NCBI GenBank assembly: GCA_963717525.1
Contig: OY970343.1
Location: 32,001 to 96,000, forward strand
DNA: 64,000 bases
Direction of reading: 5' to 3'
Source: an uncultured Methanoregulaceae archaeon
Lineage (GTDB): Archaea > Halobacteriota > Methanomicrobia > Methanomicrobiales > Methanospirillaceae
Under the pieces are notes generated by a model. That model worked only from the letters and a program-made list of their open reading frames with translations, did not search any database and had not been told where the DNA came from. This document shows positions 1 through 64,000 of the stretch, piece by piece; positions within the stretch are counted from its first letter, which is position 1, and each line of letters begins with the position of its first letter. The position numbers and the translations under genes were made by a program.

Positions 1-1641
1 GAGAGGGTACTTTCAAATCTCAATAATCAGGAAACGTCAGTTGCCGCCACATGCAGGGACTGGGCCGGCCGTGACGATACGTATGCTTTTGCAGGAGAGT
101 CCGGTTCTCCGGGGGCTTCCGGCACCTTCAATCAGCCGCGTTTGCTGGGAACCCTTGACATCGATTACCTGCTCATCTACGATACCTCGGGAGACATGAT
201 ATTTTCCCAAGGGGCCCTGAACGCAGACGGAATTCCGGAAGTTGTCCCGGCTCAGCTTGAGGAGATCATCAGCAACAGCATTATTCCGCCGGGTATGCCC
301 ACCGGGGTATCAGGGCGTCATGGGGTATCGTTTCTCAATGGTGAGCCGGTCATTCTTGCCGGTTACTCTATCCGGGGAAGCAATCAATCGGCACCTTCGC
401 GGGGCACCTTGGTGATGGTCCGGGCTCTGAACAGCCATAGGATTGGAGATATGGAAAGCGTTCTCCAGATTCCGGATTTTGCCCTGGTGCCAGCTTCACC
501 GGTTACAGGTATCGATGGATACAGTGACACAGACATACAAAAAATGAGAAAAGGCGAGATCATAAGCGAACCGGTCAACAGCAGCCAGATGGGAGGTACG
601 GCAATGATCACCGGCATTGAAGACAAGCCGACCTTCCTGATGCTCCAGGTGTTCACTGATCGTACGGTGTATACCGATGTACAAACGTCGATCCTGATCG
701 TTGCGGCTTCGATTGTCCTCTTAAGTGCCGTTTTTATCATCGCGGTGCAGTTTTTATTGCAGCGATTTGTCCTCGGGCCACTCAGTGCCCTTGATGAGGA
801 TATAAAAACCATCGGTGAGTCCGGGGATCTTTCCCGCCGCATCCCTGAAAAAGGGGACGAGGAGATCATATCCGTTACCCGCGCCTTAAACCAGATGCTC
901 GCAGATCTTGAAGAAAAAAGGGCTGAACTCTTTGCCGCCCGCAGCGAACTTGCCAAGCGTAATCTGGACCTTGAGGAATTTAACCGGAAAGCAAACCTGT
1001 ATCTGGATATTTATCTTGATGTGATCACGTACGAGATACTGAATGCCATGATGGGCCTGAGAGGGTATGCGGAGTATCTCAAGGACACGGCTCGTGAAAA
1101 TGAAAAAAAATTCCTCAAAAAGATCATCGATCTGGCCCAGAAAAGCAGCAACGTGATCCGCAATATCGAGACGATCAGCCGCATTTACAAGATGCAACCC
1201 GGTGTTGTTGCCATCAATCTCGAAGAAATCGTAAAAAAAGAGATGGCTGCCCGCCAAAACGTTCATATCACACTTGAAGGATGCGACCGCATGGTACGTG
1301 CCAATGATATGCTCGGTGTCGTCTTTGATAACCTGTTTTCAAATAGTCTCAAGTTTGGCGGATCTGGAGTATCTATTAACGTCTCTGCCAGGGACGTTGG
1401 GGAAGGGACGCTTGAAATATCGGTCGCCGACAACGGGCCCGGGATCTCCGATGAGATGAAGCCGGGGGTCTTCGACCGGTTCGCCAAGGACACCAAAACC
1501 CGAAGCAGTTATGGCCTTGGGCTCCATATCGTCAAAATGCTGGTGGAAGGATATGGGGGAAAAGTATGGGCTGAAGATCGGATACCGGGAGATTCGTCAT
1601 CCGGCGTTGTGATACGCTTCACGCTGCGGCTGGCTGAATGA
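1..1641 (+). CDS. CHASE4-HAMP sensor histidine kinase-like protein (5' truncated by window); H-box His replaced by Tyr
   Basis: Frame is open from base 1 (DWAGRDDTY, CHASE4-like). TM helix, HAMP (GPLSAL...GDEEI), HATPase boxes (FDNLFSNSLKF, VADNGPGI, GLGLHIV). Confidence 0.85.
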   Translation, partial: ERVLSNLNNQETSVAATCRDWAGRDDTYAFAGESGSPGASGTFNQPRLLGTLDIDYLLIYDTSGDMIFSQGALNADGIPEVVPAQLEEIISNSIIPPGMPTGVSGRHGVSFLNGEPVILAGYSIRGSNQSAPSRGTLVMVRALNSHRIGDMESVLQIPDFALVPASPVTGIDGYSDTDIQKMRKGEIISEPVNSSQMGGTAMITGIEDKPTFLMLQVFTDRTVYTDVQTSILIVAASIVLLSAVFIIAVQFLLQRFVLGPLSALDEDIKTIGESGDLSRRIPEKGDEEIISVTRALNQMLADLEEKRAELFAARSELAKRNLDLEEFNRKANLYLDIYLDVITYEILNAMMGLRGYAEYLKDTARENEKKFLKKIIDLAQKSSNVIRNIETISRIYKMQPGVVAINLEEIVKKEMAARQNVHITLEGCDRMVRANDMLGVVFDNLFSNSLKFGGSGVSINVSARDVGEGTLEISVADNGPGISDEMKPGVFDRFAKDTKTRSSYGLGLHIVKMLVEGYGGKVWAEDRIPGDSSSGVVIRFTLRLAE

Positions 1642-1700
1642 CGGCGGTGTTGTTTTCATATTTTCCCGGTACCTCTGTTGTTGATGAAAAAGGGATAACT

Positions 1701-2315
1701 TTATCCATGCCGCTCACGGGTATCGATCAGGAACCCCTCATCACCGATCGTGAAAGGCAGCATCTTTTCAGAAAGTAGGGTTCCCCGCATCTTGGGAATA
1801 TTGAGATAACGCTTGAGCTTGTCTCCCTCGGGAACGGTGGTGACCTGAATGACCCCGTCTGCCATCGCATGTAAAAGCGCCTCGTGCCGTTCGGGGAGAA
1901 CACCGCGATCCACAAGCAGGAGGAAAACGCGGCCGTTTTTTGCTGCAGTTATGATGCGGGAGATCCCCTCGCGGAGATCGGAGAGCGGTGTATCGAGGAA
2001 ATAGAGAGAAAACTGGTCAACGATCACCAGATCCCCGTTACCATGGAGGGTGAGAAGATCGAGGAGCGCTCCCGGGGTTGTCCCGTGTATCTCTTCAATA
2101 TGAAATCCCTTTGCGGGTAAAATTCTCAGGAGTTTCATCTCACTGCGGATATCGTCTGAGGGCCGGGGCGTGAGGTAGGAGACGTCCTTTCCGTCAGCTG
2201 CCGTTTCAGCGGCAATATACTGGGCATATACAGATTTGACAAGCCCCGTACCTTCTTCAATCAGGATCACGCTCTTTTCCGGAAAATTATCCATGCCATG
2301 AACGGGTGCCATCAC
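1701..2315 (-). CDS. KaiC/RAD55-like RecA-superfamily ATPase with degenerate Walker A
   Basis: VILIEEGTGLVKS, LVIVDQFS, ADGVI, RYLNIPKMRG, PFTIGDEG are typical of archaeal KaiC-like proteins. Confidence 0.75.
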   Translation of the reverse strand: MMAPVHGMDNFPEKSVILIEEGTGLVKSVYAQYIAAETAADGKDVSYLTPRPSDDIRSEMKLLRILPAKGFHIEEIHGTTPGALLDLLTLHGNGDLVIVDQFSLYFLDTPLSDLREGISRIITAAKNGRVFLLLVDRGVLPERHEALLHAMADGVIQVTTVPEGDKLKRYLNIPKMRGTLLSEKMLPFTIGDEGFLIDTRERHG

Positions 2316-2565
2316 CTATCGTTTGCTTGTTCCCTCTCATAAGTGCTTTCCAGCCCGGTGTTGGAATTCCTATAAATCGGGTCCGCAGAAAAAAGTTTTA
2401 CCCAGGCAAACAAAAAAATTTCCCCTTAATCCCTTATGATACCCCCCAAGTGCCCTTAAAATCATTTATTTTTTACAGAAAGATTATATAATAAATTTAC
2501 CAAATATAGTGTATCCCCCACAGAGATCCACTCCGAACAGGGCGAGTATTTGTAATGCAACCATC

Positions 2566-3015
2566 ATGCAGAAGACCATCCCAGCCCTTTTCAGGCGCAT
2601 CTATGATACGCCGGCATGCGTTGCCATTATCCCGTCATTTGCGGTAATTATCGATTATGCCCTCACCTTTTTTCTCGCGGGAAATACCGGAATGATCCTT
2701 CAGTGGGAGGCAAGCCCTCTCGTACGGTTTGCCGTGGCGCATAACAGTATGGCGATCTATCTACTGGCCATCGTTGTATTCTACTATGTCGCTGCGTACG
2801 CGGTCCTCCACATCCTTCGGCCCACCGCCTATTACCGGTATGGCGTAGGACTGGTGTTACTGGTGAGCCTGACACATGTACTTGGAGGTCTGTCATGGCA
2901 GTTCAAAACTGCAGGGTATTCCAACAGTATTGTGGCCCTCTCATTTCTCTCCATTATTATTGCGATCTGCCTGTTTGGATATACCATCTTCCGGCAGGTT
3001 CATTCCTCAACATGA
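2566..3015 (+). CDS. DUF5658-like membrane protein
   Basis: Four hydrophobic segments and a D-x-x-LT...EASP motif. ATG 2566 preferred over GTG 2509. Confidence 0.55.
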   Translation: MQKTIPALFRRIYDTPACVAIIPSFAVIIDYALTFFLAGNTGMILQWEASPLVRFAVAHNSMAIYLLAIVVFYYVAAYAVLHILRPTAYYRYGVGLVLLVSLTHVLGGLSWQFKTAGYSNSIVALSFLSIIIAICLFGYTIFRQVHSST

Positions 3016-3194
3016 ATCTCCACTACGATTAACTGGGCAGAATCCGACATATTGTAATCTCTATATAAATCAGATATGGCTATATTTTAAATTCAAAAAG
3101 AATATATCCTGCTCAGGACAGAATACTTCGTGGGCAGATAGTGCGGGCAATGTTAGGGAGACGGACTCATACTGAGAAGGAAGTGAAATAACCC

Positions 3195-3404
3195 GTGAGC
3201 AGAACACGAACAAACCCGGAAAGAATCAATCATACAATCATTCCCGCCGCTGCCTGTCTCACGCTCCTTACAGCAGGAAGCCTGTCGATTTACGGGAACT
3301 TCGATCTCATTCTCCCGTTTATTATATCTATCATTACCGTTTGCATCCTTTATCTGGTTATCATGATGGTTTGTCACGCAAAAGACGCTATTATAACATC
3401 ATAA
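3195..3404 (+). CDS. small 2-TM hypothetical protein
   Basis: 69-aa ORF with two hydrophobic stretches. Confidence 0.35.
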   Translation: MSRTRTNPERINHTIIPAAACLTLLTAGSLSIYGNFDLILPFIISIITVCILYLVIMMVCHAKDAIITS

Positions 3405-3580
3405 ATTCCGTTTTTGTGTTCTCTGAATATTCCATCTGTTTTTCTGTAGAGAGTGATTCGACATTTCAGGGCAAATTCGTCATTATCTGAAGACAAATAA
3501 TAAAATGCCGATACAAAGACCATCCCTGTATTTACACAAATTATAGTATTGGTTTCGAGGAGGGGAGGTTCAGGCAGTCA

Positions 3581-3985
3581 TCATCCGTGCGCAATGATAA
3601 GCAGTTTGTCCGAATACATGAGCCAGAAGAGGTTCACCGTGAACGCAAGCATGTAAGGGATGCAGGCGACCTGGACAATCCGCGTGCCTAGTCCCGGGTA
3701 GTTGCGTTCCATGACATTTGCAACAAGGATGGTAAAAAGGGCAAACATCAGTTTAACGCCGAGATGGAGGAAGGGCTGGTGCACGATATAGGCCATGAAA
3801 GGATTTGCTTCTGTTGCCGCTCCTGCCCCCGCACCTTTCCAGAGAAGGAGAGTGGTGGAGAGTACGTCAAAGATGACAAGGAATGTTAAAAAGATCATCC
3901 ACTGGCTGTCTATAGTAATGTCATCCGGAAATACCGTTTGGATAACGGATTGAATGCTAGTGGGCCGGGTTTTGCACTGCATCAC
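3581..3985 (-). CDS. DUF5658-like membrane protein
   Basis: FDVLSTT...EANPFM...KL motif, 3 TM segments. Confidence 0.6.
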   Translation of the reverse strand: MMQCKTRPTSIQSVIQTVFPDDITIDSQWMIFLTFLVIFDVLSTTLLLWKGAGAGAATEANPFMAYIVHQPFLHLGVKLMFALFTILVANVMERNYPGLGTRIVQVACIPYMLAFTVNLFWLMYSDKLLIIAHG

Positions 3986-4177
3986 AGGATGAATACTCCG
4001 GACAACAACTCGTTATCTGCATATCTCCCCTTCTCCTATAAATAGATAGTTCCCTTTCCTCAATAAAAATAAAAAATCATTATTCCATATCTTTTTAATA
4101 TAGAGATTGTATCTTAAGTATAGATACCGGTACACGAACAGACCGTATCTTTCCTCTCCCCCCCAGGTCGTGCGGCT

Positions 4178-4861
4178 GTGAACCTGATAATCCTGAAATA
4201 CGGCATCCTTATCGGGGCTCTCCTTGCAACTACGCTGTATGTTTCCCCTGCTTTAAACCCGCTGTCCACTCCGTCAGGAGATCAGAACAGCACCGAAATC
4301 GATGCGCAGTCGATCTTTGCGTTCGGTTCGCAGGTGTTTTATAAGGAGGTTTCAAAGCCCGGGAACGAGTATATGCAGACCAGCGTGCAGGGCTATTCGA
4401 AAAATCTGGTCCCGTCAGATGCTGACAACCAGGCCTACGCCTCATCCTGGCAGGCCGGGGTTGCTGACTTTGTAGCGGGTTACAACCAATGTACTTCCGC
4501 CCTCTTTGATCTTGCCTCAGTGCCATCGATGCAGACTGCGAAGGAGAAAATGGCGGTATGCGATGAGTTTGCGAACGGTGAGAGCGAGATGACCCGGGGA
4601 CGGGGAGAGTTCGCTTTAGCAAAGGGCAGTGCGTCGCCGGCGACAGACTCGGGGTTTACCATCGCCATGGTGCTGGAACAGGTCGATGAGATCATCCAGA
4701 GCTCGGATGACGCGGACACAGCCTGTATGAGGGCGGTTCTCGCCGATCATAACCATGATTCAGCGGGATTTTCAGCGAGCCTCAAAGATGCACAGAGTGC
4801 GGTGCAGGACATGCAGCACGTGTATCCCGAGCTGAAAGTGCTGAGCAGTGATTTTACCTGA
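4178..4861 (+). CDS. secreted/anchored hypothetical helical protein
   Basis: N-terminal hydrophobic signal, 227-aa ORF. Confidence 0.6.
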   Translation: MNLIILKYGILIGALLATTLYVSPALNPLSTPSGDQNSTEIDAQSIFAFGSQVFYKEVSKPGNEYMQTSVQGYSKNLVPSDADNQAYASSWQAGVADFVAGYNQCTSALFDLASVPSMQTAKEKMAVCDEFANGESEMTRGRGEFALAKGSASPATDSGFTIAMVLEQVDEIIQSSDDADTACMRAVLADHNHDSAGFSASLKDAQSAVQDMQHVYPELKVLSSDFT

Positions 4862-4864
4862 GTT

Positions 4865-5284
4865 ATGGACCCTAAAGGAGATGCAACAGATGAAAATGAA
4901 GAGAAATGCCAGACACCACAACACCCCAGACCTGAAAGAACAGGTGATATGCGTATGAAATTACCCGATCCCAGAAGAATGCTTATTGACGACCGGCCGA
5001 TAAGCGATGAAGAGTTCAGGACCCAGAACCTTGTATACGTGATCTCAGCGGCAGTGATGATGATCGCAGGACCGCTTTTTATCTATCACGGGTTCAATCT
5101 CCTCCCATGGCCGTATACGGCAAAGTGGGGGGCACTTTCAATCGCCATCGGGTTCTTTGTCCTCATCTTCGGGTTCAGCCTTTGGCAGGATCGTCAGGTG
5201 CAGATCCTCCAGCGGATGTACACGAGAGATGCCGCAGAGATGAAGCAGATTCTCAGGGAACTGAAAGGTGAAGGAAAACAATAA
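4865..5284 (+). CDS. 2-TM hypothetical membrane protein
   Basis: Two TM helices; starts 3 nt after the previous ORF (true start may be 4949). Confidence 0.55.
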   Translation: MDPKGDATDENEEKCQTPQHPRPERTGDMRMKLPDPRRMLIDDRPISDEEFRTQNLVYVISAAVMMIAGPLFIYHGFNLLPWPYTAKWGALSIAIGFFVLIFGFSLWQDRQVQILQRMYTRDAAEMKQILRELKGEGKQ

Positions 5285-5447
5285 GGAGGCTGGATATGCA
5301 GGTGCCGTCTTGCTTCGCCCGGGGCACTCCGGGGAAAGGAGTACTCATGGATAACGTCTGGCATATCCGGATACTACCGGGGATGGACCGTTACCGTTTT
5401 GTGATCACCCCCATGTTTCCGGTACCGGGAAAAAACTGGGGTGCAAC

Positions 5448-6260
5448 ATGCTGACCATCCTTTCCTGGAACGTCAATGGTCTCAGGGGGTGTTATGACCG
5501 GAAACATTTCCTGCCTGTCTTCAGGCACAACCCGGAGATCGTCTGCGTGCAGGAGACCAAAGCCCCGGAGGAGAAGCTCCCGGAGAAGGTGCGGAACCTG
5601 TATGGGTACCATACCTATTTTTCTGCGGTGCCGGCAGGGAGCACCACCGGGGTCGGGCTCTTTACCAGGCACCAGCCGCTTTCGGTACACTACGGTTTTG
5701 GCAACCCGGTTTTTGACAATAAGGGGCGGGTTCTTGTTGCCGATTATGGCAGGTTTGTGCTGCTCAATATCTCTTTCCCGCTTGGGATCAAGCCGATGGG
5801 AAACCTCGACAACAAGCTGAAATTTTACGATGCGTTTCTCCTGTACGTAAGGTCGCTCTGCGAAGAGGGCCGGGCGGTGATCATCTGTGGAGATTTCAAC
5901 GTGGCGCATACTGACCGGGATCTCTACAACCCACCCAAAAAGCCGGTCCGGCAGGTTGGTATCTCCCCGGAAGAGCGTGGCAAGATCGACCAGTTGGTCG
6001 GTCTGGGATTTACCGATACGTTCCGGATCTTTCACGAGGACGCCGGCCACTACACCCGGTGGCCGTTCCAGAACAACTCCCGTGAACGGAACTTCGGCTG
6101 GCGCATCGATTACTGTTTCGTCAGCAACGCGCTGCAGCCGTACGTGTCCGATGCGGCAATCCTGCCGGCAATAATGGGATCAGATCACTGCCCGGTGATG
6201 CTGGAGCTAAACCTGCCGGATACCGAGACATCCCCGCAACCAACGAAAGCATTGTCCTGA
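5448..6260 (+). CDS. xth: exodeoxyribonuclease III / AP endonuclease family
   Basis: SWNVNGLR, VQETKA, GDFNVAH, WRIDY, SDHCP motifs. Confidence 0.92.
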   Translation: MLTILSWNVNGLRGCYDRKHFLPVFRHNPEIVCVQETKAPEEKLPEKVRNLYGYHTYFSAVPAGSTTGVGLFTRHQPLSVHYGFGNPVFDNKGRVLVADYGRFVLLNISFPLGIKPMGNLDNKLKFYDAFLLYVRSLCEEGRAVIICGDFNVAHTDRDLYNPPKKPVRQVGISPEERGKIDQLVGLGFTDTFRIFHEDAGHYTRWPFQNNSRERNFGWRIDYCFVSNALQPYVSDAAILPAIMGSDHCPVMLELNLPDTETSPQPTKALS

Positions 6261-6337
6261 TGCGGGACCAGGCAAGAGAGCCAATGAATAAATGACGCAC
6301 ATTAAGGCCGGCACACCAGAACCTCAGGGAAAGGGGG

Positions 6338-6469
6338 GGAGGGGGGTGTCTCCCACCCCCCTCCTCTTCTTTTTTTCAAGTGGGGGGTACCCTCCCCCTC
6401 ATATGCCGGATCAACAGGGGGTCACCCCCCTCCCCCCCCTGCCGGCCTGCATGGGGGATCATCCCCATG
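6338..6469. repeat. cluster of four G/C-tract inverted repeats
   Basis: GGAGGGGGGTG/CACCCCCCTCC (6338-6364), G5/C5 (6382-6398), G5-TCA-C5 (6417-6429), CATGGGG/CCCCATG (6450-6469). Confidence 0.6.
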
Positions 6470-6719
6470 ACTTAAAGGAGGGACCCGAAAGCATCAGCTC
6501 TATCTGAGTGGTGGGCCTTGGGCCTCACGCGTCTGGAGGTATCGTAATACCAGTCACCGGGCCGGACAATCCAGCCCGGATGAGTATGATTAAAAATTAT
6601 CACTGTCCGCGATAACTCCATGGAATATTTCATAATAGGGAATATAGCTGATGAGGTGATTGCCAATAGAGTTTTTGAGATAATTCAATATAACAATGAA
6701 ACCAATATATACCTGAGTC

Positions 6720-7085
6720 TTGGATGTACCACCTATGGAAAAGTTGCGAACTTCGGAAATAATGTCGTTCTCCTTTGACAGGGCATATCAAGTCCTGAAG
6801 GAAAAGGGCCCTGCACGGGTTATTTCAGGCACCGGTGCTGAATACACGATCGAAGCATCTGCCATGACCAAAGGTAAGCTCCCCGCTGTACCTGTTATCC
6901 GGGTACAACCCAGGAGCGGGTTCAAGTATATCCGCTATACTTACATCCATGCGGATTGCTGGGGAAATGACGTGACGTGCCAAGGCAGCCGGGTCGAAGA
7001 CATATACCGGGGTAAAGACAACATCTACCGCTGGCTCGAAGAGAATACCCGGGACAATCCCGATACTGTTCCGAAAAAGAGATAA
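6720..7085 (+). CDS. hypothetical protein
   Basis: 121-aa ORF after an AT-rich promoter-like region; protein-like composition. Confidence 0.5.
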   Translation: MDVPPMEKLRTSEIMSFSFDRAYQVLKEKGPARVISGTGAEYTIEASAMTKGKLPAVPVIRVQPRSGFKYIRYTYIHADCWGNDVTCQGSRVEDIYRGKDNIYRWLEENTRDNPDTVPKKR

Positions 7086-7237
7086 TCCTTTTCATAATTC
7101 CATTGCAAAAAGTTCAGTTCTCCCGGTTTTTCCAAAAAAAGCTCGTGAACATGTCTGAACCGGGGATATCAGTGAGACTGGGGTAACATGAAGACGGATG
7201 AAATGCACACACGAAGAATCCCTGTGAGGGAGCGAAC

Positions 7238-7495
7238 ATGACACATCTGCCGAATCGCATGACTGACGCGGCCTATGAAAAAGCCCTCCGGGAGGCAGGA
7301 AAAGAGGTGTCCGTTTTCAAAGCTGAGCTTCTTCGTGCACAATCCGCGTGGGACAACACCTCTGCCAGAAAATGCGGGGTCCGGGGATACCTCGCAACCT
7401 GGCTGCAGCTCCGGAAATCTGCATGGCAGCTGCGAAAGAAACAAGCCCATCTCAATTTCCTCCTTGAGTTCAAACGGGAGCGGAATAAGGACTGA
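7238..7495 (+). CDS. small basic helical hypothetical protein
   Basis: 85-aa ORF preceded by a GGGGAG RBS-like sequence. Confidence 0.45.
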   Translation: MTHLPNRMTDAAYEKALREAGKEVSVFKAELLRAQSAWDNTSARKCGVRGYLATWLQLRKSAWQLRKKQAHLNFLLEFKRERNKD

Positions 7496-7878
7496 ACCTG
7501 GCAGCCTGAACTGTTCCATACATCCAGACTGGAAGACAAACGCAGCCCCCTCCTTCCCGGAACCGGCAAACCACAATGACCACCACACTACTGATAAAAA
7601 CCTTCTCCGGTCTGGAACGCAGCAGTTCCCTACCAAGCCGGGACAAAGATCGACGGAGACCAGTGCGTCCCTATACCCTATTGCGATCACTATATTGAAA
7701 AGCCTTATATCTATATCAAAAACGCTAAAAATATATAGTCCTGGGTCGATACTCTGATTGGTGAATTGACATCTGTGGGGGATGAATGAACTTCACCGCA
7801 AGAACTCCGTGGCAAATCCATTAGTCTCTACAAATTTTTCAAAAATCCCATCCACGAACACCAAAGGTGAAAACAGCA

Positions 7879-9015
7879 ATGTACGCAAACATGAAACGCA
7901 TGAACAATGAGATGGCAGTCTCACCGATTGTTGCGACGCTCGTCCTTATCGTCGTCGCCGTCATCGGTGCAGTTGCCGTAGGTACCATTATGGGTACCTT
8001 CTCAACCCAAGTATCGAAACAGGCATCCGCTTCTCAGGCCGCATCTGCATCATCAACTGAGATTCTCATCGCCGGCTCGACCACGCTCCTCCCGGCTGAG
8101 CTTAACCTCCAGACCGACTACCAGAAGGCCAACCCCGGCTACCAGCTGAACGTCCAGGGTGGCGGCTCGGGCGCCGGTGTGGCATCAGTAGCAGAGGGAA
8201 TCTCTGACATCGGTGCAGCATCCTCGGCAAGCACGATTACAGGCGCTCAGACGGCAAACCCGAACAACCCTGCCTACCAGAACCTCTACTACACCATGAT
8301 CGGTGGCCGTGGCGTCGTCTTCATTCAGGATGCAAGCATGATAGCAGACCCGAGTAATGTTGTTAGCACTGCAGACCTGAACGCTGCATACCTCGATGCA
8401 AGCGGCAACGGCGGCAAGACCACTGCTGTAACTACTAACCTCACCCACATCGGCACGACAATGGAACAGCGCGAAGCAGGTTCCGGCACGATGTCAACCG
8501 CATTCGGCTGGATTGGCGGCAGCGCAAAGGGTAACACATCCACCGGTTACAACAACCTTCCGACCCAGAACGGAAACGCAGCAATGCTCGCAGCAGTCCA
8601 GGCAGGAACCTCGACTGCCCCGGTCATCGGCTTCGTTGACGCAGGCTATGCATTCACCGGCTCAGTGACCAGCAACGTCACCGCATCGGGTATCTCGGTT
8701 ATGGGCGTTGTAGATGGAACTCAGACAGCAGCATATGTTCCGACCCACGCCAACATCAAGGCAGCACTCAAGGACTGGGTCAAGGGCAACTCTCAGGGAA
8801 CCAACTACCCCCAGAAGCTCACCGGCGGTCTCTACTGGATCACCGCGGGAACTGTACCCACCCAGTCGGTCAACGGTATTATCACAGCCCCAGGTACCAG
8901 CGCAGCCAGCTCAGTTGTTACCAACCTGATCACCTTCGCCCAGTCCCCGGGTGAGGCAACCGCGTTCAACAACGCCGGCATGTACTCGCTCTACGACTTT
9001 GCACCGACCAGCTAA
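7879..9015 (+). CDS. pstS: PstS-like phosphate-binding protein with class III (type IV pilin) signal peptide
   Basis: KRMNNEMA|VSPIVATLVLIVVAVIGAVAVG pilin N-terminus; PBP motifs AGSTT, GGGSGAG, DIGAASS, REAGSGT. GGTGA RBS at 7866. Confidence 0.85.
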   Translation: MYANMKRMNNEMAVSPIVATLVLIVVAVIGAVAVGTIMGTFSTQVSKQASASQAASASSTEILIAGSTTLLPAELNLQTDYQKANPGYQLNVQGGGSGAGVASVAEGISDIGAASSASTITGAQTANPNNPAYQNLYYTMIGGRGVVFIQDASMIADPSNVVSTADLNAAYLDASGNGGKTTAVTTNLTHIGTTMEQREAGSGTMSTAFGWIGGSAKGNTSTGYNNLPTQNGNAAMLAAVQAGTSTAPVIGFVDAGYAFTGSVTSNVTASGISVMGVVDGTQTAAYVPTHANIKAALKDWVKGNSQGTNYPQKLTGGLYWITAGTVPTQSVNGIITAPGTSAASSVVTNLITFAQSPGEATAFNNAGMYSLYDFAPTS

Positions 9016-9034
9016 GCTAACAACTCAAACCACA

Positions 9035-9048
9035 TTTTTTTCTTTTTT
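9035..9048 (+). terminator. oligo-T tract after pstS (possible intra-operon terminator)
   Basis: TTTTTTTCTTTTTT between the pstS stop and the pstC start. Confidence 0.5.
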
Positions 9049-9051
9049 ACA

Positions 9052-9972
9052 ATGAACGAAAAGACCGATCTCCACGAAGTACTCTTTCTTTCCTGTGCCG
9101 TGGTGACCGCGTTAAGTGTCATCGTAATCATCGGGTACATTATTTACGCTGCCTCGCCGGTTCTCGAGCGCGAGGGGCTCGGTTTTATCTTCGGATCGAC
9201 GTGGGACTATACATCTCACCAGTTTGGTATCTGGTCGTTTATCGTCGCAACTCTGATGGTAACCGTCGCCACTATTGTACTCGCTGTCCCGCTGGGCCTT
9301 GCAACCGCACTCTTTCTCTCGGAATGGGCCCCGCCGTGGCTCGACCAAGTGCTCAGTACGCTCATCGAACTGCTGGTGGGAATACCGTCTGTCGTATACG
9401 GTATCTTCGGCTTTTTTGTCCTGCGGAGTTATTTCAATGATTTCATCAACCCGTTCATAGGAAATACACTTGGTTTCATTCCCCTCTTCAGGTATGACAA
9501 TAACAACGGGATAGGCTTCCCGCTGGCAGCCACTGTCCTTGCCATCATGATCCTGCCGACCATCGTCGCCCTCTCGCGGGAGGCGATGCGCGGGGTGCCC
9601 GTGGAGCTGCGTGAAGGGTCGGCTGCGCTTGGATCGACGCAGTGGGAGACCATCCGGCACCTTGTTCTTCCGGCATCCCTCTCCGGGATCATCACCGGCC
9701 TGATCCTGGGCATCATGCGTGCGATGGGAGAGACCATGGCAGTCGCGATGCTTGTAGGTAATGTGGGCGCCACCCCGGCATCGTTTTTCAATCTGGGTGA
9801 ACCGATGACCGCCAAAATTCTCCTGGATATCGGATATTATATCGTAGAGCCCGAAGGCCGGAGCGCGCTCTTTGCCATCGGTGCTGTCCTTATGGTCATG
9901 GAGATAGGGTTTGTGATCGCGATCCATATCATCAGTGACCGGCTGAAAAAACGAATGGAAGGCGCCACGTGA
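9052..9972 (+). CDS. pstC: phosphate ABC transporter permease PstC
   Basis: ELLVGIPSVVYG, LAIMILPTI, EGSAALGST, RAMGETMAV. Confidence 0.93.
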   Translation: MNEKTDLHEVLFLSCAVVTALSVIVIIGYIIYAASPVLEREGLGFIFGSTWDYTSHQFGIWSFIVATLMVTVATIVLAVPLGLATALFLSEWAPPWLDQVLSTLIELLVGIPSVVYGIFGFFVLRSYFNDFINPFIGNTLGFIPLFRYDNNNGIGFPLAATVLAIMILPTIVALSREAMRGVPVELREGSAALGSTQWETIRHLVLPASLSGIITGLILGIMRAMGETMAVAMLVGNVGATPASFFNLGEPMTAKILLDIGYYIVEPEGRSALFAIGAVLMVMEIGFVIAIHIISDRLKKRMEGAT

Positions 9973-12640
9973 ACCTCCGGAATCTCAAAGGGACAATCAT
10001 GATGGCAATCTGCGGAGCTGCCGCGCTCTTTGCCGCAGCCATGCTTCTCTATATCCTCGTGGTTATCTTCCTGAAAGGAGTGGCATCCCTGAACCCGCAT
10101 TTCATCCTGTTCTCTGAGATCAATACCGGGTTGGGGCTCGGGACCGGGGTCGGGAACGCCATTGCCGGCACTATTCTTCTCGCGGTCATATCCACTATCC
10201 TTGCAATCCCCTTGGGAGTGGGGACTGCAATCTATCTCAGGAAATATGCTTCCGACAACCAGTTAACCCGGTTCCTGCGGCTGATGATCGAGGTTCTCTC
10301 AGGCACCCCTTCGATCGTACTGGGGATTTTCGGCGTCGCCGTCCTTGTTATCTATCTCAAGCCCATTACCGGGGGAGAATCCCTCATCGCAGGAGCCATT
10401 GCACTTGGCGTCCTGATCATCCCGGTGATCGAACGCTCAACAGAGGAGGCACTTTCGCGCGTGCCCTGCGAACTGGAAGAGGGCAGCTATGCACTCGGCG
10501 CAACCAAATGGCTAACAGTCCGGAATATCGTCATTCCTTATGCCCTTTCGGGTATCATCGTCGGGGCCATCCTTGGATTCGGCAGGGCTGCGGAAGAATC
10601 GGCCGTCGTTCTCCTGACCGCGGGATATTCCCAGTACATGCCGCAATTCAGGATCGCAGTCAACCCGAACTTTTTACTCGGGATTAAGATATATCCGCTC
10701 AATGATCTCGTCGGATCACTACCGGTATTCCTGTACACATCCTATGAAAATTCCAATGTCTTTCCCGTATCCTCCATTTTTGCTGCCGGCTTTATCCTCA
10801 TCGTCATCGTATTGTTCATCAATCTCTCGGCAAAGGCCATCCTTTTCTATGCCACAGCAAAGACACATGGGCATCAAGGTGACCTTCTGTCTTCGTTTTG
10901 CGGATCTATTTCAGACCGGTTCCTCGGGAAACAACCCAAAGCATTACCTTCATATTCCGATGTAATAGATCCTGCACCCCCGGATGAAAAAAACACGAAA
11001 AAAGAAGATCCTGTTAGTGCCTCAATGCCTCCTCAAATTCGCCCGGTAGACCTTTCGTGGATAGACACAGATCCGTTAATTGATGAACCATCTTCGGGGG
11101 AGACAGAAACTCCCGAGCCCGCCCCACCTGCTGCCGAACCCCCAAAACCAGCCCCCAGGCCAACAAGAATAACGATCCGCTCGGTTGGGACCGGCATTGT
11201 ACGGCTCATTAACGCAATCCGCGAAAAAGTTCGCATGGTGGTACATGACAACCTGCAAAAGAAAACACCTGTAGATGCAGCTAAGGTTCGTGGCACTGCG
11301 GATCGTGCTGGATCTCTTCGGAAGACACAGTCGTTCAGTCCCTGGATGATAATAGGCCCAGTCCGCTCCTTCCTTCTTACGTTTGCCCCATTCGCACTGG
11401 TCGCAGTAATCCTGCTGGTTCTCACCATCATGCTGCCCCCCCTCTCACCAGTTGGATCGAATGGGCCGGCCTGCTGACCGTTCCCATCATGGCCCTCATC
11501 CTGTGTTTGATCGGGACGGTAAGTGCCCTTTTTCTGGTGCGGAACAGTACGCTCTTCCTGCTTCGGCACCAGAAGGGCCGAATGGGGAACCGGCGTGCCG
11601 AATTCGCCGGGATCGCGGTGGGATTCTGCATGGTTCTTATCGGGGCATTCATCTTTTCCGCCCATATCTTTTCACCCGTTCCATCACTCCAGTCCCCGGG
11701 TTCAGAAGCACCCGCAGAAAATGGAATATTCAGTTACTTCACACCGTCAGGAAACGGTGGGATATCTGCAATCATGTCATTGATACAGGACAACAGCCTG
11801 TTAGGCTTCCTCCACGGATCAGGATCTGCAGCCGCCAACTCCACAGCCTCATCCAACCGGGGCGCACAACTGGCAGCGTTTCTGGCTTCAGAAGAAACAC
11901 CGGCCGAAGTAACCCCCCAGAGCACCCTGGCAGCACTCCAGCCCTCTCCTGCTCCGTCTTCCTCTGCCCAAGCCATCTCCTCAGTCCCTCCCTCCGTTCC
12001 GGTCAAAAACGCACTCGATCTCGGCGAGTCCTATTGGTACGGCGATAACAGCCGCCCATGCCTTGCCACCGTCTACAATGTAACCGTCCTCCCGTTCTAT
12101 TTCTACTGGGATATGGACTGGAACCGGTTCGTTCAGGTAACACCGGTTTCGAGCGGCGACACGTTCCTTGTTGTTTTCATCCGCATCGAAGACACCGGAA
12201 ATATGAGTGCCATCGTGCCGCCGGCAACCAGTTTTGTCGTCACCTATAACGGCCAAACCTATTCCAATGAGCCGTATTTCGATCAGTCAGTCCTTGACCC
12301 GGACGAAATTACTTATTATACCGCAAATTTCAACGCCCTGCCCTACCAGTGGATCCGGGAGATCGGGCAGCAGAAGCGGGATTATGCCTTCCTGACCGGC
12401 TACAATGTCTTCGGGCAGAACCAGACCGTGATCTCTAACTATACCAACAGCGCAAACGCCCCCCCGACACCGCCCGATACGAATGGCCAGGGGTATTTCA
12501 TCAAGCCCGGGCGCAGCAACGCCATCGACGGCTACCTTATCTACGAAGTCCCCGATGCTGTTGCAGCGGATCTCCGGGACACGTATGTCCAGGTCTCCTT
12601 CAACAGTTTCAGCGCGACGCAATGGAGGCTGGGAAAATGA
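9969..12640 (+). CDS. pstA: PstA permease with long C-terminal extension (linker, 3 TM, extracellular DUF4352-like domain); frameshift at ~11470
   Basis: GTPSIVLG, EEGSYALGAT, GRAAEESA. Adding one C at GCC(C)TG joins ...GPA to LLTVPIMALILCL of the 11489-12640 frame. Confidence 0.75.
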
Positions 12641-12936
12641 GAATGCCGGGCTTTCTTATAAAAAGTTCACTGGTCCGCTGAAATGAGCTGGTGGCATCGA
12701 AATTGTGGATATGATGCAGCCTCTTGGACGAACCACCCGATGTAGAAACATAGAACTCTATATTCTCAATTCAAAAGATATATTTTAACCAGAAGCGTAA
12801 TCATTTGACAAATACCGGATTTTCAAAAACTGCATATGAGATCATGGGGGTTAACGTATGGCACATTGGGAACAGTATTTCACGCAAGGGATGGTTCCGA
12901 TTCCATGCGGGATGGTCTGTTTTTGAGGATCCACCA

Positions 12937-14984
12937 ATGAAAATAAAAATTCCCTTCGACAGGAAAAGGATCCGCTTACCCCGTATCAAAAAACAGGCCC
13001 GTATCCCTCTTGTTATCGGAGCGATTATCATCCTCTTCGCACTCGGTACGTATTTCCATCTCCTGCCGAGTATCGGGAGTCTTGCGCACCTGTTCGAACC
13101 CAAGGTTACCACAGATCCGCTTCAGTCCCTGGGAGATGCAGCTACGCCTCTCAGCGCAGACCTTGCAAAACCCCTTATCGCTGACTTTCTGGCTTCTCCC
13201 GGGTACCAGTCCGATCCGCTCTCCGTGCAGTTCTTCGATATGAGCCGGGTACTCCGGGGACATGGCACTGGGATTTTGGCGACAACGTAACTTCGGATCT
13301 CCAGAATCCGGTTCATGAGTACGCGGGCCCGGACATATATAATGCCACCCTGACCGTAAGCCGGGGAGATGGCACCCAAAAAACAATAACCGCATATGAT
13401 GTGCTGGATACCCGGCAGGCCGCTGAATCTCAGATGCTGGTCGATACCATCCGCACCGGAAGCATAAAAAAAGGTTCGTTTTTATCCTTTGTATCGACAG
13501 CCAGCAACTCTTCTGTGACCGTGAACGGTGCCCGGGTGCAGTTGCCGGCAGGATCGCTGGTGAAGATCCGTGCCAATGCGGACACCACCGGGACCCTCTC
13601 CCTGCGCGGCAGCAACATTCTGGGCTGTAGTCTTGCCGATGCTACCCTCTTTATGAACGGCACACAGGCTGCCCGGGGCATTTTTTCCGACTGCTTCATC
13701 CCGTCAGTACAGAGTTATCATGCAAACCTCACTTTTGCTATCGAGCCCACCTACGGGGAGGTCCGGGAGATCTTGGTAAACGGCAACGAAGTCCTTGCCG
13801 GGCCACAGAATTCCTACATCGTCGTTTCTGAGGATTCGCAAAATCCCGGAAAGGATCTGACAGTTGTTGCAGTCCCCGGATACTATGAGGGGAGTGCGTC
13901 CCGTTACTCCATATCGCCCGCATTGATCGCCAGTTTCGTCACTGCTTCTTCCTTAGAAGGCAGCGCCCCCCTCAATGTCTCGTTTCTGGATCGCTCGGCC
14001 GGCTCACCGGATTCATGGTTATGGGATTTCGGGGATGGCACCAGTTCCCAGGAACAGAATCCTACACACCTTTATGGCTCCCCGGGATCCTACGATGTCT
14101 CTCTGACCGTGAAAAACGAGGACCAGACCGATAGCACCGCACTCCAGAACGCGGTAATTGTCACGCCTCCCCGGGTCGTCGCTAACTTTACTGCTAGTCC
14201 GCTCACCGGCCCGGAGCCCCTCACCGTCAGGTTTACCGATCAATCCACCGGGTTCCCGACATCGTGGAACTGGACCTTCCAGGAAACCTCGTGGAATATG
14301 ACCTTCTATAACACCGGCAGCACTATTTATGACACCTCTACAAACCAGAATCCTACAGAAACCTTCACAGATCCTGGCACCTATGACGTCTGGTTGACGG
14401 TCAACAACGTCTACGGCAGCAGCGACATAATCAGGCCAGGGTATGTCGTCGTTACTTCACCCTACAATATTTCGACCGATGATATCCTTGTCAAGACCGG
14501 AAAACCCGGCTATATCGAACAGGATTCAAGCGTCCAGTTTATCGTGAGCAACACACCGGCGGCCATCACCATCAACGGGACCTACTATGATCTGCCGAAA
14601 GGTGCGGTTGTACGGATCGTAGCCGGGAGCGACCAGCAAGGCGATATCACCATCGACAGCAACCGGATCCTCAAATTTGCCTTCCCGGACATGGCAGTCT
14701 ACATGAACGGTAATCTCCTTGCCGGTGGGAGGATCGACAGCATCTATATCCCGTACATGATGCAGTTCCAGACCGGCCTGACCTATTATTTCTCGCCCAA
14801 TTCGGCCCAGACATATGAGGCCATCAATGGGCAGCAGTACCTTTCCGATTTGGACAATGCCTGGATCCGTATCTACGACCTAGGTATAAACAAACAGGGA
14901 ACACTCTCCCTGATTTCAGGCAAAAACACAACCTATATCGAAGGGGCCGATAACCAGACGGTTCAGGACTGGATTCTCCAGTGA
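12937..14984 (+). CDS. membrane-anchored multi-PKD surface protein; frameshift at ~13249
   Basis: TM anchor. Restoring one G gives SRGTPGTWHWDFGDN...QNPVHEY, in frame with 13401-14984. Further PKD units (WLWDFGDG, WNWTF). Confidence 0.8.
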
Positions 14985-15214
14985 GATGGATCCGCCTAAG
15001 ACTATGCTAGGAAAGTTCTGTCAGCAATGTCGGGCTTTCGCAAAGAGTGGTGTGAACGCAGCCACATTTTTCGATCGAATATACATCCGATCCCTGCATA
15101 CGCTTTTGGATGAATTTATCAGAAACAAACGTTTGAACCGGAACTGTGCGATGCACGTGATACCGTACAGGAAAACCTTCCATGAAACCGGAATTTAAAA
15201 AAATGTAATAAAAA

Positions 15215-15853
15215 TCACTGGCGCTGCTGCAGGAGATGCGCCATTGCCGTAATATTTGAGAGCGCGTCATCCCCATCTTCAAGAGAGGATAATCCCAAGG
15301 CCTTCGCATCCATGGCGGCAGTGCGCAGCGAGTCATCCCGGAAATCCGGATCATCTACGGACAGATATCCGGTGAGATCCCGGTTATAATCAACGAAGTG
15401 CTGTTGTGCGTTGCTCATATCGATGGAATAGATTTTCATCTCCTGTGCCAGCAGGCCGGTGAGCTGGAGGGAGTCCGGATCATTCCCGAACGTAAGGGAT
15501 GAGGTGGCGGATGAAAACGTATCGGTTGCAGATCCCAGTACGGCACTAGCAGCACCCCATTGGCCGATTGCCTGCTGGTCAGCTGCCACATCTCGCCGCA
15601 GTGCAACTGGATCGGAAGAGGGGGCGGCAGTGTCGCGGTTATAAGCATCAACGGTATTTCCGATTTGGGTGAGAGCGGAACTGACCTGGCTGTAATAGGT
15701 ACCCTGCTGATCTGCCCAGGAATTATAGTCCTGGATGACTACTGTTGTATTATGGGTATCACTCATCCGGGGAGTGGTACACCCGGCGGCTAACAGTGTG
15801 CACCCGACCAGAAAAAGGAGCAGGAAAAACCCACTGGATCGTTCCATCATCAC
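15215..15853 (-). CDS. predicted lipoprotein, helical
   Basis: Hydrophobic signal ending in an LAAGC lipobox. Confidence 0.65.
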   Translation of the reverse strand: MMMERSSGFFLLLFLVGCTLLAAGCTTPRMSDTHNTTVVIQDYNSWADQQGTYYSQVSSALTQIGNTVDAYNRDTAAPSSDPVALRRDVAADQQAIGQWGAASAVLGSATDTFSSATSSLTFGNDPDSLQLTGLLAQEMKIYSIDMSNAQQHFVDYNRDLTGYLSVDDPDFRDDSLRTAAMDAKALGLSSLEDGDDALSNITAMAHLLQQRQ

Positions 15854-15987
15854 TAACTATAGGGATGGCTTTTTCTTCAATCTTTCGTCTATTTTTAAAA
15901 TTTATTTCTTACTCGCAAAGACCATACCCATAAATAATGATAATCGATAATAGAATAATTTAAGACTATAGTAAATCAAATAAAAAT

Positions 15988-17319
15988 ATGTATAAACTGG
16001 GAACGGTTATCTGTCTCTTCGTCGTTATGCTGGTCTGGGCATGCGGCTGTACTTCCGTTCCCGCGTCAGGTACCGCACAGGCGGGACCGTCTGTGGCGAC
16101 ACCCACGCTGCCGGCGATGTATGTTGCCGGGGAAACGACACTCACGGCAGGGAGTGCCACGATCACATCGACGCCGATACCGGCGAACGCAACAGCCGCA
16201 AATATCGTTGGCGCACAAGTGAACACAACCCTCACGGAAGTTACGATAGCCTGCACGGGGCAAACCTGTACCAGCGGCACAACCAATAGTACCATATCCG
16301 GTTCCAGCACTACCACGGTGAGTGCCCCGGTGAGCGCCATTGCCGCCAACGTGACCATGGCATATGTCAAACAAAACCCGGACGTTGCAATCCAGTTTAC
16401 CGACTCCTCTTCAAACACCCCTCCGTATTCATGGATGTGGAGCTGGCGGCCGGCGGCAAACCTGACCTACGAGAGTGACCCGAGCATCGTTCTCGTCTTT
16501 AACCAGTATGGGAACTACATGGTAACCCGGAGTGTTTCAAACAGCGTGGGAACCTCAAGTTCATCAACAAATGTCTCCGTCTGTCCCCTTGTAGCCTCCT
16601 TTACCACAAACCAGACCACCGGCCCGGTACCACTCTCCGTCAGGTTCACCGACACTTCGACCGATCAGCCCGTCTCTTGGCTCTGGAACTTCGGCGATGG
16701 GAGTGCCTCGACCTTACAGAACCCGGTGCATACGTTTACCGTATCGGGTACGTTTACCGTGAGACTTGATGCAACAAACAGCCTGGGCTCCTGCTGGAAT
16801 ACGACCGGGATCTCGGTATCATCACTGGCAGCATCTTTTACCCAGAATCAGACTACCGGCCTTGTCCCGCTCGCTGTCCAGTTCACCGACACTTCGACCG
16901 ATCAGCCCGTCTCCTGGCTCTGGAACTTCGGTGATGGGAGTGCCTCGACCTTACAGAACCCGGTGCACACATATACGACTGCAGGTGTATACCTGGTCAA
17001 CCTCAGCGCATCCAACGGGTATGACGGCATGATGAGTGCGCAGCCAGTAAAGATCACGATCTGGTCCCTTCCCACCGCTTCTTTCACAGCAAGCCCGGTA
17101 ACCGGGATGCCGGGAACCTCCGTGCTTTTCAGTGACCAGAGCACCGGCTTTCCCTCCCCAGCATTCTGGTATTGGGACTTTGGCGACGGGTACACCAGCA
17201 GCCAGCAGAATCCCTCGCACCAGTATGTTAATGCCGGGACATACAATGTCAGCCATTCAGCAACAAATGCGCAGGGCATCACGTGGCTGAACAAGACCGC
17301 TTACATCACCATATCATGA
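15988..17319 (+). CDS. PKD-repeat lipoprotein (about 4 PKD domains, Thr-rich stalk)
   Basis: WACGC lipobox; repeated FTDTST..P.SWLWNFGDG..STLQNP.H. Confidence 0.85.
   Translation: MYKLGTVICLFVVMLVWACGCTSVPASGTAQAGPSVATPTLPAMYVAGETTLTAGSATITSTPIPANATAANIVGAQVNTTLTEVTIACTGQTCTSGTTNSTISGSSTTTVSAPVSAIAANVTMAYVKQNPDVAIQFTDSSSNTPPYSWMWSWRPAANLTYESDPSIVLVFNQYGNYMVTRSVSNSVGTSSSSTNVSVCPLVASFTTNQTTGPVPLSVRFTDTSTDQPVSWLWNFGDGSASTLQNPVHTFTVSGTFTVRLDATNSLGSCWNTTGISVSSLAASFTQNQTTGLVPLAVQFTDTSTDQPVSWLWNFGDGSASTLQNPVHTYTTAGVYLVNLSASNGYDGMMSAQPVKITIWSLPTASFTASPVTGMPGTSVLFSDQSTGFPSPAFWYWDFGDGYTSSQQNPSHQYVNAGTYNVSHSATNAQGITWLNKTAYITIS
16644..16967 (+). repeat. 87-bp direct repeat (2 copies, 237-bp period) encoding the PKD core
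   Basis: 16644-16730 vs 16881-16967 differ at two synonymous positions. Confidence 0.85.
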
Positions 17320-19490
17320 CACCCAAACCCTTGTCAGGCCGGCTTTCATCATTGTTCAGCACCGGAGGAGAGCCAGACGCTTCCCGACCGGACACTGATG
17401 CAGATGATACGCTATCCTCTGACGGCGTGCAAAAAGAAGATCACGGAACCGACGAACCTGACCTTGGAGACAAAGGGATTGGCCGCCAGCCGGAAAACCG
17501 GCGACCCGGTTCACGGATACAGAAGTTTTTCCTGTACTTCATTGAACCGGAACTGAAGCCGGAACAGCTACCTGATGTCTCCCGTACACAGGTAAAGAAA
17601 CCACGGGAAAAAAAGCCTTCCGTTCCTGTCAAAGAGAGGATCAGGGAACAGCTGGCCTCCCTGAGAAAATTGGGCCTGAAAATATCCCTCTATTTCATAG
17701 AACCCGTTGAAGAGGAGACAACGGGCATACAGGCCGAAGAGGTGCAGGCACTTCCGGAAACTGCAGCTGAAACCCTCCCTTCCATACCGGATCAGGCCAA
17801 CCTTGCGCTGTCTGTTACCGATGTGGTTCAGGCACCTGACAAACAGGTTCCCCCTCCCTCATTCATGCAGAGAATCCGGTCACTTTTGGCGTCCCCGGAA
17901 CAGAAGGAGATCCAGACGCTCGATTTCGATCCGGGTGTCCTTGACACCCCCTCCCTTGAAGGATCGCTGCGCGATGTCAATATCACCTACCTGATCGATC
18001 CCCCTTACCAATACGTCCATATCGAGTACAACAAAAAAGAGGGGTCTTTGATATATGATGTAGTCGAGCCGCAGCTCTCCGAGGATGAGAAGGTCGCTCT
18101 CGATATTATCGAGCGGGCCTTTGAGAAACTGGTGAGCACCAACCTCGAAATTATTGAAGGTGATCGGCGGACTGAATACCTCCGGGAACGGTTCTACTCA
18201 CTGGTCAACATCTTCGGGCTCAAACTCTCGGAACACCAGAAAGAGAGGATGTTTTTTACCCTCAAAAGGCAGTATCTCGGCTACAGCCGCATCGACACCC
18301 TGATGAAGGACAAGTATATCGAGGATATCAGCTGCAACGGTTCGGATATCTTCCTGTACGTCCAGCACCGTATCTATGGCTCAATCCGTACCAATGTGAA
18401 ATTCGGGGAGGTCGAGCTCAACAACTTCGTCCTGAAGCTGGCACAAGTCGGCGGCAGGCATATCTCGCTCCTCCAGCCCATCCGTGACGTTTCGCTGCCG
18501 GACGGGAGCCGGGGGAACCTGACCCTCGGCGGAGAGGTAACCAGAAAAGGATCGACATTTACCATCCGTAAATTCCGTGCAAACCCCATCTCGCCCATCG
18601 AAATGATGGACTACCACTCTGTCGATGCGATGGAGCTTGCATACCTATGGATCCTGATGGAATACAAGCGCTCGATCCTCGTCTCAGGGGGGACGGCGAC
18701 CGGGAAGACCACGTTTTTAAACGTGTTGTGCAGTTTCATTCCTCCCGAGTACAAGATCGTCTCCATCGAGGACACAGCAGAACTTAACCTAATGCACCCT
18801 AACTGGATTCAGTCCATCACCCGGGCCGGGTTCGGTAGTACCAGCGGTGGAGAGTCTGTATCTGGGTTGAGTGGTGTGTCGGCAAAAACCCCCGGGGATA
18901 TCTCGCTCTACGACCTGCTCGTCGCGGCACTGCGACAGCGCCCCGAGTTCATCATCGTAGGGGAGGTGCGGGGGAGCGAAGCGTTTACGCTCTTCCAGGC
19001 AATTGCCGTAGGGCATGCGGCTCTTGGGACTATCCACGCCGGTTCCATGGACGAGCTTCTCGCCCGCGTGGAGTCTAACCCTATGAATGTCCCACGAAGC
19101 CTCTTCTCCAACCTCGATGTGGTGATCTTTCCCATGCATATCAAGAAAGGGGAGCGGAGCATGCGGCGTTTGTCAAATATCATCGAGATGCTGGAACTCG
19201 ACCGGGATTCAGGAGATCTTATCACGAATACGGCTTTCAAATGGCTCCCTGATGTCGATGAGTTCCAGTTCCAGGGCCGGAGTTTCCTCTTTGACAAGAT
19301 CCGGGACACCCACGGGGTAAGTAAAGATCTCCTCAACCAGGAGCTCAAAGACCGGACAGCATTCCTGCGTGGCCTGCAGAAAGCAGGGATCCGGGAGTAT
19401 AATGCGGTGACTGAACAGATCCGGGCATATTACCGGGATAAACCGGCTGTGATGAAGCAGGTCGAGGGTTCATCGGAAATTGTAGGGTAG
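17316..19490 (+). CDS. type IV pilus / type II-IV secretion ATPase (VirB11/FlaI/PilB-like) with long disordered N-terminus
   Basis: IEDISCNG, TFTIRKF, Walker A GGTATGKTT, SIEDTAEL, LRQRPEFIIVGEVRG, GHAALGTIHA. ATGA overlap with the upstream stop. Confidence 0.92.
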   Translation: MTPKPLSGRLSSLFSTGGEPDASRPDTDADDTLSSDGVQKEDHGTDEPDLGDKGIGRQPENRRPGSRIQKFFLYFIEPELKPEQLPDVSRTQVKKPREKKPSVPVKERIREQLASLRKLGLKISLYFIEPVEEETTGIQAEEVQALPETAAETLPSIPDQANLALSVTDVVQAPDKQVPPPSFMQRIRSLLASPEQKEIQTLDFDPGVLDTPSLEGSLRDVNITYLIDPPYQYVHIEYNKKEGSLIYDVVEPQLSEDEKVALDIIERAFEKLVSTNLEIIEGDRRTEYLRERFYSLVNIFGLKLSEHQKERMFFTLKRQYLGYSRIDTLMKDKYIEDISCNGSDIFLYVQHRIYGSIRTNVKFGEVELNNFVLKLAQVGGRHISLLQPIRDVSLPDGSRGNLTLGGEVTRKGSTFTIRKFRANPISPIEMMDYHSVDAMELAYLWILMEYKRSILVSGGTATGKTTFLNVLCSFIPPEYKIVSIEDTAELNLMHPNWIQSITRAGFGSTSGGESVSGLSGVSAKTPGDISLYDLLVAALRQRPEFIIVGEVRGSEAFTLFQAIAVGHAALGTIHAGSMDELLARVESNPMNVPRSLFSNLDVVIFPMHIKKGERSMRRLSNIIEMLELDRDSGDLITNTAFKWLPDVDEFQFQGRSFLFDKIRDTHGVSKDLLNQELKDRTAFLRGLQKAGIREYNAVTEQIRAYYRDKPAVMKQVEGSSEIVG

Positions 19491-19644
19491 TGCCCTTTTT
19501 TGGGACTCGTTTTCAATTTTTTCTCGCCTTGCTGAAAGAACGGTTCATGCTCTCAAAAAGGAGAGAAGAAGTTTTGCCCTTCTTTTCCCGTGTGGCTTGA
19601 CCGATACGCAACAGGTGCAATCCCTTATGTACGATCTTAATTAA

Positions 19645-20809
19645 TTAGGAGGTATTCGCAACCGCCAGCTCGATGGGAGATAATTGCCCTGAGACGATCT
19701 TAATCGTGCCGTTACCGCTCATGACCTCTACACTGTCGTTTCCATTGGGATCTGTCATTCCCTCATACTTACTCAGAGTCAAATCCCCGAACTGGTTGTA
19801 CTCCACGATATAGTTCACGGATAAGTTGGATACGCCAATACCGTGAATATCTTTGATGGTGACATTCACCCACCCCGGTACAACAGGAACGGCATACAAA
19901 TTGGCCGGGGGAAAACTGCGGATCGGCTGGAATACTGATATAATTTGATGTTGCCATCATACCTGTGTTGTCGGTGACCGTGAGGTTCACGCAGAACGGC
20001 CCTATACTTGGAGGGTTATACCGGGTAACTTTCCCTGTTGAATAATTTGCGGGGTTTGTAAGGGTGCCGCCACAGTTACCTCCTGCAGGAGACGCATCCA
20101 CGATGCTCCAGTTCCATAGATTAATGGTGTTATCCGAGGTGGATTGCGAACCATCCAGTACCAGCACATCGCGTTGCAATTCTCCGAGATTTTCTGTAGC
20201 GATACTGGACTGGATAACAGGGTTAGGGGATTTATAGGTTTGTTCGAAGAAGTTATTGAGTGATGTCATGATCATGATCTTGATCTGAGCATTGGTGCCG
20301 ATGAACAATGGGGAATTTGGAAAGCCATTGGTAAAATTGATCTGAATTTCCTGACTCTGGGTTCCGGGGATGTCCAGGTTGAAGGTACCCAGAGAGGATT
20401 GGTTATACGTTTGTTGTTGCGGTTGGCCATTGAGTGTTGCATTGATCACGGTAATATTACTGACATATTGGGCGTTGCTTGATCCGGAGCTTGATACGGC
20501 AATGGCGACAATATCAACATCGTCAGTATTCAGGTTCACCAGGTGAAGAGTAACCGAACTCCAGTTTCCCGAATTTGTAATGTTATACGGGGTCTGGTTC
20601 CAGACGGTAGGATCGTTTTGGAAACTCACGCTGGAGAACTGGACACTCTCGGCTTTTACCGCCGCGAGATGTGATTGCTGAGTCATCTCGGCTTTCTGCA
20701 TCTGCGAGACCATGAGAGCAAGGGCGGCAGCGGCAGTCACTGTGATCAGGATCAGGAGGAGGGTCCCGATGATAACAGAAACACCCTGATCATTGTGCGG
20801 CCGGGTCAT
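19645..20809 (-). CDS. large type IV pilin/adhesin with PKD-like domain; frameshift at ~19905
   Basis: HNDQG|VSVIIGTLLLILITV class III signal; LVLDGSQS...WNWSI...VNLTVTDNTG. The C-terminus continues in the 19645-19899 frame. Confidence 0.8.
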
Positions 20810-21277
20810 GGAATATCACCGGAATATTCGTCATCCTCGGATAAATTACTTGCCTATTTTTTATATATCTGACTATACTATATGTCTATATCTCTATATT
20901 TATTCTAAAGGGCGTCAACGCTTTGTTTATGACATAGGCTGGAACAACACTGCAGGTCTTCTTGTAGGAATTCTGTATTATTATGATTCGTACTTCTAGG
21001 AAATTCCTGAAATTGACATAAGTCAAGCGCCAAAATTATTTGATATGCAATATAACGATCCCACTGATAATACCTCTCTAACTTGGGAATATAATCTTCC
21101 TAGATAGCATGATAGTTCGGATATGCTTTTGCGATTACGGCTGATGGCGAATTTTTCATTTCGGAGGAATTTGTATATCAACCGCAGACGCAACAGAACC
21201 GCAATTTTTCATATATCTTTTTTTGTAAAGCGAGCACAGAAACCCATCCAAAAGAGAGAGTTGTTTCGTGATGAAGA

Positions 21278-21658
21278 TCATTTTGGCTTGCACGTTGTAT
21301 GATGCGATGTGCTGAACGCTTCTTTCAATATTGGGTAAATCTCCGTCTTCCAGTTAGATTGGTTGGAGGAAAAATACATGGGCCTTCCGCAGGCAGGACA
21401 AGGAACATTGAACCGTCTTTCAGTTGCCAATACTTTGTTTAGTTCTTCAAGCTCGTGTATTTTTTTTACCAGTGCAGATGTTTCCCGATTGGGATCCATC
21501 ATGTCGTGAACAAAATGAGTCATCCACGTTGAAAGAGGTATGTCGGAAGCCTTTATGATCGCGTCCAGCTTTTCCTTATCTCCTTTTTTCAGTCTGAATG
21601 TAATTGAAGGATTATTCATACGATATTTTTTTTGCGACGGGAACTCCTTTCCTTTCAT
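21278..21658 (-). CDS. ribbon-helix-helix-like DNA-binding protein with C-terminal Zn finger
   Basis: PSITFRLKKGDKEKLDAII...LSTWM (RHH-like); CPACG...HTTC. Confidence 0.55.
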   Translation of the reverse strand: MKGKEFPSQKKYRMNNPSITFRLKKGDKEKLDAIIKASDIPLSTWMTHFVHDMMDPNRETSALVKKIHELEELNKVLATERRFNVPCPACGRPMYFSSNQSNWKTEIYPILKEAFSTSHHTTCKPK

Positions 21659-21697
21659 AATCAGGCTCCGGAAATCAGACAACCGATCTGTATCCAG

Positions 21698-21781
21698 CAA
21701 TCTATACAGAAATCATTACGACAGTCGACAGGACAATCTGTATGGCAATCTGTATGGCAATCTGAATGGAAATCGATATAT
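21698..21781. repeat. degenerate 12-bp tandem array (7 units, core CAATCTGTATGG)
   Basis: caatctatacag aaatcattacga cagtcgacagga caatctgtatgg caatctgtatgg caatctgaatgg aaatcgatatat. Confidence 0.75.
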
Positions 21782-22029
21782 GACAATCTGCACCCGGACA
21801 GCGCGTATTTGGAGCGCTCACTGATGACACAGGTATAGACCTGAAGTACTTCGGTAATGACCACTGTTGTCCGTAGTGCTCCTATGGTCAAAATTGCACG
21901 AGAAAGACTCGGATCTCTACGTCCGGATATGGTCCTGAACCGTTCTATACGAATACTATGCAATACCAGATTTCGGATTTTTTCTTCTAACATTGTCAAA
22001 CCACTTTCAATGGGTAAAAGAGGAATATT

Positions 22030-22578
22030 CTACGGTCCCTCACTGGTCTGGTCTGTTTGACTTGCACGGCGAGGAGTACGCCTTCCTGACAGAGTACATG
22101 ATTTTCCCCCCTTTTCCACCGTGGTATCCCTTTTGATCGGGGTATCCTGGTTTTCTGCCGATGGGTCAGCGACGGAACATCGTGGATCATTACATTTCTT
22201 TAGACGACGGAACCGTTCCTTCGTATCTTTAAGGTCAGACGGTTCCTTTTGGACGACAGGAATTTCGTCACCCCTTAGATTAGGGTTACCAGTGGAGTCA
22301 AGGACTTTAAAGAAATCCTGTCCGTCGATTTGTACCCTGCGTACGTTCACCGTTTCGTACTCCCCGTGTACGTCATCGCTGGAACCATCAGAAGACGGCT
22401 TTACTGTCTCTGGCATTGAGTGAACAGGTTGGGTTGTATTTGGGGATGCTTCCGAATCCGCTCCCTTTTCCGGAGAACCTGACTTCGGGATTATCTGACA
22501 GCTCAACATGGTTGGATCTTTCGGGTCCAACGGTTTACACCGAAGTGAAATTTCCTTGTTGTCTTGGTTTTCATCCAT
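22030..22578 (-). CDS. hypothetical protein
   Basis: 182-aa ORF with a GAGGT RBS upstream. Confidence 0.5.
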   Translation of the reverse strand: MDENQDNKEISLRCKPLDPKDPTMLSCQIIPKSGSPEKGADSEASPNTTQPVHSMPETVKPSSDGSSDDVHGEYETVNVRRVQIDGQDFFKVLDSTGNPNLRGDEIPVVQKEPSDLKDTKERFRRLKKCNDPRCSVADPSAENQDTPIKRDTTVEKGGKSCTLSGRRTPRRASQTDQTSEGP

Positions 22579-22590
22579 GATGCTTACCTC

Positions 22591-22842
22591 TTATGGAGCT
22601 GGGGGGAGTGTGGATTCGGGTGTCGTCATTAGATACTGATCAGAAATTCTCCAGCGTACAGGCCAATGCTTGTCAAGCTTCACGAGGACACCGTCGGCGC
22701 GCAGTTTCGCAAACGCTTTCGGATCGATATGGCATTCCTCAAGAGCCTGCCGGAAATAAAATTCCGAACTACCGAATCGTTGTTTAAGTGCCGCAAGTGT
22801 CTCCCTGGACAAAAATGCGAATCCACGTAGCGCTGTTGACAT
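22591..22842 (-). CDS. small hypothetical protein, possibly wHTH
   Basis: MSTALRGF...AFAKLRADGVLVKL...RWRI resembles a winged-helix end. Confidence 0.4.
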   Translation of the reverse strand: MSTALRGFAFLSRETLAALKQRFGSSEFYFRQALEECHIDPKAFAKLRADGVLVKLDKHWPVRWRISDQYLMTTPESTLPPAP

Positions 22843-23210
22843 ATCTACTTGCCCCCAGCTCGCTTCGATGACTTTCTGCCGGCGGCAGAAGGGGGTGTGG
22901 TTTCGATAAGGTCCCACCGGCCGTCGCGGATGTATTGCTCCGCGATCATGCGGTGTATTTCGGGAAGGTGTGCCATTTGTTCCCGGCTTACTTTCCTTCG
23001 CGGAATGCACTTACCCAATACAATACACCGGAAGACAATCGTTGTGTATAATTTAAAGGCTGTTCTGGTCGCTATTTGACCAATGCGTTCGTTATAGCGG
23101 TTTTATCTAAACAGAACAGTGAAAACCTGTATTGTGTACTAAACAGGTTTAAATAAAATCTGTTGGCTACGTATCATTTGACTGAGCAGATTGGATCTGG
23201 AGATGTTCGT

Positions 23211-24482
23211 ATGACAAAGGATGGAACTAATGCCCCCTCTTGTAACACCAATGCAAAGCAAATTGGGTCTGAAAGGGCACGCGCGCCGACCGAAACGCCC
23301 CAAAAGGATTATTTTGAAGTTTATATTGAGATCATCACCACCCTTCTGAAGAATGAAGTACGTTCCGAAACTGAAATTGCCGACGATTGTGGTTATGCAA
23401 AAGAGGGTAAGGACAAATGTGCACACGTTCATCGCCAAATTAACAAACTCGTTTCGAAGTGGAATTACATTGAGTACAGTGACGGGCCACGACCGGGGTA
23501 TCGGATCCGACGGGATCTTGAAACAATCTGCCATATTTACGATGATAAACACTATGAATCGATCCGCCCGGATTTTCAGGAGTCCCCCTGGTTAACGGAT
23601 CTCATCAATGGGATATACCTGCCGGAGTACCGGGGTGATGGCGAATTTCTTGAAGACCTGAAAAAGATGCTGAAAACATCCCGGTGGATGTTTGAATGGT
23701 ATCTCCGGAATACTACGCATGCTCATCACACCGCAACCCTTGGCGAGATCCTGGGGCCTTCCATCCCCGTGGAAAAGACGCCGGGCATCAACGAGCCCCT
23801 CCTTGAATGGCTGACGAGAAAATGTGTATTCTACGACCAGTTTATTTCCTGCATGTGGTTAGAGTATGACGGAGCGTTGAAGTCAAAGACCCTCCCGGAA
23901 GAGACTCTTCGGATCTTCGATGAGATGAAGCAGAAGTCGGCACAGGGTAAACTCAAGGCAATAAATTACATCCTGTCGTTTGCGATCACGCAGAATCTTG
24001 CACAGTGCGCCGATGTCATAAGGGATAACGATGGTCAGGTCCCCCTGTTCTTCGAAGATCTCGTGAAAAATTTCAATAAAATTGCCGAGCATATGAGCTC
24101 GGACAATATAGATCAGGAGTCTCTTATGATGGCGGCAAAGGAAATGGGCGACCTCTATAATAGAATAAGTAAGTCGTTAGGTGACAGCTCACCCCTTAAT
24201 TCGGTATCAGGAGTGATCAAAGGTATCGGGCCGAAGTCGAAAATTATCATGGAACAATCTGTAAAAGGGAGTGAGAAAAAATTAGGTGCCGGCAACAAGT
24301 TTCTGGCGGGCGAGACCCATAATCATCTTGTATTCCGGCAACTTCTCGATATCCCGTCTCAGCCGCTCCACGCTCAACCGTGCCTCTTCGGTCAACGGCT
24401 CTCCGCAGGTCGAGCAGAACTCGAAGGTCGGCGGATTGACGGTGTTGCAGTTGGCGCACTGCCGGATCTCCATGGCGACTGA
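23211..24482 (+). CDS. hypothetical protein with N-terminal HTH-like region (3' end uncertain)
   Basis: SETEIADDCG...VHRQINKL HTH-like. The last ~200 nt overlap the integrase antisense. Confidence 0.55.
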   Translation: MTKDGTNAPSCNTNAKQIGSERARAPTETPQKDYFEVYIEIITTLLKNEVRSETEIADDCGYAKEGKDKCAHVHRQINKLVSKWNYIEYSDGPRPGYRIRRDLETICHIYDDKHYESIRPDFQESPWLTDLINGIYLPEYRGDGEFLEDLKKMLKTSRWMFEWYLRNTTHAHHTATLGEILGPSIPVEKTPGINEPLLEWLTRKCVFYDQFISCMWLEYDGALKSKTLPEETLRIFDEMKQKSAQGKLKAINYILSFAITQNLAQCADVIRDNDGQVPLFFEDLVKNFNKIAEHMSSDNIDQESLMMAAKEMGDLYNRISKSLGDSSPLNSVSGVIKGIGPKSKIIMEQSVKGSEKKLGAGNKFLAGETHNHLVFRQLLDIPSQPLHAQPCLFGQRLSAGRAELEGRRIDGVAVGALPDLHGD

Positions 24483-25505
24483 TCGCTTCTCCTCCGATCG
24501 CCGGATACCGTGTTTTTCGAGAACCTCGTTATCAGTGTCGTTGTCGACCAGATGGAGGTAGCTTGAGAACATCAGGGTATCGAGGTTGCCCCACATCGTC
24601 TTCTTGACGATCGACTCGCTGTATCCCTGCCGGATCATGGCGGTGACGCGGCTGTGCCGGAACAGGTGCGGCGTGACTTTTTTCCGGATACCCGCCCGGC
24701 GAGCTATCTTCTTGAGTTGCACGGCGATGGCAGCATACTGGACCGGCAGCCGCCGGTTGGATACGAAGACCAAGGCGTCAGGCGTGACCTGGAATGGAAA
24801 ATCGTTCTTCCACTGTATGAGGTACTGGGTTGCCGACACGAGCCGGATGTACCGCGGGGCCCCGGTCTTCTCGTCGACGTTGATGACTGTGCCGTAATCG
24901 TCGAATTTTACCTGCGCCCAAGTCAGCTGGCCTAACTCCTGGACCCTGAAACCTCCTTCATATAACGTCGAAATAATCGCCCTGTCCCGGGACGTCTGGC
25001 ACGCGTCGATCATGGCCCGGACCTCGTCTTCTGTCAGCATCTGGCCGGCGGTCTTGGTCATCCGGTCCGCTTTGGGAGCCCTAATCCCCTCAATCTTGTC
25101 GGCCGGCACGGACGAATATCCGTTCGCCCTAAGCCAGCGGAAGAACCGCTTGAGCAGGGTCAGGTGGTCTTTCAGGGTGTTCTGTTTATAGGGTATCCCC
25201 ATATCGCCGTGCCGCGCCTCCCGCAGAGCCTCGATCCCCCGATAGAGGTCGGCCACGGTGTCTGTTCGGAACGGCCCGATGTACTGCCGCCACGACACCA
25301 GGATATAGGTGAGTTTGTTGGCCCGCGAGACCCCGATGCCACCGGTAACCTTGATCTCCGCAATAAAGTCCCGGATCAACCGGGCATCATCGGCGGTGAG
25401 CTGGCCGGCCTGGAGGGCATTATCGATCGAATGCTCGGCATATACACTCTTCGCGTTATGAAACGGCCGTGCGTGCCGGTTAGGTGCCTGTTGAGTGCGT
25501 ATCAT
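24282..25505 (-). CDS. tyrosine integrase with C-terminal Zn ribbon
   Basis: Catalytic R (EGGFRVQE), K (EKTG), HLFRHSR, W, Y (SSYLHL); CANC...CSTC. Confidence 0.92.
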   Translation of the reverse strand: MIRTQQAPNRHARPFHNAKSVYAEHSIDNALQAGQLTADDARLIRDFIAEIKVTGGIGVSRANKLTYILVSWRQYIGPFRTDTVADLYRGIEALREARHGDMGIPYKQNTLKDHLTLLKRFFRWLRANGYSSVPADKIEGIRAPKADRMTKTAGQMLTEDEVRAMIDACQTSRDRAIISTLYEGGFRVQELGQLTWAQVKFDDYGTVINVDEKTGAPRYIRLVSATQYLIQWKNDFPFQVTPDALVFVSNRRLPVQYAAIAVQLKKIARRAGIRKKVTPHLFRHSRVTAMIRQGYSESIVKKTMWGNLDTLMFSSYLHLVDNDTDNEVLEKHGIRRSEEKRSVAMEIRQCANCNTVNPPTFEFCSTCGEPLTEEARLSVERLRRDIEKLPEYKMIMGLARQKLVAGT

Positions 25506-25601
25506 TGTCCCGGCACTTCGGTTACCGAAGTTAGGGAAAAACTTATCCTGAGAACCTGCCTGAGAAACGAATTTTGCAGGGAATTCAACCTGCGCGATAG
25601 A

Positions 25602-25673
25602 AGCCGCCGGAGGGACTTGAACCCTCGACCTGCTGATTACGAATCAGCCGCTATGCCGCTAAGCCACGGCGGC
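25602..25673 (-). tRNA. tRNA-Thr(CGT)
   Basis: Reverse complement GCCGCCGTGGCTTAGCGGCATAGCGGCTGATTCGTAATCAGCAGGTCGAGGGTTCAAGTCCCTCCGGCGGCT folds as a cloverleaf with anticodon CGT. No intron, no encoded CCA. Confidence 0.95.
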
Positions 25674-25738
25674 GCACTGCCTCACAATATCGACCTGTGC
25701 GCTAATAAAATCTGTGCTTGGCCGGATAATGTCAGAAT

Positions 25739-26035
25739 CTAAGAATACCCGCGGAGTGTCGTTACGCTGTCGGGGGCATGGGGCTCTTTTGCCGGCGAGA
25801 TCGTCCCGAACTTCCCTTCGTAGTCGGCAACGGTCTTCTGGAGCACGGCGAGCAGGTTCTTTGCATGCGCCGGCGTGATGGAGACGATCGCCTTTGCCCG
25901 CGCCTGGTTGACCTGCGGGAGCTGGTGGAGGAAGACAAACGTGAATTCGTCATCCTTGTATGCAATCTGGATCATGTTGCTGTATACGGGATCCAGCGTT
26001 GGGGGGATATTGACGGATATTTCCTGTCCGGTCAT
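25739..26035 (-). CDS. DUF3467 family protein
   Basis: PVYSN...DEFTFVF...ITPAHAKNLL...YEGKFG. Confidence 0.75.
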   Translation of the reverse strand: MTGQEISVNIPPTLDPVYSNMIQIAYKDDEFTFVFLHQLPQVNQARAKAIVSITPAHAKNLLAVLQKTVADYEGKFGTISPAKEPHAPDSVTTLRGYS

Positions 26036-26114
26036 ACTGATCCGTTAGCCGTTTCTGGTATGAATAGTTGGTCACCCGCCTTGTGCACGAACCCGTTGTT
26101 TCCCATAAGTATAT

Positions 26115-26825
26115 GTGGCTGTTTTTCCTCGATTCTTTAGAGGAATTATTCTGGCGGATCAGGAGAGGCATGTCACGATCTCTGACCTGGTGCGGGTGCA
26201 TGCCTGCCCGGTCCGGTTTTACTACGAGAAAAACGAACCGGTCACCGAATCGGACCGGTACGCAATCTGCAAGCAGCTCTCGTACCATCTTGGCCATCCC
26301 CTTGAAGCCGATGCCATCTGGGACGAGGTTCTCGCTGTCCGCCCGAAAACCGACCCGGCACTCAGGGAATTCCTGGACACGTGCATTGCTTCCTGCAACA
26401 AACCCGGGTGGACACCGGCGGCCCAGACCGACGTAACGGTGGTCTCGAAAAAACACGGGATCGCGGGCATGATCGACCGGGTGGCGGAGGACGGGACGTT
26501 CTCTATCGTGAGGGCGGCCGGTGCGATGCCTTTTGGCACCTACGCGGCAGACCGGCTCCGGATCGCGGGCATCGCGTTCTGCCTCGAAGAGATGACCGGA
26601 AAGGAGGTGGAAGGAGGCCACGTGGAGTATATCCCCGATGGCATATCCCGGTACCACGCGGTCCAGCCCCGGGACCGGCGCCAGCTCCTCGCGACGCTCC
26701 ACAGGCTCCGGGCTATTCACCGGGGCGAGGCGCCCTCACACCCGCTCAACGCCCCCTGCAACCGGTGCACGTATAAAGTGCGGTGCGAGGAGAGCGGCGG
26801 ACACCGGCTGAGCGAGCTGCTGTGA
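26115..26825 (+). CDS. solo Cas4-like (PD-(D/E)xK, Fe-S) protein with degenerate nuclease motifs
   Basis: ISDL..HACPVRFY, GMID, C-terminal CNRCTYKVRC. Confidence 0.65.
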   Translation: MAVFPRFFRGIILADQERHVTISDLVRVHACPVRFYYEKNEPVTESDRYAICKQLSYHLGHPLEADAIWDEVLAVRPKTDPALREFLDTCIASCNKPGWTPAAQTDVTVVSKKHGIAGMIDRVAEDGTFSIVRAAGAMPFGTYAADRLRIAGIAFCLEEMTGKEVEGGHVEYIPDGISRYHAVQPRDRRQLLATLHRLRAIHRGEAPSHPLNAPCNRCTYKVRCEESGGHRLSELL

Positions 26826-27023
26826 GAGGGGCACACCTTTGTTGCCCGGACATAAGGGTAGGTAAAAGGGGATCACCCCCATCCCCATTACCGCTCTGGA
26901 GGTTACGCGCCGGCATCAAAATGCATGAACCAATCCCCTTCAAGAAGGGTTTTGAATCCCCGACACAAACGTACTACGCAATCTCTCCGCACGACCGCAC
27001 CGGTCTTCCGGATCCCGGCAGGA

Positions 27024-28023
27024 ATGAACATGACCCTCGCGAAAGGCTGTACTCTCTGTTACCAGGGCGCAAAGATGGTGCTCTTTGTTACGGGACGCTG
27101 CCGCCGCTCCTGCTGGTACTGCCCGCTTTCGAGCGAGCGGAAAGGAAAGGACGTGGTCTTTGCAAACGAGCGCCGGATCGAGGCCCCGGAAGAGGCAGTT
27201 TCTCTCGCTGAACGCATGAGCGCACTCGGGACCGGCATCACCGGTGGCGAACCGCTTCTCTGTATCGACCGGGTGAATGAATACAGTAAAGCCCTCAAGG
27301 ATCATTTCGGGAAAGAGCACCATATCCACCTCTACACGGCGCAGGCCCCGACAAAACCCGAGCTGGAACAGCTCGCCGGCCTTGTAGACGAGATCCGGCT
27401 TCACCCTCCCCGCGAGTGCTGGGATCATATCACTGATACGGACTATATTGCCTCTGCAAAAAATGCCAAGGAGATGGGCTTTGACATTGGCATCGAGGTC
27501 CCGGCCCTTCCCGGCCTTGAACTGCTCATCCCTGCCCTCCCGTACCTGGATTTCCTCAATATCAACGAGCTCGAATGGGGCGAGACCAACGCCGGTGAGA
27601 TGCGGGAGCGCGGCCACGAACTGGCCGACGGGGTACACAACGCTGTCAGCGGGGCCCGCGACTGGGCGGACGAACTTCTTAATCACGGCAAGGTCCACTG
27701 GTGCGCCTCGTCGTTCAAGGACTCGGTGCAGCTCCGGGAGCGCCTGAAGCGCATCGCGGAGAACACCGCCCGGCCCTTCGATGAGGTGACCGATGACGGG
27801 ACCATCGTCTACGGCGTGCTGGATCTCCATCCCGGCACCCGGGATGCTGTCGTCGCCCGGTGCAGGACATTTCTCACCGAGGATGAGTTCTCTGACTGCG
27901 GTGACCGGGTCGAGACCGCATGGTGGCTGCTCGAAGAAGTACAGGGACAGGATCCCCGGGAAAAAATCGGTGGTCGAGCGCTACCCCGATGGCGGCATGG
28001 TTGTCGAGGTGACGCCGCTGTGA
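27024..28023 (+). CDS. radical SAM protein (conserved archaeal family); frameshift at ~27938
   Basis: CRRSCWYC, TGGEPL. The natural C-terminus VVERYPDGGMVVEVTPL* lies in the shifted frame. Confidence 0.8.
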
Positions 28024-28787
28024 ATGTCCGCGGGCTTCTTGAACCGCTCTACGAGCGGTATCTCCTGATGCAGTGCCCGCAGATCCCTGTGCACATCGCC
28101 ATTATCCAGGACGGCAACCGGCGGTTTGCAAAAGAGACGGGCATCAAGACCGCGGACGGGCACCGGGCCGGGGCGGACAAGACCGAGGAGATGCTGGACT
28201 GGGCCCACGACCTGGGCATACGGTACATCACCATTTATTCGTTCTCTACGGAAAATTTCAACCGTACTGAAGAGGAAATCCGGGAGCTCTTCCGGCTTTT
28301 CAAGGAGAAATTCATCCGCACCATCTCCGATGAACGGGTGCACCGGTACCGGATCCGCATCCAGATGGTCGGCGACCGGTCGCTTCTTCCCGAAGATCTG
28401 CGGATAGCCATCGAGGCCGCTGAGGAGGCGACGAAGAATTACGACGGGTTCACCCTGAGTGTTGCGCTCGCATACGGGGGGAGAAACGAGATCGTCCTTG
28501 CCGCCCGGGAGATCGTTACCGCCGTCCGCGAGGGAACGATCGCTCCGGAGTCCATCGACCTCCAGATGGTTGAATCCCATCTCCATGAAGGAAAGGAGAT
28601 CCCGCCGGTCGATCTCATCATCCGGACCGGGAACCAGTACCGCACCTCCAACTTCCTGCCCTGGCTGGCAAACGGACATGAATCCGCGGTCTACTTCTGT
28701 GCCCCGTACTGGCCTCTCTTCCGGAAGATCGACCTGCTCCGTGCCATACGGATTTACGACCAGCGGCTGAGTGCCAGAACTCGTTAA
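28020..28787 (+). CDS. uppS: cis-prenyltransferase (undecaprenyl-diphosphate synthase), catalytic subunit
   Basis: HIAIIQDGNRR, FSTENFNR, AYGGR, DLIIRTG, RTSNFLPW. GTG start overlaps the radical SAM TGA. Confidence 0.9.
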   Translation: MNVRGLLEPLYERYLLMQCPQIPVHIAIIQDGNRRFAKETGIKTADGHRAGADKTEEMLDWAHDLGIRYITIYSFSTENFNRTEEEIRELFRLFKEKFIRTISDERVHRYRIRIQMVGDRSLLPEDLRIAIEAAEEATKNYDGFTLSVALAYGGRNEIVLAAREIVTAVREGTIAPESIDLQMVESHLHEGKEIPPVDLIIRTGNQYRTSNFLPWLANGHESAVYFCAPYWPLFRKIDLLRAIRIYDQRLSARTR

Positions 28788-28870
28788 ACCGGCCCTCACG
28801 CTCAAGCAGTTCTGCGTTCAGTTTCGTGTACGATATTTCCCGGAACATACCAGAGGGAATAGGTGAACGT

Positions 28871-29530
28871 ATGGGTGCGGGTAAGACTGCAGGACCCGGC
28901 TGGCAGCAGGTGCCGGTTCTGCTACGGTCCGATATCGTGACAGCAGCAGAGAAAAAACAACTGGATCTGAGCGAAGAATGCAACCGGGCGCTTGCAAAGC
29001 GACTGGAGATAGACTACCGGCCGCTCCAGAAGAGCCCCTCCCCGGGAACCCCGCGGGTGATCGTCGCGACGGATACCGCACCGGCCAGATGTACGGCCCC
29101 GGCAGCGCCGCCGGTCATCAATGCCGAGGATCCCACGGTGCCGGCGAAAGTTCTCAGGGAGAAAAAAGAGAGGAAATCCCCGGGAGTGGCAAAACCGCAG
29201 GAACCGACCCCATCGCGCCCGGCAATCCCCGTCCCTTCTACGGCAGCAGCAGCTGCGAAACCTTCGTCAAAGACCCGGGCAAAGGGCAGGAAAGGGGATG
29301 CCATACAGCGGTTCGTGAGCACCCGGATCGTCCGGGAGGCCGAAGAGAGTCCTGACGCTATCGTCGCAAAAGACGAACTCTACCAACGGTTTGAACGCTG
29401 GTGCCGGGACCAGGATTACGATACTATCCCGGAACGGCGCGTGTTTTCTGTGGCCCTCAAGAACAAGTACGCCTTTGCCGAGAGGACCGTGGGTGGGACC
29501 GCGAGCTGGGTCAGTATCCGGATAAAATAG
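28871..29530 (+). CDS. two-domain putative DNA-binding protein (CcdA/RHH-like N-terminus, Pro-rich linker, D5-primase-C-like wHTH)
   Basis: AAEKKQLDLSEECNRAL; VAKDELYQRFERWC...ERRVFSVALK. Confidence 0.5.
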   Translation: MGAGKTAGPGWQQVPVLLRSDIVTAAEKKQLDLSEECNRALAKRLEIDYRPLQKSPSPGTPRVIVATDTAPARCTAPAAPPVINAEDPTVPAKVLREKKERKSPGVAKPQEPTPSRPAIPVPSTAAAAAKPSSKTRAKGRKGDAIQRFVSTRIVREAEESPDAIVAKDELYQRFERWCRDQDYDTIPERRVFSVALKNKYAFAERTVGGTASWVSIRIK

Positions 29531-29534
29531 TTTT

Positions 29535-30176
29535 TTACTTCCCGAACCGGCGTATCCGGGACTGGTAGTCACGCAGTACCCTCAGGAAGTCCACGCGCCG
29601 GAAATACTTCCAGTTGATATCGGAGAAGAAGAGTTCCGAGTAGACCGACTGCCAGATCAGGAAATCAGTCAGGTGGTCGCCGCCGGTCTTGACCACGATG
29701 TCCGGGTCGTACCGGAAGGTCAGGCAGGATTCGAGTGTTTTCTCATCGATCTCCGATGGCGGGATACCGTTCTCTGCCAGCCTGCGGATGCAGTCCGTGA
29801 TCTCCTCCCGCCCGCTTTTCCCTATGGCGACTACGACCTCGAGACCGGTACCCGAGATCTCCCTCGTGGTGCCGTGGTGCAGCACGAGCCGGGCAACCGA
29901 TGAGATCTTTTTTATTTCCGGGAGGGCATGGGCGAGCTCGTCCGGGGAGAGCTGAGTGATGTGGAACGTCAGGCCTTGGATGGCGGATGGTGTCTGTGCA
30001 GCTGCCTGCGTGGGCCGGTGTGCAAGGATTGTATTTAACCCGGTGCACCATCCGGTCACCTCGAGACACTTTCCCGGTTCAGCGGCCAGGTCAGCACTGC
30101 TGATCATGAAACAGATATGCCGGGGGAGGTCCTGTATCTGCGAGAGAAGCATCCGCTCGTAGAGCCAGTAGAACAT
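29535..30176 (-). CDS. non-catalytic cis-prenyltransferase subunit (NgBR/Nus1-like)
   Basis: Lacks DGNRR but keeps PDIVVKTG, DFLIWQSVYSEL and the C-terminal RRFGK (RxG). Confidence 0.8.
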   Translation of the reverse strand: MFYWLYERMLLSQIQDLPRHICFMISSADLAAEPGKCLEVTGWCTGLNTILAHRPTQAAAQTPSAIQGLTFHITQLSPDELAHALPEIKKISSVARLVLHHGTTREISGTGLEVVVAIGKSGREEITDCIRRLAENGIPPSEIDEKTLESCLTFRYDPDIVVKTGGDHLTDFLIWQSVYSELFFSDINWKYFRRVDFLRVLRDYQSRIRRFGK

Positions 30177-30321
30177 CTGACCTAATCGTAGGGCAGCCAA
30201 GGTTATGAGGATTTACTCTGCCATTCCGGTTTACCCGGGATGTGCGTTCCGCTCTTCAGCTGCGGGGCCGGCGTCCGGCAAAAGCACTTATAAACCTTCT
30301 TGTGAAATGATCAGACAACAG

Positions 30322-31029
30322 ATGTACTCCTATAAGACTGGTATCCCCCAGATCGATCAGGCGACCGGGGGTTTTGATGCGGGGACGAACCTCCTGATTC
30401 TGGCACCGTCTCTCAGCTATGCAGAAGCACTCGCGTACAGCCTGATACGCCCTCTGCCCGGGGAGTATGCTATCATGTTATCCACAAACGAGCGTGCCTC
30501 GGAGGTGATCGACCAGTTCAAGTCCGCCGGGGCCGACAAGCAATTCGTCGGCGTGATCGACGCGATCACCAAAAGTTCGACGCCGGCAGTCTCCGACACC
30601 GAGCGGTTCATGTTTGTCACGAACCCCACCGACCTGACCGGGATCGGCATCAAATTCTCCCACATGGTCGAGATGATTTTTGACGGGACATTCTCCGGGA
30701 AAGAGACCGGGCTTTTCCCGCCCCCGATCCGGTTCTGCATCAACTCGGTCTCGACCCTTCTTATGTACCGCAAGCTTGAGGTGCTGTACCAGTTCCTCCA
30801 CGTGATGACGGCAAAACTCAAGAAGGTCGAGGGCTTTGGGGTCTACATTCTCAACTGCGAGGCATTTGACGAGAAGACGGTTTCTTTAATCAAGCAGCTT
30901 ATGACGATCGTGATAGAAGTCAAGGTCGAACGATCGGACAACTACTTCCGGGTGATGGGGATCCGTGGGGTAAACGCGGACTGGCACAAGTTCACGATCA
31001 GCAAGGGACAGGTGGTACTGGCATTATGA
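30322..31029 (+). CDS. inactive KaiC/RAD55-like protein
   Basis: KTGIPQIDQATGG, PTDLTGIGI, NSVSTLLMY; Walker A lost. Confidence 0.7.
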   Translation: MYSYKTGIPQIDQATGGFDAGTNLLILAPSLSYAEALAYSLIRPLPGEYAIMLSTNERASEVIDQFKSAGADKQFVGVIDAITKSSTPAVSDTERFMFVTNPTDLTGIGIKFSHMVEMIFDGTFSGKETGLFPPPIRFCINSVSTLLMYRKLEVLYQFLHVMTAKLKKVEGFGVYILNCEAFDEKTVSLIKQLMTIVIEVKVERSDNYFRVMGIRGVNADWHKFTISKGQVVLAL

Positions 31030-32186
31030 TTTCGACCGGGATGTTTGGGATCGACGATATGTTGGGTGGAGGGATACCTGATGGCAGCCGGGTTCTCTAT
31101 AGCCTTGAGCCCGGGGTTGACGGGCAGCTCTTCATGATCTCGACACTGTACGCGGCGCTCGAAAAAAGGCAGTCGTGCCTTGTGATCATCCCGCATACGA
31201 CCGTCGATGCATTTATGCATGACGTCGGTCATCTCCGGGGAAAAACCATTCGGGCAAAGGAGCATAAGATCGCCTTCCTGGACAGTGTTGACCGCGAACG
31301 GATACAGCGCAGCGCTGTCTCCGGCAAAGCGGCGGAACGGGAATGGCGGGCCCGGATTCAAAAACTCTGCACCGAAAACAAGGTGGAGGTCATCTTCGGG
31401 TATTTCGATATTATCTACGAGGATTTCGGCCTGGAAAAAGGACTTTCGCTGCTTTCCGGATCCTGCCCCCCCGACGCCACCATCATTATCGAGCACCTGA
31501 ACTTCGGAGGAGATAAACTTCTTGAGTCGCTTGCAGTCAGGAAATCCTTTGACCTTATCCTCGCGATCAAGTCCTCGTTCAGGCCCCTGCCGCACTTCAA
31601 TTACTTCACCATCCTGTACACATCGTGGTCGAACCAGCTTCGCCGTTCGGTACCCTTCCTTGTGAGGAGCGGCCGCATCGTTCCCTACATTCCCAAGATC
31701 GTGGTGACAGGTCCGCCGGAATCCGGGAAGTCCCGGTTTGTGGCAAGTGCCACGGAGCTGGGGATGTCTGTCGACAGGACCGGCCTTGACGGCGACGTGA
31801 CGACGGTTGCCATGGACTTCGGGTGGCTGCACTGGCAGGATTTCGACATCACGCTCTACGGTACTCCCGGGCAGCCCCGGTTCGACCCGATGCTGCCGGT
31901 CATCTTGAATAATGCGATGGGTGTTGTATTACTGGTGGATGCCACGAACCACGATCAACTCGCCCGGGGCCGACACCTCTATAAACTCATCACCCGGATG
32001 CATGTGCCGATCATCGTTGCGGCGAATAAAAAGGACCTGCCGGGCGTGATGAGCGAGGAGGAGATCCGGAAAGGGATCGGCACAGGGAAGAACGTCCCGG
32101 TCCTATTGATATCCTCGCACCAGAAAGATGAAGTACGCGCCGTCCTGGAATCGCTGGTGGACTCGATCACCCGGTTCATCTACTGA
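31026..32186 (+). CDS. KaiC-like domain fused to a small GTPase (MglA/Rab-like)
   Basis: [45 protein letters not shown]. Confidence 0.8.
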
Positions 32187-32257
32187 TACAGCGGCGGGTC
32201 CGCCCACGACCATTCCGGGGTACCTGCTGCTCCACGCCCGGACACACGAAAAAAGAC

Positions 32258-33010
32258 ATGCTTACCTTTATCGGCCTTGGCCTCTACGACAAAAACGATA
32301 TCTCGGAGAAAGGGCTTTCCTTCATCAGGAGTGCAGACCACGTCTTTCTTGAGGGATACACGTCCCGGCTCATGGGGACAACACGGGAAGAGCTCGAAGC
32401 ATTCTACCAAAAACCCGTAAGGCTTCTCATGCGGGCAGACGTGGAGCAGCACCCGGGCGAGCTGCTTGACTGCGCAGCGCGGGGAAACACGGTCTTTCTT
32501 TGTGCCGGTGACCCGATGGTCTCGACGACCCATGCGGACTTAAGGATCCGGGCGGCAGACCGGGGCATTCCCACCGCAATCATTCACGGGTCATCGGTTG
32601 TAAGCGCGGTCTGCGGGCTCTCGGGGCTCCAAAACTACCGGTTCGGCAAGTCCTGCTCGGTGCCGTTCCCGCAGGCACACTGGTCGCCGACATCGCCTTT
32701 GGACGTTATTGCAGAAAACCGGGCGCTCCGGCTGCATACGCTGGTGTACCTCGATATCCAGGACGGGCGTTACATGACCGCAAACGAGGGTATCGGCCTG
32801 CTTGAAGGGATGGCACGAAAAAAACAGGTGACAATCCCTCTCTACATCGGCATTGCCCGGGCCGGATCCGATGCACCGGTCGTGCGGGCCGGTACTGCCG
32901 ACGCTCTTTGCTCCATGGATTTCGGCCCTCCCCTGCACGTACTGGTAGTCCCCGGGGAGCTCCACGATATGGAGCGTCAGTACCTTGAGAGGTTTGCCGG
33001 CCTATGTTGA
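32258..33010 (+). CDS. dph5: diphthine synthase
   Basis: [38 protein letters not shown]. Confidence 0.93.
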
Positions 33011-33582
33011 TCGGCGCGTGCGGGACGCTCCTCTCCCGCGAACTGGATGCCGTTGCCATGGCCCCCCCGGAGGGCACGCCGCTTGCGGCGCTTGCCGGCA
33101 CCACGAAAGGCATGGCACGTGCCTACGCAGACGATGGTGCCACGTTCTTTGCCGGCGGGGATCTGGTCAATGCGCTGGCCGCGTATTATTACGGTTTTGG
33201 CTGGCTGCACTTCGGTCTCGCATACGGCCTGCTCTCCCTTCCGGGAAAAAAGCCGGCCTGTCCTTTTGGGGGGTCAAAAGAAGCACTCTCCCCGGCACAT
33301 GCTGCGCAGCTCGACGAGAAGACCCGGAGGTATGCGAGACTGCTCGATACCGCATGCACCTCGGTGGCTACTGCCCCGGAACCTGAAACGGCAGGCGCCT
33401 GGTTTGCCCGGCGCGTCATCCTGGTTGGCACCTGCTACGCGCGGGGCGGGAGGTGCAGCCTTGCCGGGGGAGCTGAGGAGGAGGCTCTTGGCCGGTTCAG
33501 CTACGGCCACGGGTGGCTGGATGCGGGAGCCCGGGCCGGACTGCTCACGGTCACGGGAAACCGGGAGCTGTTTACTCTCTGA
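33004..33582 (+). CDS. tandem DUF357 protein
   Basis: [10 protein letters not shown]...[15 protein letters not shown], and a second copy [11 protein letters not shown]. Confidence 0.75.
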
Positions 33583-33702
33583 AAACAAGCGCGTTCCCTG
33601 AAGGGAATATCACCTGACGAAATCCTGAATAAAAAGTGTTTATACTATGCCTCATAACCTTTTAAGATAAAACAGGCAGGACGCGCTGCCGGGACAAAAA
33701 CC

Positions 33703-34720
33703 ATGGAGCGATCGCAGAAGAAATGGCTGTATATTTCCATCAGTTTCTCCCTTGCGGTCCTTATCATTATCCTGTACCTTACCATCAATGCAAATACCAT
33801 CCAGTATCTCAAAAAGATCAATCCCTGGTTTTTCAGCTCTCGCTTTCCTCACCCATATCCTGACGATGTGCTTCTGGGCGATGCGGGTCAAGAAGATGTC
33901 CGGATCGCTCGGGTACCCGATCAAATTCTTCTATTCGCTCAACCTCGTTTTTGCAAACCTCCTCGCCGCGGCTGTCACCCCGGCACAGGCAGGCGGCGAA
34001 CCGGTCCGGGTGCACGAGCTCTACAAGGCAAATGTCCCGCTCGGTGATGCAACAGCGGTCGTGATCATGGAGCGTGTGTTGGACGGTATCGCCCTTGCCT
34101 GCCTTGCCGCGTTTGCGATGTTTGCCCTTTCCGAGCAATGGCATAGTCTTGGGGCGATCTCGGATGTCATGATCTATATCACGTGGATCTTTGTGGCCGG
34201 CTGTCTCTTCCTCTTCTACCTTGCCATCCGGAGGCCTGACGTGATGAAACGGGTGGCCGACCGGGCCGCACGCTTCTTTACCCGGAAATGGGAACCGGCC
34301 CGCGTCACGGTTATCCTAGAACGGATCGATGCGGAGATCGCAAACTTCCATGCCGCCGTGCTGAGGTTCGTTAGGACTGCAAAATCCGGGCTGGCTTGGG
34401 GCATGCTCTTTACCCTCCTCTACTGGGTTTCGGAGATCGTAACGGCATCCCTGATCCTCATGGGTCTCGGGCAGCCGCCCCTCTTCTTTGAGTCGTTTGT
34501 GATCCAGCTCATCCTCGCCATCTTAATGATGCTGCCCCTGACACCGGGCAGCTCCGGCATCGCCGAGGCCGGGGCAACCTCTATGTACGCCCTCTTCCTC
34601 CCTTACTCCATCTTGGGTATTTTTGTTGTCATCTGGCGGATCGTGCTGTATTACTTCAATATCGCCCTCGGGGTCGTCGCCAGCCTCATCATCGTCCGGC
34701 GCGAGTCGGAAAACAGGTAA
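33703..34720 (+). CDS. flippase-like / lysylphosphatidylglycerol synthase TM protein (UPF0104); frameshift at ~33833
   Basis: TPAQAGGEP, ERVLD, PLTPGSSGIAE, WR..YY. The N-terminus is in the 33703 frame. Confidence 0.8.
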
Positions 34721-34787
34721 CCGCGCGGGACTATCCGAAGGCAGACCTCTACTCTTATCATACGGCAGGGTGATCTCTTGACCGGAC

Positions 34788-35237
34788 ATGCAGCAGGTCA
34801 GGTGCGAGGTCAGGGGAGTCTTTGTGGCCATTAACGACGCGGCTACCGTACCTGTGGTAGTGCTGACTGACCGTGCAGGACGCCGCCTGCCAATCTTTGT
34901 CGGACTGTGGGAAGCGGTCTCCATAAACAGTGCACAGAACAAGGAGGTGCCTCCCCGCCCGTTCACGCACGACCTGTTCCTGGATCTCATGGGAAAATTT
35001 GCAATCTCCGTCCGTCAGCTTGATATCGACAGTGTCGAAGAAGGGGTGTACTACGCGCACCTCGTGCTTTCCTCCGGGGGCCGTACAGAATTCCTTGACT
35101 GTCGGCCAAGCGACGGAATTGCGGTGGCCCTGCGCGCCAATGCGCCTGTCTTTGTGGATGAAGCACTGCTCGCTGCCGCGGGACAGGAGGAAAGTATCTC
35201 CTCCATGGTCGAGATCTCAGCGTTTCTCCAGAAGTAG
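34788..35237 (+). CDS. bifunctional nuclease family (DUF151)
   Basis: LPIFVG..EA, PRPFTHDL, DCRPSDGIAVAL. Confidence 0.88.
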   Translation: MQQVRCEVRGVFVAINDAATVPVVVLTDRAGRRLPIFVGLWEAVSINSAQNKEVPPRPFTHDLFLDLMGKFAISVRQLDIDSVEEGVYYAHLVLSSGGRTEFLDCRPSDGIAVALRANAPVFVDEALLAAAGQEESISSMVEISAFLQK

Positions 35238-35271
35238 GGGATACATACCCGATCGATCACCCGGCAGATCT

Positions 35272-35586
35272 TCACTTTCGCCGGTGCTCAAGCTCGCGGA
35301 TGACCTCTTCCAAGTCAACGTCCGCGGCCCGGAGCGCGACAAGGATATGGAACAAGAGGTCGGCTGCCTCTTCGGTTGTCCGCTCCGGCACCCTGTTTTT
35401 TACGGCGATGATGAACTCGGTGGACTCTTCGCCCACTTTCTCTAGGACCTTGTCGATCCCTTTCTTGTCCCGCAGCAGCCGGCTGGTGTAGGACCCTTCG
35501 TCCGGGTGTGCCGCCCGCTCGCAGATGATCTCCCAGAGTTCCCGGATCACCCGGGGGTCGACCGTGCCCTCTCCTTGCGGCTTCAT
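35272..35586 (-). CDS. hisE: phosphoribosyl-ATP diphosphatase
   Basis: SYTSRL, KVGEESTE, EAADLLFH. Confidence 0.92.
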   Translation of the reverse strand: MKPQGEGTVDPRVIRELWEIICERAAHPDEGSYTSRLLRDKKGIDKVLEKVGEESTEFIIAVKNRVPERTTEEAADLLFHILVALRAADVDLEEVIRELEHRRK

Positions 35587-36026
35587 GCTTCCTCCTGCAC
35601 GAGCAGTACTTCCCCGATCTCAAGACCGCAGAAACGCCTGCAGAGGATGCGCGCCTTCTCAATATTGCAGCCGGCCTTCCCGATCGCGATGCCGAGATCG
35701 CTTTTTTTGTTCACCAGCACGTTGACCGGGCTGTCATCAGCGCCATGTTCGACATCGACGACCCCGGCAGGTTTGAAGATGTTGGCGATGAACACGCCCG
35801 GGTCCTCGGCATATTCGACCATCTCGATGCGCCGGCCCAGCACATTCTGGAGCCTCTTTATATTGTCGCCTTTCTTTCCAATCGCAAGTCCCATGTCGCC
35901 CTGCCGGATCACGTAGATCACCCGGTCGAACCGGTCATCGATCACACAGTCGAGGGCTGTTGCCCGTGTGAGGATCCGCAGCTCTTCTATGTACCTTCGT
36001 TCCTTAAAGCCGATATTGCGCTCCAT
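35583..36026 (-). CDS. nusA: archaeal NusA-like KH-domain factor
   Basis: GLAIGKKGDNI and GIAIGKAGCNI KH motifs. Confidence 0.88.
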   Translation of the reverse strand: MERNIGFKERRYIEELRILTRATALDCVIDDRFDRVIYVIRQGDMGLAIGKKGDNIKRLQNVLGRRIEMVEYAEDPGVFIANIFKPAGVVDVEHGADDSPVNVLVNKKSDLGIAIGKAGCNIEKARILCRRFCGLEIGEVLLVQEEA

Positions 36027-36190
36027 ATCAAAATCAATCCTATTGTATCCGCAATTTTGCCGATATTCGATGCTTGGATATATCTGCTGGCCCGGCAGGC
36101 CGGGTGCATGTATGCGTGATTATGAAATAATCACACGCTGCTTGTGTAAAAAAGTTTGGAAAAAGATCGGGGTGGTAACCTGACGGGATA

Positions 36191-36918
36191 TCAGGCGATC
36201 GTATACGTGATCGATACCTGGGCAGTGACCGTTATATCCCCGGACTGGATCGGTGTCGGGGCAGCCGCCATTTTTCCTGACGCTGCTGCGGTCGTATCAT
36301 AATTGCCGTAGACCACCGGGGTGTACCCCTGGGTGATATCTGCTGCCTGGGTCCCGGTTATAGTCACGTTGAGGGCTGCAGCGACGGCATTTGCATCGGC
36401 TCTGGCGTTTCCGACTGCCTGGGTAAGTGCCTGGCCCCGGAGCGCCTGCGCCTTTTCGTCCGAGAAGAGGAACTGGATGGAGTTCACCTGGTTTGCCCCG
36501 GCGTTTACTGCCGTATCGATGACCTGCCCGGTCGTGTTGGTGTCCATGAGGGTGACCTGGAGGGTGTTTGTCACCTGGTAGGTTTTGACCGTCCCGGAAA
36601 AGATGCTGCCTGAGTCCTGCTGGTAGACCGGCGTGATCGAATACCCGGTGGTCTTAATCTCGTCACGGGGAACCCCTGATGCAGCGAGCGCATCCATGAC
36701 GTTGTTCATCGCAAGAGCGTTGTTTGACTGTGCGATCCTGACATCCGCGTTTTCGGTCTGGACCGCAAAATTGATCTGCACCCGGTCCGGGTACCTGTAA
36801 CCGATCCGCTACCGCTGACCTGTATGACATGGTCGTTTGTGGAATCCGCTGCTGCACAGCCAATCAGTGCCAGGGTGAGGACCACCAGGGCGAAGGTGAG
36901 TACTGCCGTTTTTCTCAT
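36191..36918 (-). CDS. SIMPL (DUF541) secreted protein; frameshift at ~36790
   Basis: Signal peptide, IQVSGSG.V.G(TPD), GANQVNSIQF, AVGNARADA. Confidence 0.8.
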
Positions 36919-37088
36919 GGTATATCCGACCGGGTATTGGAGAACGGGGCGATTAAATATTGCTTTGACTGCGAAATTGTTCGCAATTATCAGGAAAAAA
37001 CCGGTGAATGAACCCAGATACAGCTGAAAGGAGAATGATCCCCCAAAGTAACATGTGCCGGCAGAGTGTATAGTACAGGCGATAGAGC

Positions 37089-38339
37089 ATGGGAGCAACA
37101 ATCGTCGAGAAGATCTTCTCACGGAAATGTGGCAGCGATATCAGGGCAGGCGAAGTGGTCATGACGCCCATTGACGGGGCCATGATCCATGATATTACCG
37201 GCCCGCTTGCCATCCAGAAGTTCTCCGAGATGGGAGGCGAGCACGTCTTCGATCCAAAGCGTGTCATCATGCTCTTTGACCACCAGATACCGGCAGACTC
37301 CCTTGAAGCGGCAAAAATCCACAAGTATATGCGTAAATTTGCCGCAGAGCAGGGCATCCACAACTACGATATCAACGAAGGGGTCTGCCACCAGGTGGTC
37401 CTGGAGAAGGGACGGGCAGCGCCCGGCGAGATCATTGTCGGGGCCGACTCCCACACCTGCATGTACGGTGCTGTCGGGGCATTTGCGACCGGCATAGGTT
37501 CGACCGATATGGGTTTCGCGCTCAAGTTCGGCGCCCTCTACTTCAAGGTGCCGGAGACGATCCGGGCCGAAGTGTCAGGAAAGTTCCGGAAGCGTGTCGG
37601 GGCAAAGGACCTGATCCTTGCAATTGCAGCCGATATCGGGGCCGATGGTGCGACCTACCAGGCGATCGAATTCACGGGAAAAACCATCGCAAAAATGGAC
37701 ATGCCCGGCCGGATGACCTGCTGCAACATGGCTATCGAGATGGGGGCAAAGGCCGGCATTGTCCCGCCCGACAAGGTCACGTGGGCGTACATGAAAGGTC
37801 GCAGGAAGATAAAGCCGTTCGATCTTGCGAGCGACGACAATGCGAAGTTTGCAGAGAAGCGGACGTACAACGTCTCGGATCTTGAACCACAGGTCGCTGT
37901 CCCCCACAATGTCGATCAGGGAGTACCGGTCAGCAAGGTTGCCGGGACCCGTATTGACCAGGTCTTTATCGGCTCGTGCACAAACGGGCGTTACGAGGAT
38001 CTCGCCGAGGCGGCAGAAGTACTGGGCAAAAAGAAGTTTGATTCGGGGACCCGGGTGCTCATCATCCCCGCCTCCCGTGATGAGTATCTCAAAGCGCTCG
38101 AAAACGGGCTTATAGAACGGTTCGTGAAGGCGGGAGCCCTTGTTGAGGCTCCCTGCTGCGGGCCCTGCATGGGCGGATCATTTGGCCTGCTCGCGCCCGG
38201 CGAAGTCTCGCTTTCCACCTCGAACCGGAACTTCAGAGGCCGGCAGGGCAGCACCGATGCGTTGGTGTATCTCTGTTCTGCGGCTACCGCAGCGGCGAGC
38301 GCTATGAAAGGTGAGATCACCGATCCGCGGGAGGTGTGA
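37089..38339 (+). CDS. leuC: 3-isopropylmalate dehydratase/homoaconitase family large subunit
   Basis: GVCHQV, ADSHTC, IGSCTNGR, CCGPCMG, STSNRNF. Confidence 0.9.
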   Translation: MGATIVEKIFSRKCGSDIRAGEVVMTPIDGAMIHDITGPLAIQKFSEMGGEHVFDPKRVIMLFDHQIPADSLEAAKIHKYMRKFAAEQGIHNYDINEGVCHQVVLEKGRAAPGEIIVGADSHTCMYGAVGAFATGIGSTDMGFALKFGALYFKVPETIRAEVSGKFRKRVGAKDLILAIAADIGADGATYQAIEFTGKTIAKMDMPGRMTCCNMAIEMGAKAGIVPPDKVTWAYMKGRRKIKPFDLASDDNAKFAEKRTYNVSDLEPQVAVPHNVDQGVPVSKVAGTRIDQVFIGSCTNGRYEDLAEAAEVLGKKKFDSGTRVLIIPASRDEYLKALENGLIERFVKAGALVEAPCCGPCMGGSFGLLAPGEVSLSTSNRNFRGRQGSTDALVYLCSAATAAASAMKGEITDPREV

Positions 38340-38407
38340 CCATGCCGGCAAGGATGACCTCAATGGAAAAGACCATGATCGTTGACCTGACCCCCCGGAC
38401 AAAAAAC

Positions 38408-38905
38408 ATGCAGGTCTGGAAGTTTGGAGACAATGTCGATACCGATGCGATCATCCCGGGACGGTTTCTTACGATCAACAATCCCGACGAGCTGGCAAAG
38501 CACGCCTTTGAGGGCACCCGGGACGAGTTCGCAAGGAAAGTAAAAGACGGCGATGTGGTTGTTGGTGGGAAGAACTTCGGGTGCGGTTCCTCGCGCGAAC
38601 ACGCGCCGCTCGCGCTTCTCGGTGCAGGTGTCCACGTGGTGCTGGCACAATCGTTTGCCCGCATCTTTTTCCGGAATGCCATCAATGTCGGGGTACTTCC
38701 GGTGGTCTGCCATGATACGGATAAAATTGCAGACGGTACGAAGATTACGCTCGATCTCAAAGAGGGATACGCAGAGATTGACGGCACAAAACTCGCCATC
38801 GAGCCGGTGCCCCCGTTCATGCAGGGCATCATTGATGCCGGGGGCCTTGTGGAGTATGCGAGAAACTTAAAGGAGGTGCCGGTATGTACAAAGTCGCGGC
38901 AATAG
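38408..38905 (+). CDS. leuD: 3-isopropylmalate dehydratase small subunit
   Basis: [35 protein letters not shown]. Confidence 0.9.
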
Positions 38906-39999
38906 GCGGTGACGGTATCGGCCCGGAGATTGTTGCAGAAGGAAAGAAGGTGCTCGAAGCCGCAGGTGAGCGGTTCAACTTCGGGATCGACTGGACGGAT
39001 TTCGACATCGGGGCAGACCGGTATCTTGCGACTAAAAAACTCCTCAATGAGGATGATCTTGCAGAACTCAAAAAGTTCAAGGCGATCTATTTCGGCGCCA
39101 TCGGCGATCCCCGGGTTCCGCCGGGCATCCTCGAGAAGGGAATCCTGCTTGCGCTCCGGTTCTCCTTTGACGAGTACGTGAACCTGCGGCCGATCAAGCT
39201 GCTGGAAGGCGTCGAGACGCCGCTTGCGAATAAGAGTCCCGCGGATATCGATTTTGTGGTCATTCGGGAGAATACCGAGGATTTCTACGTCGGCATCGGC
39301 TCACGCTTTAGAAAGCACCAGAAGATCGAACTTGAGGTAGCCCGGGAGCTTTACAACGTGAAGTTCGGCCTGGACATAGACAGCGATGCCGAGGAACTGG
39401 CCTACCAGATCGGCGTTGTGACCCGGGAAGGATCGCGCCGGGTCCAGACCTATGCGTTCGAGCTCGCAGAGAAGCGCGGGAAAAAACTGACCTCGGTGGA
39501 CAAGGCAAATGTCCTCTCCGACGTGTACGGCCTCTGGCGCGATGTCTTTACTGAGACCGCAAAGAAGTACCCCGGTGTCGCCACGGAATTCAATTTCGTC
39601 GATGCGGTCACGATGTGGTTTGTCAAGAACCCCGAGTGGTTCGATGTCGTGGTCACGCCCAATATGTTCGGCGATATCATTACCGATCTCGGCGCGATGA
39701 TCCAAGGCGGCCTCGGGCTTGCCCCGGGCGGCAACATCAACCCGAAGGGCACGTCGATGTTCGAACCGATCCACGGGTCGGCACCGAAATACAAGGGAAT
39801 GGATGTTGCAAACCCGATAGCGACGATCTGGGCAGGATCTCTTCTCCTGGATCACCTCGGCGAACGCGAAGCCGCTGCAGCGGTGGTGTCTGCCATTGAA
39901 AAGAGCATCAGGGATGGCATCGTGACAAAAGATCTCGGCGGGACCGCGGGAACGAAAAAGGTGGGCAGTTATATCGCGGACAGCGTGCGCCGCGGCTGA
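38884..39999 (+). CDS. leuB: isopropylmalate/isocitrate dehydrogenase family
   Basis: [37 protein letters not shown]. Confidence 0.85.
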
Positions 40000-40084
40000 T
40001 CCGGTCACTCGCTTCTCTTTTGTATTTTGTTATGCACTCCGCAAAAGATCATGGCACCCATGACGAGCTCGATGCCCTGACCTC

Positions 40085-40276
40085 CGCATTAGTAGGTTAT
40101 TTTTACCTTGCCGGCGAGCTGTGAGGCGATCGGGAACGCGACGGAAGGATACCTGATCCTTCAAAATCCCTCAGGTATCCTTGACAGGTAAGGCCGGGAA
40201 AGGATCGCTGCAATCACGACTTTGGCGAGCTGTGCCCCGCTCCTGATCGGCTGATGGTCGATAATGTACTAGTGCG
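40085..40276 (+). ncRNA. candidate ~190-nt rod-like structured RNA (unassigned)
   Basis: Nested stems with many G-U pairs between convergent genes; details in findings. Confidence 0.45.
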
Positions 40277-40312
40277 AAAATAAGGAAAAACACAAAAGAA
40301 AAACATCGATGT

Positions 40313-41242
40313 CTACTGAAGGTTATCCGGGATATCGAGCGGGACATCTCCTTCGTCTTCAGATTTTTTGGGGGAGAAAATGGATTTGAGCGCGGCAAAA
40401 GGCCCTCCATTGTTTTCATCGGCCGGATCCCTCCCGTTCTTTTTTCTGTCCCCGTAATTTTTCAGGAGAATTTCAGCCTCGATCAGCCCTTCTTCGACTT
40501 TTTTCTTTTCCGTCACGTCCACGAGGTACCCGGCGATAGCGACGGTCTGCCTGTTCTTTATCACCGGGATTTCGTTGACCTCAACCCAGACCGTTGAATT
40601 GTTGCGGCCGTAAAATTCCAGGCGGTATGGCGGTTCGCGCCTCCCGGAGGAGATCGCTTTTAAGGTCCTTTCCAGTCCCTTTGCATTGAGCGGGTTATCG
40701 GTCAGGTAATCGGTCCACAGTCGTTTACCCGAGCGGGAACCTGCCCCGAGAATCGCCCGGATCCGGGGACTTACATAGTGCAGGGTATGATCGGAACTGT
40801 GCGTGAAATACATCTCCTTACCGCTTTCGAGGAGGAGCATCAGTTCCTCATCCCGCTTCCTGATTGCCCGGTGCTCCCTTTGAAGCCGTGTGATGTCCCG
40901 CCCGGTAGCCACTATCGCGATTACGCCTCCGTTGCCATCGGTAATCGATCGGGCCGACCAGCTGATGCAGCGTGGCCCCCTCGGTGACGAGATCCATTGT
41001 TCCACCTGGCATGCATAGGGTGGCCGGAAGAGTCCGGTCATCTGGGTGGCCATAACTTCGGAATACCGCTGATCAGTTGCAGGCATAAAGACGCTGCCGG
41101 AGAGTTCCTCCCGTGTCTTTCCCAGTGCATCGCAGTATGCCGTGTTGACAAACAGGAGGCGTCCCTCGGGACTGAACTTGACCAGCATGTCCTGCTGGTG
41201 CTCCACCAGTTCCTCATAGGGGGGATCATCGCAGGTATCCAT
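40313..41242 (-). CDS. tandem PAS/PAC protein without output domain
   Basis: LFVNTAYCDALG, ATGRDIT, YVSPRI, YLVDVTEKK. Confidence 0.85.
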   Translation of the reverse strand: MDTCDDPPYEELVEHQQDMLVKFSPEGRLLFVNTAYCDALGKTREELSGSVFMPATDQRYSEVMATQMTGLFRPPYACQVEQWISSPRGPRCISWSARSITDGNGGVIAIVATGRDITRLQREHRAIRKRDEELMLLLESGKEMYFTHSSDHTLHYVSPRIRAILGAGSRSGKRLWTDYLTDNPLNAKGLERTLKAISSGRREPPYRLEFYGRNNSTVWVEVNEIPVIKNRQTVAIAGYLVDVTEKKKVEEGLIEAEILLKNYGDRKKNGRDPADENNGGPFAALKSIFSPKKSEDEGDVPLDIPDNLQ

Positions 41243-41418
41243 ACCGTGGCTCCGTTACGGTGAGGGAGACAGCGCCGGCCTAAAAAAGACCCCCATCACT
41301 CAGTACACGTTTCCTTTGTGGACTATTAATGTTGCATATCATCTGCGCTATACCGCTCTGGAACTACCGTGGAGGAGTAAAAAAATGAGAGGGGGGATAC
41401 GAGAGGCGTGCGCGAATG

Positions 41419-41838
41419 TCAGACCCGTACGCCAATCTGCTGCTGGCCGGAGAGCCTGCGGTCTTTCCATGCGGGTGATGCGGGCTGATCAGGGATCCGT
41501 GCGATGGTGGCGAGCCGCTCCCTCCCGTAGATGACCGACCTGATGGCAAGGAGTGAAACTGTGAAGTTCCCTGCCTCGAAGAGTTCAAGGTTGAGGGCTT
41601 TACCGGATGCCGACACCTGTGCGAGGCCGCAGGTCGCCCCAAGGTAATAGTTCCACTCGCGGACGAGTGTCTCCACCTGGACAACAACCTGCCGGCCGGA
41701 GATCCCCTTTGCCAGATCCGCGAGCCGGATCGCATACCGGGCGCCCATGATGTGCAGTTCCACGACCTCATGGAGCTTGCCGTCATGGTCGATTGCCCGG
41801 TATCCTGTCCGCCGGATATAACCTGCTTTCTGCATCAT
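41419..41838 (-). CDS. hypothetical protein
   Basis: ORF from MMQKAG with GAAGGTG RBS and a TATA-like element upstream. Confidence 0.55.
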   Translation of the reverse strand: MMQKAGYIRRTGYRAIDHDGKLHEVVELHIMGARYAIRLADLAKGISGRQVVVQVETLVREWNYYLGATCGLAQVSASGKALNLELFEAGNFTVSLLAIRSVIYGRERLATIARIPDQPASPAWKDRRLSGQQQIGVRV

Positions 41839-41984
41839 ACACGACCACCTTCTGTCGTAGTAGTGCGTCTTTACCGACCGGTATATAAGCCGGGGCCGTG
41901 CGCGGGGTGAAAGTGAAAGAAGAGACGGGCACCCCTCTTTTTCCGGCCGATAATATCGTTGCCTGATAACCGGCACCTGGGTAC

Positions 41985-43116
41985 TTACACAGTTTTGTCC
42001 ATGCAGGCGTTCAGGACATCTTCGACAAAATGGAGCGTGCCACCTGTACCTGCAAGTGGGGGATGTGCAAGCCTGACCTGTCCGCGGAGCGGGGGGATGA
42101 TCCCGACAAAGGCACGGTCGGCGCACAGGGTGCGTTCGAACGAGGATCCTATCACGAGATCCGGTGCGACCTCCGCGATCGTTCGGCCGACCTCTTCAAG
42201 TCCCGCCAGTTTCTCAACCTTGCAGTGCACGCCCGTTTGTGCCGGGGGGTCGTTGCGCGTACCGATGGCAAGGATCTCCGCATCGAGATACCGTTGCAGG
42301 GTGTCAGCGGCAAAGAGAGCATACGCAGCGCCGGCAAAGACCGCAACCCCGGGCGGGTCGTACCGGCGGAGGAACTTGTCGCACGCATGGATCACCCGCT
42401 CCTCCTGCTTATCGAGTTCGGCCAAAACCGGGCCCATGTCAGCACCGTTATACGCCACGGCAAGCCTCTCACAGGTGGCGCGGAGCGCCGGTATCCCGAG
42501 AGTTCCGCCAATGTATCTTCCCGACCCCAGATCCAAAATCCTCGTTTGTACCAACCGTCAGCGGGGACGCGTGTCCCGCCATCCCGGCTAGGTCCCGGCA
42601 GAACACCGTTCCCACGGGGATGCCGGCACAGTGCAGCAGCCGGGAGATCTCCTGTATGTTTCCCTCGTAAAAAGGGTCCGAAAGAGAGACACCATCAATA
42701 TTGACTCCCGGTCGCTCCGAGTCGATCGCCGGGGAAAGCACAGCGAGAGCCGCCCGGTACCCGGCCTCCATCTCCCCGGCAAACCCGGGGCTGTCGACAA
42801 CAATAATGTCCTTTTCGTCAACCATCGATTTTATGTCCTCCCCAAGGGCGGAAGGAACACAGGTGGTGATTACGGCTATCCGGCCTCCCCTGCCGGAAAG
42901 ATCGCCGATCACCTCACGAAGCCGGTCACCTGACCCGAAAATCACCTCGTTTTCGAGGATGAATGTACTGTGCAGGGGGGCGTGGAGGAGGGTCGCCGGA
43001 TAATAATAGCACCCGCTCGACCCGTGGATGACAACCGTGATCCCTTCAAACCCGGCAAGGCAGGCTGCTGCCCCGGTCATGGCGCAGGGCCACAGGGGAG
43101 TCCCGCACTCAGGCAT
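41985..43116 (-). CDS. nitrogenase component I-like subunit (NifK/N-like); frameshift at ~42515
   Basis: WPCAMTGA, IHGSSGCYYY, EVIFG, TTCVPSALGEDI; C-terminal PDLVIGSSFE...LAGTGG in the second frame. Confidence 0.75.
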
Positions 43117-44149
43117 GGAGTGCCCTCCTCCATCGGTGAAGCATCCGCCGCACGCCGGTAATACCAATCGGCGGCGTCACGGGCACGGGCACCGGGCGTC
43201 CGGTTGAGGTGATGTCGAGCCGGAGGGCCTGTGCAATATCCTGTGCCACCCGGCCGCCTTCCGGATCGGGGGGATGCGGGAAAAAGGAGACCCCCAGACC
43301 CGCAATGTCCGCAAAATCGTCAAGGGTCTCCTGCCGGAGTGCATGTTCCTCATCCAACGCATGCCGGGGGTCGATCCCGCTGGCACCGGCAACAGATTCA
43401 AGAAATGCGATGGTTCCGGAGATCCCCACAGGATATCCCGGAATATAAGGGGTCCCAAAGCGCTCCCTGAGGTGTTCTCCGACAGGAATTAGGGAAGGAT
43501 CCCGGAGCACGTTGAGCCAGGCAGCCCCCAGTGATGCTATCTGCCTGGTGGTAACGTCATGGACAAACCGGACATTCACGGAGAGGCCAAGCAGGGTGAG
43601 TAGCCGGGAGACCTCGGCGAAATTCTCATCAACCTCGTATTCGAGGTTTTTCTCCCCGATGATATTCACCCTTCCGTTTCCCGTGGCCGGCTCTGCAAGC
43701 CCGGCAAGGGCAACAAGCGCATTGTTGACGCCGGTCTGGAACGATCCTCCGAGGAAGCCGGCGGTCGGGACAACGATAACCGGCACCCCGGCCTTTGAAC
43801 CGCAGACCATCCCGACATCGTCGCCAATGGTATCCACGATACAGGTAGAGAGCACAAAAACAGCCCCGGGATCGCGTGCGATCACCTGATCGAGTGTATG
43901 GTCAAGCGCCCCCTCGCCGCCGAAGATCACATCGGTCTCCGAGAGCCCGGTCGAAACAAGGGGGGGCAGGGAGACATGGTCATTATCGAGGCTTGTCGCG
44001 TGCAGGAGGGAAAAATTGTGATGTGTACATCCCGCCGGACCGTGTACGACCGTGATCGCATCGCAGACATGGGTGGTCACCGACAGTGCGCCGGTGAGGG
44101 TGCAGCCGGCAGATCTACATAAATTCGATGGCGAGGGCCTCAAGGTCAT
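43109..44149 (-). CDS. nitrogenase component I-like subunit (NifD/E-like, short)
   Basis: [41 protein letters not shown]. Confidence 0.8.
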
Positions 44150-44930
44150 CAATCTCGAGCGGGGTGGGGATGGTAAACCGGGTATTCTCCATCACCCGGG
44201 CGGCAAGATCCCGGTATACCGTTGCCTGCGCTGAAGCAGGCTCGTATTCGATCACTGTTTTACGGTTCAGCTCGGCGAGCTGCACGGTACGGTCCCGTGG
44301 GATGAACTGGACAAGGTGGCTGTTAACCCGGCGGGCAAATTCGGCCACCAGCTCCTCCTCCTTCGGCTGGTTCTTTGCGTTGCAGATAACACCGGCAAGC
44401 CGGCACCTGCTTTTCGGCCGGGAACTGAGGCGCTGGATCGCCTTGCAGATGTTATTGGCCGCGTACAGGGACATGAGTTCTCCCGAGGTCACGAGATAAA
44501 CTTCCTGCGCGTACCCCTCCCTCATCGGCATGGCAAAGCCGCCGCAGACCACGTCACCCAGCACATCGTAGACGATCACGTCGCCTGTGAGCGTCCCGAA
44601 CTTCTCCAAAAGCTGGAAGGTGGCGATGATCCCCCGGCCGGCGCAGCCGACGCCGGGCTCCGGCCCCCCGGCCTCGACGCAGCGGACCCCGTTAAAACCG
44701 GTATAGACTACATCGGCGGGTGATACCGATTCAGCACCCTGCTCGCGCACCAGGTCCATCACGGTCGGGATCAGCCGTCCCTGCATCAGCATGCGGGTGC
44801 TGTCGCGCTTGGGATCGCAGCCTATCTGGAGGATATCGTACCCTGCAAGCGAGAGGGCAGCGGAAAGGTTTGCCGATGTCGTGGACTTTCCGATACCGCC
44901 TTTTCCGTACAGGGCGATCTGTTTCATCAC
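44115..44930 (-). CDS. nifH: NifH-like Fe-protein reductase (group IV-like)
   Basis: [40 protein letters not shown]. Confidence 0.9.
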
Positions 44931-45061
44931 CGTACTATGGGCCGGTAGTTTATATTAGATCTTCTGAAGTTAACAAAAGTAGATTTGCGTTTATGGCCCG
45001 CATGCGCTGGTCGGAGCCCCGGAACAGCGGCGAAAATCGATAAAAAGAGAGATGAACCGGG

Positions 45062-45442
45062 TTATGCCTTGTTGGTCCAGAGCCCGTGGACGCTGCAGAA
45101 TTCCCGGGCTTTCACGTTTGTATCATTGATCGGGAACTCTGCTTCAGGTTTCTCGCCGGGTTTGAGCCATCTGATATACGCATTGTCGCCGTAACGGACC
45201 TCGATCCACTGGATGTAGTGCTTCTCTTCCATCGGGTGGGGCACGGAACCGACTTTCACAAGAATTCCTTTTGCAGTCTTCTCTATCACCGGCACATGCT
45301 TCTCCTTGCCCTGGTCAGTGGTCTTTTCCTGCTGGAGGACCATCGGCTTCCCGCAGCACACCATCGTACCGCCGGATGCTCCGACTACCATCACGGTGTT
45401 CCCGCAGACCTCGCACTTGTAAACCTCGAAGAGTTTTGTCAT
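45062..45442 (-). CDS. dfx: desulfoferrodoxin (superoxide reductase)
   Basis: CEVCGN, CCGKPM, EKHVP, HPM..HYI, CSVHGLW. Confidence 0.93.
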   Translation of the reverse strand: MTKLFEVYKCEVCGNTVMVVGASGGTMVCCGKPMVLQQEKTTDQGKEKHVPVIEKTAKGILVKVGSVPHPMEEKHYIQWIEVRYGDNAYIRWLKPGEKPEAEFPINDTNVKAREFCSVHGLWTNKA

Positions 45443-45459
45443 ATCGGCTGCTCCTTTTC

Positions 45460-46645
45460 TTACACGATGTTAATCTCTTTATGCTTCTTTAAGATTTCGT
45501 CGGCAAGCCGGTCAAGGGCCTGCATCGTCTCTTCACCGGGTTCGCCCAGTACCATGACCGGCGGGATCAGCTCGATTTTGATATGATCCAGCATCTTAGT
45601 GATCGTCTCGACGCTCTTGCCACCCCACCCATAGGAACCGATGACGGAGGCAAACCGGGTCTTGGGCCGGAGGGTGTTCGTGAGGTATGTCGCGGAGACA
45701 ACAGACGGGTGCGGGCCGAAGAGGACGGTCGGGGTAGCGATCACGACCGTGGCCGCGTCGACAAGGGCGAGAGCAAGTTCGCCGATGTCTGTCCGGGTGA
45801 GGTTAAAGGGTTTCACAACGATCCCCCGGGTGATGAGCGCCCCGGTGAGGTGATCCACCATCTTTGCGGTGCTGCCATGCATCGAAACGTACGGGATGAC
45901 CACCTCGTTTCTGACCGTATCCGATACCCAGTCCGCGTACGCGTCGAGGATAAACTGCGGATTCTTGTTGACCGGGCCATGGCTGGGTGCGATCATCGTT
46001 GGTGAGAGGGCCCTTACTTTCTCCACGTAGCCTTTGATGCTCCCGCGGAACGGCATCATGATCTCCGCATAATACCTTTTTGCCGAACGGCATGCCCATG
46101 CTTCATCCGTGATAAACAATTCAGTTGTGGCAGCGTGGAATCCGAACAGGTCACAGGGGAAGAGGATCTTATCCTCGACGAGGAACGTGATCTGGGTCTC
46201 GGGCCAGTGCGTCCATGGCGTAATGAAGAACCGGAGCGTCCGGTCGCCGAGTGACAGTGTCTCCCCGTCCACTATCCCCTTAAAGCGTTCCTGAGGGACA
46301 TGCAGCAGGGCAACAAGGAGATCCCGGCACTTGGCATTCGTGACCACCTGTGCTTCCGGGTAGAACTCCAGGATCATCGGAAGTGAACCGGAGTGGTCCT
46401 GCTCGGCATGGTTGATCACGACATAATCGATGCGTTCCACGCCTAGTTTCACGAGGTTTGAGATCAGATCGTATTCCTTCGAGGGATCGACCGTATCGAT
46501 AAGGGCAGTCTTCCCGCTGCCCTTGATAAGGTACGCGTTGTAACTCGTCCCTTCCGGCAGCGGGATCAGCTCATCAAAGATCCGCCGGTCAACATCAAAA
46601 GCCCCGACAGAATGTACCTCCAGAAACAAGTTCACGGGAGACCAT
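45460..46645 (-). CDS. fprA: FprA flavodiiron protein; frameshift at ~46618
   Basis: GTSYNAY, NHAEQDHSG, HWPE, PSHG, SMHGST, GSYGWGG. The real start MVSREL is at 46645. Confidence 0.88.
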
Positions 46646-46908
46646 AATAACCACCAGCATTTAACCGGCTGTGTTAAACTGGTTTTTCGGCACAACAGGC
46701 CGGCCATATCCAGTCTTACTTGCCGGACGTCATCCTCGAGACCGGCCTGCTTTCCTTAAAGCGGCTCGCGTTTTGGGGTTAGGGACAGGACAGATTATGC
46801 ATAGGTACCGGTCCACTAAAACCATATTCTCTCCTGACAGGTAGATGTAGAGTACCGCAGGGAATAACCGTTTCGATAGTGCTCACGAAGGGTTATTGTG
46901 CTGTTTTC

Positions 46909-47418
46909 CTAGGGAATAATGCCCCATACAGGAAGACCGGAGTTCAAAAGGACGATCTGCAGATTGGCATAGCAGATAATCAGCATCAGGATCAGGCACG
47001 GGACCATAAAGAATGCAGAAGTCACCGCAGATCGCAGGCTCTGTACAAGTGTGCAGACCATCACGGCGACGACCATCACCATGATGACGAACGCAAAGAA
47101 GAGTGCCTGAAGGAAGAAGAAGGAACCAAACCAGAGTAAAAATACGATAAGTGTGAACACAAAGAGATGTAATGCTGCCCTGACTTCGTTATGGTTGAGC
47201 CCGGCGTTCCATATGGAATACAGCGAGAGGCCTAGGAGACAGAAGATGATAATGATTGCATAAAAGACAATAAGGTTTGAGGGAAGAAAATCGGGCTTTT
47301 TCAGGCTGGAGTACCACCCGGGTATCGACGTAGTGAAGAGATAAAGAGCCACATACCCCGGAATAAGACATGCTACAAGGGATGCAATAAGCCTGCCGTA
47401 ATGATGCTCTTTTTTCAT
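46909..47418 (-). CDS. TspO/MBR family protein
   Basis: WYSSLKKPDFLP motif and 5 TM helices. Confidence 0.75.
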   Translation of the reverse strand: MKKEHHYGRLIASLVACLIPGYVALYLFTTSIPGWYSSLKKPDFLPSNLIVFYAIIIIFCLLGLSLYSIWNAGLNHNEVRAALHLFVFTLIVFLLWFGSFFFLQALFFAFVIMVMVVAVMVCTLVQSLRSAVTSAFFMVPCLILMLIICYANLQIVLLNSGLPVWGIIP

Positions 47419-47679
47419 TGTATGAGCGGTATATTGCTCCCGGAGGGGTATAAAGATTATGAATCTTGTCATGGGCAGATCGTCCTTCCTGCCGATGAGA
47501 GATCAGGTAAAAACGGGGTCTGTTACCGGTTATCACCTTCATGCACCTCCTCTACGAAGAAACCGGGAGATCATCCTCGCGTGAGGTGCCCGGAGGTCTT
47601 CTTCAGGATTCAGCTGGAGGTACGGCACATGGACCGGGTGCAGGGATCGCCCCAAGTTTGTGTAACGGCCTGAAAAAAA

Positions 47680-48650
47680 TTATGATGTGGCGTTGTTGAT
47701 GGTAAACGACGAAGTCAGTGATCCAGTCGTACCGTCAGAAGTTATAACCTGGACATTATATACTCCCGGGGTTGCCGAATCAGGTATTGCGAGGGTGCAG
47801 CTGATCGAGGTTGACCCGCTAACTGCGGGGTTTGTACAGGGAATCTGCGTCAACCCGTCAGAGGAAACCAGGTTCACCAGTTGTGCATTTGTAAAGGTCT
47901 GTCCATTAAGGGTCAGGGTATATGAAGATCCAGGGTTTCCGCTCGTGGGAGTGATACTGCTGATAGTCGGTGACGCAAGACCGATGGTAAATGCGCTCAT
48001 AAGTGACATGGATTGCCCATCAGGATTGATGACCTGGATATTTGCCGGGCCTGCATTCAGGCCAGCTAGGTTAACGGAACAGGTAATCTGCGTGGAGGTT
48101 ACCGAAACGCCTGAGGCTGTGACCGGCTGGAGCCCCGGCTGGATCAGGCGGACCGTTGCCCCGTTCACGAAGTTGCTCCCGGTAATAGTAAGGGAAACAC
48201 TCGTACCGATCGCGCCGGTTGTGGGGGATACCGTGGACGCGATCGGCCCGTTGCCCGAGGGGGTGGTCGTCACCGCGGTGGGGACGGTTGGGGTTGCGTA
48301 GGTGACCGATGCGACAGAGACCTGGGTGAGTAAGACCGGATATAATTTCTCCGTATCGATACGGGTGTCAGTTGTTGTTATTCCCGTTTCTTGGCTCCAT
48401 GTGCCGTCAGAATTTTTCTCAACCAGCACACGCCCGTACAGGTCACTGGTAGAATCATAGGATGTGATAAGCCAGATGAGCGATGACGCGTTATTTGTAA
48501 CAATATCCCCGGCTGAGTATTTTGCCCGGCCGGTGTGGCAGGGACGGTAGCGGTCTTTGTGGCGGTACTCTGGCTTGAACAGCCGGCGAGAAGTACACAC
48601 ACGATAAGAAGCAGACCCAGCAGGAGTCCGTAACAAGATTTTGCTGTCAT
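47680..48650 (-). CDS. lipoprotein with two IPT/TIG domains; frameshift at ~48528
   Basis: LAGC lipobox; VSPTTG...TITGSNF, PTISSITPTSG. Confidence 0.75.
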
Positions 48651-48808
48651 GACATTACGTTCTGCGCACAGAAGGATAAAAATTTGGTTTGGCAGAACTG
48701 CAGCCTGCCATGCCAGTTAACCTGCATCTCTCATCAGGTTATACTCCCTTTTATCGTGCCCTGGATGCGGTTTTAAGCGTCCGGGCAAGCACGTGTTCCT
48801 TTACCCGG

Positions 48809-49644
48809 CTATTTTTCCGGCAGCACGATGGTTGTATAGTGGCGGGAGAAGTGCCAATGTACTATTATGAGGACAACCGTGACCACAATCCCGCAGAGAA
48901 TTACGACCGGGCTGATCGGGCCGAGATACGCCGGATCGATACGGGCGTTCAGGAAGACAACGAGACCTGAGGTGACCACAATAATGGTCGCATAGACATC
49001 ACGGACGGCAAAGAAAAAGAATGCAGCTATGCAGCCGGCCACAAAAAACCCGGTAAAGACTCCCGGAAGTCCGGGCCGGCAAACAGGATCGACAGGGAGA
49101 GGGCAAAGATGAGTGCCGTTATCACTACCCCGGTAATGACAGAGACTATCACACCCTCGCTGCGGAAATAGGCCTGGACATGGGTCCCGACGAGCACCCA
49201 GCAGATCATCACTGTTGCGATAGCTATAGGGAGAAGGAGCATGAAGAGCGTGGCGCACTCCACCCGGTTAAGGCCCTCTATACCCGGCGTGCCCGTGATG
49301 ATAAAGAAGGCATACCCGGCAAGGGCAGTGAGGCTGACGGCAGCCACCGTGCGGCGTGCTGACCGGAAACCGATCTGGAACATGTTGACGGCCCCCGAAA
49401 GGAACGCAGCCCGTATCCGCACGATGGGTACAATGATACCTACAAGGATTCCGGCAAGGACGGTGTAGAGCACAAGACCCGGAACACTTGCCTGCTGGAA
49501 GAGGCGGGTGGTTCCGGCAAGCAGGTAATTTTCCAGCAGCCAGATAAGGACAATAACAAGGGGGGTAAGGACCAGGGTCACCAGGGAAGAATACCGGGAA
49601 CCCTGCTGTGATCCTGTCGCGTCGTCTGTTCTGGTTTCGTCCAT
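48809..49644 (-). CDS. polytopic membrane protein; frameshift at ~49046
   Basis: Two overlapping hydrophobic frames join at PGF(F)VAG. Confidence 0.6.
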
Positions 49645-49723
49645 GTGCCCATTCCCGTCGCGGCCCCCGGTCATGTGACATCATTACCCGTGACGCCGGG
49701 CCGATACCGTGCCGGGATAATCG

Positions 49724-50572
49724 TCACTTCGCAGCTTCAAAAAGGTCACGGATCCGGCGCGTACGGTCCTCGGGTGCGAGATCCCGGGTCGGATACCGGT
49801 CGTCGAAGGTGGGGAAGGCCCGCTCGTAAAACACCCCGAGCGCGATGGGGGCGTCGCGGTTATAGTCCCATTCCCGTGCTTTTGCACACGCCTTCTCAAA
49901 ATCAGCGGTATCGTGACCGGCAAGGTCGTACACCCGGGACTGGTAGTAATCGGTCATGTTAAAGAAGCTCGCGCAGATCTGGAGGACATCGATAAAGGCA
50001 AAACCCTTGTGGGCAATTCCCTGGTGGATCAGCTGCGCCAGCTGTGGCATCTTTTTCGTGTATCCCCGCGCGATGTAGGTGGCTCCACCTGCAAGCATCA
50101 GTTCCAGGGGGTTGAACGGGTACTCGGTCGTTCCTGCCGGGGTGGATTTTCCCCTGAACCCCAGGGGAGACGTGGGGGTGTACTGCCCGGTAGTGAGGCC
50201 ATAGACCCGGTTGTTGTGGACGATCATCGTGATATCGATATTTCTCTTTGCGGCAAAGATCAGGTGGTCGAGACCCTCGGCGTACGCATCCCCGTCTCCT
50301 GCGCAACAGATGACCGTCAGCCTGGGATTGGCAAGCTTGATCCCCGTCGCCACCGGGATCGTCCGCCCGTGGAGCGTATAGACCGAATTGATGGCGAGGT
50401 AATCGGCCATCTTCGCATGGCACCCGATCCCCGTAACCAGCACCACGTCGTCCAGGGACCCGCCCTCTTTTTCGAGGCCGGCAAGGAGGTCCTTGAGCGT
50501 ATGCTGGAGGGCGAAGTTGCCGCAGCCGGGACACCAGGTGTTCTGCGCAGGAGTGATCAGGTTCCGGGTCAT
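49724..50572 (-). CDS. korB: 2-oxoacid:ferredoxin oxidoreductase beta subunit
   Basis: WCPGCG, GIGC, HGR, GDGD, NNRVYGLTTGQ. Confidence 0.88.
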   Translation of the reverse strand: MTRNLITPAQNTWCPGCGNFALQHTLKDLLAGLEKEGGSLDDVVLVTGIGCHAKMADYLAINSVYTLHGRTIPVATGIKLANPRLTVICCAGDGDAYAEGLDHLIFAAKRNIDITMIVHNNRVYGLTTGQYTPTSPLGFRGKSTPAGTTEYPFNPLELMLAGGATYIARGYTKKMPQLAQLIHQGIAHKGFAFIDVLQICASFFNMTDYYQSRVYDLAGHDTADFEKACAKAREWDYNRDAPIALGVFYERAFPTFDDRYPTRDLAPEDRTRRIRDLFEAAK

Positions 50573-52227
50573 GGGGTGATCACCTCCTGCACCCGTCGGG
50601 CCAGTTCTTCAGGAGTGAAGGGGCGGCCATCATATTTGAGGATCGTTGCCTCAGCCCCCACGCCGTGCTCCCGGGCAAGTGCAGCGAGCTGCCCGGTGGC
50701 ATTTTCCTCGACAGCAATCAGGTGCTTCACCCCGTGGCATGCAGCAGAAAACTGCTGGTCCGGGAAGGGGAAGAGCACCACGGGCTGGATAACCCGCAGC
50801 CCAAGCCGCGCTGCCATTTCGTCGCAGGCATTGCGGACCGAGCCCCAGCAGAGGAGGGCGGTCGTGGCATCGGCTGTGCCCCGGACGCTGACACACGGGT
50901 ACTGGTTCAGCTCATCCCTGAGTCCCGTCTCCTTTCTCCGGCGTTTCTCGGTCATCCGGGTAACCAGTGCCGCGTCCTCGGTGGTAATCCCGTCCTCGTC
51001 ATGTGCATAGCTGTTCACCTTGACCACCGCGTCTTTCCTGCCCGGGAAAGCGAGGGAGGAGATTCCTGTTGGGGTATCGAGGTACCTCCGGTAGGGACCT
51101 TCCCCGTCCCAGAGCACGGGAGTTGGGGCCGGCAGAGCACCGAGTTTTTCGTAATCGAGGCTGTAGGTTCCTTCAGAAAGGGTCTTGTCGGCGAGCACGA
51201 ATGCCGGAATCTGGTATTTCCATGAAAGGTGGATCGCAGCGGTCGACCAGAGATATGCCTCACCGGGATCGGCAGGTGCTACGACAAGCCGGGGAAACTC
51301 GCCCTGCCCGGCATGCAGGACGAACCGGAGATCCGCCTGGCCGGTGTAGGTTGGGAGGCCGGTTGACGGCCCTGTTCTCTGGGAGACCACGATCACGATC
51401 GGGATCTCGGCCATACCAGCAAACGACACCCCTTCGGTCATCAGGCAGAACCCGCCTCCCGATGTCCCGACCGCTGTTTTTGCCCCGGCGGTCGCGCTCC
51501 CGAGGCCCATCAGGATGACAGCGATCTCGTTCTCCGGGTGGATCACCTTCATTCCGAAACGCTCCGCATTCCCCGCAAGGAAGTGGAGCAGGGTTGAGGC
51601 CGGCGTCATCGGGTAGGCAATATACGCAGAAAGGCCGCCGGCGACAAGGCCAAGCCCGATCGCCTCGTTGCCGGAGAACAGGCTGTGCGCCGGGCCGGGA
51701 ATCGCCGGTACCGGCCGGGCGGTCTGTACCTGGTCATACGCCCTCTTCGCAACCCTGATGTTCTCGTCTGCCGCCTTTGGCATATGCCGGTGGAACACTT
51801 CCGCGACGATCTCCCAGGAAATGCCTGCAGATTTTGCAAAAGCTCCGATCATCGCCGAGTTCCCGGTGATGGGTGGCGCGGATTCCTCCTTTATGATGGC
51901 ATTTACGGAAACGGTCTGGCCGCGTGGCAGTGATTTTACCTGGTCCGCGTTTGCCACTACGGTGCAATCCGGGCAGTGCGGGAGGTGCAGGGTGACGGTC
52001 TCCTGGTTGAGTGCCACAAGGTAATCGATACGGTCGTTGTATGCACCGACGGGTGTATCCGCCGCACGTATAAGGGCAAAATTGTGGCCCCCGCGGATGA
52101 GCGATGGGTAATCGGTATACATATAGACATAATAGCCGAGATGGTTGAAGAGCTGGGCAACCAGTGCCCCGGCGTTGTTGATCCCGTCACCGGCCCTGCC
52201 GCCTACGAGCACGGATACTTCCTTCAT
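50569..52227 (-). CDS. korA: 2-oxoacid:ferredoxin oxidoreductase alpha subunit (gamma-alpha fusion)
   Basis: GGRAGDG, IRGGHN, GNEAIG, YPMTPAS, ENEIA, TSGGGF, GPSTGLPT. Confidence 0.88.
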   Translation of the reverse strand: MKEVSVLVGGRAGDGINNAGALVAQLFNHLGYYVYMYTDYPSLIRGGHNFALIRAADTPVGAYNDRIDYLVALNQETVTLHLPHCPDCTVVANADQVKSLPRGQTVSVNAIIKEESAPPITGNSAMIGAFAKSAGISWEIVAEVFHRHMPKAADENIRVAKRAYDQVQTARPVPAIPGPAHSLFSGNEAIGLGLVAGGLSAYIAYPMTPASTLLHFLAGNAERFGMKVIHPENEIAVILMGLGSATAGAKTAVGTSGGGFCLMTEGVSFAGMAEIPIVIVVSQRTGPSTGLPTYTGQADLRFVLHAGQGEFPRLVVAPADPGEAYLWSTAAIHLSWKYQIPAFVLADKTLSEGTYSLDYEKLGALPAPTPVLWDGEGPYRRYLDTPTGISSLAFPGRKDAVVKVNSYAHDEDGITTEDAALVTRMTEKRRRKETGLRDELNQYPCVSVRGTADATTALLCWGSVRNACDEMAARLGLRVIQPVVLFPFPDQQFSAACHGVKHLIAVEENATGQLAALAREHGVGAEATILKYDGRPFTPEELARRVQEVITP

Positions 52228-52319
52228 AGAGATTCCCTTCACATCTCTGGTGTTTCCGGGAACGGTATATAGGTTGGGATAGGTGCGATCTTCGGGATTA
52301 TTTGTCTTTAAAAAAAGCG

Positions 52320-52709
52320 TTAATTCTTCTGGATCATGCTCTCAAGCAGCGTTTTCATCTCGTTGATCCGGTAGGGTTTGGTGAGCCTGCCGGAAAAGCC
52401 ATAATTTGCATAATCCTGCATGACAGGGTCATTGGTATATCCGCTTGACACGATGGCCTTGACGCCGGGATCATAGCTGCGGAGTTTCTCCACGGTCTCC
52501 CGGCCGCCCATCCCTTCGGGAATGGTGAGGTCGATAATGACAAGATCAAACGGCCGGCCCGCCTCATTTTCCTGTCTGTACAGCCCGATCGCTGCTCCCC
52601 CCTCTTTTGCAAAGGCAGCATCGTACCCGAGGAACCGGAGAACCTCCCGGGAAACATCAAGAATGATCTCCTCATCATCCATCAGGAGCACCTTTCCTTT
52701 ACCTGCCAT
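52320..52709 (-). CDS. stand-alone response regulator receiver
   Basis: LLMDDE, IIDLTIP, SSGY, LTKPY. Confidence 0.88.
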   Translation of the reverse strand: MAGKGKVLLMDDEEIILDVSREVLRFLGYDAAFAKEGGAAIGLYRQENEAGRPFDLVIIDLTIPEGMGGRETVEKLRSYDPGVKAIVSSGYTNDPVMQDYANYGFSGRLTKPYRINEMKTLLESMIQKN

Positions 52710-52859
52710 TCTTTTCTCCTCTCGTGTAATACTTCACCGAGGCGTACTATATAGTTTCCCCCGTCGCAGGTGCGTGGACCGCCGGGACCGGCAGGGATCC
52801 TGCCCCTCCTTCACTGGCCGGGAAGGCAGATCGGGCCGGAGTACCGGTACGCTTCATCG

Positions 52860-53141
52860 TTATTTTGCTTTTTTCAGTGCCCGCAGCCGTGCGGCCTCTT
52901 CTGCATCCTGTACCCGCAGGAGGAAGGTCCCGTGGCAGGGCTTGGTGTACGGGAAGATGACAAAATCCCCGTCAAGGCCGACCGCGATAGGGGGGACACC
53001 AATAGTATGGACATCAAATATCTTGAATCCCGGTTCGACATCGATCGATTCGGAAAAATGACTTTTGATATACTCCCGGCATTCCTTGAAGGACGCGTCG
53101 CGGATCAGGATCTCGTAATTGAGCGCTTCTACGCAGCCCAT
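52860..53141 (-). CDS. DUF1894 family protein
   Basis: MGCVEALNYEIL...FPYTKPCHGTF. Confidence 0.75.
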   Translation of the reverse strand: MGCVEALNYEILIRDASFKECREYIKSHFSESIDVEPGFKIFDVHTIGVPPIAVGLDGDFVIFPYTKPCHGTFLLRVQDAEEAARLRALKKAK

Positions 53142-53600
53142 GGTGCCACCTCGTCGATCGCTTTTTTCAGCGGCAGGGGATTGTGCACGGCCTTTGCCGC
53201 AATTTTTGTACAGGGGAAGGTGATCTGGCCAACCAGATCTTCCTGATGCTCGCCATAGATCAGGACAAAAAGGCGTGCTTTGGAGATTGCAGCCATCGTT
53301 GCCGCGTAGCTGATCCCTGCATCGTTGTGGATGAACACAAAACACTGGTCAAAATCCCGTTTCTTCTCGACGATTTGGGCGACAACCCGGTCAAGGTCCG
53401 TAACCTCCCCCAGGTAGTGCCGGTCGGGATCGGCAACGAAAAGCAGGGTGTTTGCCGCCTTGTTCCCGGCGATTATCGGGGTTATTCCCGAGGATTTGAG
53501 CCGGCTTATCAGGGTACAGCGCGATACTTGTCTGCACGGGCACCTGCGGGCACCCCAGAACGAGAAGGGCAGTTTTCGAAGAGTGGGTATCTGGTTCCAT
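53129..53600 (-). CDS. DUF1890 family protein; frameshift at ~53513
   Basis: LLVLGCPQVPVQ, ADPDRHY, FIHNDAG, AVHNPLPL. Confidence 0.75.
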
Positions 53601-53688
53601 GACCGGCACCGGTTATTTATACAGCTATTTTCGCCCGAGGCAATAATCCTGTGTATCCTTCCCCATCGAACCTCATGAGGGGAACGGA

Positions 53689-54012
53689 TCAGGGGGTGTC
53701 ACCGGTTTCCTTCCGTACCCAGTCGAGATACGGTGTATACCCCGAGGTCACCGGGACCACGATAATCTCCGGGACCTCGTAGGAGTGCATTGACCGGAGG
53801 GCGGCAACCGCCGCATCCGCACGGGCTTTTGTGGTCTTTGCGATCAGCAGGTGCTCGGGTTCCCGGCAGACATTCCCTTTCCACCGGTACGTGGACCGGG
53901 CCGGGAGAATACTGACGCAGGCCACCAGCCTGCGGCTCACCAGTTCCTCTGCCAGTACCGCTGCATTATCCGGTGCTGCCGTGCAGAGGATCATCACGAT
54001 ATCCGTTGCCAT
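53689..54012 (-). CDS. cutA: divalent-cation tolerance protein CutA
   Basis: LVACVSI, STYRWKG, HSYEVPEI, YLDWV. Confidence 0.9.
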   Translation of the reverse strand: MATDIVMILCTAAPDNAAVLAEELVSRRLVACVSILPARSTYRWKGNVCREPEHLLIAKTTKARADAAVAALRSMHSYEVPEIIVVPVTSGYTPYLDWVRKETGDTP

Positions 54013-54159
54013 GCCTGCCATCTTCCCGGGATCCCGCTGGTCCCCCTCATGCCACCGGTTCGCTCGCACCCGATATTAAAGATCCCTCCTGTTCTGTCCT
54101 TCCGGTATCCCCTTTTGATCGTTAATTACTAGAGCCTGCGACTCGAACGTATACTACCT

Positions 54160-55307
54160 ATGTACTCAACACGCATGAGCAATCTCCCGCCGTATCTTTT
54201 TGCACGGATTGACGAGATGAAAGCAGAGCAGCAAAAAAAAGGTGTTGATATCATTGACCTGGGTGTTGGCGATCCGGATCTCCCTACGCCACCGCATATC
54301 GTTGCCGCTCTCTGTGCCGCAGCGCAGGACCCACATAACCACCATTATCCCTCGTACGCCGGATTGCCAGCCTACCGGGAGGCAGTTGCCGGCTGGTACC
54401 ACCAGAGATTTGGGGTGAAACTCGATGCCTCAAAGGAGACCCTCGCCCTGATGGGCTCCAAGGACGGGATCACCCATATCGGGGAAGCGTTCGTGAACCC
54501 GGGTGATTACGTGCTTGCCCCGAGCCCCGGGTACCCGGGTATTCGACCGGCACCCTGTTTGCCGAAGGTAAAGTCCACGAGATGCCGCTTTTACGGCAGA
54601 ACCATTTCCTCCCGGTTCTTGACGATATACCAAAGAAGATCGTGCGCTCTGCAAAGCTCCTGTTCATCAATTACCCCAATAATCCCACCGCCGCCGTGGC
54701 ACCGCTCTCGTTCTATCGCGAGGTGGTGGATTTTGCCGCGGACAACAATATTGTCGTGGTCTCGGACAACCCCTACTCGGAAGTTGCGTTTGAAGGCTAC
54801 CTCGCCCCGTCATTTCTGGAGGCACAAGGGGCAACGGAAGTCGGGGTCGAGATGCACTCGCTCTCCAAGACCTACAACATGACCGGCTGGCGTATCGGGA
54901 TGGCAGTGGGAAACGCTGAGATCCTCTCCGGTCTTGGCCGGGTCAAGACCAATGTCGACTCCGGGGTCTTCAACGCCGTCCAGTATGCCGCGATCGCTGC
55001 GCTCTCGGGCCCGCAGGATTGTGTCAGAGAGGCCTGCGCCACCTACCAGGAGCGCCGGGACGTGCTGGTGTCCGGGCTCCGCGAGCTGGGCTTTGATGTT
55101 CCTCTCCCGAAAGCAACCTTCTATGTCTGGGTGCCGGTCAAAGACTGCATGTCCTTTGCGGCAAAACTCCTCAACGAGGCCGGCATCGTGGTGACGCCAG
55201 GCATCGGCTTTGGCTCTGCGGGAGAGGGCTACGTGCGGTTTGCGATTACCCGTCCGGTAGAGCGGATCAAAGAGGCCATCGGGCGCATGCGGAGGCTATC
55301 CTTGTGA
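54160..55307 (+). CDS. dapL: LL-diaminopimelate aminotransferase; frameshift at ~54539
   Basis: PPYLFARID, LGVGDPD, GSKDGI, NYPNNPT, SLSKTYNMTGWRIG; upstream of lysA. Confidence 0.85.
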
Positions 55308-56596
55308 AACTCCCCCCGCATCTCACGATACGAAACGGGCATCTCCATGTCGGCGGCCATGACTGTGTCTCCCTATCAGAAAAATACGGTACCCCGCTCT
55401 ACGTCACGAGCGAGGACCGGATCTGCGACCATTTCAGGGCATACCAGCAGGCTCTCTCCTCACGGTACCCGAACGTCCAGGTGCTCTTTGCGGCAAAGGC
55501 AAACGGCAATCTCGCGGTGATGAGGGCACTGGCACAGCTGGGTGCCGGGGCAGATGTCTTCTCCGGCGGCGAACTCGCGCTTGCCCGTGAGGCCGGCATG
55601 CCGGCAAAAAAACTGCTCTTCAACGGCAGTTCAAAGACGAAGAGCGACCTTGCGCTTGCCGTGCAGCATGGCGTGAAAGTCTCGGTCGACTCCCTTGACG
55701 AGCTTCACCAGCTCGACGCGGTGGCACGGGAGGCCAAAAAAGTCGCTGAGATCTCGTTCCGGGTCAACCCTGCGCTCGAAGTTCCGACCCACCCGAAGAT
55801 AGCAACCGGTCTTGCCACAAGCAAGTTCGGGATCCCCCATGGCCAGATCCCGGCCGCATATAAGGAGGCCCTCTCCTGCAAACACGTCAGACCGGTCGGT
55901 ATTCACTGCCATATCGGGTCGCAGATCCTTGACGTGGAGCCGTTTGCACGGGCCGCAAAAGTGATGGTCAGGATCGCACAGGAGCTCGCCGGGATGGGCG
56001 TGAAGCTCGAGTTCCTCGATCTCGGCGGCGGCCTTGGCGTCCCCTACCATCACGATACCGACCCGGCGCCGACACCGGAGGACTACGCAAACGCGGTTAT
56101 GCCGGTCTTCCTTGCCGGGATCAAAGCGGCCGGGATAACGCCGGAGCTCTGGGTCGAGCCGGGCCGGTACCTTGTCGCCGATTCGACGGTAATCCTCACC
56201 CGGGTCAACTCGACAAAGACCGCACACAAGCGGTTTGCAAACGTGGACGCCGGTTTCAACCTGCTCATCCGGCCTGCGATGTACGATGCCTATCACGAAG
56301 TGATTGTGGCGAACCGTGCTGACGCCCCCCTGACAACCGAATATACCGTCACCGGGCCCATCTGCGAGACCGGCGATATCCTTGCTGCCGACCGGAAGCT
56401 GCCGGAACTTGCCGCGGGCGACCTGATCGCGGTGCTGGATGCCGGGGCTTATGGGTATGCCATGTCCTCGCAGTACAACGGACGTCCCCGTTGCCCTGAA
56501 GTGCTGGTCCACGGGAACGAAACCGCGCTCATGCGTCGCGGCGAGACCCTTGCAGACCTGACCAGTACCATGGTGCACCCGCCCTGGCAGCGGTAA
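55304..56596 (+). CDS. lysA: diaminopimelate decarboxylase
   Basis: AAKAN, SKFGI, HCHIGSQ, DLGGG, EPGR, GPICETGD, YNGRPR. Confidence 0.94.
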   Translation: MKLPPHLTIRNGHLHVGGHDCVSLSEKYGTPLYVTSEDRICDHFRAYQQALSSRYPNVQVLFAAKANGNLAVMRALAQLGAGADVFSGGELALAREAGMPAKKLLFNGSSKTKSDLALAVQHGVKVSVDSLDELHQLDAVAREAKKVAEISFRVNPALEVPTHPKIATGLATSKFGIPHGQIPAAYKEALSCKHVRPVGIHCHIGSQILDVEPFARAAKVMVRIAQELAGMGVKLEFLDLGGGLGVPYHHDTDPAPTPEDYANAVMPVFLAGIKAAGITPELWVEPGRYLVADSTVILTRVNSTKTAHKRFANVDAGFNLLIRPAMYDAYHEVIVANRADAPLTTEYTVTGPICETGDILAADRKLPELAAGDLIAVLDAGAYGYAMSSQYNGRPRCPEVLVHGNETALMRRGETLADLTSTMVHPPWQR

Positions 56597-56611
56597 GAAG
56601 GGAGGCCGCCC

Positions 56612-57922
56612 GTGGTACTCTTCCACTACGCGCTTGTCGATGACCTTATCACCCCGGAAGAGTTCGAACGGCGCGTGGAGGAAAAGATCGACGAGTGCGG
56701 GGATCTCCTCGATGAGCCGACCGCTGCGATGCTCGTGGTCGGGGCGCTTGGAAGGCAGCACGTTAAGATCCGGGCCCTTTCCGGGAAATCCAGTCTGTTC
56801 TGCTTTTTTGCCCGGGTGATCGACAAGACCGAGCCCAGAGAGTTCGACCGCAGGGACGGGGAGAAGGGCTGGGTCGCGACACTTCTGGTGGGCGATGAGA
56901 CCGGGACCACCCGGGTCGTGCTCTGGGACGAGAGGGCAGGCGCTGTGCTCGAGATCGCGATCGGCGACGTACTGGAAGTGATCGGGAGGCACCCGGGGAA
57001 GAACATGCGGGAGATCTACGCGCTTGCCTTACGCAAAGCCAGCTGCGAGATCACATGCACCGCGACTGCCGGCGGGAACGCGGCAGGACTGTCCACCGAA
57101 CCAGTCGATCTCGATGTGATCCTGGTCGGTATGGATGCACCCCGCACATTTACCCGCCGCGACGGGACGACCGGGGAGATGATGGAGTGCGTGATCGGCG
57201 ATGCAGAGGGTACGGCCCGCGTTGTTGCGTGGGTGCCGGACCTGCTCCGGGATATCCCCGCCGGGAGCACGATCCACATCACGGGTGCAAAACCTGACCG
57301 CCGCTCAGAGGGCCGGGCCTACTGCATCGACGAGACCTGCACGGTTAGCCGTTCCGATACCCTTGTCACGATCCCCTTTGCTGCGCTCGCATCGGTCAGC
57401 GATACCGGCACGTACTCCGTGCGGGGCGAGGTGAAGGCAGTGCAGGAACCCCGGTCGTTTACTTCCCGGGACGGGACGGCTTCGTGGGTGCGGAATATCC
57501 GCATCGGAGACGGCGATGAGGAACTCAAAGTCGTTCTCTGGGGAGAGAAGGCGCTGGTGCCGGTGCTGCCCGGCGATCGTGTCGAGATCTTCCATGCGGC
57601 GGCAAAACCCGGCCGGTTCGGGGGCATCGAGCTCGGGGTGGGCCGGGGAAGTGTCCTGCGGATACCGCACGAAGAATCCCGGGCGATCACGTTTACCGGG
57701 ACGATTATTCCCGGGAACGGGTGCACGTTTATCGACGATGGAACAGAGCGGTTCCTTGTCACCGGGGACCTTCCGGCCGGGCATGATGTACGGATCACGG
57801 GAGTGCTGTGCGGGAGCCGCATCATCCCGGAGGTCGTGGAACCGGCAGATAAAGACCCGGATCAGGTGGCAGCCCGCCTCGCCGCCCTTGCCGCCCGGCT
57901 GGATACCCCGGCACCGCCATAA
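56612..57922 (+). CDS. multi-OB-fold replication protein A-like ssDNA-binding protein
   Basis: Three repeats of R.F.R.DG..G.V....GD..G....V.W. Confidence 0.8.
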
Positions 57923-58002
57923 GATCACTTTCACCCTGCGCACGGCCCCGGGTTATATGGGTGGTGTTAAAATGTTGTTGTGCCATAGGAGATGTACAAG
58001 AA

Positions 58003-58979
58003 ATGGCTGACAAAGCACTGGATATAGAAGATTTACCCGGCGTCGGACCAAGCACTGCCGACAAGCTTCGCGAAGCAGGCTACCTTTCCGTCGAGAGCAT
58101 CGCAACTGCCTCACCTGCAGAACTCTCCGAGATCACCGAGATCTCAGAGTCCACAGCGAAGAAGATCATCAAGGCGGCCCGCGAATCCGCAGATATCGGC
58201 GGTTTCAAGACCGGAAAAGACATTTTCGAGCAGAGAAAGGACATCAGGAAGCTCTCGTTCCGGGTCCCGGAGCTCGACGCGCTCCTCGGTGGCGGCCTGG
58301 AAACCCAAGCGATCACCGAGATGTACGGTGAGTTTGGTTCCGGTAAAAGCCAGATCGTCCACCAGATGGCAGTCAACGTCCAGCTGCCCGAAGAGCAGGG
58401 CGGCCTTAATGGCAGTGTGATCTATATCGATACCGAGAACACGTTCCGCCCCGAGCGTATCGAGCAGATGGTCAAGGGTCTTGGCATCGATGACATCCCG
58501 GATTCCCAGGAGTTCCTGGACAATATCCATATCGCCCGGGCTCACACGTCCGATCACCAGATGCTTCTCGTGGAGAACTCCCGGGATCTCGCAAACGAAC
58601 TCAAATCCAGCGATAAGCCGGTAAAACTCTTCATTATCGATTCGCTCACCGCCCATTTCCGGTCCGAGTACGCAGGCCGGGTACGCTTGCCGCACGGCAG
58701 CAGAAACTGAACCGGCACATGCACGATCTCTTCAAGCTCATCGATGAACACAACGCCGTCGGGCTTGTCACGAACCAGGTCATGTCCAACCCCGCTGTGT
58801 TCTTTGGCGATCCGACAAAACCCATCGGGGGGAATATCGTTGGCCACACGGCAACCTTCCGGCTCTACCTCAGGAAGAGCAAGGCCGGCAAACGTATCGC
58901 CCGTCTCGTGGACAGCCCCAACCTTCCCGAGGGAGAAGCACCATTCATGGTTGAAGAGGCGGGACTCAAACCGTGCTGA
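58003..58979 (+). CDS. radA: DNA repair and recombination protein RadA; frameshift at ~58680
   Basis: [32 protein letters not shown](G)[16 protein letters not shown]. Confidence 0.95.
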
Positions 58980-59671
58980 AGGCGATCCTGACAGATGTTG
59001 ACGGAACTATAACGGACCCCGCCCGCAGGATAGACACCGGGGCGATCGAGGTTATCCGATCGCTTGTAGATGACGGGGTCGAGGTTGTCCTTGCGAGCGG
59101 GAATACCTCCTGTTTCATGGATGCCCTTTGCAAAACGATAGGCACCGGGGGGTCATTTATTGCGGAGAACGGGGGTGTATACCGTGTCGGGTACACCGGT
59201 ACCCTCCGCCTCGACGGCGATCAGGGTGTCTGCCGCACCGCTCTTGAAACCGTGCAGGCCCATTACCGGAAGAAGGGGATCGAACTGGAACTCTACAACC
59301 CCACGTACCGGTATACAGATCTTGCCTTTGCCCGGACCGTGCCGGCTGAAGAGGTACTGCAGGTGCTCGCCGGCCAACCGGTACAGGTGATCGACACCGG
59401 GTTTGCCATCCATCTCCAGTCAGAAGGTGTCAGCAAGGGGACCGCCCTTCTTGCGCTCGCAGATGACCTGGACCTCTCCCCAAAAGACTTTTTTGCTATC
59501 GGTGACGGGATCAACGATGTCCAGATGCTTCAATGGGCCGGCCGGGGCGTGACGATAGCGAATGCCCACCCGGCAACAAAAACGGCGGCATCCGATGTTA
59601 TGGAAGAAGCGTACGGGAAGGGCTTTGTACAAGCCACAAAAAAGTATAGGTCTTATTTTCGGGCAATGTAG
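58973..59671 (+). CDS. archaeal phosphoglycolate phosphatase (HAD, Cof-type)
   Basis: DVDGTIT, ASGN, AENGG, SKG, GDGIND. Confidence 0.85.
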
Positions 59672-59907
59672 CGATCGACGACGATATAGTCCTTGATATC
59701 CTTTACCGATTCGAAGGGGATGACCAGCAGGTTACCGTCTTCCAGGGCGTAACCGTCGGTGACAAAGGACTGGTCCGGGTGGACGATCAGGTCGAGGACC
59801 TGCCCGGAATCGAAATCGACCCTGAGGTTTTTGAGCGTCCCGATGAGCTTGCCATCGTTGCTCATTATCTTTTTACGCGAGAGGCTGCGGGCAAATGTAC
59901 GAGTCAT
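59653..59907 (-). CDS. PRC-barrel protein (CdpB-like)
   Basis: LSRKKIMSNDGKLIG.L...IPFESVKDIKDYIVV. Confidence 0.8.
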   Translation of the reverse strand: MTRTFARSLSRKKIMSNDGKLIGTLKNLRVDFDSGQVLDLIVHPDQSFVTDGYALEDGNLLVIPFESVKDIKDYIVVDRYIARK

Positions 59908-60074
59908 AAAAAAAATGACGATGTATTAATATTTAAAGTGTTCTGAAATGGCGGGGCATAACAGGTTATTTTGAGAATTTAATCCGACTTTTTCGTTCTT
60001 TTTTGCGCGCGGCCTGTATACGCAAACGCAGCCTCTCCTGTGCCGGGACAATTCCGCTTTGGGAACGGGAGAGA

Positions 60075-60953
60075 TCAGAGCGAGGGAAAGACCCGGATGA
60101 TATCAGACTGGGTGAGGATCCCGACCGGCTTCCCGTTCTCGGTCACTACCAGCCGCCCGATCTCGCGTTCCTTGAAGCGCCGGATCACATCGAAGAGCTT
60201 GATATCCGACGGTGCCTGGACCACGTCACGGGTCATAACCGACGGGAGAGTGGTGTCGAGGGGCAGGTCGTGGTCGAGCGCTTTTGCAATATCGCCCATG
60301 GTGACGATGCCGGCAAGGTAGTCCCCGTCGAGGACCGGTGCCCCGTGGATGCGTTCCCGGTGGAAGAGGGCAACGGCATCCCGGATCGTCTGGGTACTGG
60401 CGAGCGTCTTGAGCGGGGTGCTCATGTATGCCTTGATCGGCTGTTTGGGAAGTGAGATCATCTCCGATGTGGCGATGAGAAGCGACTGCTTGGACTCGTC
60501 TTTCCCAAAGACCTCCCCCCGGATCATGAGCTTGTTTACCGGGGTCGGGCCGATCGTGATCCTGTCACCGATCTCGAAGATCTTGGCACTGCCGATGAGC
60601 TTGATGACCGCGTGGCAGATGTCCGGGTGGCAGAGCGTGGTAAAATCGATCTCCTGCACGTGAGCCCCTTTGATCTTCTCGCCGTCACGGCTGATAGGGA
60701 CATCGTAGTCCCCCTCGGAGATATTCAGGTTGAGCTCATTGTAGGCGAGCTGGGTGGGGATGTACCCTCCTTTCGGGCCGGGGACACCGTCCACGAGGCC
60801 GACCGCTTTGAGGGACTGCATCTGGTTCCTGACCGTGCCCGGGTTCCTCTGGATCATATCCGCGATCTCCTCACCCTTGATGGAATGGGACTGCTGGTGG
60901 TAAAGGGTGATGAGGGTGATGAGGATATCCTTCTGGATCAGGGACAGCTCCAT
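60075..60953 (-). CDS. wHTH + CBS-pair transcriptional regulator
   Basis: GEEIA...RNPGTVRNQMQSL...GPKGGY; two CBS domains. Confidence 0.85.
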   Translation of the reverse strand: MELSLIQKDILITLITLYHQQSHSIKGEEIADMIQRNPGTVRNQMQSLKAVGLVDGVPGPKGGYIPTQLAYNELNLNISEGDYDVPISRDGEKIKGAHVQEIDFTTLCHPDICHAVIKLIGSAKIFEIGDRITIGPTPVNKLMIRGEVFGKDESKQSLLIATSEMISLPKQPIKAYMSTPLKTLASTQTIRDAVALFHRERIHGAPVLDGDYLAGIVTMGDIAKALDHDLPLDTTLPSVMTRDVVQAPSDIKLFDVIRRFKEREIGRLVVTENGKPVGILTQSDIIRVFPSL

Positions 60954-60999
60954 AACGATAAGACGTATCACACTCTATGAATATATAGGTTGGAGTTTT

Positions 61000-61992
61000 G
61001 TGGAATTCGAACGTATGCCTACCGTGCCCACCGCCGATGAGATCCTTGACCGGAGTTTCCGCCGTGCAGCAAAGAAGATGAAAGAGAAACTCAACAAGGA
61101 CCGGGCAAACGAGGAGTTTGTGCGGGCCGTCGGTGCAGCTATCCACGACCGGCTGGTCTACATCATCCGGGGATTCCCCGAGTTTGAGAAGATCCCGCCG
61201 TTTTACCGTGAGATGGCAGAGATCCTCTACGGGGTCGATAACATCAAGCAGTCCCTCGGGGCGGTCGGCTGGGCGGCCAAGCATACCAAGATGGTAGGCC
61301 ACGAGATAGCCATACAGTCCCGGCGATCCACGGAAACCCTCGTGCTCCGGAAACGAGCGGTCGCACGCCTCGCCTCCATGGTCCACCAGATCGATAAGGA
61401 TCTGCTGTTCTTAAACAAGGTACGGAACACCCTGCGGAAGCTGCCCCATGTCGAGGATGCGTTCACGGTCGTGATCGCGGGATACCCCAACGTGGGCAAG
61501 TCCTCGTTCATCCGGCTTGTTTCATCGGCGACACCCGAGATCGCGTCCTACCCATTCACGACAAAAGGCGTGATCGTCGGGCTCCGGGAGCAGGGACGGG
61601 ACCGGATCCAGTTCGTGGATACGCCGGGGATCCTCGACCGGCCTGCAGACGAGAGAAACCCGATCGAGCGGCAGGCCCTTTCCGCGATAATGAACGTGGC
61701 AAGCGTGATCCTCTTCATCCTCGACCCGTCCGAGCACTGCGGGTACCCGATGGAGATGCAGCTGCGCCTCCTTGATGAGGTAAAAGGCATGGTGAACGTA
61801 CCGCTCGTGGTCGTGGCAAACAAGTCCGATCTCAGGGTGCAGGAAGGCTTCCGTGCCATGTCCACCGAGACCAAAGACGGGGTGAATGCGGTGCTCGAAG
61901 AGCTCCTCAGCCACCGCCCGGCCTGGCTTGCCTCACGCAAAGCCAATGAGAGCCCAGCCGATAAAAAACCCGAGGATAGTCCCGCCGTTTAA
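61000..61992 (+). CDS. NOG1-family GTPase
   Basis: GYPNVGKSS, YPFTTK, DTPGILDR, NKSD. Confidence 0.9.
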   Translation: MEFERMPTVPTADEILDRSFRRAAKKMKEKLNKDRANEEFVRAVGAAIHDRLVYIIRGFPEFEKIPPFYREMAEILYGVDNIKQSLGAVGWAAKHTKMVGHEIAIQSRRSTETLVLRKRAVARLASMVHQIDKDLLFLNKVRNTLRKLPHVEDAFTVVIAGYPNVGKSSFIRLVSSATPEIASYPFTTKGVIVGLREQGRDRIQFVDTPGILDRPADERNPIERQALSAIMNVASVILFILDPSEHCGYPMEMQLRLLDEVKGMVNVPLVVVANKSDLRVQEGFRAMSTETKDGVNAVLEELLSHRPAWLASRKANESPADKKPEDSPAV

Positions 61993-62835
61993 AGGCGGGA
62001 GACCGGCCTGCGGGCGTCCTGACATGACAAAGTGGAGCAGGACAACAAGGCCGGCGATGGAGCCGATCATCGCCCCGAGCGCCGGCAGGTTGAAGAGTCC
62101 GAAATATTTTACCCCACCGGTGAAGACGTTTGCAGAGACGACGAGCACCGAGGGCATGATCATGTCGCCCATGCCGATGATAAACGCGGACCGCTCCCCG
62201 CCGTCACCCAGTTTCCCGATTCCCTCTTTGATGAACGAGTAATCCCGCTTTTTGGGGATGACAAAGAGGATCGGCGTTTTCAAATCGATGACGCCTTCGG
62301 CAAGGGTGATCATATGTTTGGTCTTGTAGACCGAGATCGCGTCGTAGACCGCGAGGATTACGAGCAGCACGATGACCGGGATAGTGCCCAGCGAGACACC
62401 GAAGATGGAGGCGACACCGGCCGCAAGGAGGATCCCGAGGGCGTCTATGACGTACCACTCCGGGTATTTGTACAAAAGCACCGTCGCTGCCACGGCGAGT
62501 GCCAGCATGGCCGCGATCTCTGCATCCCCCGGCCCGACAAACAGCGGCACGATTGCGGCAAAGGTGTAGACAAATGTAAGAAAAATGGAGAGCCCGATCA
62601 CCCATGCAATCACGTTCTTCTTGCCGTACCTGATCAGTACGAGGAGAAAGGCCGTAAAACCGAGGAGGATTGCAATAAAGATGAGCGGATCGGCGAGGGA
62701 CTGGGGGTCCTGGAACGCGGCAAGGCCGGCGGCCTGGACCGGGAGCGAGAGGGCGAGGGAACCCAGTTCCACGATGACAAGGATCGCGGGCATCACAAGG
62801 AACGGGATGTATTTCTTTACGTCGCTGGTATCCAT
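61933..62835 (-). CDS. presenilin-like intramembrane aspartyl protease (PSH)
   Basis: YDAISV, GMGD, QAGLPPL; about 9 TM helices. Confidence 0.9.
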   Translation of the reverse strand: MDTSDVKKYIPFLVMPAILVIVELGSLALSLPVQAAGLAAFQDPQSLADPLIFIAILLGFTAFLLVLIRYGKKNVIAWVIGLSIFLTFVYTFAAIVPLFVGPGDAEIAAMLALAVAATVLLYKYPEWYVIDALGILLAAGVASIFGVSLGTIPVIVLLVILAVYDAISVYKTKHMITLAEGVIDLKTPILFVIPKKRDYSFIKEGIGKLGDGGERSAFIIGMGDMIMPSVLVVSANVFTGGVKYFGLFNLPALGAMIGSIAGLVVLLHFVMSGRPQAGLPPLNGGTILGFFIGWALIGFA

Positions 62836-62893
62836 GATGGTGTCTCCGGAGGGATAGTTAGCTTAATGATGTGCGCTCTCATCATCTAAAAGC

Positions 62894-63208
62894 ATGGACA
62901 TTCCCGAGTATCTCCCCGACATCCTGCTCACGGCCATCATGGTGATTTCGACCATCTTTCTCATCCTGCGGTTCTGGCAGGACGTTACCATTGCCATTGC
63001 CGCCGCCCTCATGATGCTTGCGCTGGGCGGGCTTTTCCTGTCCCTCCAGATCAAGGTGCGGAACCTCGAAACGAACGTGATCACCCGGGAGCGCATGCTG
63101 CGCTCGAACCTTGAGGAGATCTCCACCCGCATGACCCAGAAATACGACCAGACCACCAACCACCTGGACGAGCTTGTCGGCGAGTTCTCGAAACGGGTGT
63201 ACAAATAA
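62894..63208 (+). CDS. 2-TM coiled-coil hypothetical protein
   Basis: 104-aa ORF upstream of fen. Confidence 0.65.
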   Translation: MDIPEYLPDILLTAIMVISTIFLILRFWQDVTIAIAAALMMLALGGLFLSLQIKVRNLETNVITRERMLRSNLEEISTRMTQKYDQTTNHLDELVGEFSKRVYK

Positions 63209-63249
63209 GAGTCCGGGCTGCCAGACGGTACGGCAGGAGATAACGGGCC

Positions 63250-64000
63250 ATGGGTGTCGCACTCCGGGATATCATCGCAGACTACAAGACGCCGGTTACC
63301 TGGGAGGGTCTTTCCGGGGTGGCTGCGGTCGATGCGAACAACGCGCTCTACCAGTTTTTGACCATCATCCGGCAGCCTGACGGGACGCCGCTGATGGACC
63401 ATCACGGGAGGGTGACTTCGCACCTCTCGGGGATCCTCTTCCGGATGGTCAACTTCCTTGAGAAAGGGATAAAGCCGGTCTTTGTCTTTGACGGGAAACC
63501 CCCCGAGCTCAAGGAGGCGACGATTGCCGTGCGCCGGAAGAGCCGGGACGAGGCCGGGGAGAAGTGGAAGGAGGCCATCGAGCGTGGCGACGAGGAGGAG
63601 GCGTACAAACAGGCCCGGTCCTCGACCCGGGTGGACGAGACGATCCTTAAGACCTCCCGGGAACTGCTCGACCTGATGGGCATCCCGTATGTCCAGGCCG
63701 CCGGGGAAGGGGAGGCGCAGGCCGCGTTTATGGTGCAGCAGGCCGAAGCCCGGTTCGCGGTCTCGCAGGACTACGACACGCTGCTCTTTGGTACGCCCAC
63801 GCTCGTGCGGAACCTCACCGTGAGCGGGAAGCGCAAGATCCGGGGCCGGGTCATCTCCGTCAGCCCGGAACGGGTGGTGCTTGCCGATGTGCTCGCCGGC
63901 CTGCACCTGACCCGGGAGCAGCTGATCCAGGTGGGGATCCTTGTCGGGACAGACTTCAACCCGGGTGCCGAAGGCGTGGGAGCGAAGACGGCCCTGAAGA
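63250..64000 (+). CDS. fen: flap endonuclease 1 (3' truncated by window)
   Basis: MGV.LRD..., [47 protein letters not shown]. Open to the window end, so absent from the ORF track. Confidence 0.93.

Follow-up and report, generated by a model that had tools for sequence, protein, structure and literature searches.

The bindosome of Saccharolobus solfataricus (BasABCEF with GlcS, AraS and TreS; type IV filament (T4F) subsystem 4I) is among the described systems closest to the locus analyzed here. The Sulfolobus bindosome reportedly forms no traditional filament, and its binding-protein complexes arise without BasEF (PMC3047682). Its physical nature has been unsettled ever since the proposal, in part because the genes for the binding proteins and for the machine lie apart. 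Pilin-signal binding proteins as a general idea are already published: 4397 class III-signal binding proteins have been predicted, with the same architecture and proposed scavenging role as the protein described below (PMC13705601). PstS-rich appendages also occur in Pseudomonas aeruginosa, likewise under phosphate limitation; there PstS is reported to be a component exposed (PMC2242829) through the type II secretion system Hxc, whereas here PstS itself bears a pilin helix. In M. mazei, the text of a phosphate-starvation transcriptome study describes two pstSCAB-phoU operons (PMC6864096).

We analyzed a window of 64,000 nucleotides from an uncultured Methanoregulaceae archaeon (host genome G000). 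As in the bindosome, a binding protein that bears a class III signal is linked here to an ABC permease. The pocket, however, is of the phosphate type instead of the sugar type, and machine, binding protein and permease form one cluster, whereas Bas serves binding proteins encoded elsewhere. In place of three small pilins (BasABC) and one platform gene there are one 389-aa pilin and two platform genes, with additional KaiC-like and PhoU genes and an Ig-like tail on one platform protein. The first-pass annotation had proposed a methanogen counterpart of the bindosome; this stands in that the two would work alike, but the ATPase is not BasE (profile NF053672, 194 bits where the cut-off is 1000), nor is it of the archaellum type (FlaI profile NF058587, 374 against 550). 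The parts that characterize archaeal type IV filaments were all found: an ATPase with intact motifs, a TadC/PilC platform, a class III pilin and a genomic prepilin peptidase.

T4F system 2 (Makarova 2016; Sivabalasarma and Albers 2026) includes loci with arCOG09549, a system 2 accessory. Clade 2 is also the published label of the ATPases in identically arranged loci of M. acetivorans and Methanolobus psychrophilus, and by that label it is a candidate placement for our ATPase. Accounts of system 2 give it a single platform gene; here there are two. Loci with pstS, pstC and pstA are listed in Table S4 of Makarova 2016, where PstS is unmarked as a T4P protein; the locus itself is undiscussed in that supplement, and the main texts of both papers do not mention phosphate or PstS. 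With the canonical PstSCAB-PhoU system, and with C. perfringens PBP-1, the locus shares the fold, nine pocket positions, the PstC/PstA families and the PhoU association, and it differs from the canonical system in having a pilin helix instead of a lipobox, in a core without pstB and in coexisting with a canonical operon. We found no description of a surface device of pilin-headed phosphate traps with a dedicated machine in the literature searched.

The pilin-signal PstS and the genes around it

The pilin-PstS gene (7879..9015, plus strand) encodes a class III signal, a 42-residue helix and a PstS fold with a putative phosphate pocket. As first annotated, the protein opens with a class III signal (KRMNNEMA|VSPIVATLVL) and lacks a lipobox; ordinary PstS in the same genomes carries one. 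Of the two profiles suggested as a check, PBP_like_2 (Pfam) matched above cut-off and the archaeal pilin N-terminus fell just below (TIGR02537, 18.7 bits, cut-off 20); no Pfam Pilin_N match was listed for the N-terminus. The class III motif is present in 114 of 120 homologs. Residues 1–29 show 98% identity over 109 homologs and the head only 45%, and because of this difference a plain membrane anchor, which should need less conservation, explains the helix poorly.

The structure model places a helix at residues 3–44 followed by a PstS fold, the helix being linear only at low confidence (pLDDT 49–62), and its top Foldseek matches are phosphate-binding proteins. The nine phosphate contacts of the solved PstS PBP-1 (PMC5381212), matched by order and spacing, correspond to S54, T55, T56, S84, S102, R185, S189, G190 and T191; all nine are kept, one conservatively, and each is retained in 98–107 of 109 aligned homolog rows. 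The whole protein scores far below the PstS family profiles (TIGR02136, 43 against a cut-off of 207; TIGR00975, 29 against 205), and by sequence it is a divergent PstS subfamily. The putative pocket may also take arsenate or another oxyanion.

Downstream, as annotated, lie pstC (9052..9972, plus; TIGR02138 above cut-off, EAA coupling loop intact) and an extended pstA of about 890 aa (9969..12640, plus; TIGR00974 above cut-off), in which PstA is followed by a linker, three more predicted transmembrane helices and a C-terminal domain of no recognised family (an Atlas search with this domain gave only leads below 0.9). Next come a membrane-anchored PKD surface protein (12937..14984, plus), a lipoprotein-like ORF of no recognised family, a genus-level accessory (15215..15853, minus), and PKD2, a PKD-repeat lipoprotein-like surface protein (15988..17319, plus). 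The assembly ATPase (17316..19490, plus; PF00437, PF23989) has a long acidic N-terminal region and intact Walker A, Asp box, Walker B and His box; its ATG at 17316 overlaps the PKD2 stop, in agreement with the translational coupling noted before. The second pilin-signal protein (about 389 aa, 19645..20809) scores above the TIGR02537 cut-off, but it is on the minus strand, reading from 20809 to 19645, convergent with the ATPase gene. Three predicted beta-sandwich domains follow its pilin helix, and it is likely a minor, tip or initiator pilin; a fold search returned generic Ig/FN3 arrays with low TM-scores and no specific match. Upstream of pstS are a KaiC/FlaH-like single-domain protein with a degenerate Walker A (1701..2315, minus; PF06745), a core gene found in nearly every complete related locus, and a small hydrophobic membrane protein conserved upstream of pstS as a frequent companion (2509..3015, plus). 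The latter is DUF5658-like (Atlas lead 0.89, 15% of members) and, from gene position in the published table, probably arCOG09548.

Linkage of the locus and the parts outside the window

The first-pass annotation saw no pstB, phoU, platform or prepilin peptidase in the window. The platform is indeed absent from it, but two PF00482 genes, tadB and tadC, lie about 3 kb to its left (G000:26783-29062), and a MazE-PhoU regulator gene lies on the same side (G000:23532-24563); TadC has an Ig-like C-terminal domain. The search of the rest of the genome placed the only pstB above cut-off at 226.6 kb and a prepilin peptidase (PF06847) at 233 kb, both in the canonical pst region, with no pstB in the pilin-PstS operon. 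A prepilin peptidase stands beside the related locus in G496 and in M. acetivorans, whose same operon is also adjoined by PhoU. In M. acetivorans C2A the pilin is listed as MA3100, and by gene offset pstS would be MA3093 and the ATPase MA3096. An archaellum-type locus lies separately at G000:730-737 kb.

Among 301 genomes of the host's order, 24 have pilin-PstS, 27 the ATPase clade, 23 both and 273 neither; thus 23 of 24 pilin-PstS genomes have the ATPase clade, and 20 with both carry them within 11 kb. Outside the order, ATPase-tadB-tadC follows directly downstream in 19 of 20 genomes, the order pstS-pstC-pstA-ATPase-tadB-tadC is kept in 17 of 20, and a PhoU-family gene was found in the stretch examined in 14 of 19. 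Almost every complete locus retains the second pilin together with both platform genes. Exceptions are four ATPase-positive genomes without visible pilin-PstS, where the ATPase sits at the end of a contig or close to it, two genomes that show no ATPase (G059 and G355), and G619, with related ATPases and no visible pilin-binding protein. The synteny proposed as a check is therefore borne out, the two genes co-occurring side by side across families and orders, and these comparisons indicate that, in many methanogen families, the pilin-PstS gene is accompanied by its own permease and by a pilus-assembly machine reserved for it. The earlier claim of a machine dedicated to the pilin-signal PstS is supported by this linkage, but not by the T-tract and PKD arguments, which carry no weight.

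Since the ATPase gene occupies the usual place of pstB in the 17 loci outside the order, extension and retraction of a pilus motor might replace PstB and drive phosphate through PstC/PstA. PstC and PstA, however, keep coupling loops for an ABC ATPase, and G000 encodes a canonical pstB at another site, as do 10 of 10 single-contig genomes examined; we rejected this as the main reading and regard it as highly improbable.

It is only a little less improbable that PstS-PstC-PstA senses external phosphate and signals it to PhoU and the KaiC-like protein, which would switch filament assembly on or off, with uptake minor. The core locus lacks pstB, both the KaiC-like and the PhoU gene show conservation, the loci often have histidine kinases nearby, and three non-pilin PstS-like relatives adjoin kinases or response regulators. 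Such a sensor would nevertheless leave the pilin helix on PstS unexplained; moreover, the EAA loops are intact and a second pstB adjoins the locus in G229, G283 and G288.

The two PKD surface proteins, annotated as part of the cluster, are both present, but as accessories: most loci, among them the compact ones of other genera, have no PKD genes, and we rejected them as core parts. Together with the Ig-rich pilin, the many small pilins elsewhere in the genome and the normal PstC/PstA coupling loops, they could indicate a co-regulated adhesion pilus built from other pilins under phosphate starvation, PstS being an anchored monomer that shares the regulon. We consider this improbable. In the same genomes ordinary PstS has a lipobox, 98% conservation would not be seen in a plain anchor, and in G411, G467 and G496 the machine stays with pilin-headed binding proteins although the permease is absent or different. 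In G411 the pilin-binding protein is followed by the ATPase with no permease between, and the machine therefore follows the pilin-headed protein.

The trees of the PstS head and of PstC agree with each other, and both conflict with those of the ATPase and TadB (AU test, p 1.5e-6 and 1.4e-41), the PstS tree being a quick build on 16 of 23 rows. By these trees, PstS head and PstC are exchanged together inside a conserved machine, which is new here; such co-travel would be expected of a head that docks on its own permease.

What the machine may build

Because a pilin-like PstS travels with a machine and a permease, the cell likely builds a surface structure of phosphate traps. We judge it slightly better than an even bet, on comparative sequence grounds, that this is a phosphate-starvation type IV filament system that would put PstS on the surface, feed PstC/PstA and borrow PstB. 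A PhoU-family regulator would turn the island on, the shared prepilin peptidase would cleave PstS at A|VSP, and the ATPase with TadB/TadC would raise PstS subunits from the membrane, with the three-domain pilin as possible initiator or tip. Phosphate-loaded heads would then go back or relay to the membrane, where they would dock on the cognate PstC/PstA, with transport presumably powered by the borrowed PstB of the canonical operon. The likely product is processed PstS in a short pilus or pseudopilus that would catch phosphate at the cell surface when it is scarce. The system would be an add-on scavenger beside the ordinary Pst importer and not a replacement.

A PstS homopolymer with 320-residue heads would be about 12–14 nm wide at an assumed rise of 5–5.5 Å, probably leaving little room for a head that has to open and close, which counts against a filament. 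Only two pilin-signal genes lie inside the locus, and about ten further ones, which could supply the shaft, lie outside it in G000. The machine might instead set small PstS oligomers under or in the S-layer, relaying phosphate to PstC/PstA without a true pilus. This rather unlikely arrangement covers the linkage and conservation data equally well, has no crowding problem, fits the published behaviour of the Sulfolobus bindosome and the BasEF proposal, and could let the Ig-like domain of TadC brace against the envelope. It sits less well with the second pilin, which is dedicated and has three domains, and with the pair of platform genes, near-universal in complete loci as in real-pilus systems, and with a near-invariant helix that suits helical packing.

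More tentatively than the filament system as such, we suggest a dynamic pilus with the solute-binding protein as major subunit, which could extend past the S-layer, pick up phosphate (possibly off mineral or organic surfaces) and, when retracted, hand each loaded subunit to the matched permease; exchangeable head and permease cassettes could retune the device and, in other lineages, retarget it to other solutes. Should PstS be a filament subunit, type IV filaments would have the capture of nutrients as a direct job beside motility, adhesion, DNA uptake and secretion, and such a device would help to explain the phosphorus supply of methanogens in phosphate-poor soils and bogs. The machine is encoded here in one conserved cluster together with its binding protein and permease, the presumed inducing cue is clear, and the arrangement is also listed for M. 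acetivorans, a laboratory methanogen; the bindosome question therefore becomes directly testable.

Leader, oligo-T tract and frame breaks

Pilin-PstS is preceded by a likely promoter (7665..7745, plus), in which CTATA-type repeats accompany a TATA-like box (7731-7738); similar AT-rich tracts precede the gene in relatives. The motif learnt from six canonical pst promoters of other genomes is TATATA-like and AT-rich; in a scan whose background was poorly matched, locus promoters took ranks 4, 8 and 10 among the top 30 peaks, with others lower, and plain CTATRK counts are inflated by palindromes. The predicted leader hairpin (7760..7797, plus), with a K-turn-like internal loop read by eye, is not significant alone (z 0.1), with weak covariation; the Rfam scan matched only a tRNA.

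The annotated oligo-T tract after the PstS gene is there (T7-C-T6, 9035..9048, plus), likely a leaky terminator. Such tracts lie 3' of 40 of 43 pilin-PstS genes and, as is ordinary in pst operons, of 6 of 7 canonical lipoprotein pstS genes; the idea that the tract gives excess PstS as a major subunit was dropped, since the tract is generic. In 28 of 34 loci PstS has a higher codon index than the second pilin, a rough count over related loci that are not independent.

Three frame breaks suggested pseudogenes, which we rejected in favour of assembly errors. Contigs of four of four sequencing runs, three of which may themselves be the source of this DNA, carry extra letters (4 at 11463, 1 at 13246, 2 at 19906). 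Hence pstA and the 383-aa ORF at 11489 are a single gene broken at 11463, the ORFs at 12937 and 13401 together form one PKD gene broken at 13246, and the second pilin continues in another frame from 19906. Among relatives' loci holding both pieces, a single ORF spans them for pstA in 10 of 11, for the PKD gene in 11 of 11 and for the second pilin in 16 of 16.

Gene content of the locus and its partner genes

All the genes named in the first-pass annotation were found in the window, and the closest named relatives of the window proteins are Methanoregula and Methanoregulaceae records. The genome under study (G000) is a single contig of 2.29 Mb, of which the window covers positions 32001-96000 and in which three genes of the cluster appear split. 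At 11463, 13246 and 19906, contigs from all four sequencing runs (4/4) have letters that the window lacks, and relatives have unsplit ORFs in 10/11, 11/11 and 16/16 loci for PstA, PKD1 and the second pilin, respectively. The splits are therefore small assembly errors, and the three genes are whole: PstA (9969-12640) is a fusion of ~890 aa that carries a C-terminal domain and three additional predicted TM helices, PKD1 (12937-14984) is a single protein anchored in the membrane, and the second pilin (19645-20809, minus strand) has ~389 aa. In the canonical pstS, the reading frame continues past a hairpin and a T6 tract at the 3' end (G000:C1:229312-229440, L002), which probably reflects a further assembly slip affecting the stop codon.

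Platform genes, pstB and prepilin peptidase, none of which the annotation had recognised in the window, were found elsewhere in the genome. A platform pair lacking an ATPase lies 3 kb left of the window (genome positions 26783-29062); its TadC has an Ig-like domain at its end, and it adjoins a MazE-PhoU regulator with 97% identity to the regulator at the canonical pst operon. That operon (226-231 kb) has a PstS with a lipobox and the only pstB above cut-off in the genome, and the prepilin peptidase is at 233 kb. Canonical pstB was also located elsewhere in all single-contig genomes tested (10/10). The genome has five secretion-type ATPases, four with platform genes directly behind them and one, that of the window (17316-19490), with none. 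No pst genes were found in the clusters of the other four, though one of these, at 243 kb, lies ~12 kb from the canonical pst operon.

Distribution and linkage of pilin-PstS

The association of pilin-PstS (7879-9015) with the ATPase held up in Methanomicrobiales. Across 301 genomes of the order, pilin-type PstS was present in 24 (any match in 51, with no class III motif in the weaker PstS matches checked) and the ATPase clade, called at E < 1e-150, in 27; both were present in 23 of the 24 pilin-PstS genomes and neither in 273/301, figures that are plain counts and not a statistical test, because kin are not independent. The two genes are at most 11 kb apart in 20 genomes and 33 kb apart in G247, and in G031 and G049 they lie at contig ends, compatible with adjacency. 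The four ATPase-only genomes have the ATPase at or near contig ends; the one genome with pilin-PstS where the ATPase was not seen (G059) is a 210-contig assembly. The system occurs patchily in 5/6 families of the order (10/48 genomes in the genus); in its compact form the gene order is tadB-tadC-kaiC-membrane gene-pstS-pstC-pstA-ATPase-pilin. PKD genes and a long PstA are mainly features of the 11 nearest loci.

Outside the order, 20 of 333 genomes of the phylum had a pilin-type match, with ATPase-tadB-tadC immediately 3' in 19/20, the full order pstS-pstC-pstA-ATPase-tadB-tadC in 17/20, and a PhoU-family gene within the fetched stretch in 14/19. The exception, G355, is at a contig edge and has an altered pocket (the nine phosphate-contact residues of C. 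perfringens PBP-1). In G411, the protein encoded directly 5' of the ATPase, with no permease between, is a pilin-headed binding protein whose pocket is altered; this genome has more binding-protein copies, of which one has a second binding domain fused to it and adjoins a FecCD permease. Related machines are paired with divergent pilin-headed proteins in G467 and G496, and in G619 no pilin-headed protein was seen with the related machine. The locus is real and conserved.

Two kinds of neighbour were also observed. In G406 (L141:16431-19765), the system is followed by genes for a polyphosphate kinase and an exopolyphosphatase-like protein. DUF5658 membrane genes recur beside it (window 3581-3985, with look-alikes in G406, G468 and G362), on top of a conserved DUF5658-like gene (window 2509-3015).

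In the available portion of PMC13705601 (2026), class III signals are reported for 4397 binding proteins, bindosomes are proposed to be widespread, and the tie to particular T4F loci is called unproven; 'phosphate' and 'PstS' are absent from that text, and Fig 5d and S9 may list the PstS Pfam family. The locus appears in the supplement of PMC4858521 (2016) for M. acetivorans, Methanolobus psychrophilus and Methanoplanus petrolearius, and the text searched does not discuss it; these genomes may overlap our samples and were not counted as independent. Parts of PMC3047682, PMC3387779, PMC2242829 and PMC6864096 supplied further context. No published description of the system was found in the searched literature, which covered a minority of subscription papers.

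A pilin-headed binding protein and its permease

The class III motif was present in 114/120 best homologs and in 91/133 further representatives from a profile search. Over 109 rows, mature residues 1-29 show 98% identity and the head 45%. The FlaFind pattern has Lys/Arg at -2; position -2 of pilin-PstS is Met, and it is variable in other pilins of the genome as well. The predicted structure (mean pLDDT 91, 49-62 in the helix region) has a helix at residues 3-44 followed by a fold that resembles phosphate-binding proteins most closely, with ModA behind. Whole-protein scores are far below the PstS family cut-offs, and the putative phosphate pocket was matched at sequence level, nine positions corresponding in order and spacing to the contact residues of C. 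perfringens PBP-1 (PMC5381212), with 98-107 of 109 rows conserved at each.

Compared with the window, the ATPases of G277, G017 and G226 have 92-94% identity while their PstC have only 49-53%; in G143 and G297 the values are 76-77% and 80-83%. In trees, ATPase agrees with TadB and PstC with the PstS head, and the two pairs conflict. AU tests on 15 rows rejected the ATPase clade with PstC (p 1.5e-6) and the PstC clade with ATPase (p 1.4e-41); the group tested for each gene came from the tree of the other, and G277 is a long branch. We infer that the PstS head and the PstC permease (9052-9972) form a matched pair, swapped as a unit within a machine that itself stays constant, which speaks for continued delivery by pilin-PstS to its own permease.

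The first-pass annotation had taken the oligo-T tract after pilin-PstS as a sign of a major subunit. The tract is real, since T5+ follows 40/43 pilin-PstS genes vs 382/1752 long ORFs of the genome, but it is not diagnostic, as 6/7 canonical pstS genes share it. By a rough codon index, pilin-PstS ranks 107 of 1480 and the second pilin 1273; across loci PstS exceeds PstC in 35/40, the second pilin in 28/34 and the ATPase in only 25/39. A leader hairpin lies 3' of a TATA-like box in 20/20 loci searched by pattern. Taken alone it is not significant in this genome (z 0.1; 11/38 below -2), and its covariation is weak (13/500 shuffles, with 15 of 20 aligned and picked by stem pattern). The hairpin of the window (7760-7797) has an internal loop that reads as a standard K-turn, a possible L7Ae site, and in L025 and L026 the hairpin resembles a three-way variant.

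We lean towards a type IV filament system of phosphate starvation, in which PstS would be the main subunit and the three-domain second pilin, as modelled, may serve as initiator or tip, the system feeding PstC/PstA with power from a borrowed PstB. PstS oligomers positioned in the envelope with no filament would fit the same genomic data, and we consider this arrangement rather unlikely. For the filament, a crude volume estimate puts the width of a homopolymer at 12-14 nm, and therefore a polymer that is short or of mixed composition is more plausible than a long one of PstS alone. The proposed likeness to the Sulfolobus Bas bindosome stands in part: read from its genes the locus would work in a similar way, yet it falls outside the Bas family.

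Surrounding region and related proteins

Phosphate-related genes surround the locus in G000:C1:17000-53000 (L001 and window 1-21000), a wider stretch containing a histidine phosphatase, a glycosyltransferase cassette, a second PhoU regulator and a LMW phosphatase/ArsC-like gene. Ten of the genome's top 23 AT-rich motif peaks are inside it, and it is possibly a phosphate-starvation island. Next to the second pilin on its right-hand side (window 21278-25673), an integrase (24282-25505) adjoins tRNA-Thr(CGT) (25602-25673) among small ORFs; a quick search there gave no att repeat.

Pilin-headed binding proteins with altered pockets were seen at L142:5031-7106, L142:18325-19305, L145, L151:1205-2425 and L152. 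One of them carries a fused Peripla_BP_2 domain and has a FecCD permease next to it, and another is near ModABC-like and FeoB-like genes; the pilin-headed scaffold may also serve for solutes other than phosphate. Finally, a sister group of PstS-like proteins (L096, L097, L098, L035-L041) has a plain TM anchor without the pilin motif. Three of its loci, when widened, adjoin histidine kinases or response regulators, and these proteins are perhaps phosphate sensors.
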